Notes under the pieces: generated by a model | Seen by the model: the letters and a program-made list of their open reading frames with translations, nothing else | What the model was told of the DNA's origin: nothing | Database searches by the model: none | In this document: one piece after another, positions 1 to 64,000 of the stretch | How positions within the stretch are numbered: position 1 is the first letter of the stretch | Layout: every line of letters starts with the position of its first letter | Position numbers and translations under genes: made by a program | Assembly: GCA_973895155.1 (NCBI GenBank) | Contig: OZ316891.1 | Location: forward strand, 13,609,037 to 13,673,036 | DNA: 64,000 bases | Direction: 5' to 3' | Source of the DNA: Marsupella aquatica | Taxonomy: Eukaryota; Plantae; Marchantiophyta

Positions 1-445
1 TTCCAAATGAGTTTTTGAATTTCTTTGCCTTTCCAATGAGTGTGAGTATAAGAAAGTTTGATCATAAGTTCATGAATTCTTTTAGCTTTCCAACATTGAG
101 TCCGACATTGACAAATTTCATGTCAGATTTTGTCACCGTACTAAAGAGATCATGAGATTTTCAATTTCATTAGCTTTCTAATGTGTGACATTGAGATTAT
201 TTGTCAAGAATTAAAGAGATCATGAGTATCTGAATTTCTCTAGCTTTCCAATGAACCTAACATTGATAGATTTTGTCAAGTACTAAGGAGATGATGAGTT
301 TTTAATTTTACTCTAGCTTTCCAATGAGTGTGACATTGAGAAATTTTATCAAGACATTACTAAGAGGTCACTAGTTTCTAAATCTTGATCTTGAGTTTTC
401 CAATGAATCAAACATTGACAGATTTTATCAAGTACTAAGGAAATT
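1..445. repeat. Degenerate tandem repeat, ~60-70 bp unit, about 6-7 copies
   Basis: Recurring blocks TTAGCTTTCCAATGA...GACATTGA(C/G)AGATTTT(G/A)TCAAGTACTAA(A/G)GAGATCATGAG; truncated by the window start. Confidence 0.75.
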
Positions 446-859
446 GATTATTTAGTTTTACAATGTGAAGCCAAAGGGGTCTTAACTATGTACATTTCTA
501 TTGATTGGTTTTTTCAAACTTGCAAACAATTAAAAAATACAAGCATTTTGATATAAAACACTAATATATCTTTGACAAACATCAGAATGGTAACTTTATT
601 TTACTAAATGACATCTCTTCCTTTGTATTTTGGGTTTTTTAACATTTAATATTTACGTCATGGCGCCCCAAAAATTACGTTACTTTTGCCACAAATAGGA
701 ATGTGCACGTTTGTTATTGTTAAAAGTAGGATCATTCATGTTTGTGGTTGGTTGTGGCGATGTGGTGCAATCTCATGGCAGAGAATTTGCAAGAGACCTC
801 TCATGGGGGTCCGTAAATAAAGCCCAAACAAAATCTCATAAGGCCTACAATCTAAAGTG

Positions 860-2795
860 AAGCGCAAAATGGTACTCACCATATATTTACAAGAAAAAGC
901 GGGAGCAAAAGTTGGGCATTCCTGGAGCTACCCTATCCTACAATCTATCTATCAATTTTGAATTGATCATAAGCTCCCCTCGTTGGCGTGTCTTTGAATT
1001 ACTAGTTTGGATGGCTGCCCGTCTTTGCAACACAAAGGTAGATGATGTGAACAACTTTATTGTCACTCCGTTTGCTTAAAGAGTCCCACCCCCAAAGTGC
1101 TCTTCACTCCTAAGGTCATGGCTTTAGTTACTGTTGTAAGTGGAACTGTAGTTAGTTTTTATATGCAATTTCTTACTTAGATTTGCATCATTTTTATTGA
1201 TTTTCTCAATTAATATTTTTTTCCAAACCTCTGTTTTGAAAACTTTGCTATCTCCAATTACTTTGGTGTACCTCCCCCCAACCTTGCTATAACTCAAGAT
1301 GAAATTCTATTGTTTATGACCTAGTACTCCGTACAGCAAGCCACAGGGAATAATTATATACCTGGTAATAGAAAATTTTGATATTTAGACTATGCTTGTG
1401 ACTAGGGGCAGACATGTATGCATGGGGAGGGTATGGGGAGTCTGTACAATGAACCTATCTTCCTTGGAAAATGTTTTTTTTAATTTATTTGGATAGTGAC
1501 CACAAAAACCCCGTGGCAAGGAAAAACAGGAAGAGTCCCACAACACAAAATCAACGACCCCCACCGGGAGGGCGGAAACAACAATAGGAGATGAAAGCCC
1601 AAAGACCAGGCCGTCAAACTCAGACACAATGATCCACACATATCACCAGGTGAAAGCATAACTCACTTGTAACTACATGCCCCATTGACCAGCTGACCTC
1701 CTATCTAGATGTAATCCAGGTCAGGCGGCTGTTCAGCCAAACTATTCTTTCCTATATAAGTATCTCCTTCACTCTTAGCAATCGTGTGTGTTGCCTACTC
1801 AAGGGCAAACACTACAATGAGCCTATCTTTTGCATATGCACAAAGATTGCGCTAGTCATGAATCTTAGTTCTGACCTATAGTATTTCTTCCTGTCGCACC
1901 CATGGATACTATGTAGAGCGAAAATCACAAGCTAATACACAAGCTGTTTTAAGAGGAAATCCAGCTTTCTTGCATTATCTATCTAACGACTGGATACCGT
2001 AAGATGATTAAGTTTGTGCAAGAAATATATAATTACTGAAAATTTGAACCTTGATCTCAAATCCTGGTACAAAATTTTAGATTGTGTTTGTGAACTTGGA
2101 AAGAAATCTACATGCATATATTACAAATATTCTGTTGTGATAAATGTATATGTTGCCTTGTTTAAAAAATATAAAATAAAATATCTAATGAAAATTCATG
2201 ACATTACGCTAACCTACAATCGAATGGGAAAAGTAGTGAGTTTTTTTCCTCTTTTAAAGGGAAAATCAGTGAAACCCTACAGAAACCAGTTACAATATTT
2301 GAACCCAACTAAGACCTATTAGTCCCTAACTAATCAAGTAAGCTATCACACAGCCATTGATAATTATATGACTACTTTGGCAAAAAGATTACTTTGAAAG
2401 CATGCACAAAGCTGATTGTCCTTGTTGTAAAATCTTCACCTTGAAAAGTCAATCTGTGGTTAGGGCAAGGTTTCGTAGGCAGGCCGGTAGGGGTTTGGGG
2501 GCACAAGAACTCCCCTCCCAGCCCTAGTCGTTCCAGCATATACTATGTGAGGCATTTTTTTCATTTAAAGGAAAATAATAAGCTTTCTTGTAAAGAGACA
2601 GCCAAGGCGGGTTTACTGTTCTTGTTGCATTGCAAGGACATACACTCTGTTTGCTATTGCCCAATGAATTCTTGGGCTGGAGCACTACTGCATATGTACA
2701 TCTTTGATTTATCTTGACATTGTGATCTAGAGACCTTTGTTGGGTATTTGTAATATGCAATACCTATCTTGGAGCTTCACACCTATGGAAGAACA
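860..2795 (+). pseudogene. Possible highly decayed LINE ORF2 (reverse transcriptase) relic, continuing after 32788
   Basis: Broken-frame fragments resembling LINE RT motifs in the expected order: NGTHHIFTRKSG (~868), GIPGATLSYNL (cf. GxRQGxPLSP), VDDVNNF (cf. ADD, ~1038), YKYL (~1755), and GASHLWKNTVGSWNSLK reading through the Copia A TSD junction. Weak, by-eye similarity. Confidence 0.3.
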
Positions 2796-3110
2796 TGTTG
2801 AACTAAGACGTCATTCGCAACGACCATACAACCATGACCATACAACCAATATCTACGTGGTTCACCTCTTTTCCAAGGCTACGTCCACACGAACACTCAA
2901 GCTTTACTTCAAGAGTAAACGAACACACATGCTCTCCCTCTTCCTCAAGTTGCTCCGTTACAAAGAGTAAGCACCACTCACCAGCGGCTTACACTAGCCC
3001 TAGTATATACAAGGTCACACACGACTAACCTAACCTCAGCTAAGATCCTAACTGTGGTTAGCCTAAGTGCCGTAACCTTTGAGTCACAAGACTAAGAGCA
3101 ATCCTTAACA
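2796..3110 (-). repeat. 3' LTR of Copia A (315 bp)
   Basis: TGTTG...TAACA termini; near-identical to 32456-32787; adjacent to the PPT. Confidence 0.95.
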
Positions 3111-3314
3111 AACTCCCCCTTGACTCTAGTCTTGGGGACTGCAATTTTTGCTATCCATATGAGATACTCAGCGGGAAATTCTAGACAATCACCTAAAACC
3201 ATAGGTGTCCCCCTAAAAACCATTTAAGGTTAACTAAGAGTTAACTAGAATTAAGCCGTAGCCATAACAGGATTGAGTAACTCATATACATAAATCACAT
3301 CTTGTTAAGTTACT

Positions 3315-6300
3315 CTACTTGTGCTGCAAATGCAAAACCTGCAAAGTAGCACGGTGTCTTGAGTAACTCTCCAAAGGAATCACTTTGGTAAAAGCATCAG
3401 CCGGGTTGAGTTTTCCATCAATCTTGACTAGCTCAAACATTTTATCAGACACTGCTTGCCTAATAAAATGGTACCTGATTTCAATGTGCTTCACCCTACT
3501 ATCCATCACCTGGTTAATAGCTAGGTGAAGCGCACTCTAGCTGTCACAATGAAGAGCCATTTTTCCATGCTCCAATCCCATCTCAGTGACCAGCTTATCC
3601 AACCAAATTGTTTCCTTTGCTGCTTCTCCTGCTGCAACATATTCTGCTTCTGTAGTAGACTGACATACACACTTTTGCAAGGTAGATCTCCAACTTATGC
3701 ATCCTCCTCCAAGAGTAAACACATACCCAGTTGTTGACCTCCTTGTTTCCAGACAGCCTCCGTAGTCAGAATCTACATAGCCAACCAAAGATTTGGTTTT
3801 GTTTGATTTACTATCAAACAACAAACCATAATCTATTGTGCCCTTAAGATACCTGAGAATCCATTTCACAACCTCCCAATGTACCTTCCCTGGATTTGAC
3901 ATGAATCTACTCACTTTGCCCATTGCTAGGGCTAGATCAGGCCTGGTACATGTCATCAAATACATTAGACTGCCCACTGCCTTCTCATAAGGAACCTTAG
4001 TCATCAAGCCTCTCTCCACTGGATCCATGGGGCAGAAAGCCGATGATAACTTGAAATGTGGAGCCAAAGGAATACTTACTGGCTTACAATTTTCCATATT
4101 GAATCTTGCAAGTACCTTTTCAGCATACTTGCCTTGATTCAGCCACAATTGTCCAGTTTCAAAGTTCCTCGTAATCTCCATACCTAAGATCCTCTTGGCT
4201 TTCCCAAGATCCTTCATTCGGAATTCAGAACTCAATTTTGCTTTGAGTTTGTCAACCTCAGTTTGATCCTTAGCCGCAATCAACATGTCATCCACATAGA
4301 GCACTAGAATGAGCAAACCAAACACACCATTCTTGACTGATTTCGTATACACACAAGGGTCATACACCATCCTAGTGAATCCTTGTGCAAGCATGAAATC
4401 ATCAAACCGCTTGTTCCACTGTCGAGGAGCTTGCTTCAATCCATACAAGGACTTAAGCAACTTGCAAACTAAACTCTCTTGGCCCTTCTTCACAAAGCCC
4501 AGTGGTTGCCTCATGAAAATTTGTTCTTCCAAGGTGCCATAGAGAAAAGCAGTAACAACATCCATTTGATCTAACACCACATCAAAAAACACAACAAGTT
4601 GACACAAAATTTGTATCGTGGAATACTTGGCAACTGGAGAGAAGACCTCATTGTAATCCACTCCCTTCTCTTGAGTGAATCCCTTGGCAACAAGCCTTGC
4701 CTTGTATATCTTGTCTTCTCCATCTGAAGAGTTGTCCTTCAGTTTGTAAATCCACTTGCTATCCACCACTTGTTGATCACTTGGCAGTTGCACCAGCTCC
4801 CATGTTCTGTTGTCACTTAAAGATTGCAACTCCCTCTGCATCGCTGCATTCCATTCATCTTTCTCGTCTGAAATGCACGCCTCATGATAAGAAGAAGGTT
4901 CTCCTTCTTCCAAGATCAGTGCTCTGTCATCATCTTCAGGTGCAATGTCAACATCATCTAACCTTGATGAATCTGTCCATTGTCCATACCTTGTAGGAGC
5001 TCGAGTAGTACGTCTTGATTTTCTAGCTGATGATTCTGGTTGATCTTGTTCTATTGGTTGAATTTGAGGTATTCCAACAACAACTTGCTCCTCTTGTTCC
5101 AATACCGGAACCAGCTCCATTCTCGGAGCATCTCCTTCATTTATGTCATGAAAACTCTCATGACCAATCTCCCCCACAATATGGTCCAGGATAGGAGATT
5201 TACCTTTGTCAGTACGGGAAGTCTGAGCATTCTCCCCCTCCTTTGATGATCTGGATTCATTAAAGGATACATCTCTACTGACAAGCAACGTACAAGCTTC
5301 TGGATCCCATAGCCTGTAACCTTTCACACCTGGTTGATAACCAAGAAAAAGACACTTCTTGGAAGTAGAATCTAGTTTAGATCGATTCTGCTTAGGTGTG
5401 AGAGCATATGCATCACTTCCAAAGACTCTCAAAACCTGATAGTCTGCGTGCCGTCCATACCTCATTTCAAATGGCGTCTTGAAATTGATTGCACTTGAAG
5501 GAGAAAGATTTACCAAATAAGCTGCCGTATTTATAGCTTCAGCCCAAAATTCATGCGGTAAACCTGATTGGCTCAACATACTCCTCGATCGCTCCAATAG
5601 TGTTTGGTTTAGCTGCTCACAAACACCATTCTGTTGAGGAGTATAAACTGTCGTGAGATGACGAGTAATCCCTTGCTCTACATAATATAGTTCAAATTCA
5701 CTTGAACTGTACTCCCCGCCGTTATCTGATCGCAGATATCTCACCTTGGATCCAGTCTGATTCTCAATTTGGGCTTTCCACTTCTTAAAAGTGCCAAAAA
5801 CTTCAGACTTGGCATGTAGAAATGTGATCCACACATACCGTGAGTAATCATCAATGAACGTGACATAGTACAATTTTCCAGAAAATAAGGGAGTTGGGGC
5901 TGGACCTCACACATCACTATGTACATACTCAAGTATAGCTTTGGTATTGCGAGTTTCAACACCAAAGGTTCTCCTGTGCTACTTCCCAAGCACACAGTGT
6001 TCACAAAAATCTAGCTTAGTAGATTCCAAATTAGAAAGAAGTCCTTTCTTGCGAACTACTGTCAAACCCTTTTCACTCATGTGTCCCAATCTGCAGTGCC
6101 ATAACTGAGTCATCTCACCTTGAGATCTAGTTACACTAACTTCTTCACAAATCATGTTGCCCTCCAACAAATATAGATTCCTGTGCCGCTTACCCTTCAT
6201 GACAACCTTGCCTCCGGTTGACACTTGAAGAATACCATCAGCAGAACTCCACCGACATCCATTTGCTTCCAGCATTCCAAGAGAAATCAAGTTCTTTTTC

Positions 6301-6542
6301 ATGTCAGGTATATGTCTGACATTATTCACTATTCGCACAGCTCCATCAAACATCCGAATTTTCACGGATCCAATTCCAACAATTTGACAAGGATGATCAT
6401 TCCTCATCAACACAGAATCGGTTGATACTGAGTAAGAAGTAAAAAACTCTTTCATACAACAAATATGATAGGTACAGGCACAATCTAAAATCTATTCATC
6501 ACCATTGTTACTGGATGAAATGCAAAGGGCAACATCTGGACT
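3315..6542 (-). pseudogene. pol: Copia A pol (protease, GAG-pre-integrase, integrase, RT, RNase H) with in-frame stops
   Basis: ILDCAC protease, LWHCRLGH..CEHC, SDNGGEY, QQNG, YKARLVAKG, QMDVVTAFL, LYVDDML, STTEAEY, KHIEIRYHF. One frame interrupted by stops at ~6492, 5979, ~5906 and 3537. Confidence 0.93.
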
Positions 6543-7469
6543 TCACAAGATTTCATCATCAAGCAAGTCAATCATATCAACATCAGTGGCTGCGTTCGCT
6601 GATGGTTGATGAGTCTGCTTGATTCGACAGTCTCGTTTCATGTGGCCAAGCTTGTTACATTTCCAGCATATAATTGGTTTCCTTTCTAGAGATTTCTCTC
6701 TAGACCTGGATCTAGACTTAGATCGAGCCTTCTCCTTGCCTCTATTCCGTGAGGGGTACGTTTGTGAAAAGGACCTATTTTCACCAGTCATCCATTGTTG
6801 AGTCCTCCCGCGGTTCACATTCAATGCACTGCCAGATGAAGATGGTGTCTGGGCATGACCCAGTTTCTTCTGTGCATCATCTAACAACAAAGAGCTTACC
6901 ACCTCATTATATGAAATGGTTTTGAGATCTCTATACAAGAGAACCTGTTTCAAACCTTGATACGATGGGGGTAAGGAACTGAGAAGAAGCAATGCCTTAT
7001 CTTCATCTTCCATGCCCTTGCCAAGATTTGAAAAATCTACAGCTAGGCTGTCGAATTCATCCAAGTGATCTCGAAGCTTGCCTCCTTCTTTTAGCCTCAA
7101 GCTCATCAAGAGAGACTTCTTGTACAACCGATCTGAGGCATCCTCTCGGTAGTACTTCTCTCTGAGGGCCTTGAATAAGGATACGCAATCCTCGTAGTCG
7201 TCCAACTTCTTAATGATATGCGGCTTCAGATATAGCATAACCGCATTCACAACAATCACTTGCTCTTGCATCCATTTCCTCAACGAGATCTCCTCCTCAT
7301 TGCTAGACTCCTCCCGAGTCGATAGTAGATGATCTAGGCCCATAGCACAAAGAATTCCCTTAACCTGCTTCTCCCATAGCAAATAATCTGTGCGCCCATC
7401 ATATTTTTCCACCTCAAACTTGACACCTCCAAACTTGGATGCCATCGTTGTCCTCCGAACGTTCTCCAC
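6543..7469 (-). CDS. gag: Copia A Gag
   Basis: KFEVEKYDGRTDYLLW, LLLSSLPPSY (UBN2-type gag), CCHC knuckle CWKCNKLGHMKRDC. Confidence 0.92.
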   Translation of the reverse strand: MENVRRTTMASKFGGVKFEVEKYDGRTDYLLWEKQVKGILCAMGLDHLLSTREESSNEEEISLRKWMQEQVIVVNAVMLYLKPHIIKKLDDYEDCVSLFKALREKYYREDASDRLYKKSLLMSLRLKEGGKLRDHLDEFDSLAVDFSNLGKGMEDEDKALLLLSSLPPSYQGLKQVLLYRDLKTISYNEVVSSLLLDDAQKKLGHAQTPSSSGSALNVNRGRTQQWMTGENRSFSQTYPSRNRGKEKARSKSRSRSREKSLERKPIICWKCNKLGHMKRDCRIKQTHQPSANAATDVDMIDLLDDEIL

Positions 7470-7809
7470 GTGCTATTGCTGTGATGCTCCCTATATGCTT
7501 TTTCCTTCCTTCTCGTTGATTCAAATCCAAATCACGAAAAAATATTGTTTTTCGCAACTTTCCAAAAAACTTGAAACTTGTCACCGCCACTTAGCCCACC
7601 AACCTAGCAAGCCAACGCTGAAATCCAAAATTGAAATCGAGTTCCGACGAAAAACTTTTTCACATTTCGGTCGGGGTGGGTAAAACTCAAAAATTCTTCC
7701 CCGTTTTGACCACCTTGGGGAATAAGAAAAATTCCAAGTACCACCCGTCGTCGGAAATATCAGCCTATTCAATAAAAGTGTATTTTCTTTTGTTCACAAA
7801 TCAGTCTTG

Positions 7810-7878
7810 AAATGTACACTTTCATGTCCCCAAATGTACACTTTTTGGTCTCCAAATGTACACTTTATAGGCCAAATC
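7810..7878. repeat. Left subterminal repeats (C)CAAATGTACACTTT, 3 copies
   Basis: Seen directly, ~21-23 bp spacing. Confidence 0.85.
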
Positions 7879-8199
7879 ATATAAGTATTATATTAATAAA
7901 TAATACATATTATATCATTTATGATTCACAAAGAATAATAGGATAGAGATCATTATTTATGAATTCACAAAGAATAGTAGGATAGAGATCATACTTATAA
8001 AAACATTTCAGCACAAATACTCCCTTGAATATGTGTGAACAAAATGACATAACTCCAAATAGATTATAAAATAATATACAATTATCTCCAAATTTATAAT
8101 GTATTTCTTCTATCTAAGGGGCTTAACATGAGTCATATCTCTAAACAAAATGCTCCTTACAATGTGTATTTGAGCACGTGCCCCTGTCTCCTTTACTAT

Positions 8200-9176
8200 C
8201 TACCTAGTGTCACGGTTGCAAGTCCCTTTATCTTCAGGGAGCTGAAACTTGGTGGTGTTGTTCCTAATGGCTATAATCTCCCGCAAAAAGTGTCTGGGAT
8301 TTTCTCTATGTGGACCTGAATAGTCCCTTCCTACAAATGCTTTAGCAAGTGACGTGACAAGTGCATCGTCAAGTTCTGCCTCAGGACGTAAACTACATAT
8401 ACGATGCTTCACGTTCCAAGGAATCTCATTGCTGTTGAGATCCAACACACTATGCGTAAACTGTGACTTCCAAATTTTTGTTGCACATCTCTTACTAAGT
8501 TGATCATAAGTAATTTCATTTTTTACCTTGTCTCTCTTTATGTGCAATAGAGACCACAGTGGAGAGTTAAGAAGAAGATAACATCTAATGTCACTTGCAT
8601 GGGATAGTTTCTCAAGACAAGGCCAAAGAATTGTTAGAAGAAAATTATCTCCACCATTGGCATGCGTGTAGGGCACTGGAAATAGTCCGGTCATGCTTGG
8701 GTTGGCAAATGCCTTAAGGGGGGAGTCATCCACAAGGAGGGTGTTGGTTTCATCATATAGATTTCCAAATCCACTCCATACCACCCGAAAATCCTTCAGT
8801 AGCACATTTGTCTTTCCGTTTGTAATGTCACGCCTTTGAATGCCTGTGTCAAAGGCTTCCACTTGTGTGAATACAAACTTAAGTTTCAACTGCTCCTCAA
8901 CAGTGAACATCATGTTCAGCATTTTCACTGTTCGATGTACCCCAGCACATGTCCAAATTGCAACGTCAAATCGGTCAAAAACCAACTTTAGAAACTCATG
9001 GAGCCCTGGCCTTTCTGTGTACATGCGACTAATTCCATTTTTTCTATCCCAATGCACTCCACTTGGGATCACAACATTTCTGGATTTGCCCTTGCTTTGG
9101 AATTCAACTGAATCCCAAAGTATTTTGTTAAGATCCAAAATCAGCAATTTGCGCTTGATGGAACAAGGTCTTGGTT
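8200..9176 (-). CDS. FCP1/NIF (HAD-family, CTD-phosphatase-like) domain exon inside the DNA transposon
   Basis: RKLLILDLNKIL, RPGLHEFL, VAIWTCA, LLKDF, NTLLVDDSPLKA. Motif I is DLNKI, not the canonical DxDxT. No convincing ATG; strong acceptor TTGCAG| at 9178/9177. Confidence 0.82.
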
Positions 9177-11873
9177 CTGCAAGTGCAACAAATACCAATC
9201 TTAGAGATAAAACCACATTTGAAGTTTGGATAGAGATCATCTCTGTCAATCCAACACAAGTGGCCAACCACAAAGAAAATATATTTGCATACTGATCAGA
9301 TTCATTGAGAAACCGTAAAGAGGAGATGGATATTGATACTGATGCTCTAATTGTTAAACTTGAAGTATAATTATACAGACTATATTATATCAAATTGATA
9401 AGGTCACATCGCTCAATCTAGACCTTGGCTAACAATGCGATCCATATTCATCAATCAAGATATCATCACCGAGTTCTTGTTGGATCTCATAATTGACATC
9501 GGAGGTACTCTCCTCTACCCAATAAGGTGCAGACCAAACCGGAGTTATCAATCCCAATTCTCCACTTCTATAAGTTGGATCTTTCTTGTGCTTTTTGTAC
9601 GAGTCATTGTTCAAAATTGATTGAGCAGCATCCAACGCAACTTCAGTTCCTACATCGGGTCCACTTTTCCACACGTAACATTGACAATCATATTCAAGTG
9701 ACTTATATCCAGTTGATCCTACTCTCTTCCCTTTCTTTTTTGAGAGTGGAAGGATAACGGGACTTCTTGATTGTGATCGAACAAACACCAATTTGTCATC
9801 AGAAGCGGAAAAGAGTGTATTGGGACAAATTGAAGCACCTGCCTGGTTGTCAGCAGTCGTGGATGCACTTGCTTCATTCACGGGAATGTCAGCTATTTGG
9901 ATGGGCTGTGGTCTCAATCCCAATGTGTCGAGTTCATTGGACTCACCATGCCTCTCCGCACCTTGATTGAGAAGGTTGTTTGAAGAAAGTTTTTCAAAAG
10001 TATCAACTTCCATCTCTTGTCCAGACACTTGTGGATGGAGACCATCTCTATCCAAGTTATCATCATATTGGCCCTCGTTGGGGCCCATGGGGGCAGCATC
10101 TGTAATTGGTGAACTACAAGGTGCAGATCCAACAATCATATCGTCGTCCACAAGGTCAATATTTTCACCCTCGCCAACTCGGTCATCCAAATTCTTCACG
10201 TATGCCTCTGATGGCCCATCGTCTTTGACTGATTGGTCAGCTCCATCTTCTTGATCACCATCTGATTCATCCTCAATAGCAACAGCGGCAGAAGAGGGTT
10301 CCCAATGTCTAGAACTTCCACCGACATAGCGATCATAACGATCTTTGATGGTGGGAACCTTCTCACAAAGGAACGAAGCGTATGCTTCCACAAAATGTCT
10401 CTCATGTTGAGAGTCACAATAAACAAAACATTCACGTTGAGAAAAAAGGGATGCCTTCATCACTTGACCACCAGAGAAAAAGTCAAGAATCAAATCCCCC
10501 GGCTCGGACAGTGTTTGGATGATCTTTTGGATCATCCGTGTGGGTTTGGCGTGAGGATTCACCCACCCACCCCGAGCGCCGACAGTCTCAAATCGAGGTG
10601 CCATGTGCAGAAGGATTGCCGCCTCTTCTGGGGTCATCATATTTTTTAGATCTTCATGCAATGACTCCTCCTCCGCGTCCTTGGCCTTTCCCTTTCCCTT
10701 GACCTTCTCAACCACGAAATCAGTATCCTTTTCACCGTACACCCATTTTGGCTTCATTTGGTTGGGCTTGAACACTTCATCCCAACTGACGTTCTCCTCG
10801 CGAGAAATTCCGGCAAAGATAACCTCTTCTATTCCTCCCTTCCAACATGAGTCCTGAGGGTGAGGTTGATCATCTCGGTAATAACTCCCATACTCAATGT
10901 GAATACTCAGAGTTTTTGAATGTCCTAATTTACGAAGAGCGCTTAGGACATTCAGTACAAGATAACCCGGATGGACAGTTATCATCACAACAATGGTAGG
11001 ATTCCGTGGTAGCTCTACTATATATTGGAAGAGGACCAAAATCTCAACTTCAGTCCACTCTTTTTGCTGAAGTCGGCTGAAATCAACAATTGCAAGAGGG
11101 CATGTTGGAGATTGTTCTTCCAACGACTCCGGATCCACAGTCTTCATTAGGTTGTTACTAAAAAATGTGACCCACGGCTGGGTCCGAGAACTTGTCCCAC
11201 CGCCAAACTTTTGATAGTAAATATCATCTAGACGCATCACCAATGTCATTGGCAATATCTCACTCTCCTTTGTATGATTCGACTTCAACAAATTTGTCAA
11301 CCATACATCGCCAGCTGCTCTTCGGCACCTGTTCAACTCCGAATCGGGACCCAATAATGGGAGGACTTCAATCACTTTAGCCCAATCAGTATCTGCTGGG
11401 AAGTGTTTTGGATCCTTCTTGAAGTAGTAATCTCCAATAAGAGACTTCAATTTGATCAATATCTTCACCTCCTTTGCAAACTCCTCCATCGCTGGAACAT
11501 CTGACTTATTAGTCGGATCTTTCTTCAATAAAATCTGACCCAACTTCACCTTGTTCAAAATTCTGGTCAAATCTCTATTTGAGATTTCACCATCAAAACA
11601 ACGAAACATGGCGACGGTTATCGCCTTTTCGGACCTTTTGTTTCCCTATGTACCAGCCCCATCAGGAAGTTTTCCATCAATCCACATCTGGCACACTAAC
11701 CGCCATAACTCGAAAAGATCATTCTCGGCAAAAAGTAACCAGTATACATTTTTCAAGTCTTTTCTCCCCATGGTCATCCTTGCCAATGCCAGATAATCCT
11801 ACAGTCAAAAATTAGGGAGAATGTTGTAAGTTATCTACAATCAATGAGATTTGACAACACACAATCGCTTGCT

Positions 11874-12066
11874 TGGACAGAGACCATCTCCGTCCAAGCC
11901 ATAACCAAAAGTAGAATGAAGTAAAATCTACAGAATGGAAGATCTCACTCTTGGACAGAGACCATCTCCGTCCAAGCCATAACCAAAAGTAGAATGAAGT
12001 AAAATCTACAGAATAGAAGGTCTCACTCTTGGATAGAGACCATCTCCATCCAAGTCATAACCAAAA
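11874..12066. repeat. ~78-bp tandem repeat (2.5 copies) in intron 2, each carrying a palindrome variant
   Basis: TTGGACAGAGACCATCTCCGTCCAA-GCCATAACCAAAAGTAGAATGAAG... repeated. Confidence 0.9.
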
Positions 12067-13815
12067 ACATATTGAACTAAAATCAATGTAACGGACGGTC
12101 ACACTCTTGGACAAAGACAAGAAAAATGTTTCTCACCTGAAATTTTTGACTCTCTTGGGCGTTTGATTTGTTGTCCCCGTGCTTTGGCTTTCTTGGTCTT
12201 CCAGTTTCAAGGAATTGTTTTCTTGCATGAACAATTGTATCTTTGAAGCACGATTGAAACACCATCGAAGAATTGATGGCATTTGATCTCATTGAGTGCT
12301 CAACCAGTATAGCCGATGGCGTAAGGTCTGACAATAATCTAGCCTTCCTATATTTTAACTTTTTTGCCAAAACTGTGAGCTTGGCATCAGTTTCGGCCCA
12401 CTCAAGAACCCATTTGGCCGCCCTAGCAGAATGTTGCCCACTGACGGCAAGGAAAACAATCTCGCCTTTCTTCACTCCTGCAAGAAGGTCTTTGCGGTCG
12501 TTCTCCGTGCTGTCAAAATGAAGCAACTTTCTAAGTTTTGGATTGTAAGGAAGAAGGTCCGCAACGTGAGGTTCATGTCCAGGGTTTTTCACCATGGATT
12601 CGGCTATGTGCTTCACATGGGCACTGTTGAGCATCTTGTAACATAACCTTGCCGGAGCTGGATAAATTTTCTCCACTGGAATAGAAAATATTTCATTTAT
12701 CCCAAAAGTATAGTACTGCTCTATTCTTTGGAGAACATCATTCCCTTCTAAGACCTTCTTCTCCTCCGGGGCATCAAGTTTGTCTCCCTCATCCTCTGGG
12801 AGCATCTGTACGTCCGTCGGAGTTGACCGCGCAATAGTCTTGTCAGTTTTATGTTTCTTCTTTACTGGCTTCTTCTCGGGTTCCTTCGGCTGTGTCTCAA
12901 TTTTCTTGCGCTCCTTCTTCTCTCTTTGTCTTCGCTTCCCTACCACTTGTTTGGAGGCTGTCCCGGCCGTTGTTCCTACAGTCCCGGTTGTTGTCTCCTG
13001 AGATATTTTTCTAGGCTTCAGAACTTCTTTGTTAACAACTACTGGAGGCTTGTTCACCACTACTGGTGCAACATTTGTAGGCTTGTTCACCACTATTGGT
13101 GCAACACTTGTAGGCTTGGGTAATGATTCTACCCACTTTTTTGCATTATCCATTGCAAAATCCTCTGCAAATATAATTTTCTTGTCAAGGAAAACACCTG
13201 ATTCCGATGATAGGAATCCTGCCTTGTCAAGCAAATTATTTAAAATCCATGTCACCGGAAATGTATAATTCCCTTGGTGTTTATGCATATTAAGCTTCAC
13301 ATATTGAAACCCATACATGATGTCAAGTGGAAGAATCCCCTTCACTCCAAGAGTCACCTTTTGAGTTGAATATGACTTAGGGAAAAAGCCCATTGCCAAC
13401 ACGCCAAGTTCTCCAGCTGCAGACCACTCAACATTGAATTCTGAAGAATATGCCTTTGATAGTAGATGTAGTTTAACCCATCGTATCCTTTCATGGAGCT
13501 CAAGAATGACGAAAACAAACCCTCTTCCTTCAATTCCAATGAAGACTACAGATCCGAGTACAAGAGTCTCCTGATCTGCAGTTCTGACCTTTATGCACAA
13601 AATGGGATCCCGTCTCGTTGACGTGCTAAGGAAATCAAAATCAACTCTGGAGAACTCAAGGCCCCAACGAAAATCTTCTCTGCTCTGCTCCAACAAGACT
13701 CCCTCGGAGCAATCTGCGTCTGAAATCTGTGGTTTCAATGCATTTAGATAGCTCCCTGCAGTAGTCCCATCCAGGCATATTAGTTTGGAAATCTTACTTT
13801 TGTAATTGTCAAAAA

Positions 13816-14153
13816 TTGGACACGGATCATCTCTATCCTCTATTTGGACAGTGATGATCTCTGTCCAATTTGTAATAAAGATCAGCTCTGTTCGATGAGA
13901 GGATACTGACGATCGTTATTATCATCTCTATCCTCTACTTGGACAGGGATCATCTCTATCCAATTCCTAATAAAGGTCCTCAGCATCGTCTGATAGGACA
14001 TCCTCTATCGTCAGTTTGGAAATAAATGATATCTATGCAATTGGACAGGGATGATCTCCATCCATTTGGATAGAGATCATCTCTGTCCAATTCCTAATAA
14101 AGATGACTATCTTCTATTTGGACTCTACTTGGACAGGGATCATCTCTGTCCAC
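13816..14153. repeat. Array 1 of the 25-bp palindrome TTGGAYAGRGATSATCYCTRTCCAA (intron 1 of the accessory gene)
   Basis: Copies at 13816, 13844, 13939, 14041, 14066 and 14129, plus degenerate ones. Confidence 0.9.
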
Positions 14154-14504
14154 CACACAAATATTCAACTTGTTACTGGGATACTCACTTGGATTGAGCG
14201 ATTGAAAGGCTCTGGAATCCTCGAGGGCCGTCTCCACCACGTCCTCAATGGATGAGAGGTCTGTCTCCTCTGTTGGCTCACTGACGAGACACACTGGAAT
14301 AGGTCTGGATGGCTCCATCGTGTGACACGTGGCCTTATGGACACGTGGAGGATTGCAGAGCGTTAGATCTAGGGCAATTAACGTGGTGGCTATGGGGATA
14401 AACTTTAGTGCGGAGGCAAAGCGAAGGAGTGCAAAGGCGTCGGAGTGAAGGAGATTGGAAGATAATGAGGCGGAGGAGCAAGCAAAGGAGCGCAAGAGCA
14501 GGAG

Positions 14505-14625
14505 TGGAGAAGAGGAGGAGCGGACGGAGGAGGGAGGAGAGCGAGCGAGGAGGAGAGCGAGCGAGGAGGAGAGCGAGCGAGGAGGAGAGCGAGCGAGGAG
14601 GAGAGCGAGCGAGGAGCGAGGAGGG
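14505..14625. repeat. Purine-rich 16-bp repeat (GAGGAGGAGAGCGAGC)n between the divergent transposon genes
   Basis: About 5-6 tandem copies seen directly. Confidence 0.85.
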
Positions 14626-15289
14626 AATGAAGAATGAGGCCCAAGTGGGACCTCCTGCCTCCTTTACCCCCCCTCGAGGCGAGGCAAGGCACACTGAACA
14701 CGTGGGAGGCCGAGGCGAGTGGAAAACCCTACATGCACGGCTGCCCTAAAGTGCGCCGCCCGACCTAATCCACTCGCCGTTGCTTAAGGCTGATCACGCA
14801 TCGCCTTATCCATAAGGGCGATCTTCAACAACTGGTATAAGATACTTGGGGTTGTCCGGCTGGTCCTCATTTGGTATTTTCATTTCTAGATTTTTGTTCT
14901 GTTCCTCAACCAGGTCCGTTCATTACGGAGCCCCATTGAGACACTCTTGTTTTCCAGACAGAACATCTAGTTTTAATTTCTTCCACACCCCTGAAGCATT
15001 TAGTTTACCAGGTTACTGATAACTACCCCTTCAACACAGTATTTTAATCCTTGGTTTGACAACATAAACTAAATTGAGTTTTGGGTTCAAGAATCATTTC
15101 CATTACAGGTAACTTTAAACCTAATTATAGAATTGTAGCATATTCCATTGATATCCGCAAATTTAGGAATTACTATATCTAAGTTAAGGTTGAAGTGAAA
15201 AAATCCCAGCCCAACTCACGATTGGGATAATCTCAATCCAACCGTTCTTTGCTCAAACATTAAATTCGTGTGTAGAGTCAATTGTCCGT

Positions 15290-15896
15290 ACAGGGGTCAT
15301 CCCTGTTTGCTATTTGGATAGGGATCATCTCTATCTGCTGTTTGGATAGGGATGATCCCTGTCCACCGTAGAGTACTGTAGAGGACCATATGAACTATAG
15401 CACTTTATTGGATCCTCTACAGTTTGGATCCTCTGGTTGGATAATGATCCGTATTCGCCGTTTGGATCCTCTGGTTGGATAATGATCCGTATTCACTGTT
15501 TGGATGGGGATGATCCCTGTCCGCCATTTGGATAGGGATGATCCCTGTCCACCGTTTGGATAGGGATGGTCCCTGTCCGCCGTTTTGATAGGGATGATCC
15601 CTGTCTACCCTTTCAATAGGGATCCGTGTCCGCGGTCGTTCTCCGGATGATCCCTGTCCGCCGTTTGAGGTATTTGCTTGATTGGACCCCAATATGAAAA
15701 GTTTCCTTGAATCATCCCTGTCAGTTGTTTGGACAGGGAATAGACCCGATCCACCATTTGGACAGGGATCAGGCGTGTCCGCCTTTTGGACAGTGACAGA
15801 CACTATCCGCTGATTAGGCAGGGATGATCCTTGTTTGCCGTTTGGACACTGACAGACACCCTATCCGTCGTTTGGACAGGGATCATCCCTATCCGA
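15290..15896. repeat. Array 2 of the 25-bp palindrome, ~28-bp period, upstream of the transposase CDS
   Basis: Copies at ~15314, 15342, 15500, 15528, 15556, 15584, 15612, 15729, 15758, 15786, 15814, 15842 and 15872; lies before a splice acceptor TGTGCAG at 16068-16069. Confidence 0.9.
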
Positions 15897-16086
15897 CGTC
15901 TAAATTGGGATCAGGGATCTTAGGGCTAGATAGGGACTTTTTGGGGACCTATTATTTTGCTTGATGGGGATAATCCCGATATGCGCACTGTCCTTGGAGA
16001 GGGTTGACACCTATGTGCTTCCTAGTTGGGACCATTCTTAACTAATACTTTACATTTAAAATTGTGCAGGTGAATACGTTATAGGA

Positions 16087-19000
16087 ATGACCGGAATATT
16101 TTTGAGAGGAGACAATGTGATATTGACAAATGATGGTAACGATGTTGCGAGCGGGACAGTTCAAAAAGTCAACCCGCAAGATAGTGTTCAAAAGATATTG
16201 TTGAGAGAGAATCGAATGGGAGTTCTCATTGAGAAAGTTTTTGACCGAACCACAAAACTACTATTTCCGATGCCTCGGGCAGAAAACCTTTTTGATGCCA
16301 TTGATTCTTGCGTTATTTGGGATTTGTCTTGCGCATATCTATCCACGACAACAAATTCTCAAAAACGCATTAGTGTAGGTAGTTGTTCAAATAGACCCGA
16401 GAGTAATTTGGAGAAAAATCCAATTGTAGAGGAGGACTCATCGACCACTCCGAGGCAAGGGGATGAGGTTGAAATGTTCATCTTTGGGTGTTGTGTAGCC
16501 CTTGGAGTTGTTTTCAATACAAATCCAATGGAAAGATGTCACAACATTTTACTTGGTGAATCACGGATCAGTGTGAGGGTCACTGATGTCATTCATGGGA
16601 GTAGGGTTTTACCTTACAAACACAGTGGGGCTGAAACAATTGACGAGGCAAAAGACTCATGGGTTCTCTGGGACGTGGCAGATGTCCGAAGTAGAAAGAG
16701 TTTCTCAAAGAAGGATGCGGATGATGATATCAATATAGAGCGGAGTTTTGTTGTGGAGTCTCCCTCAGTTGAAATTTCTAAAACTAATTGTGACTATTTC
16801 CAACGGTCAAATTGGATGTCAGAGTTGGTCGAACTATACATCGGTTCAGATCGAACCAATAGGGTTGCCACGGGGACCATCACTGTGCCTCAAGAAACGG
16901 CGGCGGTTGACGATGAAATGCTTGGTGAGGACCATGTAGGGATTGCTGTGAAAGATGTGGTGGAATCACAATACTTTCCCAACTTCCATAGGGGAGTAAT
17001 TACTTTGGTTCGGTGGCGAATTGATTCAACAAAACTACTTGCAAATGGGAAATTTTTGTCGGACATTTTGGTTGAAGGTTCAGAGAGGATGGAGTTGGTG
17101 GATAGGGATGATCTCTATCCAAATGTAAATGATAGGGGAATGCTGCGCACAAGGCCATACAATTTCAACAAGAGGACTCATGTAGATCCGATTGAAAAGA
17201 AAAGAAGGCTATTGGAAACCAAGGCAGTTTCAAAAACAACGAAAGCTTCGATTGATGAAATTAAAAGAGAGAATTGTTGCAAGCAGAAATGTTGTCTGAC
17301 TATGCCAAGAGAAGACATAGAAGATATTCAGATAGAATTTCACGGGATGTCTAGTGAGTCAAAAACATCACACATTTTCAACCTCTTCCACTACAGAGAA
17401 GATGATGTTCGTGATAAGGGGCACCATGTTCTCAAGGGTATGGTCGTATGTAGACATGCATTTGCAATCATCCATGGCTTTAGCCACATAAAATATTATG
17501 ACTACAAAAGGAGATATGTGGAGGGCTGCAAAATTGGGTTCCATGGAAACACGGGCTCCATGAAAACAAGGTCAAATACCTTGCATGCACGAGCTCTGTT
17601 GGAGGATTTTTTGACTCGAAATGCAGAGCCCATGCCTCATATACCTTATGCTGGGGCTCATGGGACAGACTCCACTGAATATCGTCTTCCAGCATGTTAC
17701 AAGAAGCTGGAGATTTTGGAAGATGTGAGAACAAAGATGAAGGAAGAGGGGCTTCCTCCAGTTACAGAGAATACTCTGTACAAGATTTGGAGCAAATCAT
17801 TCGCAAACTTCAGTTTCCATAAAGATGGTGCATTTGCCAAGTGTACTCTTTGTTGTGAATACAAAGATAGTTTGATGCGAGAAAGAAGGAAAAAAGAACG
17901 TGCTGAAATTGAAGAAAAATGAGCGCAACATCTTTGTGAGAAAATGTCACGTAGATATGTTTACTATGCTCATCGAGTGATGGCTAAGCAACATCCAGGG
18001 GAATATCTTTGCATCATTCATGACAAGATGGATCAAGCAAAGACGTGGATTCCAAAAATGGTTAGTACTCCTAAATCGCTTTCGGGTCATGGGATGCCGC
18101 TACCTATTGCTCTGACAGGGATGTTGACCCACGGAAGGGATCTAGGAGTCATGCACACTTTAGTGTCACTGGCCTTTGGCCAGGAGATGCCGATTTCACG
18201 GTGACATCCTTGGCTAAGTGTCTTCGAGACCTTGAAGAGTACAATGGAGACAAGACAGGTGACATGTTGGATGGCCTTTATTTGGAACCTCATAGACCTT
18301 TCTTTCAAGCCCTTCTTGACTTTGATGCATTTTTTAAGGGATATTTGGAACCAAAGAGTATTCCAATGAATAGGTATATTGGTTCTGAAGATGCAGCCGA
18401 GAGTCAGACGGAGACGGTCTCCACCCAACTTGGTGAGGATCAAGGAGGGGACATGCATGGGGAACAAGGCAGTCCATCTTTCAAGCCCTTGCCAAGGCAC
18501 CTAACATTGCAAATGGATAACTCAGCAAAGGATAACAAAAACCAGACTGTCATGGCATTTTGTAGTGAGCTTGTGAGTAGAGGAGTATTTGAAACTGTTC
18601 AAATGTCTTTTCTTATGGTTGGTCATATGCACGAAGATGTTGATGCACTCTTTTCGAAGGTATCATATCAAGTTCAGCACAAGGAAGTTGCAACTCTCCT
18701 TGCTCTTATGGCAGAGGTTTGGGAATGTGAGAGCATTCATCCAGTTCCCAGATTGATACAAGAAGTTGCATCTTACAAAGAATATCTTCAAACTTTCAAC
18801 GTTAAAGATATTCAAGGTCACTCAAAACCTGTATCATTTCTTTTCTCTATGAGAGATAATGTACCAATATTTCAGTATAAGTCCCATGTAAAGCAAGCTT
18901 GGGCTCTAGTTGGTGGAAGGTGCATTAGGGCAACAGATCTGACAACAAATTCCCTTCTTTTACCTAGTGGAGAGCCCTTAGCTAAATCCATTGGAGAGAT

Positions 19001-19829
19001 ACACAAAAAATCTGAAGAGATTATCCCATTTCTTACCAAGTACCTTGATTTTTTGAGAAGAAGTTGCACTGATGAGACATCTATAGCATATAAGGAAAGA
19101 TTTCCTCTTGTGAAATATTGGGAGAGAATTGTGGAGTTGTTGACAAATGGGCTTGCACTGGAAGGGGAGGGAAGTACTCAATTTCCCTTGAAAAATGGAT
19201 TTTGGCCTAAGACTAACCATGGCACTGATTACAAGGTCAACCAACCGGATCAAAGTGGTCCTCCAAGTGAAGATGAGGAGAATGCGGAGATGACAGCTCT
19301 TCAAAATGAGGTCTTGGAAGAGATGGAAGATCAAGCGGCACCATTTGTTGGATCTCGAGCTGAGAGAGAACAAGGACGGTGGATTCCCCTACAGGATATT
19401 TGTCAAGGGAACTTTGTATTTCTTCGACCAGAGGATGATTGGGAGAATAAAAATGGTGGAGGTCATTTCTGGTTGGTGAGAGCTTTGGGTTTGGTTGACC
19501 CTAAGCATGAAGTCCCAACTACATCTCCAACAAACCCTCCTCTGCCTCAACAATATGCTCCAATGTTTCCAGTCGAATGGTGGAGGCCTAAACACTCTAA
19601 ACTTGATGTGACTGAGAGTGCACGGTATCTAAACTGCTTCATGTCCACTAAGACATGGGAGCGAGATCCAGGGTTTGGTGAGAACGCTCAACATTGGCAG
19701 TATGCAAATTCTGCAATGTATGGTTTTAAATCTGGCATGAAAGAAGAAAACATGGCGGGCAGAGGTTTGAAGATTCCTCGAAATGTTCTACAAACTATCC
19801 AAAGTTATCTCCAAAGGATGGACAAGTAG
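16087..19829 (+). pseudogene. Sola1-like DDD transposase with three N-terminal Tnp1/En/Spm-like repeats; disrupted by one stop and one frameshift
   Basis: ORFs 16087-17922, 17944-18204 and 18201-19829 join through TGA at 17920-22 and a frameshift near 18145-18150. Motifs: CCKQKC, VCRHAF, FAKCTLC..H, IIHDKMDQAK, LQMDNSAKDNKN, FLMVGHMHEDVDALFS. Confidence 0.85.
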
Positions 19830-20074
19830 ACTTAGTTGTTACTTGTGAAGCTATAATAATTATTAAATAGATAGTTACTTAGATAGTAACAAGTACCTAC
19901 TAGTTATTTACTATTTTAATAGTTTTAATGTGAGACCATGCCATTGAGTGTTAGTTATACTATCTCCTCATTTTCTAAACTTTTGATTGTTATGAATATG
20001 AATGTTTGCTTTTTTTGCATAATTAAAAATATTTTTCTATTCATTCTTTTCTTTTAAATGATTATAATAAGAGT

Positions 20075-20400
20075 TGGTACACTTTTTAGGCCAAATGTAC
20101 ACTTTGTTGCACTCAAAGCTACACTTTCTAGACCAAATGCACTTAAATGTACACTTTTTAAGCCAAATGTATGTTTTTTTCACTCAAATGTACACTTTCT
20201 AGGCCAAATGTACTCAAATATACACTTTTAAAGCCAAATGTACCTATTTTGATGTTCAAATATACACTTTTCATTGCCCAAATGTACACTCTTTAGGCCA
20301 ATTGTACACTTTTCTATCCCCAAATGTACACTTTTCATTGGCCAAATGTACACTTTTTCAAGCCCAAAAGTACACTTTTCATTGCCCAAATGTACATAAA
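20075..20400. repeat. Right subterminal repeat array CCAAATGTACACTTT, ~13 copies, ~22-bp period
   Basis: Seen directly, running up to the right TIR. Confidence 0.9.
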
Positions 20401-23368
20401 TCAAATAATAATACACTTTTAATGAATAGGCTGATAAATTCAAATCGAGTGATGCACCGCGTTGCTAGCTTCAGTGGCTACGTTCTCGCCAAAAAAAATC
20501 CAAAAAAAGTTACCGTTCAGACCTTGGAATCTTTGACTAAAGGCCGAAAAACAGCTCTCTGTTTTTTTGGAATATTCCTTGGACTGTGCAACAGGTCTTA
20601 CAGGGGGCCGTTCCCCCTGTCCAAGCGGTTAATTTGGTGGGTCACCGGGCCCGGGATGCCGCTTAACCAATGAGGAGCCTGGAAAGGATTAAAAAACCGG
20701 GCCTAAGGGGGTTTAAGCCCCTTAACACAAAAATACTGTCTTAAAAAAGGCGCCTATACGCATGACGGGCCAGGCAGTGCACAGGGGGCCGGGGAGTAAA
20801 AAACCGAGTCGAAATGGGCAGGGATGGAGCTGCGACAGCCGGGAGTTCTGGGATGTCCACGACGGCCGCGACGATCGGGACGTCTGGGACGTCCGTGCCG
20901 ACTGCGACGTCCGAGACGGCCGGGACGGCCGGGACGTCCATGATGGGAGTATTAGCGAGGAGGAGGAGGGGATCGCCGATGGGGTATTGACAGGGGTGCA
21001 AGGGTCGGGAGGGTGTGTATACACACCACAAAAAAGGCCCTATTCTAAGTTAAAATATGCACAAAAAATAAATTTGTTGGGTTACTCACACTGCCATTAT
21101 CACTTTACACCAGATAAAGACTAGTTGTCGACGGGAAATGTTACCAAATTGCACCGGCACCGTTTGCAACTCTAGCAGAGTAAAAAATTCCCGTCACGAC
21201 TCCTTCACTTCGCGTCAAGTGTCAATCTTGGACTCAAAACGACCACTGCACCGCGATCTCTCCGTTGAGCCGTTGCACTTCCCGTTTCTTCCTTTGAGTC
21301 AAACGCAACGACAAGTAACCCCACTTCAGTCAAAAGAAGACTCCATAGCCAGTCAAAAACTCAGAACGGCTCTTTTGCTTGGTACATCGCACTCACTACA
21401 CCCTCGATAGCAAACCAGCTACCAAAATAATCAGCTTTGCCCGATCTACGATTTGAGCTAAAGGTTGTGACGCCTCGCGCACCACAAAACTCACACCGTC
21501 GAGAAAATGATCTCAGTTCCCCCCCAAAAGAACCGTCGAACAAAACCGTCGAACACGAATCACAAAAAATCCAGAACGACGGAAACGTGAATTCCTCCGC
21601 ACCACGAACTCCGTTCAGAGATTTCTTTGCACCGTCAAAAAGCCCTTGCCCCGATCTATCCGTTGAGCCCAACACGTCCAAGTTCCATGCAACAGAACTC
21701 CGTCTCGGGGGTTTCACTTCCACAAAAATGGCATATCACGTGCGACGAAGGATAGGGTCATTTTATTGGTTCTAAAGGAAGACTTAAGAATTTTTGTAGA
21801 AGAATAATAGTGTATTTTAAATTCAATTTTGAGACTTATAAGAACATTAGGGTCTTTTTAATCCAATTTTTAGAATATTCCAAGAATATTCCAACTATAT
21901 AGGGGTTAGAAAATAATATTTTTTTTCTTACATTTTAGGGGGTCCGAGGCCTAAAAACGTCGCAGGCGATGGGGAGGTCCCCATATAGTGAGACCCCCAA
22001 GAACTCCGTGAAATCCACCAACTCTAACTATTGTATGCTATCAAAAGCAAATATCATCGAATATATTCTAAAAACTCGGTGTTCGTTCCCGTGGAAGAAC
22101 AAGAATGGGATGAAAAGATGTTTTAAAGTGTTTTGAGTGGTTTAAAGATGATACTCAACATCTATAAGAAAAATAGAATCTTAAACAAAACACAAAGAAT
22201 TAATAAAATAAGAACAAAGTGACATTTGTTGTACAACAGAATCTTAGAGCTTTTAGAGGTATAGTTTAGCAATATTTAACTCCGTCACCATGTCTTAAGA
22301 AAGAGCTATGGCATTATTTGAGACGTTGATAAGTCAAACATAACCTTGCTATAACTGCTCTCTAGGTTTCTATCATAAATCTATGTTTAAGAAGTGTCTA
22401 TGCTCACAAAACCCAAGATAAGTTTCGGATTGTGTATATAGTAGTGTGTCATTAAAATGCCGGCAACATGTTTCCTTCTTCAGCGATGCGCAATTCCAAA
22501 GGAAAACTAATGCACATTCAGTATACCACAATGGTACTTCAAATCCGTGAATTAAGAATGTCGCTACTTCTTAATCATATAGATTTCTATTTCTTGATTT
22601 CATGCAATACTTATCTTCCAAAGATAAGTCCTTCATGTAAATACAGAAATGGACAACAAATGTTGTAGTTTGGATTAGGCACCGACCAACGGATCTTCTA
22701 ATACATTCCACAAACTGTATTTTTATGGGTTTTACTTCTTACGGTAATTGCAACATGCATTACCATACGAAGGAGGGGTAGACTCCTAGCACAAGTAATC
22801 AAATTCCAAGGTATGCAAATCTTCCTTGCAAAATTGCATTACACGTACAAGGGACAAAACTCCAAGATGAGGAGATGCAAATAACTATCCACACTGTCTC
22901 AAAATGAGACTGGTATCACAATAAGTACATGAGATCGCCCATAGGCTAAGGAGAATGAAGAGACATGCCTCTTCATTTCCTAAGTCTAAACTAAGTAAAG
23001 TAAAAGTCAACTTTGACTAAGGGATAGTCAAATGGTCAAAGCTAAGTAAAAGTCTACAAAATAAAATACTAATCTCATACTGTAATAGGAGGAGGGTCGA
23101 CTACAAGTATGTTGAGCATAGACGACGATCGCAACGGCAAGCCCATGAACCATCCAACGCACAATAGTCGACACAAGAGATACGTGGTTCACCTCCTTGA
23201 GGCTACGTCCACGGGAACACACAAGAGAGCTTTACTGAACTCTAAGCCCGTCGGTTATACCGAGTCTCCACATGTAAGCTCTCCCTATCTCTCAAGTGGC
23301 TCCATAACAATGAGCCTTGGTTCTACCTCTCCAAGCACACATGCCTCTTATGATATAGTGTGCAACTT

Positions 23369-23550
23369 AGTTGTACCTAACCACATAGTTGTACCTAATC
23401 ACGTAGTTGTACCTAACCACATAGTTGTACCTAATCACGTAGTTGTACCTAATCACGTAGTTGTACCTAACCACATAGTTGTACCTAATCACGTAGTTGT
23501 ATCTAACCACGTAGTTGTACCAACCCACGTTGTTGTACCAACCACGTCAT
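23369..23550. repeat. 18-bp tandem repeat GTTGTACCTAAYCACRTA (~10 copies) in the Copia B LTR; second copy at ~29495-29676
   Basis: Seen directly; it produces the spurious VVPNH ORFs. Confidence 0.92.
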
Positions 23551-23773
23551 ACCTAACCTAGACGTAAGAGTAAATACCCAACAATCTTCCCCTTGACTCT
23601 GGTCTAGGGGAGAGTAATACTGCCAATGTATATGATCCCTCAGCGGGAAGTTCTGGACAGAACCAAACCGGTTTCCCTCTCTAACTAGAGCAAACCAGAA
23701 CTAAGCCGTAGCCTAATACATAGGAATGAGGAAGAGCATATATCAGTAATTACAATGAATGTTTAAGAAAACT

Positions 23774-26700
23774 CTACTTGTGATGCAATTGCAAAACCTG
23801 CAATACGTCACGGTGTCTAGAGAAACTCTCCAAAGGAATCACTTTGGTAAATGCGTCAGCCGGGTTGAGTTTACCATCAATCTTGACTAGCTCAAACAAA
23901 TTATCAGACACAGCCTGCCTGATAAAATGGTACCTGACGTCAATGTGCTTCACTCTGCTGTCCATCACCTGGTTCACAGCAAGGTGGAGCGCACTTTGAC
24001 TATCACAATGGAGCTTCACATTCCCCTGTGGCAATCCCATTTCAGTGATAAGTCTATCCAACCAAATCGCTTCCTTTGTTGCTTCCGCAGCTGCAACATA
24101 CTCCGCTTCTGTAGTAGACTGAGCAATACACTTCTGCAAAGTAGACCTCCAACTTATGCATCCACCGCCAAGTGTGAACACGTATCCTGTTGTTGATCTC
24201 CTTCGGTCCAAATCTTGTCCATAGTCAGAATCTACATAGCCAATCAATGATCTAGCATTCTTTGCATTCGCATCAAATAAAAGACCATGATCCACGGTAC
24301 CCTTCAAGTACCTGATAATCCACTTCACTGCTTCCCAGTGTACCTTCCCTGGATTCAACATGTACCTGCTCACCTTGCCCATAGCCATGGCAAGATCAGG
24401 TCTAGTGCAAGTCATCAAATACATGAGACTCCCCACTGCCTTGTCATATGGAACCTTTGACATCAACCCCTTCTCTGTGTCATCCGTAGGACAGAACGCT
24501 GATGATAACTTGAAGTGTGGAGCCAACGGGGTACTTACTGGCTTGCTATTCTCCATGTTGAACCTTGCAATTACCTTCCTCGCATAACTGCTCTGCGTCA
24601 ACCATAGCTTGCCAGCCTCCAAGTCCCTAGTGATCTTCATACCCAAAATCCTCTTAGCTGGCCCTAAGTCCTTCATCTTAAACTCTGCACTAAGCAGTGC
24701 CTTGAGCTTAACAATCTCAGACCTATCCTTGGCTGCAATTAGCATGTCATCCACATAAAGTACTAAAACAATGAACCCAAAGACAACATTCTTCACCGGT
24801 TTCAAATACACACAAGGGTCAAATACACTTTTGTGAAAACCTTGTGACCGAATCCAATCGTCAAACCGCTTGTTCCACTGTCTTGGTGACTGCTTCAACC
24901 CATACAAGGATTTCAGCAATCTGCAAACCAATTCCTTCTGTCCTCTCTTCACAAAACCTAGCGGTTGTCTCATGAAGATCACCTCTTCCAATGTGCCATA
25001 GAGGAAAGCTGTGACAACATCCATCTGATCTAGGAGCAGACCAAACATTACAACAAGTACACACAATAGTCGTATTGTAGAGTACTTAGCAACTGGTGAG
25101 AAGACCTCATTGTAATCCACACCTTTCTCTTGTGTGAATCCCTTTGCTACCAATCTAGCCTTGTAGACCTTCGATCCACCTCCTATGGAATTATCCTTCA
25201 GCTTGTAAATCCACTTGCTGTCCACCACTTGCTGACCCTTAGGCAGCTTAACAAGCTCCCAAGTTTTGTTGTCCTTTAGTGACTGCATCTCCGTTTGCAT
25301 TGCTGCAGTCCACTTCTGCTTCTCCTTTGAAGCACTTGCCTCATGAAATGAAGAAGGTTCTCCTTCTTCCAAAATTAACGCATCACCCTCATCATCAGCT
25401 GTAAAATCATCCTCTTGCAGTTGAGATGAATCAACCCACTGTCCATACCTTGATGGAGCGCGTACAGTGCGACCAGATGTTCTTCTAGCCGATGACTCCG
25501 GTTGATCTGCGTGTGCTGGTACAATTTGAAGCTCAACAGCATCCACTTGCTGCTCACCAGCATCAACAAACTCCTCTGGTTCCTCTGGCACAGGAACCAG
25601 CTCCATAATTGGAGCAACTCCTTCTCTCCGGTCATGCACCTCATAACCAATCTCCCCCTCAACGAGATCCGGGATAGGAGATTTTCCTTTGTCAGTACGG
25701 GAGACCTGAGTATTCTCCCCCTCCTTCAATAATCTGGATTCATTGAAGGAAACATCCCTACTGACAACGAGCTTACAGGCAATAGGATCCCATAGCCTAT
25801 AGGCTTTCACACCACTCTGGTACCCAAGAAAAATACATTTTCTGGAGGTAGGATCCAACTTGGTCCTATTCTGCTTTGGTGTGAGAGCATATGCATCACT
25901 TCCAAAAATTACCAAGCCATGATAGTCTGCTTGCCGCTTATAGCGCATCTCAAACGGCGTTTTGAAATTGATAGCACTAGAAGGAGAAAGATTTACCAAA
26001 TAAGCTGCGGTATTGACAGCTTCTGCCCAAAATTCTTGTGGTAAACCTGATTGGCTCAACATACTCCGTGACCGCTCCAACAATGTCCGATTGAGCCTCT
26101 CAGCGACACCATTCTGCTGCGGAGTATAAACTGTGGTGAGATGGCGAGTTATCCCCTGTTCTGAACAGTACTCTTCAAATTCCATTGAAGTGTACTCCCC
26201 GCCGTTGTCTGACCTCAGACTCTTCACCCTTGTATCCAAACACTTGATCGTGTTTCCAGTCTGATTCTCCACCTGGGCCTTCCACTTCTTAAAAATGGAC
26301 AAGACATCAGACTTATGCGTCATGAAATAAATCCACACAAATCTTGAGTAATCATCAATAAATGATACATAGTACAACTTTCCAGAGTGTGAGGGAGTCG
26401 GGGATGGACCCCACACGTCACTATGTATGTACTCAAGAACCGCTTTGGAACGATGAGTTCCAACACCAAAAGCACGACGATGTTGCTTTCCAAGAATGCA
26501 ATGCTCACAAAACTCTAATTTACAAGATTGCAAATCAGAAATGAGTCCATTCTTCCGTAAGATAGCCAAACCCTTCTCACTCATGTGGCCTAGCCGTGAA
26601 TGCCACAGTTGAGTCATCTCCTCGTGAGACTTGGTTACATTGGCCTCTCCACATACAGTATTGCCCTGTAACACATACAAATTCTTTTGTCTACTCCCCT

Positions 26701-27046
26701 TCAAAATCACTGTCTCTCCCGACCTGACTTGAAGTTCACCATCAATAACGCTCCATTGATGACCATTTGAATCCAACACACCGAGTGAAATCAGATTCTT
26801 ACGCATGCCAGGTACATACCTGACTCCGGACACTGTGCGCACAGCGCCATCAAACATTTGAATCTTCACAGACCCAATTCCCTCAATTTGACAGGAGTGA
26901 TCATTTCCCATCAGAACTGAACCGTTTGAAATAGAGTAAGAACTGAAAAACTCACGAATGTAACAAATATGAAAAGAGCAAGCACAATCAAGAATCCACA
27001 CATCATCTGCTCTCCTAGATGACGTGCACAGGGCATACCCCCGGCT
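23774..27046 (-). CDS. pol: Copia B Pol (PR-IN-RT-RNase H), uninterrupted
   Basis: Open frame begins right after the gag TGA; WILDCAC, HSDVWGP, SDNGGEY, QQNGVAER, LYVDDML, KHIDVRYHF. Confidence 0.95.
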   Translation of the reverse strand, partial: SRGYALCTSSRRADDVWILDCACSFHICYIREFFSSYSISNGSVLMGNDHSCQIEGIGSVKIQMFDGAVRTVSGVRYVPGMRKNLISLGVLDSNGHQWSVIDGELQVRSGETVILKGSRQKNLYVLQGNTVCGEANVTKSHEEMTQLWHSRLGHMSEKGLAILRKNGLISDLQSCKLEFCEHCILGKQHRRAFGVGTHRSKAVLEYIHSDVWGPSPTPSHSGKLYYVSFIDDYSRFVWIYFMTHKSDVLSIFKKWKAQVENQTGNTIKCLDTRVKSLRSDNGGEYTSMEFEEYCSEQGITRHLTTVYTPQQNGVAERLNRTLLERSRSMLSQSGLPQEFWAEAVNTAAYLVNLSPSSAINFKTPFEMRYKRQADYHGLVIFGSDAYALTPKQNRTKLDPTSRKCIFLGYQSGVKAYRLWDPIACKLVVSRDVSFNESRLLKEGENTQVSRTDKGKSPIPDLVEGEIGYEVHDRREGVAPIMELVPVPEEPEEFVDAGEQQVDAVELQIVPAHADQPESSARRTSGRTVRAPSRYGQWVDSSQLQEDDFTADDEGDALILEEGEPSSFHEASASKEKQKWTAAMQTEMQSLKDNKTWELVKLPKGQQVVDSKWIYKLKDNSIGGGSKVYKARLVAKGFTQEKGVDYNEVFSPVAKYSTIRLLCVLVVMFGLLLDQMDVVTAFLYGTLEEVIFMRQPLGFVKRGQKELVCRLLKSLYGLKQSPRQWNKRFDDWIRSQGFHKSVFDPCVYLKPVKNVVFGFIVLVLYVDDMLIAAKDRSEIVKLKALLSAEFKMKDLGPAKRILGMKITRDLEAGKLWLTQSSYARKVIARFNMENSKPVSTPLAPHFKLSSAFCPTDDTEKGLMSKVPYDKAVGSLMYLMTCTRPDLAMAMGKVSRYMLNPGKVHWEAVKWIIRYLKGTVDHGLLFDANAKNARSLIGYVDSDYGQDLDRRRSTTGYVFTLGGGCISWRSTLQKCIAQSTTEAEYVAAAEATKEAIWLDRLITEMGLPQGNVKLHCDSQSALHLAVNQVMDSRVKHIDVRYHFIRQAVSDNLFELVKIDGKLNPADAFTKVIPLESFSRHRDVLQVLQLHHK

Positions 27047-28081
27047 TCATAAAACATACTCATCATTGAGTAAATCAGCTTCTCCATCAGCCCTAGCCAC
27101 ATTTGCCGATGAAGTTTCCGCTGCCTTTCCCTTACAGTCTCGCTTGAAGTGTCCAACTTGGTTGCACTTCCAACATGTCACCTGCCTCCTCTGAGGGGAT
27201 TTACCCTTGGACTTAGATCTGGATTTAGATCTAAACTGGGTTCTACGGTCCCCAGTTGGTCGCTGCATACTCCTCCCACGGTTAACATTGAGGGCAACAC
27301 CAGATGATGAAGGCTGTGACGTGATGTGCATCTTCTGCTGAAGATCATCACTAAGCAGAGAACTTACCACGTCATTGTATGAAATGGTATCCCTATCACG
27401 ATGCAACAACACTCGTGATAGGGACTGGTAAGATGGAGGCAATGAACTAAGAAGCTGCAGAGCCTTCGTCTCATCATTCAAAGTCTCCCCAAGGTTTTCC
27501 AAGTCAACGATCATGTCGTTGAAAGCATCCACATGGTCTTGCAACTTCGTACCAGATTCCTTCATCCTGAAACTCATCAGTTTGTAGGAAGTGTAGAGCC
27601 GGTTCGACAACTCCTTGCGGTGATACTTGCTCTGCAATTCCGCAAACAAGGACATGCAATCCTTATGTGCACCTAACTGCTTGATGATGGGAGGCATGAG
27701 ATAGAGTGTAACACACCACACTCCCTGCTCCTGCATGCGGTCCCATTGTTTCTCATCAACATCGTCTTCACGAGGGCTCAGCAGTTGGCCCATCCCTGAC
27801 GCATAAAGCACTCCCTTCACCTGCTTCTCCCATAGCAAGTAGTCAGAGCGCCCATCATACTTTGTCACTTCATACTTGGGTCCCCCAAGCTTGAAAGTCC
27901 CCATCTTCTTCTTTATCGTGAGCTCCGGTAGTAGTACTGCTTCCTCCACCACACGCCGCACCGGTGATGGTATCGGTGTCACGTGCTCTTCCTCCTGCTC
28001 CTCTCTCTGCCCCTGAAACCTCCGCGGTGACCCTCGTGCTTCAAGTTCCACGTCTTCAAAAAACTCCTCCGAATCACTCAT
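27047..28081 (-). CDS. gag: Copia B Gag
   Basis: KYDGRSDYLLW, LLSSLPPSY, CWKCNQVGHFKRDC. Confidence 0.94.
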   Translation of the reverse strand: MSDSEEFFEDVELEARGSPRRFQGQREEQEEEHVTPIPSPVRRVVEEAVLLPELTIKKKMGTFKLGGPKYEVTKYDGRSDYLLWEKQVKGVLYASGMGQLLSPREDDVDEKQWDRMQEQGVWCVTLYLMPPIIKQLGAHKDCMSLFAELQSKYHRKELSNRLYTSYKLMSFRMKESGTKLQDHVDAFNDMIVDLENLGETLNDETKALQLLSSLPPSYQSLSRVLLHRDRDTISYNDVVSSLLSDDLQQKMHITSQPSSSGVALNVNRGRSMQRPTGDRRTQFRSKSRSKSKGKSPQRRQVTCWKCNQVGHFKRDCKGKAAETSSANVARADGEADLLNDEYVL

Positions 28082-29714
28082 ATGAGAAAGTCACAAAAAA
28101 TGTTGTTTTTCACAACTTCTCAAAAAACTCGAAACTCAACACCGCCGCGTAGCCCACAAAGCTAGGAGTCCAATACTGAAAACCGAAATCAAAATCGAAA
28201 TTTGACGGAAAAGTTATTCAAATTTCGGTCGAGGTGGGTAAAACCTTGGGAAACTCCCCCGTTTTGACCACCTCAAGGAATAACCAAAATACCAAGTACA
28301 ACCCGTTGTCGGAATTGCGATGTGATTGGTGTGCTGCATTGCCAACTTCAATGGCTACGACCTCGCCAAAAAATAACCAAAAAAGTTACCGTTCGGCGGA
28401 TGAAATCTTTGTCGGACGGTCAAAAAATAGCTCTCTGGTTTTTTGGAATATTCTATGACCCTTGTACAGGCCCTGTGGGAATTTTGGAAGAACAATCGAG
28501 GGGCTGACATGTGTCCTCGAACCCCCAAAACCCCCTACCACCCTTCGTCGTCGAAATCTGGTCGCGCGCGCAGAAAATACACACGGCATAATGTACCCCT
28601 CGACACCAAACGCAAGATATCTCACTCGGGTTTTGACTAAATCAAGATCCGATTTCAGATTTGGAAACTAGACTCCGAGGCGATGAAGATCGATATAAGA
28701 AGCACCCAAAACAAGGAAAGAACGAGGGAGAAAAAAATTGGTAAAGATGACAGATTTCTCTCAATTGCCATAGTCAATTTCGAATTAGTTTTTCAAAGAG
28801 AAAAAAATGGTACCTTGTCAACAACGAATGTTGATCAATTGCACTTGGTGTCGTCACCAAGTCCAACAAGGTAATTGATTTTGCTTAGCCTTCCTCTTTG
28901 CATCAAAGAGCCAATCCCGGACTCAAAAACAATCGTCTTGCCTCAATCTCTCCGTTGAGTCAAAACACTTGACGCTTCTCCCTCCGAGTCGATTGTCAAC
29001 TTTCTTCACAAAATCCAGAACGACGAAAACTTAGATCTCTCTGCACCACGAGCTCCGTTCAACGATTTCTTCACACCGTTAGAAAGCTCTTGCCCTGATC
29101 TATCCGTTGAGCCCATAAACTCCAAGTTCCATGCGATGGAACTCTGGAAAATCCACCAACACTCAACGCTGGAAAAACCGTCATGAAATCCCGTCACGAA
29201 CACATGTCACCTCCCAAGCATGCTCTGATACCAATTGTTGAGCATAGACGACGATCGCAACGGCAAGCCCATGAACCATCCAACGCACAATAGTCGACAC
29301 AAGAGATACGTGGTTCACCTCCTTGAGGCTACGTCCACGGGAACACACAAGAGAGCTTTACTGAACTCTAAGCCCGTCGGCTATACCGAGTCTCCACATG
29401 TAAGCTCTCCCTATCTCTCAAGTGGCTCCATAACAATGAGCCTTGGTTCTACCTCTCCAAGCACACATGCCTCTTATGATATAGTGTGCAACTTAGTTGT
29501 ACCTAACCACATAGTTGTACCTAATCACGTAGTTGTACCTAACCACATAGTTGTACCTAATCACGTAGTTGTACCTAATCACGTAGTTGTACCTAACCAC
29601 ATAGTTGTACCTAATCACGTAGTTGTATCTAACCACGTAGTTGTACCAACCCACGTTGTTGTACCAACCACGTCATACCTAACCTAGACGTAAGAGTAAA
29701 TACCCAACAAAGTA

Positions 29715-31510
29715 GAGGGAGGCGAGCTACATAACCAAGGGCTATCTTCCCTTTGGTCCTCTGTCCCTTCAAATATTGTCGATGGAAAAGGTCCTCACGG
29801 TAACGAATCAAACGAGGCTCACTGGTCTTCCGAATGGGATGTCCATCCGGTCCGATCCAAACAAAGTAATCTGATGGCCATGGAATGTCTGGAGCTGGAA
29901 GAGGGAAAGGTGCTATGACTTTTCTACAATGATAAACCCAACTCCGGAGTCTCAATCGTGGGTAATCTCAGCTTGTCGATAGGTAGCCATAGAATACCAC
30001 GAGAAATCGGAACCATGTCGTAGGTGTGTGGAAAAGGGAAAGACTCATGACCAAACATAAGTGGAGGTAAAGGAGGTGCAAGAGGAGTGTGTGCGTCAAT
30101 GAGTGACATAATCATCCTATCAAATTGGGCAGGAAAGACAAAAAGAGGCTCAATGTCGGCAACAGAAGAGACAATAGGAGGCTGAGACATCAAAGGAGTA
30201 GGAGCTATAAATGGTACACTGGGAGGCTCTATAGTCTCAGGCTCAGGCTCAGTCTCGGGAATAGGTTCAGGAATAGGTTCATCTCCTTCCATGGTAGGAG
30301 AGGAAAATGAATCATCAAGGGGTGATAGGGTGGTATCCTCAATAGAGGAAAATGGATCTGGAGGGGGTACTGGTGAAGGGGGTAAAGGAGATGGAGGGTG
30401 CTCAGGTGAAAATGTAGGAGGGATAGGGGAAAGAATGGGATCAGGTAGAGGGGGTGTAGGTGAGGATGGAGGAGGGAGTGAAGGGTCAGCAATAGGTAGC
30501 TCCGGCTCATCTACATCCATAGGGTGATCAGGCTGTGGTGAAGGTGCAAGGGGTGAAACATGAGGGGGTGGGACGGTATGAGACTCGGAAAGCAAAGCAC
30601 GAATACAGTCAAGCAACTGTAGAGGGGTACAACTCAAGAGTCTAGTGGCCTCATCTACCAAATGCTGGTTGAAACCAGCCACACTAGCTAGTCGCTCAGC
30701 ATCACAAACAAAATCAGTCCATGACGGATAAGAAGTGGAAGCAACAAAAGAGGGAGAAGTCATCCCTAGTAGATCTGGTGCTGTCGTCTGCTCCACTGGA
30801 GGGGGTCTCGGAGATGTCGTCGGTGGTGGAGTCAACTCTCTCGCTAACTCTAGCTGAGGTAGCTCAAAGTGTCTCGCTCTCCTCCTCCAATCGCTCAGCT
30901 CCACTGGTAATAAGCAGCCTCTCGAAAAGTAAATGTGCGCCAAGTAGGGTGTCAGATAGATATCACCGATAGTAGACAAGACAGCCACCTGCTTGGCGAT
31001 CACCTCCAAAAGAGCTAAGGCCCAGTTGATCCTCCTCTTGCCTGTCCATGATACAATGATAGAGCTGGTCAAGTAAACCATAGCCCTGGTGGGTTTGGTC
31101 GGATGAAAGATAGGTACAAGGAATCGGAGTAGATGAGCTAACTCCCGGTTCCTGCACTGATCAATCTTCCAACCAGACCTCCGGTCCCTGGTACCTCTAA
31201 AATAGGGGACAGTCATGTCCTCTCCAACAGAGATAAGTCTCTCTCCCTCCTGACTCAACTGGTACACCTCAGAAATAACGGCGGTGGTACACACATCAGC
31301 TGAACCTCTAGTAGAACTCCGAAAAGCGCCAGCTCGGGGTGGACGAAGAAAATCGGCAATGATGGACCCATGCACTATATCCCAAGGAAGAAAAAGTAAG
31401 GAACTCAAGCCCATCTCTACCAGGTTACTAAGGAGTCTAAAGTAAGCCTTAGGACCTGGAGGTAAGGTCACCCTAATGGCCTTACTAATTGGTAAGCTTC
31501 TGGAGGCCAT
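29715..31510 (-). CDS. Accessory ORF in the Copia A leader (conserved-looking N-terminal domain plus Pro-rich linker); C-terminus frameshifted and split by Copia B
   Basis: 528-aa ORF (LVPIFHPTKPTR..INWA..LTPYLAHIY). A second frame from ~29950 reads ...VARLPLL across the AAGTA TSD into VVDPPPITV* ending at 23075. Confidence 0.72.
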
Positions 31511-32455
31511 AGCTCAAAAAATCTGAGAAGGCTCTAGAGCTCTCCTCCTAAAAACGATTAAGCATGGAGGCTCAAAAATGAAATCTCAGGGATCTAAGGT
31601 AGCTGCGCTACTATGGGAGAAGGAATGAACTGAAAAGAGATAGAAATGAAGGAGCTCTAATCAAGCGAAGCTCTCGAAATTGCAATTTCTTCAATTCCAA
31701 GAAATCAGAGAGCATCAATGACCCAATACTCCTCAACGTCTCATCAATTGCAGTTCAGAATCAGGGTGAACATTCTCTAGGTAGCTGCGCTCCTATAGCA
31801 ATTGAAATGAGCTCGAATGGTGGTCTAACAAGTGAGCACTGAGGGTCAAAGCTCGCGCCCTACTGCCGGCCGCCATGGACGTCCCTCAAAGAAAACTGGA
31901 GAAAAAGGTTTGGGCCGGCGCGGACGTCACATTAGGTCGTGGCGGGGTGGATGTCCCAGACGTCCCTACGTGGAGGCCGTCCAAGACGTCCTCGAGTTTT
32001 TCATGCGGGCCGGCGCGGATTGAGTCGGCCGTCCTTAGCAAAAAATGGGTGCCGTCCCGGCCGTCCTAGTGTAGAAGCCGTCCAAGCCAGCGCCGTCTTT
32101 GCTGTCTTTCGTGAGGAGGCCATCCCGGACGTCCCTGCAAGGAGGCCGTCCAGGCCGTCACCTCATTTTTGAAGCTCCTTTCAACTTCTTGCCGTCTTGA
32201 CGTCTAATATGTGAAAACCAGAGTAGCCTTGACGTCTTCCAATGGTATCCTTACCCATTTGAGCTTATACTAACTTAATTTTGCTTAAAGGGCCTTATAA
32301 AAACTTAAAAATTTTAAAAATTTATGGTTTTGATACTTTAACTCTCTTTTTGGAATAATCACTAATTACACTAACCGCTGGAAAAACCATCACCAACACG
32401 TCACAAAAATTTTGATCACCTCAATGTCACCTCCCAGGCTTGCTCTGATACCAAT

Positions 32456-32787
32456 TATTGAACTAAGACGTCATTCGCAACGACCATACAACCATGACTT
32501 ATTCCATGCACATGTAGTCGACACAATCTCTACGTGGTTCACCTCTTCTCCAAGGCTACGTCCACACGAACACTCAAGCTTTACTTCAAGAGTAAACGAA
32601 CACACATGCTCTCCCTCTTCCTCAAGTTGCTCCGTTACAATGAGTAAGCACCACTCACCAGCGGCTTACACTAGCCCTGGTATATACAAGGTCACACACG
32701 ACTAACCTAACCTCAGCTAAGACCCTAACTGTGGTTAGCCTAAGTGCCGTAACCTTTGAGTCACAAGACTAAGAGCAATCCTTAACA
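32456..32787 (-). repeat. 5' LTR of Copia A (332 bp)
   Basis: Adjacent to the PBS; TATTG...TAACA; followed by TSD GAACA. Confidence 0.95.
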
Positions 32788-33362
32788 GAACACTGTAGGC
32801 TCTTGGAATTCACTCAAGAAAAATCTCAGACCAAAATTCACACAACTATGTCCTGTTCAGATTGAGGGTTGGAAGCATGCAGTTGCCACTTTGAATTACA
32901 CATTATAATAGTCAGATGAAGATGTTGCTGACAAGATCTGACTCTCAATAGAGCATTAGAAATGCAATTTTCTGGACCATGGCTGATACTAACGACGACC
33001 TCGATCAAGTGCTGGACTGGAACTATGGGCTGGCACAGCTAATGCCTAAATTGTGCAAAAGGGATTACAACAAGCTGACCTTCCCTACTCCCAACCTATC
33101 AAGGGATGGCAGGGAGGAGCTTAGTGTATCTGCAATCCAGGGAGGAGATGAGCAACAAACTATCAATGGTCTGGGGTTTTGAATGTAAAGAAGAGAACTG
33201 TATGATAGGTGGATACCTCAGCCCACAAGTGACTCTGCCATTTGATTGAATAGTCACACGGGTCCAGGGCCTCTTGTATAATATTGATAGCAAAGCACCA
33301 ACTATTAGATTGCACATGCACAGGGTGCCCATCTAGAGGCAAAGAATTCAAGGGCAAATACA

Positions 33363-35211
33363 CAGCAAAATACTTGATGGGTCTAGGTAAAGATATTCCT
33401 AAGGAGCCCCTCACTTTTCAAATAGACTTAGTGGGGCCCTCGTCTTTGCAACTCTTTCTCATGGTCTGTGTGATTATTTTCCCCTTTTTTTAATTGTAAC
33501 ATAATCTGTATAAGTATCTAAGTCAGTCCACCAGATGTTTACTCTGTAGAAGTAATTTTCAGTGTACTATTGCTTAAAAATACATATATAACATATGTAC
33601 AAAGTATTTAGCCCTTGTCACTCCCACATTCATTTTATTCATGTTTTGAAATACTTCTACAAAGTACATAGTATTTAAGGTACAGAATACTCACTCTATC
33701 TAGTTATTCCCCGTCAAAGTTTTGAAGTTCTCATACTTGAAAGTATTTCTCCAAGTATAGCCTTGCCGGAGTTTTGTAAGGTGAACCAATGGGTTTGGGT
33801 GCTCTCTGGGTGCAAGTTATTTTTAAAGTTGTTTTTTGCAAATAAATGATGTGGGATTTAAACAATTCTTTGATGTTATTTTGCCAAACTTTTTTGTGAA
33901 AATAATCATGTGACGTGAGCATTTCTTTGGTGTTATTTTTATGAAAATTTATTTACTGACCCACGGAAGTTCCTTCCAAAATCCCTGGGAGCATGTACAG
34001 CCACATCAGCACTACTAGTACAAACAAGAAAGGTTTGTTATGCAAAAGTACCAAACAACACTATGTATGTTTGAAACAAGTCAAAGAAAAACAGTTAGAC
34101 CTTGTAACTGTAAACATTGGAAAACTGAAAACTAACATTTCAAATAAATAAAGAAAGGGATGAAAAGGGGGTAAAAGAAAGTAACCCTTGGATAGGTTAT
34201 GATTGATATATTAGTGTTTTCCAGAAGATTGTATGAATCTTCTATTTAATTAGCAAAATTTGGAATAACCATGGGTAGAAACAAACTCTTCAACTACTGT
34301 AACATTTACCAAGGTAACTTAAGAAACCATTCGATTACTATGGAAAAAGCAAAACCAAGGGAACATAAGAAATCCTTTGACTACTATGGATAAAGGAATA
34401 CCAAAGGAAAGTAATTAAGACACCCTTTGGCTTCTATAGCATTTTGCATGGACTCTATAGACATAGGAGTACCAAAGGAACTTTGTGCATGCACTTCTAC
34501 CATGAGTAATCTTTTTTTTCCTCTCAACTCCATATTCAAATCTATTCCAATATGTAACTGTGCATGTGCTCTAACTTAGTTGTTGAATAAGATCAAACTT
34601 ACATAACCAAAGGGTCCTCAACTAATTTTAGATGTGAGAACTTAGGTAGAGTACTTCAGGCAATTTACACAATGCCACTTAAAAGACAATTTTAATTCTT
34701 TAGCTGAGTAGACAAGGCATTAATTGAATTCATAGAAATGAGCATAGAGCATGCACATAGTAACAAATGTAAAAGCAGTTAAATGACCTTGAAAATTTGA
34801 GCTCAATGTTGGTGCAACAACTACAAAATTAGCTATCAAAATCATACTGCAATTCACGTCTCCATGTTTACTCCAAATGACACTAAAAAAATTCACTTTG
34901 CGTTTCACAACCTGTAGTACTTCAAAATCAGGATAAAATGAATAGGGGAGTGACAGGGTCTAAGTACTATGTATGTATACTATGTTAGTATATATATTTT
35001 CAAACAAAAATACATGGAAGAGTATTTCAAAGGAGTACAACTCATTGACTGACATACATAGCTGTACCTAAGATGTTAGAATCAAAAAAGGGGAAAAATA
35101 ATCACACAGGTCATGAAGAAGGGTTGCAGGGGCCCCAGGAAGTATATTTGAAAAGTGAGGGGCTGGTCAAGGATATCTGTACCTAGAGGGGCCCCATCAA
35201 GTCTTTTTCTG
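33363..35211. mobile_element. Non-autonomous Mutator-like (MULE) element with ~300-bp degenerate TIRs
   Basis: 33363-~33660 is the inverted complement of ~34915-35211 (e.g. GCCCCTCACTTTTCAAATA / TATTTGAAAAGTGAGGGGC); flanked by GGCAAATACA / GTCAAATACA (10-bp TSD, one mismatch); AT-rich non-coding interior. Confidence 0.72.
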
Positions 35212-36482
35212 GTCAAATACAGCACAATTCATCTGTGTGGGTAGGGTATCAAGCATGGTACTGTAGGTGGAGCTATTCATTTTCTATGGACAAATGACAA
35301 GGAGGCTTTTGCAACATCCACTCAACACCTCAGAAAGATGCAGCTTGCAATTCTGGCACATGATTTATACAGAAATTGATGGAGAAGTGGAAACAGAAGA
35401 ATCCACAATGGCATAGAGATACAACAACTGTGGAAGGAAACTTGGAAGTACTATAGAGAAGGTATCATTTGATAATTGTTTCCCATGCTTGTTCTATGAC
35501 AATTGCTCTAAATAATGTGATCCTCCTGAATGATCCTTGTGATGATTCCCTCTCCAATCTGCTATTGCCCAATTCTGCCCGCTTGATGTGCTATACTCCC
35601 ACTCCCTGATGTCCCTATAGTGGATTTTTGGCACAAAAGAATTGCTACATGAAGTTTCAACTGTTGCATCACATGACTAGCTAGCGCCTGCTGGTCTAGT
35701 GGACGACTTTCCATAACTTTCGCATGTGATATGCAACTGCCCCTCATGCATACCCGGCAAGCAGACTAGAGAGAAAATTTCGTTGAAGTGACCAGTCACA
35801 ATCAGCTGCTCATTTGAGCTTATGCATTCTCATTTGTAGGGCCCAGCCTGGACACCTTCTTTATCTGGTGTGAGGTACATCTTAACACTCACAACAATTA
35901 TAACCCATATAGAATATAGATAGATAGATGGGTACTTTTCCTTAGCTTTAAATCTGAAGTGTTGCATCATTTCCAGAATTTTCATTTATGCTACTCAGCC
36001 TTAAATTTTGATGCCAAGATAATGGGTCTTTGAGGAGAGAATCTCCCCTCGTTCGTCCCTGGAAAATTACTTGGAGTGAATGTGCAGAAAACAAGAATGA
36101 GAACTGACATTGTCCTTGCAAAAAATTGCATCGAGTACTCAACTTGTTGTCACCTCGCTGCATCACAGCAAGACCAAACAGTAAGCTAGTTTCTTGTAGA
36201 AATTGTCATGAGGCAACGATCAATGTCTAGTCCAATGACCTGGCTGATGCTTCACAACTCAGCGAGCAAACTAACCAAAACAGGGAGTAAATGGACTCCT
36301 GGCCGTTTACAGGTCACTTTTAAACCAGGAGTGTAACCCGTGTGATCGGAGTAAATTTTGACATTTTGTGCTAGTCCATCCGAGCTTTGTCGGAGCTTCA
36401 CAGACCCCTACTGTAGGTCCATCCAGGCTTGGCAGCTCATCGGAGCTTAAATAAGTTTCCAAAAATACTGAAAGGAAGAAAA

Positions 36483-39400
36483 GCTAAAAGACAGAAGATC
36501 TCCAAACAGAAAGTAAAGAATGAAGAAAAACTAAAAGATGTTATGAGGTAACTAGTCCTAGACCAGACTAGGAGGTTACCTTTACCATGGTTACCTCAAG
36601 ACACTATATATACACCCGATTGATCCCCAACCGAGTGATTCATTCATACATTCATTAATACATTCATTCAATCTCTCTCCCTCTCCAACTATGTATGAAT
36701 CCTATATCACAACACGTTATCAGCACGACTCTTGGAGGCTGAGCACTTGAATTTGTTTTTAGGGATTCGACAAGTGACAAAAATTAGACACTTGAGGGAA
36801 TCCCAAGACAAAATCCCTTCAAGGAAACCTTCATTTGAGAGTCCATGTCAACCTGGTGTTGGAAATTGATGGAGTATCCTCTGTGAGAAACTGACTCCTA
36901 AGAAATTAGAAGAAACAAAATCAGAAGGAGAGGCTGATCAGACAAAGAGTCGAACCCCTGGATTGACCCTTGTGGGATCATTAAAGCTTTAGAGGAATTG
37001 ATTCTGAAATGCAAGATTGAAAGTATGCAGCATGATTTATGGAAGGAGGAGAAGAAACACCGTAGCGCAAAGTCCATAGAGAAACCAGGATAAAGCTTGG
37101 GCTGGAGTCAATCAATCCAATCAAAGAGACCTGATTGAATAGAGGCAGAGCACAATCAACAAAATTTCAATCAAGGTGAGATCTGAAAAGGCACCACACC
37201 CTATAGAGAACGAAGTTGCATTAGGGCTCAACAACCGGAGGGTGAAAAGGACTGAAGGAAATTTGAGGGATGGAAACTTCATGAGAAGACAACACAGTGA
37301 TCACGGACACAGCCGCGAAGCCATGCAAAAGGGGGAGAATCGATGCACAAGCCCAAAACGGCAAAATTTGGACCAGGCTTTTCGAGAAACCATCGACAAA
37401 ACTTGATAAGTGCAAAACCCCCATACTTGCAATTCATTATAAAGAGTAGTTTTACTTACAAAAGAATCAGATCACTTAAAGCATTTTTTTCAAAGCTTTT
37501 AAATCACTTTAAGATACATGTGTAATCCTTAACATAAACCTAAATCACAAGCTTACACTCTTATTTTACAAATGTGAATACTGTGCCTTTACACATTACC
37601 TACCAATACACATGTTGAATTTACAAGCATTTATACACATTGAATACATATAACATGGTTGTTACACCATTAATATCACTTTTCACCATAGGGGGAAGAA
37701 AGCACATTGTACCCACAACTATCTCTCACCTCCTAATGTCATTTTGGTTCATTCACCTTCTAGTACCATTTGAACTTATACACCTTCTGGTATCATTTGA
37801 TCTCATAAGATTCAAACGGACTCAGATAAGGGACTTTCCATGACTAACAAAGGTAAAGGTAGAGATGATTTGATAATGGGCAAAGCCCCTAATCTCATCT
37901 ATACATGAGTTAATGAGGAGTTAATATGGGCAAAGCCCGTAATCTAACCCCTACATTCTCTTGATCAGTGGGCATTCCTATCGGACCTTACCTATAGATG
38001 AGTTCCAAATTTCAGAGATATTCCTCACACTCACAATTTCAAGAGAAAATAACATGCATGTTTTGCAGATCAATGGGAAGAAACTTCATTGTCTCTAACT
38101 TATCTACTCAAAAACTTAAACCAAACTCATACACTATAATGGAAAGTACCTCTGTACTTGGCCATACACACAGTGATTAAGACCCAAAACCAGAATCTTA
38201 TACTTTGATTAAAGTTTTATACACTTTTAGCATGCATGCCTTTACAACTTGTACAGAAGTAAGACCACAAACCTCAGTCATCCATTCGGACCTAGGATCA
38301 TGTTCACCAGACAAAATGAAAACACTTACTCTAAGACATTGGACTAGGATAAGGGAATTAGAAAACTAACAATGTTAAAGGTATGGTACAAATGTTTGGA
38401 TTATGGGCAAAGCCCCTAACCTCATCTAGTCAAGACCCAATGCGGGGTTAATATGGGCAAAGCCCGTAATCTACCTTGATACACTCTTCATTTTAGGGAA
38501 CGGAATAACATCGCGGACCAATGACACCTTCACCTTTGTGTATTACTATTAAACAAATCTCTTAGATTGAAACTAAAATTAAGACAATTTTCATCCCCAC
38601 ACCCAACATAGAATTAACGGGAAAACAAAATGAATTAGATGCAGACCAAGGGAAAGAAACTCAATTCTCTCAAAACTTATCTATTGAAGAACTTGAGCCC
38701 ACCTACACCACAATTGTACGTACAACTAGTACTTGGAAACTAAACAGAGACTATCCTCATATATCTCGAGGAGCCAAATAGTTTAGGGGGAGCATCTTAT
38801 CTCCACAAGTTACTCTAACTTCAAATCTCCCTACATGGCTATCCCATGTCTCAATAATATTTTGAATCTACTTACATGACCTGCTACCCCATGTCTTGAC
38901 ACACTTGTCAAACTACCCCATGATATTTGCAGACGTGCAGGCAGACGTGCCACTCACGAGAGACCTAACTTAACCGACACCCTCTGGTGTGATTCTGGTT
39001 CATACACCCTCTGGTGTAGCTTGAGACCTAACACCCTTTGGTGTCAACAACCCTGTGTCCACTAGCACCTCTGTGCCTCCTGACACCTTTGTGTCCATCA
39101 GCACCACTATACTCTCAAATGAGCTTATTGCCATAGACTCTCCCATGATAACATTGCCCCATCCTACCCACATACGGGTTTTTTATCTTGACTTTGGGCA
39201 TTCTAAATATGGTACTTACACCATACCAAACTAGGACTTTTCTATCATTTTATAATAATACATAATTAGCATCCGTTGATGCAACATGTCTACTCCACAC
39301 TTTGAAAAACTCCCATTTAGCAATTGGGTTAATTAGCACCTTCGGTATCAATCGAGTGATCTGAAACATATAGGATAATGCCACTGCATCCCCACACAAC

Positions 39401-40263
39401 CCACATTAATTATCTTAATACCCCCTGGTATTAGATAACATAAGCCATACTAAAACATGACATGGTTCCTCCAGCTACTAACCAAACTACTAATTATTTG
39501 GAACTTAGATTGTTTATTTGATGCAAGGCCATACTAGTGACCCAAATTTCAAATGCGGAGAACTAGACAAAGTTTTTCATGAAGGCATTGACCCCTCCTG
39601 TCCACGGACACCACTGCCATGCAATTGAACTCCGAAGCTTACACCGCCTGATTACTACTGATTGACACATGATTGACACACACCACCACCATGGTTCAAC
39701 TCTCACATCTCACCAAGAGGACCAACCGACTGTACTCTTTTTCCTTTAGGGTCATATATTTTATTTTTTCTCTACTACCCTGGTAGAGTTGTTTTTACCT
39801 CAATCTAGCACCACTAAAGGTTTTAACGAGGCAGTCCACCTCTTTGGTCAATCAAACATACATGTCTATAAGCATGCAAACACTTTTTACTATCACTGAA
39901 ACTCATCCCGTGCAAGTCTATAAGCATGGTGATAGATTTTTCTTACCTAGTTCTAGGACTAGTCTAGATTGTCTCCATAACTCCCATTATGTAGCCAAGG
40001 GGGAGTGTTATGAGGTAACTAGTCCTAGACCAGACTAGGAGGTTACCTTTACCATGGTTACCTCAAGACACTATATATACACCCGGTTGATCCCCAACCG
40101 AGTGATTCATTCATACATTCATTAATACATTCATTCAATCTCTCTCCCTCTCCAACTATGTATGAATCCTATATCAGAACAAAAGACAGAAGGTCTCCAA
40201 ACAGAAAGTAAAGAATGAAGAAAAACTAAAAGACAGAAGGTGTCCAAACATAAAGTAAAGAAT
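36483..40263. repeat. ~47-bp tandem repeat (3 copies) interrupted by the Bianca-type element
   Basis: CTAAAAGACAGAAG(A/G)TCTCCAAACAGAAAGTAAAGAATGAAGAAAAA present on both sides of the insertion. Confidence 0.75.
36539..40181 (+). mobile_element. Non-autonomous LTR retroelement, Bianca-type PBS, 3.6 kb
   Basis: 176-bp LTRs at 36539-36714 and 40006-40181 (2 mismatches seen); TSD AAAGA at 36534-36538 and 40182-40186; PBS CGTTATCAGCACGA at 36715-36728; PPT AAGGGGGAG at 39997-40005; no long ORF. Confidence 0.9.
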
Positions 40264-41840
40264 GTGAGGTACACTTTGCAAAGATGATGATGATGATGAT
40301 CTCTTGAATTCCTTCGTTTGCTTGAGGCTCAAGCTACCTTAGGCTGTGTGGTCAGTCTGTCACTCACGACGGATAGCTCGTCGAAGTTCACCAGAAGCGC
40401 TGTGGCGCAAGATCTCACGGCAGATCGATACAAACAGTAGTCCTTCCACAGATGCAAAAACCAGAGTCATGACTAGCGCGCTCTCGGCTTGGATCAACTC
40501 CAGACTGACTGTGGATTGGGAGGGTTACGTTGGCTTGGCTCAGCTCCAGACCGACTGTGGATTGGGTGGGTAACGTCATTGAAATCACTGGAAGCCGAGA
40601 GAGAAGAAAGCACCGAGAGTTCGATACGGAATCATTGTATCTATCTTGGTTGCCAGCCCAATTAATTTATGGCCTCTCCGTTGAATGAGCACCCTGAACC
40701 TACTGTACAGAAAGCTCTGCAGATGGCGTGTTCATGAAGTCTGAATCCTAGTTTTTCCTTCGTCGACAAGGCAGGCTCACATTGTCATGCATAGTCTTTC
40801 ATTTGCATGATCATGCGATCGAGATTCCGGGGATTGATGCACGCTTTATAGCATTTCGTGGTCAGCTGCAATCAGTATAAATGGCGGCCTCCTACATTCC
40901 AAGAATACCTGCAGCTCGATCAGCTCAGCCTCGATGTCAATGTAGTAGTAGGTCTGGATCTAAAATTAGCTCAGAAATGTCTCCAAGTGCTACCGTCCAG
41001 CCGATTTGATTGGTTCGATTCTTAGTGATACAAGTCAGCATCAACGGACCGCAGATCGTATCGTCATTCTTCGATGTGACCTCCATCTCGTTAGAGCGCT
41101 GCATTGTAGTACTGTATGATTGTATGTACATTCATTTGCATAAACGACGATATGTGCTTTTGACCAGAAGTCAGTCTCCGGCCATTAGAACTGTTTGTGT
41201 TTTTGGGCAATTTGTGCAGGGACACTGGTTCCAGGATATGTTGAGTCTAATGGATAGCGCTAAGGTTGAATTGTCTGAATCATTCACTACTCCATTGCCT
41301 ACATCATTCTAGATACTTACGTAAACACTCACTTTTGGTCGCCCACATTTCCTCATGACGGAGATTGAACAGCTGTGTACGTGGTGCGTTTGAATTCTGT
41401 TTGACTTTGAATTCGCGCGCAGCCCTTACAGGTTTATGCCCGGGTTTATGTAGAATTTCATTGTAGCTCACATTTTAGCGAGCTAATGCCTGGGGATTGC
41501 ATACCATTGTTGACAATTTCAAATCACCTAAGTGGTCTCATGCGCGCTTGGCGATTATTCTCTTTCCTTCCGTATCAAATTGTAGACAAGGCTTAGTTGC
41601 TAAAAATAGCTCAAACCTCTGGAATGGATCATGGACTGGACTTGCGGGGCAGCTGAGAGGTGTATATTGGCAGTAAGTTGGCACAGTTGACGTGCAACGA
41701 TCTGTACGAGGAGACTCCATCGTGGCCCTGCGCGCATGATAGTGGAATAGTATATAGCTGCTCAACCCAACTCCAGTCCAAGACATACTCCGTATGCAAT
41801 TATTGCTAATTATCACAAAGCGCAAGAATGACTAAAGCTT

Positions 41841-41956
41841 CAGACCTTAGGAATAGTCATTGAAGCCTTTGTAAATTCAGTATCTCTAGCTCCTGCCGCG
41901 CCGGGAATTTTCGCAGACTGAATTTCAAAGGCTTCATTGACAATTCTGAGTGTCTG
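41841..41956 (+). ncRNA. Candidate pre-miRNA hairpin 1
   Basis: Arms TTGAAGCCTTTGTAAATTCAGT / ACTGAATTTCAAAGGCTTCA plus a ~15-bp lower stem (CAGAC..GTCTG) with G:U pairs on the + strand. Confidence 0.6.
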
Positions 41957-41988
41957 TCTATCGACCATCGAAAAGTTGAAAGGCTGGG

Positions 41989-42056
41989 ATGAGTTTCGAG
42001 CTAGACGGATATGAGTTTCGAGCTAGACGGATATGAGTTTCGAGCTAGACGGATAT
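41989..42056. repeat. 22-bp tandem repeat x3 (ATGAGTTTCGAGCTAGACGGAT)
   Basis: Perfect copies between the two hairpins. Confidence 0.9.
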
Positions 42057-42120
42057 GATGACGGTGAACAATCACATTCAACTCCTATCAATGCGTACCT
42101 CCGTCTAAGAACATTTTTTT

Positions 42121-42214
42121 GACATTGTGAATGTCCATTGAAGCCTTTGTAAATTCGGTCGCTCACTTACTGGTGAACCGAATTACAAAGGCTTCAATCG
42201 TTATTCCCAACGTC
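42121..42214 (+). ncRNA. Candidate pre-miRNA hairpin 2 (paralog of hairpin 1)
   Basis: Arms ATTGAAGCCTTTGTAAATTCGGT / ACCGAATTACAAAGGCTTCAAT plus lower stem GACATTGTGAAT / ATTCCCAACGTC. Confidence 0.62.
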
Positions 42215-43659
42215 TGCCATGCATTGATTCAAAGAGTTTTTCACTAGCTTAATTAGTTCTGCGATACATTTCTCTGGCACCTTCTTCGCAGCACTCAAAA
42301 TTGAAGTTACAATAGTGATGGTAAGCTTTACCTTAATGGCTCGGGTAATTAGTTCTATCTGTGAAGACTCAACCCTCAAAACTGACATTATGTAAAGCTC
42401 CCTATTTTGGCATCTGTCTGGAAAAATATAATATATTCTGCTCCGAAACTTCCTCCAAACAAACAGAAGCCTGGTCAATACCAGCATTGTATCTGTGATA
42501 ATTTAAATCTGCCTGGAACCGTAGATCCTGCTCCAAAAGTTACTTGAAACAATTCACACAAGTCCAGACGACGCCGTCTGCAGAGTAATCCCATTCCTTA
42601 AGTTGGTAAGAATTTAGATTCCCGTTGATTTACCAAATATAAATCATAGCCATACAGTTTACGGTCCATTGAAATGATTTAACTCCACAAATGGCCAGTG
42701 AATATCAACCAACATTTGGAGTCGTGCTAAATCCCATCTTTCCCTTAAAAGCTATGGATACCTTTAATGCGTATTGTTGCCCTTGAGAATTCTCCAGAGA
42801 GTTAGTTTTTGACCTTACAATTGAAAAAGAAACTAAGCCGTGTCCGGTATTCCTGTCCCGGATCCTTGACGATAATGGAAACAGGCGTTAATAAGTATTG
42901 CTGTTTTGGTGCTGCATCAAAAACCTTTCAATTGAATGGAAAGAAAGCCATTGATATATATCCGGCATTCCGTTCCGCAGCCTTGACACTAAAAGTGTTT
43001 CAATCTACGCCCCAGTCACAGCGCTGTCTGAACGTAGCTCCTGCCCGTGAAGAGATTCATAATTTGAATCTTACGGCCGCCAAGTCGAAGAAATTAAGAG
43101 TCGAATCTCAGAATTCTGAGATCGCAGAAGTGTACAGTCAAAACTTACAAGTGATCACATGTTATCTGTTTACTAAAAAGTAGCTTCGGTTGGAGGTCTC
43201 AAGTCCATACGTCGTTTGAGTTGTTTTTCACACAGCTTGAAGCCATCCTGGACAATGAGTCCGCAAGATCGGGATGCGAAAGTTCTGTCCAGTTTCTAGG
43301 AACCCTCACCGGAAATTTCCCTACAAAGTTGTGACCATCCTGCTGACGAATTGTAGCTGATCATACCGGCAAGTTAGATTCTGTGCTGCCTGACTCAGTT
43401 TGACCCGTTCATTCGCGACTGTGCTTTCGTCGAGTTCCGCAGATGCTGTTTCCCAGAATTTGGAAGGATTGTTAGTTACGTTTTATAAACTTTGATCCCC
43501 CAGAAACGGAACCGGGTCATCAGTAAAGTGCAATTTGGGGATACTTTTTGCTCCCAGAAATTCAAACTTCACCCTTTTTCCTGTACCACGGAATTTGTTC
43601 CCAGAAATTGTAACCGGGTCATTACCAACAGTACCAAGTTGTGTACAACGTAAGCTTTA

Positions 43660-44350
43660 GTGACCTGTCTGTTTTATTTTATTTTATTATAAATAAATGA
43701 TCTCTATGTACTGGCATAAGACAAGCAAGGGCCTGTCTCGAGGCAGGAGATCATTGAGGCATGGAAGCTAGTGTAATTAGGGCGAGGAAGTAATTGAAGA
43801 AAAGAAGTGTCGTCCAGGATAATTGTTATTGATAAGGTATTGAAGCTAGTGTAGTTGGGACAAAGAAGTCATAATGTAGTCCAGGGATGGAAGCTAGTGT
43901 ACTTAGGGCAAGGAAGTCATTGAAGCAAAGAATTGTAGTCCAGGATAGTTGTTATTATTGTTGGATGCAAAAGTGTTGCCAAAGCAAAACCTAGTCAACA
44001 TAGTGGCATGTCTGCAAGTCAGAGTGTGTGGTGGGTTGACATAAACTAAACTAAACTAAACTAAACAAAGTGGTGCTGTTGACCATTTGTCAGAGTTCTC
44101 TTTACTGACCTGTCTACTTTATTACACATGAACTCTGCATGCCAGTGCAAGGAAGTTTAGATGAGACATCTATGCAAGGGCATGTCTTCTAGGCTGGGAA
44201 TCATTGAGGCATCGAAGCTAGTGTAGAAGGAAGTCATTGAAGAAAAGAAGTGTTGCAAAGTCAAAGAAGTGTAGTGGGTAATTGTTGCTGATGTTGGGGT
44301 TGATGCAAAAATGTTGCCAAAGCAAAACCTAGTCAACTGAGTAGCATGTC
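43660..44350. repeat. Degenerate local duplications (GAAGCTAGTGTA..AAGAAGTCATTGAAG; TGTTGCCAAAGCAAAACCTAGTCAAC)
   Basis: Motifs recur at ~43765, 43843, 43890, 44215 and at 43975, 44332. Confidence 0.65.
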
Positions 44351-46874
44351 AGGTCAGACTATGTGATGGGTTTCCTAAACTAATTAAACCATGTGTGTTG
44401 TTGACCATGCTTGTTGTTGTTAGGAGGGCAAGCAAAGGGCAGGGCGTGGGAGTTTTCTTTTTCTTTTTCTTTTCCAACCTCTCCCTCCCATTTCTCTCCT
44501 CCCCCTCCTCCTCCACACCACAAGCATTGGGGGGGAGGTGGACCGTCACAGCAGGCTAGCACAACGCACAACACATGAACGCGTGCTAGGGAGATTAAAG
44601 GGCACTCTTTTGGAGGGGTCTAGGGGAAATCCAATCCAACAATGACTATAATACAGGTCGTGACTGCCACAAGTCAATTAGTACTCAATTAGTAAACAAA
44701 CATAGAGGAGATTTGATTGGATGACATAAAATAGTGTATAAATACATGTATAAGAAATAGTGGAATGCCGTCAATCTTCTCGGGCTGGTGAGGTTGCTTT
44801 CATGAATCGTCCTTCCATGTAACACTCGTTTGAAGGCTGCTTGCACTGGACGCTTGGAAGGTCAAAGGAGAAAAAGTACCAACTTATTGTACAATTTCAC
44901 GTGAAGAAGATCCACTAAGCGCACAGAGTATAGAAGGTCTATAGACTGTGTGTGCATGACAATGAACTCGAGAAGGGGCGACTGAACAACACCTTCCAGC
45001 CAAGCCGCTACTTGGCTTACCCAGTTTGCAATCCTTGCATGTAAACACTTCAATCTACATGCACTCCCAGAGCTAAATAAAGAGTCGTCGTACTCCCTCA
45101 GCTCAAACAAATCATTTGGTGGGTATTTTCCGGTCTGAGTAATTACTGCAATGCAGCTATAGGTGAATTGTGTTGGAAGCTAGACAAGGATGACATCAAA
45201 ATAAGGCAGGCTTTCAGCTCTATCGTCACTCCCACCACTACATAGATGTCCTGTCATTGAAAAAATTGGCGGAGCACTAGTGAGCTAGCATACAGGAGCT
45301 GTCCGAGCTACAGTAGTTAACCGGGACTTCCTACTGTAGTCTTTAACATTGGGGAACAGTTCCTGCAAGTGAAATTCCCTTACTTTCAAAAGTGACATCT
45401 AGGCTTACACGGAACAGGTGCCAATCGTTGGAAACCAAAGACTTTTAATTTTCTGTTAGTTTCGGCAAGGCCAGGTGGAAAGGGGGGCACTAACTGTGCA
45501 ACTAAAGTGCCAACTGTATCTTGCAAATATAGCAAACCATCAGTCGGGCATGTGAAATTGCCCTGCAGTGTTCTCCAATGGTGGGCGATGCTGTGTGTTC
45601 TACTGCAAAACTATCGTCTTGTCCTAGACCTAGAAGGAAATGACACAAGATCAACGACTACAATGGCAAGTGTCAGATCTCTGATAATCTTTCTAGTTCT
45701 CATTACATCTTAGTTTTGTCATCCCAAACCAAATTGAGTCCTTCGGTGGGGTGACTAGAAATTTTGTGAATTTCACCAGGAGTAAGAATCCAATCGGTAG
45801 TGTGACTAGAAACTTTGTGATGTTCACCAGAGGTAACCATCTAGCTAGTTGATCAGACGACTACGGGTTGGGGTGCTCGATCTAACATGATATGTTTGGC
45901 CTACTCAAGTGCCTTGGCTCAATGGTTAGGTCACTTGTGTGGGAGTCACTAGGTCTTCATCTCAAATCTCTTCCTCCATGGCATGCCTATCATTTTGGGA
46001 GAATGAGGTTGATAAATGAAAGTATTTTACAGTAATTGTGGTGATAAACAAGGAAAAGAACAGATATACTTCAGAAACACACCAACAAAGTACAACAAAA
46101 ACGAGGGCGAAGACCAGTCTAGAGGACTGTTGTAATATACAATCATTGAAAAATTAATATGGTAAATTGTATCAACCTAGCAAATTGAAGGCCCTGAACT
46201 CCAGACCGTCCAGCAATTGCAAGGTAGAGATTTCCTCCTCCTCTGGTGATAGCTCTAAGTCTGTCTTTTGAGCTCTTTCCGCTCAGAGTCAGAGTGCTAG
46301 AGACAAGGTGGTAAGCTAAACCACAGTAGATGATGGAGGGGGGAGCAAACCTTCGATATTGCTCTGGACTAGAGTAGTACATTGGAGCTCTAATTGATTG
46401 AGGAGCTTGCTTACATAAAATGATGAAACTAACAAAGTAAAGCAAGTTGGGTTTCACTGAAGGAGAAAGTTGCTTTCTTCCAAAGCCAAGCCTAGGTGTG
46501 TCATGTGAGGATGCATGCAATCTCTGGTTCCAGGTTATCTTTCATCACTGTCTAAATACAGTGTCTGACCATACCCGAATGTATCTCCAAAGATCAAGGG
46601 AGCACCCCACTTTGGTAGTAACTTAGTCCCTAGCTAGCCAAAACCTGGTTAGTAAAACCCAATTTGGGGACTCCTCTTTTGGCTACCCTAGTGAGCTCAC
46701 TAGCCATATGGAGTCCTAGAAACCCACTAGAAATACAAAAGGTAGCACAAATCAGAGGCATCAATAACCACTAATGACTCCCTAACAATACTCTCCTTGA
46801 ATGCTAGCAGAATCTCTTTCTGCGCACATTCCTCTTAGCAAAAAAAAAGAATAACCCTAAGAATTAAACATTAC

Positions 46875-47390
46875 TCTGCCACAAACCCTTGCAAAGGACA
46901 CGGAGAAACATAAAACACCTTGAAAATAAAAAATAGTCTCCAGACAACCCTTGAGAAGGACTGAGAAAGAGGGCCAACAACCCTTGCGAAGGACACAGAG
47001 AAACAGAAAGCACCTTAAAAATGAAAAAACATTCTCCAATCAACACCTTGCGAAGGACACAAAGAAACAGAAAACACCTCAAAAATGAAAAAAAACACTC
47101 TCCAAACAACACTCGCGAAGGGCACAAAGAAACAGAAAACACCTTAATTAAAAAATGAAAAAATACTCTCCAAACAACACTTGCGAAGGACACAAAGAAA
47201 CAGAAAACTCCTTAAAAAAGGAAAAATCACTCTCCAAACGACCCCTGCGAAGTATACAGAGAAACAGAACACCCTACAAATTATAAAATTACTCTCCAGA
47301 GTCCAGACAACCTTTTCGAAGGACAGCGCATAGGAACAACCCTTGCGAAGGACAGCAGAGAGAAACAACCCTTGCGAAGGACAGAGAAAA
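46875..47390. repeat. ~63-bp tandem repeat (about 8 copies) upstream of the syntaxin gene
   Basis: Unit approximately CCTTGCGAAGGACACARAGAAACAGAAAACACCTTAAAAATGAAAAAA..CTCTCCAAACAA. Confidence 0.85.
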
Positions 47391-48015
47391 GGAGGTCAGA
47401 TTGGCCTTTTTCATATTGCACAGCGAAGAAAGTAAAAAAGTTGTGTTCGAGCTTTTGGCTCTCGGTCGACGACAGCACTGTTCGCGTATTCGTCCAAGTT
47501 TCTCGTGGAACGAACAGTGTGCGGAGCAGATTGGAAGCGAGGAGAATTGGACATGCTGGAGCGAATAGGCTGAACGCAGTGTTGCGCCGCGATGGTTGCT
47601 CTCTGCTTGGAAGGAGCTACGATCTTCTTTCTCCTTTCGGTGGACCACTTTTCAGATGGACGCGCGCACCTCTTTCTCTGAGAGCAAGCGAGCAAGCAAC
47701 CTAGTTACCTGGATGACCGCAGAGGATCGACATGTTGTGACATCCATTGCTGTAGATGTTGAATTTCGCCGTTGATCTCCCTCTCTACCTCCCGCAAAAT
47801 TCACCCTTCGGGCGGGGGCGCTACAGCGGATATGCGGATGTTTGGGCCCGTGATCTCTTCTTCACGCCTATGATCGACTGTCTTGTGCTCGATCTGGTTT
47901 ACTGCTTGGGAAGACTGCTAGTTTATTTGAATCATCGTCTACCGCACTTGCAGGAGAAAGAACCCTAGAAGTGGTTTGATGTTTTATGTCCGTCCCTCAG
48001 TGAGAAGAAGAAGTT

Positions 48016-50850
48016 ATGGCGACGCGCAATCAGACCGCGTTGTTCAGAAAATATCGAGATGCACTGAGAGATGTTCGTCCTGGATCTGCTGCCACGACTG
48101 GCAGACGAGGGTCTACGATAGAGTTAACCGAGGTGTTTGGCGGCCCCAAAGGATACACTACTCTGAATACCGACGACGACTCTGATCCGACGAGGTTTTC
48201 ATGCTTTTCCTTCCCACCAATGTTTGTTTTGTTCTACCGAATTTTCTCTTTCCAATCTAGCGAACAATGATTTCTTATGGCAAGTCGGCAACATCATTGT
48301 TCTAAATTCGCAATTCATTCGATGTGGCGTTTGTTTGCGCACAACTCTGCTAGAGTGGGCGACAGAGAGAGAGAGAGACACCGAGAGAGAGGAGAGTGAG
48401 TGACTTCATACCAGAATGGAAAGAGTCCGAGGTTGCTGTGATCCCTAGGTGTTCTATGAACTATGAGACGGGAATGAGTTGAACATTTTGGCAACCGTGT
48501 AGGATGTTCATCGTTTATTTTCCCGTGGTTTATGTTGTAGGGCAGGATCGGTGTCTGTGAGCTTGCCTCCAGCATGGGTGGATATCTCAGACGAAGTCTC
48601 GTCAGAGATGAACAAAGTGAAGAGCAAAATGGCAGACCTAGCTAAATCCCATGGGCGAGCATTGATGGTCTCTTTCGATGACAACACCGGAGAGCAACGT
48701 ACTATAGAACTATTAACTGCGGAAATTACGCGATCACTGAAGAAATGTGAACAGAAACTCCAACGCCTTTCCGGCGGGCAAGGCGTCAGTGGAGATGAAA
48801 CTCTCCGCAAGAATGTGCAGGTGCGTGAGAAGAGCAGAATAATTTCCAATGCCAAAGGTTTGGTTGGTTTCGTTGTGGATGCAGATACCTTGTAACTCTC
48901 AGTAGCAGAATATACTTACTTTAGCCTTAGTTCTCTCAATTACTCTCTACGACGACACAACAGTGACCTTATCTTCAAAGGCTAAAGTAAGTACATTATG
49001 CGAGACACGAGTATGCTGAGAGAGTGTCTCTTCTTCCTGAAGGACCAATTACTTTCCCCAGTAGTGATGATCGAACTGCTGCTAGGGTTTCCATCTTAAT
49101 TAATGTAGTGTTCTTTCTTTTGCAGAGATCTTTGGCGACAGATCTCCAGGCTTTGTCAATGGATTTTCGGAAGCTTCAAAAGGGTTACTTAGCGAAGTTA
49201 AGGCTGCAGAACGAGGTATCTTATCAAACTCATCGATAAGGGAACAAAAGTTGTGCTTTGCGAGTAAATTTGGATTCTTTATCACATTCCTGCTGCTTGT
49301 GCTGAGCAAGCGGTGTATGTAAGAGACCCCATTGTGCAATGTGCGAGTCTTAGCGATTAATTCTTCCAGACCGATTGAAGTTGTTCCTGATGTTGTAGTC
49401 AATTTGTCACTAATGACTGTGTTAGTTAAATTTATCCTTTCATGGTCAAAACTTGTATCCCCCTAGTGGTCTTTTTTATATTCAAGTCCTTGTGCATAGG
49501 GCCAATCTGGAGCTGATCTCAGTATGGGCTTCAGTCAGCAAAGGACAAGAGATGCCGAGGATGATTTCGATGAGGTAGGAGGATACATATCAAAATGTTT
49601 GAGAAGAAAAGTTTCCGTTCGTAACATTGAGTGTTTACGATCATTTACATTTTGAAAGCTTTCATGAGGGTAGCAAGAACATTTTGTGAAGAGCGCTCCT
49701 TGTTGGGAACTGACTGTGGAGAAGTCTATGGACAAAGACACATCAAGTTAGGACCTCTAATTCTAAACAATCTTAACCATTTCTCCTTAATATTTTGGGT
49801 TCCCTTGGTTCATTCTCGTGCGGTGGTTTTGAAATGACGCAGGGCTTCAGCAGTGCACAAATGAATCAGCTGAAGCAAAATGAGGCTATGTCAGCAGAGC
49901 GAGAACGAGAAATTACACAAGTATGTGAGCCCGTTGCAGTAGTTTGTATGTGGTAACTCTGGCAGCTCTTATTGATGGCTGTGCATATTTCTCATGACGC
50001 GATGTTGGATTTGCAGATTGTGGAATCAGTGAATGACTTGGCACAGATTATGAAGGATCTTTCCGTTCTCGTCATTGATCAGGTAGATTTTGGAGATCAT
50101 TCCACTGATTAAAAACAGCTTTTCAATCTTAGATGCCGCTGATACACTCAAGCTCATTTGAATCCACATCTCAGAGTGCATTTCGCACGCTTTCCAGACG
50201 ATGTGCTATGTCATATGATCTGATTCAGTTCTGAGCATGACTTGCTCGTGGGCTGTGTGGCCTTTCTGATAGGCATCATATTTGATATTGCATCTTCAGT
50301 CTTGATTGTTCTCAATAGGCTCGGCATACTCCTGTGCCAGACCTGTGAAGGTTTTACCTACTTTAATGCTTCGAAGATCTGACATACTCTCTATTTATAG
50401 GATCTGTGTGCTTAGTTAGTTATTTAATCTCTGAATGCAGGATCCAACATAATATTCTAATGTATCGTTTCATTTTTTCTTTAGGGAACCATTGTTGATC
50501 GGATTGATCACAACATCACAAATGTGTCAGCGTTTGTGGAGCAAGGAGTGCGTGAACTGACCAAGGTGAGTTTCCGGAAATTTTTTGCAACCTTGGGAGC
50601 TCAATTTTGATGTAAATTATGCTCGACTGAAGGTAAAAACATTATGCTATCAGGTTTGGGGATTTATGTTCTTTCAGATCGATAGGACACCTGCTAAAGC
50701 TCTTCAATGTGGTCGCTATTTTTGTGATGGTTATTGCAGGCGGAAGAGACGCAGAAGAAAGGGGGCATGGTATTGTGTGTGATGCTTCTGATTGCCCTTT
50801 GCGCTTTCATGCTATTCGTGTTCATAATGAAGAAGATCTTCATTCGCTGA
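48016..50850 (+). CDS. SYP4: Qa-SNARE syntaxin of the SYP4 / Tlg2 / syntaxin-16 family, 8 coding exons
   Basis: Exons 48016-48194, 48541-48820, 49126-49215, 49500-49574, 49843-49920, 50017-50082, 50485-50565, 50740-50850, all GT-AG and in phase. MATRNQTALF N-peptide, LPPAWVD, SNARE motif IVESVNDLAQIMKDLSVLVIDQGTIVDRID, C-terminal TM helix. Confidence 0.95.
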
Positions 50851-53801
50851 TGATCACTTGCAAACTGGTACTCCTGCGAGCATGAATTCGTCAAGGCATT
50901 TGGAAAGGGCACTGTTCGAGGTATCTCCCTTCTGCAACCTGCTGGATACACCAAGTCTGGGTTCGACATTTTAGAATCATTGAGGAGATATCAACGTTCA
51001 AAAATCAATACATGGTTGCTATGAAAGTATTAATCTCTATCCGTCGATGATTGGACCAGTTCGTCTGATCAAAGCGAAAGATGAGGGAGATGATGGGTTC
51101 TAATTCTTACAGATTCGTGGAGGAGACACTGTTCTTCATGCCAACTCCCTTCAATCTTGACATGGCAAGTGTTACGGTGATTGCACAGTCAACCTTGTTA
51201 CGCCGTGCTTGCCATCTCTCCATTTGGTGCCATTAGCTCAACATTTCAGGCGAAGGTCCATGCTGAAACCCTTTACATATAAGTGCTTGTAGCACAAAAA
51301 TCTGACGAGGTTACATCTTGTCCACTTCATTCATTTTATCTCCTGGAATGGACATCTAGAGGCCGGGGTTGGCAGGTGCCGACAATGTCGTTAGTCTGGC
51401 CTTCTATCTGTAAAATAATTCATCCCACCATAATGTGGGTTATGTAGGATTGTTCATATCTTACTGTAAGCCACTTAAGATTCAAGATGAAATTTTGACA
51501 CATAGATGACTACAAATCTTTACTCGGAGGTCATCTTCTCATCAGGTCTCTAGGTTGTAGACGGGATACCTCCTGAGTTCCAAGAGTCATCTGCGGATTT
51601 GACACTGTTGCGCAGCCACCAACAAGGAGAGTTTCTAATTTAGGACCAGCTGCCTGCAAATCTCATGTTTATTTCTGTGTCGAAGGGCCTGTCATAAACG
51701 TTCTCTAAGAATTTACTTGTTGTATTGGGTGTTTTTGTACCCGTGGTCAATTGTAAGCTTTTTCATTCTCAGATTCACGGGATTGATTGCCTCTCTGAGA
51801 ATTTGGCGTTACATTTACAGTTTGGATTAGTCAACTGGAAGCTGCACAAGATTTGTGGTCACCGATTTGGAGAGCTAGCTGCCATGATATCCAGATACAT
51901 TCGTTGGAACCTGTGGCGTCCCTTCTACATACGAGATCAGGAACCTTCCAGTGATGAGAACACGATCCTAGAATTGTTCTAGAAAGTGGAGTCCAAGAGT
52001 ACCGTGCTCTGGTTTGCACAAGCTTCTGGTGTTTTCCGTTCAATCTGCGACTATGAGTAGACCCAGTCTAAGCCTATTAGATGGTTCCAGATCCGAAAGT
52101 GTGGTCCAGTGTACAAAAGTTTCTTTTGCAATGTAAATTAGGTGATTCCCGATTTAACAGCATACAACAAGGCATTGACTTACTCTGACGATCCGTTTTG
52201 CAAGATTCTCAAACCACGAAGTTGATGAGAAAGGAGTGACAAGGAATAATTCTCAAAGCAGCTGATTTGTATTCCTTTCCCCCTTCACTCATGCGGGTCT
52301 TGGCTATCTTCGAGCGCACCCCCTCCCGCCCCTGTTGAAAGGAAAAACAAGTTGGGAAGTTGGCATCAAATGTGGAATTGCTTCTAAGATCAGAAGTAGT
52401 CTCTCCAGGGACTGAGAGTGAGGGCGATGCCAAGAGATGTAAGGGTCAGCAAAAGGAGAAGATTGAGAATGAGGAGGATTGACATCTCAAAACAACAGGA
52501 CGAAAATGGGTTAATGGAACCGAACACCTGGTAGATAGTAGGGAGGGACAAGGTGCTCATGGATGAGGGGCATGGAAGGACATTGCTAGGGCCTACCCCA
52601 ATAGTATACCGTTCTAGCCTGTCCACCCTTAAAACCAGATAATGAAAAAGTCCCATATTCTAAAACCCACATCACCTACTCCACACTATTTCTGAGACTG
52701 AAACGGGAATCCAGCAGCTCGATCCGTACTATTATTACCACCCAACTTTCCCTCGGGCAATCCAAAACTCGTTCATTATGGGCCTGAAATCTGGGGAGGA
52801 ATTTGTACATCAACTGTCATACCCAGTAATACTACTGAAAATTATGAAATGGTATAATATGACAGATTTACTAGAGTCATCTGTAGTGTATATTACAGGA
52901 ATACCATGATCATCTATATTGGTAATCACAAAGGTGGCTTTTTGGCAAGGGGACATATCATTCAGGGGCATATACATTTTAGGGATATACTATTCAAGGG
53001 CAGACCCTCTATTTATGTCCAAAAGACAGGTCCTCTGGCTCCTCGTAGTGAAATCATATTTGATGATAGAAAGCCAAACAGGTGCCAGGGTAATCTGCAG
53101 ACTTCTCAATTAGCCACCCGGTCTGCTGGTAGACACTATTTATTGTTAAGGAGTCACGATCATCTACAAAATTTTAGGAACGATTGAGAACCATCATCAA
53201 ACCTAAGATTTAGTGGAGGATGACGTTGAGAAACGTGACACATAAAGAAGCAAGATCTGATGTTCTGTCCGTGATCATCTCGAGTATCTGCAATAAAATT
53301 CTTACTAGTAGAGACAGTTGTTTGGTATCCTGAATTTAGCTCACCCAAGATATGCAAACCACAAATAAAATTATAATTCTGTGAACGGATTGGTACATTC
53401 TTGCCCAGGTTTCTGAAGGCCATGGGAAATGCTGACCCAAAATATACCACGCCTACCAGGAGAACAGAAAGGATTATCGACTAATAATGTAGTGGAAAAT
53501 GAATGACTGTCTTCTACAATGTGTAGACCTAGATCTCAGCTATTTCATGGGTTTTAGCAGAAATTAGTGTTCCGGCCTCATGAAGCTCAGACCGTATTGC
53601 TAACTAAATTTGTGACATGCTGAGAGACCCGCATAGGAGCGATTTGACAGGCCTGCCACCGTCCATCTGCCCCCAAGTCGGCCACATTGCTTTCTGGGAG
53701 TAAGAATAGCAAAACTACCAATCCCAATCTATAGTCTATCTAACAATAACTCTCACTACCCTCTGAGCACAGCATATGCAGGCCCTGGATAAAATCATAA
53801 C

Positions 53802-56800
53802 TTAGAGAACTTTGTCTAACGCTGCCCGATATTCAGCCAAATCCTGCACATATAACACATGAGTAAGTGGATGCTTTTGACCGCTACGAACTGTCCCCCA
53901 TTCTTCTTGCTACATTGATAACATTCCTGAGAAACCAGAACCCGAACTTTAAGCATGAAATTGAACCTCAACTACATTGGAAATCTCCGAAAGGGTGAAG
54001 CTACGATGTAAATTACTTACATGAGTTAGGGCATACACTCCATATGCATCTTTCCCCACTGGATTTCCACGACGAATAAATCTCCCCTCCTTGAATCCAT
54101 ACAGCATGGGGATTCCAGTGGATAGCTCAAGCTCGATGACCTGTTTACAAATGAGCACTGTTATAGCACCTTTGCAAATCCAGAATATTCTTCAATATAT
54201 GTTAAAAAATACGAACCAAACAAACGCAAACAAATACCCTACAACTTGCATTGATCCAGTTTTGTCAGGAGCAAAGTGCATGAACTATCGCACCTATGGA
54301 TAGTGGAAGACTTACCTCTTGAGAGGTTAGTTTGTCCAAATACATAATGATGGACCGCAATGAGTTACCATGTGCAGAGATCAGCACATTCTTGCCAGAT
54401 TTGAGCTGGGGTTCCACCTGAGCAACAAGACCAGCATATAGGGAGTCAATACAACTGAAACTGAAAAATACCAATTAAAGGTGTTGAGCCAACTACTATT
54501 GTTAAAGACGCAAAGCATCCAGCTTACATATTCTTTGAAGTACGCAACAGCACGTTCTGCACACATAGCTAGACTTTCACCATTCGGAGGAGGGATATCA
54601 TAGCTTCTTCGCCAGACTTTGACTTGATCTGCTCCATATTTATCTGCAGTTTCTTGCTTATTTAGACCTTGCAACTCACCATACCTGTGTTCAGATTGCA
54701 CAAAAAAGGAGGTCAGTGTCTTCTTAAAACAGCACCTGTAATCCTGCTGGAACATACTCATGGTTATGTTCTTTCTGTACCTGACAGTACTGAGATGAGA
54801 AGCCTAAAAGAGCCAGAGTACAAGTACATCGATTGCTTACATCCGTTCGTTCAGCTCCCAAGCTATAACTACAGGAATTGTTTCCTCCTTAGTATCTTCA
54901 CTGAAAATTGTGCTCCATGCTACAGCTCTTGCACTCTCGTTGTGTAGGACCGTCGGGACCTGCAAGTATGATCAGGACAAAGATGAATAGGAAAAATAGA
55001 CCACCGAGTTGGACGTAACCAAAAAAAGGATCACAGCCCAGCATCTCAGCCTGGGCTGTCAAGAAACAGTTGAGAGTAAATGACATCTTGGCTTGAAGAT
55101 ATCAAGGTTCCTCGAATAATGATGAGAGGGCGGATCCATTTTATGAAGACATAAGGCTCATTGAGTCACACAACCCTATACATACACCGAAAATGAACAG
55201 AAAATACAGGACGGCATGGTCGCTTAAGGGACACATTGCCTCCAAGTGCCAGGGCAAAGGGTAAGGTCAAAAGTATACTTTGACGTGCCCTGGAAAAGGA
55301 GTCCTTGGACTGACGCCATGATTTATAACTGTACACACCTAAAAGTTGGTCCCTTGATAGTGGTGACCAGTGCACAGTTACTAACTTGACCATGATCAGA
55401 ACAACTTTTAATTGGACGCGCATAATTCAGGGACGCAGAGGATACCACATCTACCAGGGTCCAACATCTCATCTGCAACTGCCATTGATAGCCGACCGCC
55501 CCCCAGGAATCAAATGTGAGTACGGTGGACCTTTAGGATAAGCAAGGAACAAACCTTTTGCTTCCGATGTTGAGTCATGGCCAACATTGCAGTCATCTGG
55601 GCCCGAATCAAATCTGACGTGAAAATCATATCAACAGGAATGTCTTGAATTCGCTTCCCTGCTTCAAGGGCCTCTTTCACTCCTTGCTGTGAGAGAGGAA
55701 CATCTACGCACCCCGTGAACAGATTCTTTTGATTCCACAGAGACTCTCCATGGCGGATCAAAATTAATGCTCCTTCCGCTGCACATGGAGCCCACCAAAT
55801 GTAAATCACTGAGACTAAAACTTGGCATTTCGCACTGACATCAAATCCTACCCGGATGACATCATTAACCCTTAGGAGGAAATGCGCTTCAAAACTTGGC
55901 AGACAGACACACAAAGAAATTTGTAACTTGTCAAACAGTCTCAGCAAAAACTCAGTCTCATCTCCAGACGTGAATAACATGTTTAAAGCAAGCCTCTGGC
56001 TACGATTTCGAGCATCAACTCAAATTCACGGTCGTGGCATTTTCGCCAAAATAATGATCATGCGCAGGCCAGCTGACCCAGACGTCAGTTGCATGAAGTG
56101 GAGATGGCTGTGGTCAGGAAAGGACTTTCTCAACTTGTGAACGGCTCTAATGTCGTCCATAAACTTGTTCTGTAGATTAACGTTCACGATATGGCAGATG
56201 CAGGTTTCATATTATGCCATCTAAGTCTTCCAAAATTCTCGCTCGACAGGGTTGCCTACCTACCCCAGCTCAAACCACAACCAGCTCGGAGAGCCCCAAG
56301 AGAGGGAGCTTGTCTCCGGTGCGAAAATGCATAACCGGCCACCGACACATTTGGAGGAAGAATTCGATACCATACTGTCAGGCGCCTGAACTAGCAGGTA
56401 CAGATGGAACGTGACGAGTGAAAAAGGCCAGCGAAATTATTAAAAGGCAACGGAATGTATTTTCGGTCATGTAAAAGTCTTTTTAGCTGAAGAAGGCGTT
56501 CTTGCAAATATGATATTCCTGAAATGCATCAAGCGGCGACAGCTACCCTCCAAGCTAGAGGTTGGGTACTTGTTAACGACCAACTTACGAGAAATTCTGC
56601 CGTTTGAGGAAGACCCATCGGCACCATTGGTGGAAGATGCCCGGATGGAATACCTCAGGGCGAGAGAACGCTCTTTAGACCCATAAACACCACCATGCAA
56701 CACGTCAAGGTCGCCTCGTCTGGGAAATGTGAACGAGAACCTTGTCGCTGCCGAGGCCAACGAAATTGCTTTTCCCTGACCGGCTATTACTCTAGTGGAC

Positions 56801-56841
56801 CATGAATTGATGCCCGCCGAGAAGGCCACAGACGCTGCCAT
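53802..56841 (-). CDS. gpmA: 2,3-bisphosphoglycerate-dependent phosphoglycerate mutase (dPGM), with a probable plastid transit peptide; 7 coding exons
   Basis: Exons 56841-56589, 55778-55555, 54959-54841, 54684-54528, 54417-54316, 54140-54021, 53843-53802. [59 protein letters not shown]; Ser/Ala/Arg-rich N-terminus. Confidence 0.95.
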
Positions 56842-57290
56842 CCTGCTTGCCACTTCAAAAACGAAACACACCAATTCAAAATTTGGGAAAGGCCATCAAT
56901 CGATCGATCAATCAATAAACCAAATTGTCCGTCTCTTCGCCAGTCTCTGAGCTACGTCTATTTCTAAATGATTGCCGCATTGACAGCTGCGAATCCTAAT
57001 CATTCGGAAACAGACGACAACGCCACACATTCCAGATCAAGCATTCCTGTCACGCAGACAAAAGAAAAGCTTCTCTCGAATGATCACTTCTACTAGAGTA
57101 GCTACGAACCTGGAACCCAGCTGAGATGGGAAAAAAGTGGGAACGGCAGCGGACAGCCCTCCAACCTCTCAAAGAGCGCTCGTTTGGGCCTCCGATCCAG
57201 ATCAACACCTGGGTTTGCAGGCGTCTGCCGACCAGCACCGGATCCGCGACCAGCACCGATACTCGTAGCTCAAACCACGGCCATCTCAAC

Positions 57291-57321
<31 letters not shown>

Positions 57322-60159
57322 GCTGCAACGAAATCAAAACAGAGTCGCAACCCCTGCTCTACTCTGCTCTGCTCTGCTCTTCTTGGCCGAAATCCAAGCC
57401 TCGTGGCTCGGCTGAGTCTCTTGCAACTACAGCAGCAGTGTACGCTGAACCTCAGCCTATGCAAACCACATTCCGCCGTTTTCCTCTCGTTCTCGTGCAC
57501 CTAAGATCTTCTTCGTCGTCCACCTACTGCGGTCGTTGCTTTCTCCGCTGCTGCGATTCCTGCAACCATGGATCAATCGTCCACCTACCTACACTCGGTC
57601 CTTGTTTCCTCCGCTGCTCAGATTCCTCTGCCTCTGCCTCTGCCTGGCCCAAAGATTTTCTTTCTAAATTGGAAGACGGGAGGGAGTGAAGCGAAGTGCA
57701 TATACTGCATTGACCAGACCCGCACTCGACAACATTTATCACAGGGCATTTTCTTTTTGACTCGACACCAGAATTAGACATGTTTGGTGAAGACTCAAAA
57801 GCACACCAAAGTGCTCCACATAAAGGAACCTCAAATGCATAAAACAACTCAAGGGGTCTTTACACTGAAGCAGGGGAAATATTTGGTTAAGACTCAAAAG
57901 CAAATTAAAGTACTCCGTATAAAGGAATAAAGGAATGTCATACCCATAAAACAACTCAAGGGGACTTTACAAGAACCACGGGACAACAATTGAGGGGTCA
58001 TTCCCAGGAGTTTGCTTTTAGATTTGGTGGCAACCCCTTCATGTCAAATGAGTCCATTTTGGCTTTACATGGAGTTGAGAGGTCATTTGTACTCCACTTC
58101 TCCCACTTCTCCCAATGGCACTGGAGTGGGTCCCTCAAAATGTCCCAAACTGTAGACTACCTATGGAGCTGGAATTTTGAAAGGTATATATATCACACTG
58201 CCAAAGCTAGAGTGGGTCCCTCAAAATGCTAGAAAGTTATGGACTACCTATGGAGGTGGAATTTGGAAAGGTATTTGTCCTGCCAAAGAACAACAGAGTC
58301 AAAGGGGGAGACACACCCCAAATGGGGGGCAATGTTCCAAAGGGAGCAGAGCCAATAAGGGGGGAGTGTACAATGTAGTTTTGGCCAAAGTTTATACCAC
58401 CTAGGAAGGTAATTTTGAAAAGTATATAAATCGCACTCCGAAAGAACATGAGCGTCAAACCTAGAGACAGGGTCCCAAAGGAAGGTGACCCAATGAAGGG
58501 GAGGAAGGACCTCTCCACCGCATCTCATTTCTTCAGACAGTATTCAATGCATTATCTGACCACCTTCTGGGGTCAAGAGACACTCTATACCGACCTGTGG
58601 CTGTGTATGGTAAGACATAAGATAGTGACATCTCAATTTTGTCCTCCCTTCCTTGTAAAGTCCTATTTAGTTTGGTCATGATCTTGGGGAGGCTTTATCT
58701 GGTTTGAACGGTCAAGATTGTGGAGAAGAAATCTCATAAATGTGAAGCAGTTCATTTTTGGTCATTATCTTGGGGAAGCTTAATCTGGTTTGGTTGGTTG
58801 GATGCCAGCCTGTTTTGAGTTTGGACCATCTGTGTGTAAGTTGGGGTCCAACGGCTTCACTTTCATTCTGTGCATTGAAATCGAAAGCAGAGATACACTA
58901 GTAGAAATTGGGTGGTTTTGTCACTATGTTTTAGGACTCAATTTTACTACTTGTTCCCAAGAGCAACAAGGGATGACCATTGAAAAATGTTGGTCTAAGA
59001 AATGGAATCTATTTGTTTTATAATTGGTTGGTTTAAGAGTCTCCCAACTCTCTCATTGAATTAGATCTAACAATTTTGGAGTTGGAATTGGAATTAAAGT
59101 TTCAATAGGGGTCACAAACATATGCCACAGAAAATGAGTAGGAGGGTAACTAAGAGTTGTGGCCTCCTCTTTGAAAAAAAAAAATGTGGGTTCACTAACA
59201 ATCACTCATTCATGTGGGCCTCATTGCGGTGTGCAATCGCTCCACTGCTTCCATCACCTGAGTTGCATACCTTAGGCTAGGTATGGTCATCTTGCCTTTG
59301 TAGCCCCTAATGACATCATATGTGATCTTGTCCATATTAAACTTTATACTTATAAACTCGCTTCAAATCACCTACAAGAGTAGTCATTGAAGGACGCATG
59401 GTTGAGAAAATACTATGCCCAGCCAGCTTAATTATGCCAACCCCAAAGATTGTACCTTTGGTGATCTATCCCCACATCACTGACCATCTCGAAAACTGAT
59501 CACCATTATGAACTCTTCTCCCAATACATTTATAAATAACTGTTTTCACTTATTTTATATTAAAAAAAAATCTTTAACTTTTCCCCCATGTTTTTGGTAC
59601 TTAATCTACATATTATTTATCAAAATTCATAATACAGCCCTTGTATAGCCTGGTAGTCATTCAAATTTATAGTGCCCCCAAAAATGAATCTAGCTAAAGA
59701 GAGAGTAAAGCAAGAAGACAATTTAATATAGTGTAACAGAAATAGAAATACACAATTCCCAAGCAAGGAGGGATCCAATAGGACCAAGAAAAAGGGGAGG
59801 CCTCAAACAATGTAGGGGGGATCAAGGAGAACTCCCTATGTATAGGTCACTATGTTTTGGTCCCCTTTAGCTCCCCTCACCTAAGATAAAAAATTTAATC
59901 ATTTTTTTTTAATTACAACCTCCACTTGAAATATCCAAGCACAACCAAGTGATAGGTTGAACTTTAAATATTTCAACCTGTCACTTGGTTGTGTTTGGAT
60001 TCTATGATGCAGTGGGGTCTTCAATTTCTATGTGCAATGCACGGGTAATTGAACATTATCACAATAACAATATGGTCGGGATCACACATAACATGCCTCT
60101 ACAATTACTACATCGCAAAGCTTATATGTTTTTGTTTTGCTGTAACATTTTTTCTAGCC

Positions 60160-60490
60160 TTGAGATGGTTTTCTAATCTTCACATGTTTATTTCTCCTTA
60201 ACATTTTTGCGTTGCCTTGAGATTTTTTTCTCGCAAAATATTTTTCTCACCCTTGACATCTTTTCTCACCTCACTTTACATTTCTCTTCACCTCGACACC
60301 TAATTTTTTTCTCATCTCGCTATCTTTTTCTCACCTTGACAACTTTTACTCATCTTTACATCTTTCTCTCATCTGGCCATCTCTTTTCTTCCCTCAACAT
60401 CTCTTTCTCATCTTGACTTCTTCTACTTATCTTGACTTCTTTTACTCACCTTGACATCTTTTTCTTCCCTCAAGATCTTTTCTCACCTGG
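60160..60490. repeat. Pyrimidine-rich degenerate short repeat (TTTTCTCACCTTGACATC-like)
   Basis: About 12 loose copies seen directly. Confidence 0.65.
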
Positions 60491-63400
60491 TTTGACAATT
60501 TTTAAGTAGTCCACAATGAGCCTTTAATTTTGCCCGCCTTTTTCTTCACATCCACTGCATTTTGTGAGCTACTAATGAGGCTACTAAGCCTGTCTGCTTA
60601 AGTAAGACATAGCATCTTATTCATTGTGACTGAGTTGACTTATCACTTAGTTGATTGCGATTAAGACTTTTGTTATGACTACACATGATGAATTTATACA
60701 TGCCAACTCGCATGCCAAGTTGACCAGATGCGGGACCAGATTAAGGGGCATGGTCATATAAATGACTCAAACCAAGTCATAGATACAACTCAAAAATTAA
60801 TCTTGTTTAATTTAGTCATGGGAAGTGATGATTTTGACACAAATGTTTTGAAGCCAGTTTCTTTGGCTTCTTTGAAAAGATTGACAAGTTGCTCACAAAT
60901 TAGGGTCATTTTAATAGGATAACATTTGGGAATTATCAGGACTAGTTTGTCACGGAAGCAACTATTGAAAGTGGATGAAGGGTCATTTGAGGATAACATT
61001 TGTGACTTATCATGACTATTGTCTTCCCCAAACTGGGCCCCAAACACAACGTCATGGCTTTGTATTTGAATAATGGGCTATCGGGTGCTCTATTTGAATA
61101 GTGTGTGCCTAGGGCATTGTATTTGAATTGTGACTATGTGTTTTCAATTTTTGGTACTTGCAGGGCTTTGTGTTTGAATGTTGACATGACCAAACGATTC
61201 ATGAACATTTTACTGTTTGTGCTCAATGTAGAACAGTATAGGGTCCAAATTGTGAACACAACGCCAATATTCAAATTGAAAGCCCAGGCACTGGCTAAAA
61301 TGATGTTATGTTTGAAGAAAAAGTATTTTTTCTTATGGAGACCCTAAAATTTCCATTTGCAAACACAGTGCCTGGACGCTGAGGAAGACCTTGGGGAAAA
61401 TTGACAGTTTATCATGACTAGTTTGTCACTAAAAGTGACTATTAAAAGATGATGAAATGGAGCTTCTGTGACTTGTAAGGCTACTAGCTAGCATGACCTT
61501 CTGCTCATATTTCTGACCAAAGTTGTGGCCACATCTGGTCGTTGGTGTGTCTAGATAGAACTACTTTGTCATATTCAGGACTGGAACGATTGCAACTTTT
61601 GCCGCTACACATGACTGCATGGTTATTTTACAACTTGGGGCTTTGTCATAAAACTGACTGCGCTGTGAGACATTGTAATGGGAGGGCGCAATAGAACTGA
61701 GCTCAAGGTTGGGAGGATCGGCTTTACAACCTCTATTCTGGCTGGTTTCTTGCTCTACTAAGTGTTTTCTGATCAAGAGGTGAAGTGCTATCTGTAAACA
61801 GCGGATTTTTGTTTTGTTTTGGCCTGTCAGGAATGCTGTTTGCGGAAATTAATAGTTTAGGTTGCTCAGAAAGCCCTTTCTATAAGATTTCGGAATTGTC
61901 TGAGTAATATAAGATATTTAATTTATCAGCTGGAGAAGACGAATATTATAAAATAGCTACTGGTAATTGTTTAGAGTTGGACGAAAACAATCAAGAAGAA
62001 CTCCTTACTCCAGCTAGATACAGACAAGATTTTGTGGCTATTGCTTGGGAACATATACAACTTCGTAGTATTTTCCCTTTGCAATATTTTTCCGTTGGAG
62101 CTTCTCCCATTCCTTTTCTCGAATGGTGGGGTCTGGATTTGGAATAGGTTGAGATTATAATTTGTGCTTCGCTGATCAGGCTTTATTGCACGAAGCAGAC
62201 TTGCAATGTTCGACTGAAGCTTTTGGAGCTTATGCGACTGAAAAGGAAACGTACTGGGGAGCGCACTGATGGAGCTATGGCAGCGAAGCACGAGGATTTG
62301 AGAGCTTGCAAGACAGTTGAGCAATGGGGACTGCTAAATGCAATCGATTTGGATTCGCGTCTACGGGAGATGGTTTACTTTGGTGCAGGCTAGGGATTAT
62401 GACCTTTTGTTGTGTTGCCGCCTGAATCTTTGGACTGTATCTTGTTACGAACTGAGCATTGAGCTTCAATTGGTGGCTCAACTGAGCTTTTGTAGTGCGG
62501 AGCTTGTGAGACCTGAGAACACGTTGGAGTTGTCCTTTGGCTAAGGTTTAATGCTAGAGGTTCAATTTGTGCGCTCCTTGAGAGAGTCCTCGCAGGGGGC
62601 TGAGCTGAACTGAGTTGGAGAGGAGGCAATGGAGTTTGTATTAGATTGCTTGGAAGAAAAGGTTGGGTGCGAGGAAAGTCGTCGCCAACCCATTGTCTGA
62701 CAATTCAATGTACTATGGCGGCATGGTGTTCACATGGTGATCAGCTTCTTATGAGTGCATTGACGTTGGATTTGATCAAGTTTCGGTTGAGATTTGCTCG
62801 GAGCAGTACTTAATCAAGTGTTGAGATCGATGGGCTTACTAAGGAGAGAAGGAAATGCTATTTGAGTGTCATATTCATTGAAGAAATGCAACTCAAAGGA
62901 GACACAATGAATTACCTCTACTTGTCTGCAACAACACACAAACCCTGTGAATTCAATGGACGATTGGGTCCCTTTCCTGTGGTTCCCCTTTCCCGTCCCT
63001 TCACTTCGATTCGATTCGCTTCTCAAAAAAGAGTCTCCAATGCACACATTCCTTGTTCGCTTCTTTAGATTGTAAATAATTGGCCAACATTTTGGTCCCT
63101 CTAACTTGTAAACTGCATTCTTTCATTTTTTCAGTCATCAGTGGCAGCGGGTGCTTCTCCTGGATATGAAATTACAAAATGCAAGGTTTTGTGTGAAGCA
63201 TTCTCATCTCCATTTCATGGAGATGCCAGAGCGCTGAAACAGCAGAGGCCGTGGCCATAGGAAGATTTTTCCCTCTCTAGTCGCCCAGCTCACCACTGCA
63301 CTTAAGCCTCAACCATTTGCGATCATTGATGAGAACAAGACCTGGGACTTGAATGCTCCTGCGAACTTTAGTCCAAAGTCCTTCATCATCAACAGTTGAA

Positions 63401-63624
63401 GCTCTCCAGTGGGGATCGAAAGAAAGCTCTAAGCCAGTTAGAGCATCAAAGGTCATGTCAAGCGGAAAAGCATACATCTGATCAGCAAGCCCCGACCCCA
63501 AATAATTGGCAACCTGGTCCAACGATTCGAAACAACCTGATTGGTAGGCAACCTCCCCCAAGAAGCTCAAACAGAAATGCTTCTAAAAATTCAAATCGGG
63601 ATTCCAGTGAGCAGATCGAATCCA

Positions 63625-63822
63625 AAGTGGAATCAAAGAATGTATGACGTAAAGAGTGGAATCAAAGAATGTATCACGTAAAGTCATTGGTCGGATTGAA
63701 TCAGTTGAAAAACAGAACATTGTTGGCTTGAAAGTACAACTCAAACAAGTAAAGTCATTGGTCGGATTGAATCATGTCAAAAACAGAACATTTTTGGCTT
63801 GAAAGTAGAACTCAAACAAGTA
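63625..63822. repeat. Short tandem duplications (AGTGGAATCAAAGAATGTAT x2; ~72-bp GTAAAGTCATTGGTCGGATTGAATCA... x2)
   Basis: Seen directly. Confidence 0.75.
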
Positions 63823-64000
63823 GGAAACATAAAAGCGAATTTAACCAGAAGTATAGCAGCTAAGTGAACTATGTGCTGAAGAGCTGTGTCGATGTGCTGC
63901 AGATCCAAGTCAGAGCTAATGATGTTCTGAAGGATCAAATTTCAAGAGCGAAGTTCCACTAGAGCCATGATGTGCTGAAGGATTGAATCTCAAACGAGCA

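Follow-up and report, generated by a model that had tools for sequence, protein, structure and literature searches.

Positions 7759-20435 of the window (the whole 64-kb stretch of DNA analyzed here) hold a 12,677-bp element with terminal inverted repeats (TIRs), likely a decayed copy of a multicopy Sola-type cut-and-paste transposon of a liverwort. It carries a broken transposase gene and, divergent from it, an accessory gene of three exons and 1,372 predicted codons (the cargo), together with an FCP1-like exon and two sets of short repeats, 14 at the element ends and, distinct from these, 19 internal copies of a 25-bp palindrome.

7755 to 7758, no strand: left target site duplication (TSD), AAAT, from the sequence and empty-site joints
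7759 to 7792, plus strand: left TIR, from inverted-repeat comparison
7810 to 7866, plus strand: three subterminal AAATGTACACTTT-type repeats with a 22-bp period, from a repeat search
8200 to 9176, minus strand: FCP1/NIF-like HAD phosphatase exon (PF03031), predicted acceptor at 9177-9178
9177 to 9305, minus strand: predicted start of the NIF frame, with a first exon (9305-9293) and a 116-nt intron holding a palindrome (9226-9250)
9429 to 11798, minus strand: cargo exon 3, with a helical region, a beta-class methyltransferase-like domain (about 11186-10338), an acidic low-complexity linker, a C-terminal domain and a palindrome at 10031
11646 to 11648, minus strand: premature stop at codon 634 of the cargo, where other copies read a sense codon
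11799 to 12136, minus strand: cargo intron 2, with three palindromes at a 78-bp period; homologues read through the junction
12137 to 13755, minus strand: cargo exon 2, with an N-terminal domain, a basic linker and a ParB/DUF3723-like domain (about 12718-12325)
13756 to 14188, minus strand: predicted cargo intron 1, with six palindromes
14189 to 14318, minus strand: cargo exon 1 with the start codon, by prediction
14319 to 15109, no strand: region between the divergent genes, with purine-rich 16-bp repeats at 14500-14620, from a repeat search
15110 to 16069, plus strand: leader intron predicted for the transposase gene, holding seven strong and several decayed palindromes at a 28-bp period
16087 to 19829, plus strand: broken Sola-type DDD transposase, from a DUF7869 match and acidic motifs
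20093 to 20378, plus strand: eleven AAATGTACACTTT-type repeats, oriented as the left set, from a repeat search
20402 to 20435, minus strand: right TIR, from inverted-repeat comparison
20436 to 20439, no strand: right TSD, AAAT, from the sequence

The element and its transposase

An earlier, sequence-only reading of this DNA had described a 12.7-kb TIR element with TSD AAAT, and these boundaries were borne out. The TIRs, about 34 bp long, agree at 25 of their 26 outermost bases (alternatively, as 35-nt arms at 89% identity), AAAT stands on both sides, and contigs from three of four related sequencing runs join position 7758 (or 7755) to 20442 with two (or five) replacement letters, as if the element and one TSD had been removed. 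In a second Copia copy (28088-28453), too, the two flanks run on without a break, and the element itself is repeated in related sequencing runs. The combination of TIRs and an AWWT-type 4-bp TSD is as in Sola1, of which this TSD is a hallmark (PMC3845634); the part of the literature available on Sola2 gives it for that group as well (PMC3627910). The present copy has decayed through C-to-T changes, near the palindrome arrays too.

The divergent DDD transposase gene of the sequence-only reading likewise stands, in broken form, with one stop (17920-22) and one frameshift (about 18150). It matches DUF7869 in a profile search (E 4.5e-39) and has three D-containing motifs (at 18019, 18510 and 18621), a combination that we take to denote a Sola-type transposase. 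Its N-terminus consists of three related repeats of ~75 aa (16102-17061), whose pair scores were reached by 0, 2 and 1 of 2000 shuffles, and Transposase_23 is matched weakly (E 0.11). The subterminal repeats with their 22-bp period are likely candidate sites for the transposase, and the region at 14319-15109 likely acts as a bidirectional promoter with the leaders of both genes.

Cargo family and FCP1-like exon

The cargo belongs to a family of 87 clusters at 50% identity, with named members in Calypogeia fissa and Riccia sorocarpa, and is conserved across classes of liverworts; the homologues form one clade, separate from six phage enzymes. The premature stop is private to the copy in the window, the frame being open at 11648 in all four runs compared. 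Judged from this breadth, the separate clade and the open frame elsewhere, the cargo is under long-term constraint. The 32 changes listed in exons 2 and 3 (13 silent, 18 replacement, 1 stop) mix private decay with subfamily divergence and do not amount to a selection test. Intron 2 has the same position in a distant relative (L001), and the fusion of a ParB-like with a methyltransferase domain recurs in models P0063, P0098, P0100 and P0101. Relatives were absent from viral contigs (44 candidates) and prokaryotic genomes (109 candidates), and a metagenome scan with patterns from the cargo alignment reduced 174 matches to one locus of 1.8 kb, too short to judge whether cargo and transposase occur together.

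The conserved C-terminal domain of the cargo ends in EYGS, and an end of this type is common to homologues P0001-P0005, P0009, P0011, P0019, P0042, P0044, P0098 and P0101. An FCP1-like exon does follow the cargo, as had been read from the sequence, with a NIF domain above the cut-off (PF03031, E 2.1e-15). We do not take its fusion to the cargo as a fifth exon for the default model, since the three-exon frame and its homologues end at the EYGS-type motif. A weak in-phase donor at 9469 would allow an alternative fusion; more probably, the FCP1-like exon yields a product of its own, or an alternative one, and is no fifth exon. FCP1/SCP phosphatases share the catalytic motif DxDx(T/V); the exon reads DLNKIL, not DxDxT, and the Riccia protein P0087 reads DVEGL.

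A beta-class methyltransferase fold with an altered motif IV

The multi-exon cargo had been read as a ParB-like and a methyltransferase-fold domain, and a fold check had been suggested. For the methyltransferase-like domain this reading held: the predicted model (pLDDT 87.4) finds its counterparts in Foldseek at E 7e-8, superimposes on CcrM (6pbd) with Z 17.8 and rmsd 3.5 over 215 residues, the next unrelated rows standing at Z 5.3, and matches beta-class enzymes in hhalign with 97% probability. We are confident that the domain, as modeled, has the permuted Rossmann-like fold of the beta class, in the order IV-TRD-I. Two motifs bear on its activity.

11073 to 11084, minus strand: motif IV position, with DFSR replacing (D/N/S)PP(Y/F/W), from alignment and model
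10467 to 10484, minus strand: DFFSGG, a variant of SAM-binding motif I, from the family alignment

The register of motif IV was set by model topology and local hhalign, and one of two hhalign runs placed DPPY on a different strand. With this register, the catalytic PPY occurs in none of the 40 family rows covering the motif (94 rows aligned), the consensus being D-F-[STGA]-R. In real enzymes, the flipped base is kept in place by the proline and the aromatic residue of motif IV, and the working form of the beta class is a dimer, according to the available part of one account (PMC10406627). From the alignment, the cargo domain is likely catalytically dead, and the earlier suggestion that the element marks its own copies is doubtful as far as methylation is concerned, PPY being lost in 40 of 40 rows.

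What was kept could be read otherwise. The aspartate of motif IV is retained in 37 of 40 rows, each position of DFFSGG is conserved in 40-44 of 46, VNP..KP is conserved in the family alignment, and the beta-class fold is complete; the strong retention of the aspartate and motif I would fit a live, noncanonical enzyme. That the cargo is an active N4-cytosine or N6-adenine methyltransferase marking its own palindromes, as hypothesized for the Ectocarpus element Sola1-1_Ec32 (PMC12477816), would also suit the invariant GA dinucleotides of the half-sites and the bacterial-type 4mC enzyme in use in liverwort sperm (bioRxiv 10.1101/2021.02.12.428880). We nevertheless hold this to be quite unlikely: Marchantia DN4MT1 retains TSPPY in the available description, all six phage controls read D-[PI]-P-Y, motif I falls one residue short of its RsrI counterpart, and a dead methyltransferase domain on a transposon has a precedent in DIRS1, as far as the excerpted source goes (PMC4738411). 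With the catalytic motif gone throughout the family, the mechanism to expect is binding and shielding instead of the writing of a mark.

The ParB-like region

The ParB label of the exon 2 domain is plausible from sequence likeness; neither profile nor fold confirmed it. Among language-model look-alikes, DUF3723 comes first (0.95, 175 of 256 features), with ParB_N at 0.88, and DndB is matched weakly (E 0.031, in 1 of 12 rows). No informative match appeared in Pfam, NCBIfam, PHROGs, PDB sequences, plasmids or phages, and hhalign against eight ParB domains was nonsignificant (E 0.09, in the wrong register). The structure model is poor (pLDDT 41.9, best Z 3.0), and the fold search made with it, which came back empty, excludes nothing.

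12442 to 12428, minus strand: SGQHS within the ParB/DUF3723-like domain, from alignment

In ParB, the GxxR arginine patch binds CTP. GxxR stands in all eight ParB controls, and the position of its arginine is a serine (SGQHS) in all 11 cargo rows covering the site, a comparison whose register was set by eye and which is conditional on a ParB fold. ParB-type spreading, to which the earlier reading had appealed, is doubtful because this arginine, and with it the CTP-driven step, would be missing.

Neither the ParB-like model nor the profile comparison with eight ParB domains identified a DNA-reading domain in the cargo, which leaves room for other readers of the palindrome. The transposase, which has a weak Transposase_23 match, might bind it through its N-terminal repeats, or a host transcription factor might do so, the cargo serving transposition, packaging or, with the FCP1-like product, RNA polymerase II control; transposases alone can act as sequence-specific activators, as the accessible part of one report has it (bioRxiv 10.64898/2026.08.24.746577). 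We think this unlikely: the sites to be expected for the transposase are already present in the separate subterminal motif, the available texts place TnpA at the termini and describe arrays inside introns for VANC (bioRxiv 10.64898/2026.08.24.746577, PMC5735166), and the palindromes, unlike a common host site, are missing from the remainder of the window.

Palindrome arrays

The palindrome is present in 19 copies at up to three mismatches and in 22 at up to five, all inside the element; it was absent from the other 51 kb of the window and from 100 shuffles, and its exact form from viral contigs. The earlier count of more than 20 is reached only at five mismatches or by a weight matrix, and the claimed concentration in introns stands: 16 of the 19 lie within introns predicted for the two main genes, one in the gap that precedes the FCP1-like exon and two in coding exons. 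In all, 17 of 19 are in predicted introns or other noncoding DNA. The transposase frame holds one at 17098 and a weak one at 18404. Each half-site has the core GA-Y-A-G-R-GA, the halves being three bases apart; among the 38 half-sites, positions 4, 5, 10 and 11 are invariant and 1-3, 7 and 12 vary, in copies that were selected by pattern and are partly tandem duplicates, so that the counts are not independent. At positions 6/20, variation in one arm is independent of that in the other (T-G 7, T-A 4, C-G 4, C-A 4; Fisher p 0.66). Tandem units measure 25-28, 78 and 95 bp, with single copies in the two exons; in a comparison of two 78-bp units, the motif differs at 2 of 25 bases and the spacer at 14 of 53 (p 0.075), and diverged copies have contigs that stop within the motif or vary in unit number while their spacers differ. 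With its invariant core, independent arms, tandem units and spacer turnover, the palindrome behaves like a protein site.

In a further reading, which we rate as highly improbable, tandem amplification prone to hairpins left the palindromes behind as neutral by-products, or they are hairpins of the RNA, and the cargo is an unrelated passenger. Most copies do lie in tandem units, hairpin energy prefers the transcribed strand in 13 of 19, and the Y/R variation at 6/20 is consistent with CHG deamination. Such an origin is at odds with the lack of covariation between the arms, the single palindromes within two reading frames, a core held constant while spacers turn over, and a cargo kept across liverwort classes.

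Relative L001 has no palindrome in 1.8 kb that include the same intron, which fits either motif turnover or no link. CpG observed/expected ratios are 0.66 near the arrays, 0.79 between the gene starts, 0.65 in cargo exon 3 and 0.34-0.60 in the Copia neighbours, so that CpG is depleted only a little less near the arrays and between the starts than in Copia; neither these compartment values nor the nondiscriminating CpG/CWG ratios give a clear footprint of de-silencing.

A proposed function

We tentatively favor, at a little short of an even chance, the reading that the cargo binds the 25-bp palindromes of its own element as a dimer and, much like VANC or TnpA, keeps the element's genes open to expression, writing no methyl mark. 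In its favor, two different motif systems accompany two large proteins. The transposase would read the subterminal repeats and mobilize the element, and the accessory protein would read the palindromes that each gene has in its first or leader intron. Its pseudo-enzyme fold may supply dimerization and contact with DNA or SAM, and occupancy of the palindromes would protect the promoter region common to the genes against silencing by host 5mC.

The least secure point of this proposal is its direction, toward activation and not repression. DndB and KorB are repressors, of dnd operons and on plasmids, and the cargo could bind the palindromes as an autorepressor or copy-number brake of this ParB-fold kind, with operator arrays in the leader introns of all genes of the element. 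Each predicted start has palindromes a short way downstream, from where a bound protein could block transcription, and the weak DndB match points the same way. We consider such a brake improbable, given that plant transposons are confronted with host silencing, that both known plant accessory regulators activate, and that the tandem growth of sites parallels VANC.

A more far-reaching version of the anti-silencing reading, on the unlikely side in our view, makes the cargo an ancient factor of liverwort Sola elements, composed of two prokaryotic enzymes that are both dead (a ParB/DUF3723-like domain without the CTP arginine and a beta-class methyltransferase that lacks the catalytic loop and still binds SAM), with each family coevolving a long palindrome of its own. 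It would be a third independent plant origin of sequence-specific anti-silencing after VANC and TnpA, tied to the DUF3723 of Starships.

Comparison with known systems

The sequence-only reading knew of no such cargo in a Sola-type element, a claim overtaken by Sola1-1_Ec32. This, too, is a giant Sola element with a 4-bp TSD and, opposite the transposase strand, an accessory gene of about 1,100-1,400 aa with ParB-like and N4/N6 methyltransferase domains; the same self-modification hypothesis was put forward, and similar proteins were cited from green and red algal transposons (PMC12477816). Unlike the liverwort element (12.7 kb, ATCAG termini, about 34-bp TIR), it comes from a brown alga, measures 21.5 kb and has AACCG termini and a 282-bp TIR, and the available part of its description mentions no binding-site arrays, catalytic motif loss or FCP1-like gene. 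No Ectocarpus-named protein was among the named homologue matches, and the likeness rests on the described architecture. What is new is a land-plant family, likely catalytically dead and paired with a sharply defined candidate binding site; some of this may already be described. Algal ParB-methyltransferase accessory proteins are a published idea that, in the accessible text, names no target site (PMC12477816), and the liverwort element makes it directly testable, since it offers such a site as a candidate, belongs to a family in which intact copies exist and comes from a lineage near the tractable Marchantia.

VANDAL/VANC and Spm TnpA likewise combine an accessory gene with short motifs amassed in tandem in introns and intergenic DNA, as described for the VANC21 targets, which were built by tandem repeats (PMC5735166), and as seen for the palindromes within the window. 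Those systems belong to Mutator-like or CACTA elements and use 8-9-bp motifs instead of a 25-bp palindrome, the available accounts report no ParB-like or methyltransferase fold, and their binding and demethylation are demonstrated, whereas the present layout is known from sequence (PMC5735166, bioRxiv 10.64898/2026.08.24.746577). With the beta-class methyltransferases CcrM, M.RsrI, M.PvuII, rotifer N4CMT and Marchantia DN4MT1, the cargo shares the fold, the IV-TRD-I order, the KP motif and the SAM loop; unlike them, it lacks PPY, is fused to ParB-like and helical domains, bears introns and resides within a transposon. Sola2-Fanzor elements of dictyostelids resemble the present one in that their TIRs are short, their 4-bp TSDs are AT-rich, with AAAT among them, and their passenger is prokaryote-derived; this passenger is a Fanzor, and the excerpted description mentions no palindrome arrays (PMC3627910). 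DUF3723 (PF12520) is a conserved cargo of Starships, the giant transposons of fungi, and has no known function in the part of the source available (PMC9156397). Like the liverwort cargo, of whose ParB-like region it is the top look-alike, it is an accessory gene of a giant mobile element; Starships differ in being moved by a tyrosine recombinase, Pfam hmmscan gave no match for this region, and homology is a lead only. If the anti-silencing reading is true, the cargo would add a new class to the sequence-specific epigenetic regulators of plants, with a possible clue to the role of DUF3723 in Starships.

RESULTS

The transposon at 7759 to 20435 (12,677 bp) is a real TIR element with an AAAT target site duplication, as the sequence-only reading had it: 25 of the first 26 bases of its inverted repeats are identical, AAAT flanks it on both sides, and in three of four sequencing runs contigs skip the element, linking 7758 (with 2 replacement letters) or 7755 (with 5) to 20442; this joint is the empty site with a single AAAT. 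Both flanks belong to the 5′ leader of a Copia element, and a second Copia copy has them as one uninterrupted stretch at 28088 to 28453. Words of the stretch are present in six runs (three organisms, four studies), the best matching of which may be the source sample. In four runs, 2,045 to 13,830 contig pieces per run fall on the whole element, many of them diverged, and fill all 30 bins of it, over transposase and accessory (cargo) gene alike; no piece in these runs bridges both genes. Runs X3 and X4 also hold joints from 7866 to 20185 that fuse the left and right end regions with 8 other letters between; these are internally deleted, short MITE-like derivatives with TIRs and subterminal arrays only.

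Of two related Copia elements (2798 to 7758 plus 20440 to 20600, and 23110 to 29710), 75% identical over 3.5 kb, the first has the transposon inserted in its 5′ leader. The second is young, since its 475-bp terminal repeats are 99.8% identical and its gag and pol are open. Beyond it lie a 529-aa open frame in another repeat (29924 to 31513, minus strand), with a plant-mobile-domain-like N terminus and a proline-rich tail, and a host-gene exon (55510 to 56019, minus strand) resembling histidine phosphatases/phosphoglycerate mutases, with an RHGES motif.

Coding features of the element
16087-19829, plus strand: putative Sola-type transposase frame (DUF7869 match, E 4.5e-39)
14318-14189, 13755-12137, 11798-9429, minus strand: predicted cargo exons, 1,372 codons
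8200-9176, minus strand: FCP1-like (NIF) exon

The proposed DDD transposase is recognizable from DUF7869 and three acidic motifs (at 18019, 18510, and 18621), together presumably the mark of a Sola-type enzyme. Two lesions disrupt its frame: a stop at 17920 and, near 18150, a frameshift at which other copies in all four runs have one extra base. Its N terminus (16102 to 17061) consists of three related, beta-rich tandem repeats of ∼75 aa each, one with a weak Transposase_23 (TNP1/En/Spm) match (E 0.11); they may form a DNA- or chromatin-reading module that would be unusual for such a transposase. AWWT duplications are reported for Sola1 (PMC3845634) and also for Sola2 (PMC3627910).

In the cargo gene, the exon 1-2 junction is a prediction only; homologous models read through the exon 2-3 junction, and an intron occupies the corresponding position in L001, a distantly related 1.8-kb locus from a metagenome scan. 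The only in-frame stop, at codon 634 (11646 to 11648), is private to this copy, because nearly all depth at 11648 in all four runs reads the sense base. This stop arose at a CHG site, the transposase stop (17920 to 17922) likely at a CG site, and of 17 selected transitions, private to this copy or nearly so, 8 lie in CG or CHG context; this pattern fits decay under host methylation. CpG content gave no clear footprint of de-silencing.

The cargo family comprises 87 clusters at 50% identity; among 30 representatives examined, those with a species name come from Calypogeia fissa (3) or Riccia sorocarpa (8), which makes a liverwort host likely. A 33-row tree, built from 27 family rows that cover no fewer than 170 of the 286 core positions and from 6 phage enzymes, separates the family from the phage enzymes by a branch with full support; as an outgroup test this is weak. 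Two long-branch members from Logan contigs, P0069 and P0084, group loosely with the Riccia rows and may derive from a different plant lineage. Most family members close with a small conserved C-terminal domain (9429 to 9800; Y.W..GP..G ... LQ..LG...DEYGS) that has no Pfam match.

The FCP1-like exon passes the PF03031 cut-off but reads DLNKIL at its motif. Its fusion to the cargo as a fifth exon was set aside as the default model because the cargo frame ends earlier, at a C terminus shared with many homologues. Phase fits a separate start with a short predicted intron carrying one palindrome; a weak donor at 9469 would permit fusion. Since one Riccia model fuses cargo and NIF domains and another terminates in the beginning of the NIF domain, the linkage seems old.

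DISCUSSION

The methyltransferase fold claimed for the cargo is borne out by a confident beta-class match: the domain model (pLDDT 87.4, from a 94-row alignment) matches CcrM with E 7e-8 and Z 17.8 (rmsd 3.5 over 215 residues), against Z ≤5.3 for unrelated folds. Motif I (DFFSGG) is kept among 46 covering rows and VNP..KP among 48. At motif IV, placed by model topology, structural range (154 to 436 on CcrM 3 to 258), and a local hhalign run, the family has D-F-[STGA]-R, with the aspartate in 37 of the 40 rows (of 94) that cover the site and PPY in none; a global hhalign run sets DPPY against the next strand, where this copy likewise has no DPPY-type motif. Enzyme structures show the flipped base gripped by the carbonyl of the proline and by the aromatic residue (PMC10406627), and Marchantia DN4MT1 retains TSPPY (bioRxiv 10.1101/2021.02.12.428880). 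A pseudo-enzyme is more likely than changed chemistry, and active methyl marking by the cargo, which the fold would suit and the lost motif would not, is rather unlikely.

A ParB identity is plausible but unproven for the preceding domain. A language-model atlas places DUF3723 top (0.95) and, with DUF3723 removed, ParB_N third (0.88), a lead only; DndB matches 1 of 12 rows (E 0.031), a profile against eight ParB domains is not significant (E 0.09; eight shuffles, 0.19 to 0.71), and the low-confidence structure model gave no informative fold match. ParB proteins spread along DNA in a CTP-driven manner. By eye, the domain has a ParB-like sequence pattern; SGQHS stands in 11 of 11 covering rows where 8 of 8 ParB controls show GxxR, so that such spreading is unlikely if this register is right. 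In Starships, DUF3723 is a cargo gene that is conserved but has no assigned function (PMC9156397).

The 25-bp palindrome occurs 19 times at ≤3 mismatches, always in the element and nowhere else in the window (0 in 100 shuffles); the more than 20 copies first counted are reached only at 5 mismatches (22) or with a matrix trained on the 19 (28 sites above the best score outside the element). The stated concentration in introns holds, with 6 copies in cargo intron 1, 3 in intron 2, and 7 in the predicted transposase leader intron; 1 precedes the NIF exon and 2 are in coding exons. Four half-site positions are invariant over 38 halves. Between the two arms, changes at positions 6/20 are independent and those at 9/17 lean to covariation (p 0.054), and in the single usable pair the spacer has changed more quickly than the motif (p 0.075). 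Tandem duplication and selection of copies by pattern inflate all these counts. Neutral repeats, which tandem duplication would suit and the invariant positions would not, are a very improbable reading. A lone half-palindrome (12107 to 12119) lies beside the intron 2 donor; in diverged copies, a full palindrome lies almost directly against that donor, and unit number varies. A second motif forms 22-bp arrays at both element ends (3 and 11 copies), by prediction the natural transposase site; binding of the palindrome by the transposase or a host factor (compare bioRxiv 10.64898/2026.08.24.746577) is unlikely, if less so than the other alternatives.

By analogy, we tentatively favor, at slightly less than an even chance, a scheme in which the transposase would act on the end arrays while a cargo dimer would sit on the internal palindrome and shield the shared promoter from host methylation. 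Auto-repression by the cargo, which would use the same sites, appears improbable.

The sequence-only reading knew of no such cargo in a Sola-type element, a claim that falls to Sola1-1_Ec32 of Ectocarpus, so that this kind of cargo is already in print. No description of the land-plant version, the lost motif IV, or the palindrome arrays was found in the literature searched, mostly outside subscription journals. The Ectocarpus paper describes a 21.5-kb element with an opposite-strand, 1,104-aa ParB-like and N4/N6 methyltransferase gene, proposes self-modification, and cites similar proteins from green and red algae (PMC12477816). A ParB-like and methyltransferase gene opposite the transposase is common to both elements. 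The shielding proposed here would follow the pattern of VANC, whose target motifs form arrays within introns and between genes (PMC5735166).

Follow-up and report, generated by a model that had tools for sequence, protein, structure and literature searches.

The 977-nt exon at positions 8200-9176 of the window, the 64,000-nt stretch of Marsupella aquatica DNA analyzed here, is a conserved FCP1/SCP-like cargo gene carried on the minus strand of a many-copy plant DNA transposon. Judging from sequence comparisons, its NIF-family product is probably a separate protein of 329-386 residues rather than a domain fused to the methyltransferase-like protein encoded upstream. A sequence-only reading of this DNA had instead proposed that the two are spliced into one three-domain protein that brings a phosphatase-like module for the C-terminal domain (CTD) of RNA polymerase II to its own element.

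Assignment of the exon to the NIF/FCP1-homology HAD fold is secure. Its product scores 57.2 bits with Pfam PF03031 (cut-off 21.8), Foldseek on the structural model (mean pLDDT 57.6) returned SCP1 at 8.1e-07 as well as CTDNEP1, and all 30 matches of an atlas search with this protein were NIF proteins. The loops of the model are of too low confidence to place a proline-binding pocket for the CTD heptad. The frame, entered through the phase-1 acceptor TTGCAG, is open over 324 codons, and relatives at 34-44% identity retain the whole of it, including a C-terminal part lacking in host-type proteins. The exon picked out by the sequence-only reading is thus real, a spliced and conserved piece of element cargo with need for an upstream exon. 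Motif I reads DLNKI in the window, not DxDx(T/V), and DLNG, EVEK or DVEG in relatives. Motif I can be read in four element-type lineages (window, P0003, P0004, P0102), none of which has the second Asp. The window protein keeps the nucleophile Asp, the motif II Thr (WTC), K127 of motif III and D149 of motif IV with its DD pair. A Pfam scan of the protein found no BRCT domain, and the NCBIfam cut-offs were all missed (TIGR02250, 15.3 vs 135; TIGR02251, 32.1 vs 139; TIGR02245, 51.6 vs 192). The DLN variant of motif I, which had been attributed to plant and fungal proteins, was indeed found in plants: P0001, P0002 and P0005, of which two are grass-like and one comes from Vanilla, carry it.

The element that contains this exon is a 12.7-kb DNA transposon at 7758-20436. 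Its left end (7758-7866) comprises a TIR at 7758-7792, 89% complementary to 20402-20436, and 22-nt subterminal repeats at 7810-7866; the right end (20077-20436) carries subterminal repeats and the TIR at 20402-20436. A DUF7869 transposase-like gene (16060-19829; Pfam 4.5e-39) lies on the plus strand and the accessory frames on the minus strand, with arrays of a 28-nt palindromic repeat at 15265-15902 between the divergent genes and more copies in introns 1 and 2. These repeats form one family of 16 copies, found mainly in introns and in the intergenic arrays, and are a plausible candidate binding site. In a Pfam scan of the eukaryotic window, copia elements flanked the finding on both sides. 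The second copia has an uninterrupted leader (28088-28453) that matches the flanks of the element as a paralogous copy, and the element is therefore an insertion. Many divergent copies were present in four public runs of two organisms (632-4827 contigs per run, of unrecorded kind and incapable, as contigs, of showing splicing).

With inverted ends, a transposase, many copies and insertion within another sequence, the element belongs with the cut-and-paste transposons. Its ends read (TAT)CAG...CTG(ATA) and are not of the CACTA type, and the Pfam scan found DUF7869 only and no Transposase_21, which sets it apart from CACTA/En-Spm. Candidate target-site duplications are AT on either side of CAG...CTG, or ATAT/ATAA, the paralogous empty site being too diverged to choose by. 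The element may resemble the Sola superfamily. Sola had no Pfam model, according to PMC5751038, and the portions of PMC4455052 and PMC5751038 at hand do not settle the superfamily. Literature searches on DUF7869 gave no paper on such an element, and no description of one turned up in the literature covered, which did not extend to Repbase reports, to papers behind subscription or to the PMC4738411 supplements, where one could exist; nor was a paper found on liverwort transposon methyltransferases, or on ParB, methyltransferase, transposon, Selaginella and N6-methyladenine in combination. A pattern search of metagenomes gave 227 matches that came down to two loci, both unrelated, and none of 12 viral contigs held a relative. 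The window copy is defective, with a premature TAG at 11648-11646 (codon 634, in exon 3) of the accessory gene, while the transposase gene is interrupted by a stop codon (17920-17922) and shifts frame near 18110-18150.

The accessory gene upstream of the NIF exon, likewise on the minus strand, begins with a predicted 130-nt first coding exon (14189-14318, ATG at 14318) that ends in the strong phase-1 donor CAA/GTGAGT and reads in frame into exon 2, the mini-exon described below and the NIF exon alike. No significant homologue of exon 1 was detected, and its likeness to the N-terminus of P0092 is not significant, being matched in 297 of 5000 shuffles and in 85 of 1000. The junction of exon 2 (12137-13755) with the next exon is well supported by relatives whose frame runs across it unbroken, namely P0109, an uninterrupted 1009-aa ORF from the exon-2 region to the stop, and P0072. 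The conserved 3' part of exon 2 had been labeled ParB. It contains a conserved SGQHS motif that presumably resembles ParB motifs, but the label finds no support, with no Pfam match in any of three sequences, no PDB sequence match and a pLDDT mostly under 50. The last accessory exon (9429-11798) encodes a helical region, a beta-class N6/N4 methyltransferase-like domain, an acidic linker and a conserved C-terminal domain, for which an atlas search gave no usable match, and ends with an EYGS motif and the stop at 9429. The protein has a beta-class N6A/N4C methylase fold: PF01555 is matched at 26.8 bits (cut-off 26.7), M.RsrI at 8.8e-09 and, by Foldseek with a model of the relative P0109, M.PvuII at 1.7e-07. 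The SAM-binding motif I (DFFSGG) is kept, and the motif IV position, placed by strand order, holds DFSR in the window and DFAR, DLTH and similar residues elsewhere in a 20-row alignment, not (D/S/N)PP(Y/F).

Relatives of this upstream protein indicate where it ends. A full-library search with its 738-aa frame gave 95 matches; among the 20 that were looked up, the nearest named relatives belong to two liverworts, Calypogeia fissa and Riccia sorocarpa, and are gene models. A C-terminal motif (Glu-Ile-Gln...Leu-Gly...Asp-Glu-Tyr-Gly-Ser) is reached by 15 of the 95 and by the cluster member P0109, and in all 16 the protein extends only 2-21 residues beyond it (no more than 10 in 14 cases); the other 80 matches, mostly fragments, lack the motif at their end. 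Most of the 16 were probably called as single ORFs on genomic contigs and would end at a stop codon within an intron even if the transcript were spliced, while P0048 (Calypogeia fissa), which also ends after the motif, is a eukaryotic gene model. In the 41-nt tail of the frame, the single listed copy variant, at 9438, is silent. The methyltransferase-like protein likely ends at the 9429 stop.

The splice dinucleotides between the two genes are as the sequence-only reading gave them, with TTGCAG before the exon from 9176, TTAG before the exon from 9346, GTATGC as donor at 9292 and G/GTGATG at 9470/9469, all in phase 1. Past the 9429 stop lies an 82-nt spacer (9347-9428, 71% AT) with indels among copies, a TATAAT at 9389-9384 that could serve as TATA box or poly(A) signal, and TTAAC ahead of the AG at 9347. 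The spacer is followed by a 54-nt mini-exon (9293-9346), in phase 1 at each end, and by a likely 116-nt intron (9177-9292, GTATGC...TTGCAG) that contains a copy of the 28-nt repeat at 9226-9256 and differs among copies at 12 positions and by indels that break the frame. The earlier remark that the phosphatase frame lacks a good start was incomplete, given an in-frame ATG at 9305 inside the mini-exon. Copy variants in the mini-exon are silent or conservative in its frame at three of four positions, and minor copies have 3- or 6-nt gaps in pieces covering it (positions within the pieces not given). Such gaps fit a coding mini-exon and so favor a shared exon 1 or a fusion over a start at its own ATG. 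A branch-point-like TAAC is kept in a divergent subfamily of copies. The 9177 acceptor is good, and two distant NIF relatives (P0007, P0004) have Leu-Ala-Gly/Glu just before the domain, as does the window protein, a footprint that would be expected of a conserved TGCAG phase-1 acceptor. Donors were ranked among 341 GT sites with a rough weight matrix; under these approximate weights, the two upstream donors ranked 2 and 9 (the latter that of exon 1), 9433 ranked 58, 9469 ranked 117 and 9292 ranked 119. Several other candidates were discarded. The copy variants speak against coding by the long frame 9384-9177, the AG/GT at 9423 in the spacer is not a conserved donor, as a variant at 9422 destroys its GT in many organism-B copies, and a sigma-70 promoter scan is not applicable to a plant.

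How the separate NIF protein would be expressed can be sketched in two ways. The route that we tentatively prefer, held as a whole at rather less than even confidence, is that one promoter near 14.4 kb would give a pre-mRNA whose phase-1 first exon is shared, being spliced either to exon 2, for a methyltransferase-like protein of 1372 aa in an intact copy, or, with 4.8 kb removed as an intron, to the mini-exon for a product of 386 aa or directly to the NIF exon for one of 368 aa. On the second route, which we hold to be almost as probable, translation would start at ATG 9305, behind the TATAAT at 9389, giving 329 aa. Exon 1 joined to the mini-exon, exon 1 joined to the NIF exon and the ATG 9305 start all read without a stop, and the mini-exon gaps together with the TAAC kept in the divergent subfamily tilt slightly to the shared-exon route. 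There is precedent in En/Spm, which makes TnpA and TnpD by alternative splicing, and in related families, which alternate between spliced products and tandemly arranged split genes (PMC1636069, PMC13547354). Against a separate protein speaks the approximate ranking of the 9292 donor, which is no better than that at 9469.

The sequence-only reading had the 9470/9469 donor splice the methyltransferase-like ORF onto the mini-exon and then the NIF exon, for a 1703-aa long isoform in intact copies. The phases match, the junction frame is open, the 9429 stop and the mini-exon are only 82 nt apart, and no copy variant of 10% or more affects the donor; an unchanged donor is, however, expected by chance where 21 of 326 positions vary, and we rejected the invariance of splice dinucleotides among copies as evidence on the same ground. 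The donor is weak and sits inside the C-terminal motif, such that its use would delete the last 13 codons with the best conserved part of that motif, and the Gly codon carrying its GT is Lys or Glu in 5 of the 15 alignable relatives. The five exons (130+1619+2329+54+977) do sum to 5109 nt, but the window copy has no open 1703-aa frame because codon 634 is TAG, which shows only that this copy is broken. The in-frame sum is weak evidence, little more than chance, given that stop-free GT-AG paths joining the same two ORFs number 30 with one intron and 343 others with two (introns of at least 60 nt). We regard this fusion as improbable, although a minor long isoform may be made. One that spares the C-terminal motif could use 9433, the sole other GT in the tail, which scores above 9469. 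With either of the proposed acceptors, 9346 or 9176, this donor runs into a stop, but it could be spliced to the AG at 9345 or 9339 (join at 9344 or 9338) and continue through the frame 9384-8200. That path is open in the window copy, yet common organism-B variants interrupt it at three places, with stops arising from 9341 and from 9294 and four nucleotides lost at 9282, and the stretch contains a copy of the repeat present in other introns, so that we consider it very improbable.

Homologs with both domains, the search suggested by the sequence-only reading, exist as the two Riccia sorocarpa gene models KAL3690045.1 and KAL3687370.1, only one of them significant and both apparently damaged at the join. 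NIF sequence occurs in 2 of the 95 matches, P0092 and P0102, each a single-member "hypothetical protein". P0092 (999 aa) has both Pfam domains, its NIF part being 37% identical to that of the window and of the same NIF subfamily; P0102 shows the motif-I text only and falls short of significance in BLASTP and profile comparisons alike. Both are without the C-terminal motif; one lacks motif I and the other ends about 45 residues into the NIF domain. While these models do join the two domains, as a fusion predicts, what they establish is that the two genes have long been neighbors in the same orientation, not that a fused product is made; an old pairing of the NIF gene with the methyltransferase-like gene is supported by these sequences. 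A search with the NIF query against proteins of 568-2000 aa returned two host-type proteins among 1268 candidates and was insensitive, as it missed P0092, and a search for longer fusions spanned 1767-5000 aa, above the size of the 1703-aa product, and is uninformative. The same association bears on the idea that the NIF exon was picked up from the host as a fragment and is carried unexpressed as Pack-type cargo. Plants do have DLN-type host proteins from which it could derive, but the 324 open codons, the relatives that keep the whole frame with a C-terminal part foreign to host-type proteins, and the same NIF subfamily following a methyltransferase-like gene in a Riccia model make this very improbable.

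Turning to function, the picture of an active CTD phosphatase is not supported, the second Asp being missing in all four element-type lineages, and we consider CTD phosphatase activity of the NIF protein doubtful on these sequences. A separate yet working phosphatase, of low or altered activity and acting on the CTD or another phosphoprotein, is unlikely: the nucleophile Asp, the Thr, the Lys and the DD motif are kept, the modeled fold is consistent with SCP1 and CTDNEP1, and some HAD enzymes function without the second Asp, but all NCBIfam cut-offs are missed and the relative P0003, at 44% identity, has Glu-Val-Glu in motif I and no longer has the second motif IV Asp. Moreover, Asp96 and Asp98 of DxDx(T/V) are both catalytic in SCP1 (PMC7281111). 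Neither enzyme-like domain has the canonical catalytic motif, the window sequences being DLNKI and DFSR, so that these proteins more likely serve in binding or as decoys than as catalysts. The general acid/base Asp being replaced by Asn, the separate NIF protein would probably bind or trap proteins phosphorylated on Ser/Thr, such as the polymerase II CTD, more than dephosphorylate them; its methyltransferase-like partner, without a PPY motif, would probably bind DNA at the 28-nt repeats; and the two together would help to keep the element transcribed.

It is conceivable, if rather unlikely, that this amounts to a new type of anti-silencing system, in which one promoter and a shared first exon would yield two pseudo-enzymes, a methylase-fold reader of the repeats and a CTD-phosphatase mimic gripping phosphorylated polymerase II, fused in some lineages. 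If true, methylase and CTD-phosphatase folds kept together from Riccia to the window genome with altered catalytic motifs would represent a different steering of host transcription. Liverworts are the plant group where N4-methylcytosine was found, and anti-silencing accessory transposon proteins are already known in flowering plants (TnpA, VANC).

The NIF protein shares its fold and its Thr, Lys and Asp motifs with the FCP1/SCP family (SCP1/CTDSP1, CTDNEP1, UBLCP1 and Tim50, a binding-only member not known to have activity), but differs in its DLNKI motif I, the absence of BRCT, about 120 additional, helical residues at the C-terminus and its transposon-borne location. VANDAL target motifs lie in non-coding parts of the element. 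VANDAL/VANC (PMC10398659) offers accessory anti-silencing transposon proteins with short target motifs, and the 28-nt repeats look similarly placed; the likeness is one of repeat placement, and repeat binding here is putative. En/Spm (CACTA; PMC1636069 and PMC13547354) is likewise a DNA transposon that has subterminal repeats and encodes accessory proteins, whereas here the transposase is DUF7869 and on the opposite strand, the ends are not CACTA, and the proposed alternative products are both accessory. The upstream protein has the fold and SAM-binding motif I of beta-class N6A/N4C methyltransferases (M.PvuII, CcrM, M.RsrI, bdelloid N4CMT, Marchantia MpDN4MT1), from which it differs in having DFSR in place of (D/S/N)PP(Y/F) and in being embedded in a large transposon protein. 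MpDN4MT1 is, as here, a bacterial-type methylase in a liverwort, and this active Marchantia enzyme has TSPPY (bioRxiv 10.1101/2021.02.12.428880). The N6A-methyltransferase-like domain of the DIRS1 retrotransposon, also transposon-borne, was judged inactive in PMC4738411, where a binding role, possibly near RNA polymerase II, is proposed; it differs in belonging to a PCIF1-derived group, in residing in a retrotransposon and in having no NIF partner.

The accessory protein of the transposon ends in a conserved domain of 140 aa (9432-9860, minus strand), for which we found no match in Pfam or the atlas, and the core of this domain is modelled with pLDDT >90 in P0109, a relative encoded by a 1009-aa ORF. 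Multiple copies of a palindromic 25-28-nt motif, TTGGAYAGRGATSATCYCTRTCCAA-like and with GATC at its centre, were identified within the transposon, both in introns and between the divergent genes (9226-9256, 11867-12059, 13795-14159 and 15265-15902), together with single copies within exon 3 of the accessory gene (10032-10056) and within the transposase gene (17092-17125). This motif is a candidate site for binding by the accessory protein.

In the window copy, the accessory gene is interrupted by a premature stop (11646-11648) and the transposase by both a stop (17920-17922) and a frameshift (about 18110-18150). At the end of the NIF frame (8200-8204), one extra nucleotide follows 8202, at the stop codon, in many transposon copies, and the relatives P0003 and P0004 extend about 40 residues further, with a Cys-rich tail; the NIF protein of the window copy may therefore be truncated. 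Among atlas entries, Nucleocytoviricota NIF clusters lie near the window NIF protein. Separately, on the metagenome contig of locus L001, which has the look of a giant virus, an unrelated NIF gene (496-1101) adjoins two frames, one DNA-methylase-like and the other RING-like.

At 9469, where the sequence-only reading had placed a weak splice donor in the last exon of the accessory gene, some contigs of organism A, one of the two organisms whose public runs contain transposon copies, diverge into sequence starting TGTCACC. This sequence resembles the terminus of the copia repeat next to the transposon, and an LTR element has possibly inserted at this position in a few transposon copies. The window contains two related copia elements (about 75-80% identity): one at 3089-7756, which contains stops and into whose leader the transposon is inserted, and one at 23560-28453, in which a single stop, at 27047, separates gag from pol. 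Another inverted repeat pair (33363-35211; about 290 nt, 74%) may delimit a non-autonomous element.

Follow-up and report, generated by a model that had tools for sequence, protein, structure and literature searches.

In the giant Plavaka (EnSpm) transposons of Bostrychia, the accessory gene PAG3 encodes a ParB-like protein, which is proposed to bind and modify its own element (10.1101/2025.02.11.637652). Self-binding and self-modification were also proposed for the Ectocarpus element Sola1-1_Ec32, whose gene combines a ParB-like part with an N4C/N6A methyltransferase, in a paper whose main text contains no occurrence of "palindrom" (PMC12477816). In the relevant passages of both algal genome papers, the binding or marking of their own transposons by ParB-like accessory proteins stands at the level of a proposal. 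That a ParB gene and inverted repeats work as a pair has already been proposed (red-algal Plavaka), and ParB-MTase cargo is already known (Ectocarpus Sola1). In the Arabidopsis VANC/VANDAL anti-silencing system, VANC is described as binding family-specific motifs that accumulate as tandem repeats in introns and non-coding parts (PMC5735166). In the accounts of KorB-OB of plasmid RK2 and of ParB-parS/Noc, a protein encoded by the element has an operator of its own and regulates near as well as distant promoters (PMC11790492, PMC13495010). The Marchantia enzyme MpDN4MT1 is reported as a eukaryotic 4mC methyltransferase of bacterial origin, active as a host enzyme and with TSPPY kept (10.1101/2021.02.12.428880). 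No land-plant report of the 25-bp dyad described here was found in the literature searched, which did not extend to Repbase or to subscription papers, nor to Iyer et al. 2011 and Bao et al. 2009.

Here, we analyzed a stretch of Marsupella aquatica DNA of 64,000 nucleotides (the window), which carries a Sola-like transposon. Using a symmetric weight matrix at a threshold of 8 bits, we located 22 copies of a 25-bp dyad between positions 9226 and 18428, all within the element. With a probability of about 60%, these dyads are self-recognition sites for the ParB/KorB-like protein of the element, which would act by binding and not by methylation.

A Sola-like transposon

The element (Table 1) belongs to a high-copy family, and the copy in the window is decayed. 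The members of the TIR pair agree at 25 of the 26 terminal bases, and the empty sites are seen in contigs of sets X2, X3 and X4, which read straight across the insertion point. A 4-bp AWWT target site duplication is given for Sola1 and Sola2, and the AAAT duplication found here fits this AT-rich Sola-type rule. We take DUF7869 to be the Sola transposase domain; the transposase class assigned here rests on the Pfam match to DUF7869, and no literature pairing DUF7869 with a transposase was found. Both the transposase and the accessory gene are defective in this copy: the transposase reading frame is interrupted by a stop at 17920 and again by a frameshift near 18150, and exon 3 of the accessory gene contains a premature TGA at 11646-11648. 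Judging by their position, the subterminal AAATGTACACTTT repeats are likely transposase sites, and the gap separating the divergent genes is likely a two-way promoter. Motif I of the NIF/FCP1-like frame reads DLNKIL. In a deletion derivative, 7866 is joined to 20185; it retains the ends of the element and has lost all dyads.

Table 1. Features of the transposon and positions of the dyads in the window.
Feature	Position	Strand	Remarks
Left AAAT target site duplication	7755-7758		4 bp
Whole cut-and-paste DNA transposon, Sola-like	7759-20435		12,677 bp; TIRs, AAAT duplication, empty sites
Left TIR	7759-7792	+
Left subterminal 22-bp repeats	7810-7866		core AAATGTACACTTT; motif distinct from the dyad
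Two dyad half-sites in a 39-bp tandem repeat	7939-7989 (7939, 7978)	+	14.6 bits each
NIF/FCP1-like phosphatase-domain reading frame	8200-9176	-	Pfam PF03031, E=2e-15
Single dyad, non-coding gap between MTase-like exon and NIF frame	9226-9250		31.3 bits
Exon 3	9429-11798	-	helical region, beta-class methyltransferase-like domain, acidic linker, C-terminal domain
Dyad in coding linker of exon 3	10031-10055		peptide DRDGLHP
Intron 2, phase 0	11799-12136	-	junction bridged by P0001 and P0016
Three dyads of intron 2	11873, 11951, 12029		in 78-bp repeat units
Exon 2	12137-13755	-	N-terminal domain, basic linker, ParB/Srx-fold domain with box GQHSxxA
Intron 1 (predicted)	13756-14188	-	homology begins near 13755
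Six dyads of predicted intron 1	13816, 13844, 13939, 14041, 14066, 14129
Predicted exon 1 of accessory gene	14189-14321	-	splice signals
Gap separating divergent genes	14322-15199		GA-rich repeats, without dyad
Nine dyads and half-sites, 28-bp array upstream of transposase frame	15314-15896
DUF7869 (Sola-like DDE-type) transposase	16071-19829	+	Pfam PF25273, E=4.5e-39
Dyad in transposase coding sequence	17098-17122		peptide VDRDDLYP
Weak dyad, transposase linker	18404-18428		16.8 bits
Right subterminal repeats	20077-20396		core AAATGTACACTTT
Right TIR	20402-20435	-
Right AAAT target site duplication	20436-20439		4 bp

The accessory gene and its protein

Intron 2 of the accessory gene is well supported: many homologous frames end at its donor, and its position matches in the relative L001. 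The 3′ end of intron 1 is placed by homology, while its donor and exon 1 were taken from splice signals, and no homolog of the predicted exon 1 was found. Splice-like signals mark the non-coding gap before the NIF (FCP1) frame as a putative intron; on signals of this kind, the 28-bp array possibly lies within another one, from about 15110 to 16069.

The structural model of the ParB/Srx-fold domain (pLDDT 87) had Noc/ParB proteins as its nine best Foldseek matches, with E values of 0.003-0.03 and none below 0.001. The eight best VIA matches all had the ParB/Srx fold (Z 4.7-7.3), with PadC, KorB and pNOB8 ParB first (Z 7.2-7.3). Sequence searches did not retrieve ParB: in Pfam, 2 of 41 members matched DndB at E 0.04, and the PDB sequences gave low-complexity matches only. 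The protein encoded by the element combines the ParB/KorB fold with a helical region and a methyltransferase-like domain of the beta class. In its ParB box, Ser replaces the Arg of the CTP-binding motif GxxRxxA, and among 115 proteins the 65 pattern matches comprised 59 with Ser and 0 with Arg. In the homolog P0016, KorB 52-150 aligns with the ParB part and KorB 151-252 with the helical bundle that follows. The latter match (Z 4.0, rmsd 3.7, 95 aligned) ranks 7th and is within noise, and Foldseek gave no match for the P0016 helical model. The modeled helical region, which is encoded across intron 2, may be the DNA-binding domain.

The SAM-binding motif I region of the methyltransferase-like domain scored 26.8 bits with PF01555 (cut-off 26.7). 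It matched M.RsrI with E=3e-7 over 46 profile positions, DFFSGG being one residue short of the RsrI loop. The catalytic motif IV, (D/N/S)PP(Y/F/W), was not found: translated exon 3 lacks any PP dipeptide. In the window as well as in P0001-P0004 and L001, the presumed site of motif IV, judged by its position within the domain, is occupied by DFSR, DFGR or DFAR. The first-pass annotation had named a ParB-MTase protein; the ParB/Srx fold agrees with this name, but the CTP arginine and the PP-type catalytic motif are both absent.

No ParA-like Pfam match was obtained for the five long frames of the element. The search for a ParB-MTase-NIF fusion among proteins of 568-2000 aa returned none, with two matches to the NIF part alone, and counts as weak evidence. 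A metagenome scan yielded one locus from 174 pattern matches, and the ParB exon matched nothing in a scan of viral sequences. In the Atlas, fungal clusters and DUF3723 clusters appeared at 0.93-0.94, which is a lead only.

Distribution of the dyad

The weight matrix was derived from the 20 best copies, and the copies score 16.6-39.8 bits. The other 51 kb of the window, which takes in host gene sequence, contains no full dyad, and its top score is -0.9 bits. All 22 copies being inside, the motif is confined to the element within the window, as the first-pass annotation had noted. The consensus given there had 7 matches at ≤3 mismatches, compared with a mean of 0.00 and a maximum of 0 in 100 shuffles. 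Its clusters were recovered, with coordinates shifted by 1-2 bases in places, and so were its half-sites near the left end. It had reported a single coding copy, at ~17099; there are three in all, those at 10031 and 18404 having been missed, and all three sit in coding linkers. The hairpin at the 18404 dyad was not above shuffles. No full dyad was found in the terminal regions of the element.

There are 19 dyads in 3,819 bp of non-coding sequence and 3 in 8,858 bp of coding sequence, an excess with P=7e-8 on the assumption of independent copies, which tandem copies are not; counted by locus, the ratio is 4 non-coding to 3 coding. Dyads flanking the gap between the divergent genes make up 15/22. 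The longest stretch without the motif is 2,007 bp (P=0.0014 under uniform placement, 0.015 with non-coding clusters held fixed), and this P rises to 0.44 once the weak 18404 copy is left out.

Fixed and free positions

The conserved unit is the half-site TTGGAYRGRGAY with its fixed core. Among 40 half-sites, G4 and A5 occur in 40, G10 and A11 in 39 and G8 in 38, an apparent invariance that is inflated, as the matrix seed set was picked by likeness to the consensus and tandem copies are not independent. Two positions are free: position 6 is C (21) or T (19), and position 9 is G (20), A (19) or T (1). C6 and G8 represent both cytosines of one CHG site, and C6>T was observed in 19/40 vs. 0/40 for G8>A. 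This asymmetry indicates that decay of methylated C alone is insufficient, and it was ruled out as the sole cause.

The description of the motif as a perfect dyad applies to its consensus alone, since no copy is perfect and the best ones pair at 11/12 positions. Compensatory changes between half-sites were looked for and not found (position 6, P=1.0). Arm symmetry (171/210 pairs) was not above the within-cluster permutation mean of 170.9, and an arm association at position 9 (P=0.044) was set aside, as it follows clusters. The GATC-containing core attributed to the motif occurs in only 15/22 copies and is absent from 7/22, including all three of intron 2; a Dam/GATC target was rejected on this ground.

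Between clusters, identity is 0.77 for dyads, 0.31 for the 20-bp flanks and 0.30 for random sequence. The motif is kept apart from the repeat unit, as had been suggested, and its variation is position-specific. At four isolated copies no flanking direct repeat was seen. A MITE, a satellite or a known RNA family as the source of the dyad was rejected, there being no duplications of its own and no copy outside the element in the window; the first-pass annotation had itself raised the MITE or satellite fragment as a doubt. Rfam gave five matches, all far under the gathering score. Exact dyad scans elsewhere returned two single sites in viral contigs and two in prokaryote genomes, with no second copy close by, and these matches were treated as chance.

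Among family contigs, one coding copy has five variable sites, 0 of them among the 12 core positions (P=0.024). The core (0/12) differs from the next 35 bases, 13 of which vary (Fisher P=0.021), but not significantly from the whole 201-bp stretch (21/176, P=0.37). Of the five variable sites, four alter the amino acid, all towards letters found in other copies; synonymous sites vary at 0/4 in the core vs. 8/40 outside, the core sites being too few. The support from this comparison is modest. The right arm is broken at the orthologous place in two divergent contigs, one each in X6 and X1 (loose ends). Unit numbers also vary among family contigs, with joints from 11975 to 12128/12132 and extra 28-bp tandem dyads in loose ends. 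As for conservation in related subfamilies, two equal-depth joints in X4 point to a subfamily that retains the dyad with both flanks replaced, whereas the orthologous intron 2 of L001 (34% identity) has no dyad of a matching or other obvious kind, so that the doubt raised in the first-pass annotation about such conservation is borne out in part.

Function of the dyads and alternative explanations

As self-recognition sites, the dyads would be read by the accessory ParB/KorB-like protein, which would contact both half-sites in dimeric form and thereby recognize its own family. Tandem duplication may have multiplied the sites where non-coding space permitted, and single sites may have been tolerated within coding linkers. 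Because the catalytic motif is absent, the protein likely acts by binding or recruiting rather than methylating, and because the box arginine is absent, it likely does not slide as a CTP clamp. This could explain why the distance from one site to the next does not exceed about 2 kb. The least certain step is the last one: the bound protein could regulate the two-way promoter of the element or shield the element from silencing as VANC does. The earlier term "parS-like" fits if it is taken to mean a dyad that a ParB-family protein would read; it does not fit if it is taken to mean a partition site driven by CTP or a target of methylation.

An unlikely explanation, although it fits several observations, is neutral repeat turnover. 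An ancestral imperfect palindrome would have been spread by slippage, template switching and arm-to-arm conversion, and the Y/R positions would just be two ancestral arm variants reshuffled. Tandem arrays hold most copies, their unit numbers vary among family contigs, copy 13939 has both variant arms, an arm is broken in the two divergent contigs, and L001 is without the motif. However, single copies lie kilobases apart in unrelated flanks without flanking duplication, none of the copies has become a perfect palindrome by correction, and the symmetry of the arms does not exceed permutation. The free positions accept variants that change amino acids, while none of the 12 core positions varies.

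We consider it quite unlikely that the transposase itself binds the dyads as internal sites, for synapsis or self-activation. AtMu1 is a precedent, as its transposase alone is described as binding cognate motifs and activating its family, yet AtMu1 binding is reported to peak at the TIRs (10.64898/2026.08.24.746577). Nine copies are located just upstream of the transposase frame, but the element ends bear a different repeated motif and no full dyad. Moreover, the deletion derivative suggests, by its sequence, that the dyads are dispensable for being moved.

Hairpins in RNA or single-stranded DNA, with a role in splicing, as small-RNA decoys or as cruciforms, are improbable. Folding gave z ≤ -2.1 in 6/8 copies, and the putative transcript strand has 21 G-U pairs compared with 11 C-A mismatches; nevertheless, there is no compensatory change, the loop has just 3 nt, no Rfam family reaches the gathering score, and conservation falls on specific bases and not on pairing. 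Sites of a host transcription or chromatin factor exploited by the element have a similarly slight chance of being correct: dyads do cluster either side of the likely two-way promoter, but plant factors typically recognize sites shorter than this two-arm one of 25 bp, and host gene sequence is included in the 51 kb without a full dyad.

Beyond self-recognition by the accessory protein, it is possible, though doubtful, that land-plant Sola-like transposons converted a bacterial ParB/operator module into a self-marking system, with CTP sliding lost and a dead methyltransferase domain. Such a module would bind a family-specific 25-bp dyad that tiles the element at ≤2 kb and overrides protein sequence in intron-less coding linkers, and it would shield or regulate its own family only, as a sequence-specific anti-silencing system that arose independently of VANC and TnpA. 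For the published proposal that ParB-like accessory proteins bind and mark their own transposons, the element provides a well-defined candidate site, in which fixed positions are told apart from free ones, a region that may bind DNA and, in its subterminal repeats, an internal control motif. If this proposal is true, land-plant transposons use a prokaryotic partition-type module to recognize themselves, and the loss of both catalytic signatures would make the published "self-methylation" part not applicable to the present branch.

Comparison with known systems

MpDN4MT1 of Marchantia, as described, resembles the element in that a land plant carries an amino-methyltransferase-type domain of the beta class. 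Unlike it, the domain found here has no TSPPY-like motif and is transposon-borne.

The likeness to VANC, on the published description, lies in an element-encoded accessory protein and family-specific motifs in its own non-coding parts, with binding predicted in our case. VANC motifs are 8-9 bp long and are not described as dyads in that account, in which coding probes without them were tested (PMC5735166). Anti-silencing was shown there for VANC (PMC5735166) and could apply to the present element by analogy; family specificity of the dyad, a VANC-type feature, rests on one relative, L001.

Sola1-1_Ec32 is similar in being a Sola element with a ParB-MTase gene on the strand opposite the transposase, and it differs as a giant brown-algal element of 21.5 kb (PMC12477816). 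Likened by description, the element studied here has an MTase-like domain without the PP-type motif and an extra NIF frame.

Like the element studied here, Plavaka is described as a DNA transposon in which an accessory gene for a ParB-like protein occurs together with inverted repeats in tandem arrays. Plavaka belongs to EnSpm, its ParB is fused to a 2OG-oxygenase, its methylase is a separate gene, and its arrays adjoin PAG3. In contrast, the present element is Sola-like, its ParB is fused to an MTase-like domain, and its dyads extend across introns and into coding linkers.

Compared with KorB/ParB, as these are described, Ser replaces the GxxRxxA arginine, an MTase-like domain replaces the C-terminal part, and the site has 25 bp instead of 16 bp. 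In common with them, the element has an N-terminal domain of the ParB fold with a helical domain after it, and a repeated palindromic site of its own as candidate operator.

The dyad and the transposon that carries it

The 25-bp palindrome described in the first-pass annotation is real. Its consensus gave 7 matches in the window at ≤3 mismatches and none in 100 shuffles. A symmetric weight matrix built on the 20 best copies detected 22 full dyads, all within 9226-18428; the rest of the window reached at most -0.9 bits, which agrees with the earlier statement that the motif is not seen elsewhere there. In an unbiased scan of the 64 kb, the dyad was the sole repeated family among near-perfect palindromes with 10-bp arms. 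The description "perfect dyad" applies to the consensus alone, the best copies being paired at 11 of 12 positions. GATC is found in 15 of the 22 copies and is missing from the others. Instead of the single coding copy first reported, there are three, at 10031, 17098 and 18404. Counted by copies the dyads are strongly non-coding (19/22), and counted by loci there are four non-coding to three coding. The observation was thus confirmed with corrections, and its interpretation is partly supported. In X3 and X4, two of the public sequencing runs, loose-end contigs at window 17096-17129 contain extra dyads in a 28-bp register that are absent from the window copy, where 17128-17152 looks like a decayed second dyad.

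The terminal inverted repeats (TIRs) of the transposon match at 25 of 26 bases. We call the element Sola-like since the AAAT on both its flanks fits the 4-bp AWWT duplication described for Sola1 and Sola2 (PMC3845634, PMC3627910). Contigs from three public runs join across the element, and these empty sites differ in sequence. These differences and the high depth at both flanks (~7600-7758 and from 20436 onward) indicate insertion into another high-copy repeat. Four public runs covered every one of the element's 30 bins, and variants were numerous. The transposase carries a DUF7869 domain, and the accessory gene lies on the opposite strand. The window copy is dead: its frames are interrupted by stops at 11646 and at 17920, and there is a frameshift close to 18150. 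The other features are collected in the table.

Features of the element and of the surrounding window
Feature	Coordinates	Strand	Remarks
Cut-and-paste transposon, 12,677 bp	7759-20435		TIRs, flanking AAAT
NIF/FCP1-like phosphatase frame	8200-9176	-	motif I DLNKIL instead of DxDxT
Accessory gene, intron 2	11799-12136		spanned by P0001 and P0016; shared donor; L001 intron at same place
Accessory gene, exon 2	12137-13755	-	N-terminal half: conserved domain before basic linker and ParB domain, common to many homologs; no Pfam match
Transposase frame start	16060-17100	+	~350 aa, apparent three small beta-rich repeats (VAxG...LGE..V.V); no Pfam match
Copia-type retrotransposon remnants (two)	3537-7472; 23774-28090	-	
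Repeats resembling LTRs of second Copia remnant	23073-23561; 29229-29687		18-bp tandem array in each
529-aa frame	29924-31513		no Pfam match
Likely exon of host histidine-phosphatase (phosphoglycerate mutase-like) gene	55510-56019	-	PF00300, E=9e-19
Other tandem arrays, periods 19-133 bp	46884-47384; 60306-60488; 63626-63822		unrelated to dyad

Accessory gene product

Intron 2 is secure, because the homologous proteins P0001 and P0016 cross it, many metagenome frames end at its donor, and the intron of L001, a relative with 34% identity, has the same position. In the case of intron 1, support was obtained at the acceptor only. Among named homologs the closest belong to two liverworts, Calypogeia fissa (44%) and Riccia sorocarpa, which makes a land plant the likely host; two R. 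sorocarpa proteins (P0067 and P0099) hold ParB and methyltransferase-like parts in a single chain. Calypogeia-type homologs keep the peptide GRDRLE in a variable linker (P0001 at 613, P0003 at 360, P0005 at 297), and in the same linker of the window the coding dyad 10031-10055 encodes DRDGLHP. Judged from the peptides, GRDRLE could be a related dyad visible through the protein.

For exon 2, a confident fold was predicted in the second half (pLDDT 87). The nine best Foldseek matches of this half were Noc and ParB, with E values of 0.003-0.03 and none below 0.001, and the best VIA matches were PadC, KorB and pNOB8 ParB (Z 7.2-7.3). The ParB signature GxxRxxA (PMC13495010) reads GQHSxxA here; among 65 pattern matches, the Arg position was occupied by Ser in 59 and by Arg in none. 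In the predicted structure of P0016, a helical bundle follows the ParB part. KorB 151-252 aligns colinearly with this bundle, but only at Z 4.0 and rank 7, and Foldseek returned no matches for the P0016 model; the resemblance of the modelled bundle to KorB is at most suggestive. Exon 3 includes a beta-class amino-methyltransferase motif I region and lacks the PP-type catalytic motif, the likely position of which reads DFSR, DFGR or DFAR in the window, P0001-P0004 and L001. Exon 3 homologs end where the window's frame stops, so the NIF/FCP1-like frame may constitute a third gene of its own. An in-frame ATG sits within the 9226 dyad.

Conservation and possible role of the dyad

Over 40 half-sites, G4 and A5 are invariant, G10 and A11 vary once and G8 twice, and positions 6 and 9 are split about evenly. 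Position C6 and the C across from G8 belong to a single CHG site; even so, C6>T occurs in 19/40 and G8>A in 0/40. Between clusters, flank identity was 0.31 against 0.30 for random pairs (n=164), whereas the dyads reached 0.77; 11 flank pairs exceeded the random 99th percentile, all of them between intron 1 and the 5' array. In 17020-17220, family contigs from four runs showed 26 variable sites (27 variant rows). The coding dyad contains five of these and has no variation at its 12 core positions (P=0.024); four of the five alter the amino acid. The core also differs from the next 35 bases (0/12 vs 13/35 variable, P=0.021). In X4, a pair of joints with matching depth, read from two table rows, suggests a subfamily that retained the dyad with both flanks replaced.

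Core-specific conservation, unrelated flanks and the variation among family contigs speak for selection on the motif. Against it are the comparison of the core with the whole 17020-17220 stretch, which is not significant (P=0.37), the right arm broken at the orthologous place in single contigs of X6 and X1, and the non-independence of tandem copies. Synonymous core sites in the coding dyad number only four. Two reshuffled ancestral arm variants could also mimic the position-specific conservation. Spacing speaks for selection, in that no stretch free of the motif exceeds 2,007 bp (P=0.0014, or 0.015 with non-coding clusters fixed), but the effect is lost once the weak 18404 copy is dropped (P=0.44). 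Neutral repeat turnover is an improbable source of the dyads, though the first of the alternatives.

Slightly less probable is that the dyads are transposase sites. A different repeat with the core AAATGTACACTTT is present at both element ends and is the natural candidate for transposase binding. A deletion derivative in contigs of X3 and X4 joins 7866 to 20185, keeping the end repeats and losing all dyads; it is a short non-autonomous form with both ends present. Compensatory changes between half-sites, for which the first-pass annotation proposed a test, were not found: the arms do not covary (171/210 pairs, permutation P=0.08-0.53), so that bases rather than pairing are kept, and a hairpin function is very unlikely. 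We regard binding of a host factor as equally improbable.

We favour the dyad as the putative self-recognition site of the element's ParB/KorB-like protein (probability about 0.6). The lack of such a dyad in the 109-bp intron 2 of L001 fits family-specific sites, but L001 is a single sequence and contained no alternative dyad either. Fifteen of the 22 dyads lie beside the gap that separates the two divergent genes and so point to control of the likely promoter there; the remaining dyads would extend coverage along the element. KorB R117A, unable to bind CTP, is described as repressing from a nearby operator and not from a distant one (PMC11790492). By speculative extension, Ser at the CTP-arginine position might make many sites necessary. 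The effect may be anti-silencing, repression or help in transposition; by analogy only, a VANC-like role is favoured (PMC5735166).

Comparison with known systems

The concept of a ParB protein acting on its own element is already in print as a hypothesis. In Ectocarpus, Sola1-1_Ec32 has a gene for ParB and an N4C/N6A methyltransferase opposite the transposase, and the product was proposed to bind the element that encodes it and to modify it (PMC12477816). The same was proposed for the ParB-like protein of Bostrychia Plavaka, the gene of which adjoins tandem inverted-repeat arrays (10.1101/2025.02.11.637652). Compared with the text descriptions of these two algal systems, the present element differs in its likely land-plant host, in a site of 25 bp whose core is resolved, in dyads located inside coding sequence, and in the loss of both catalytic signatures, that of ParB and that of the methyltransferase.
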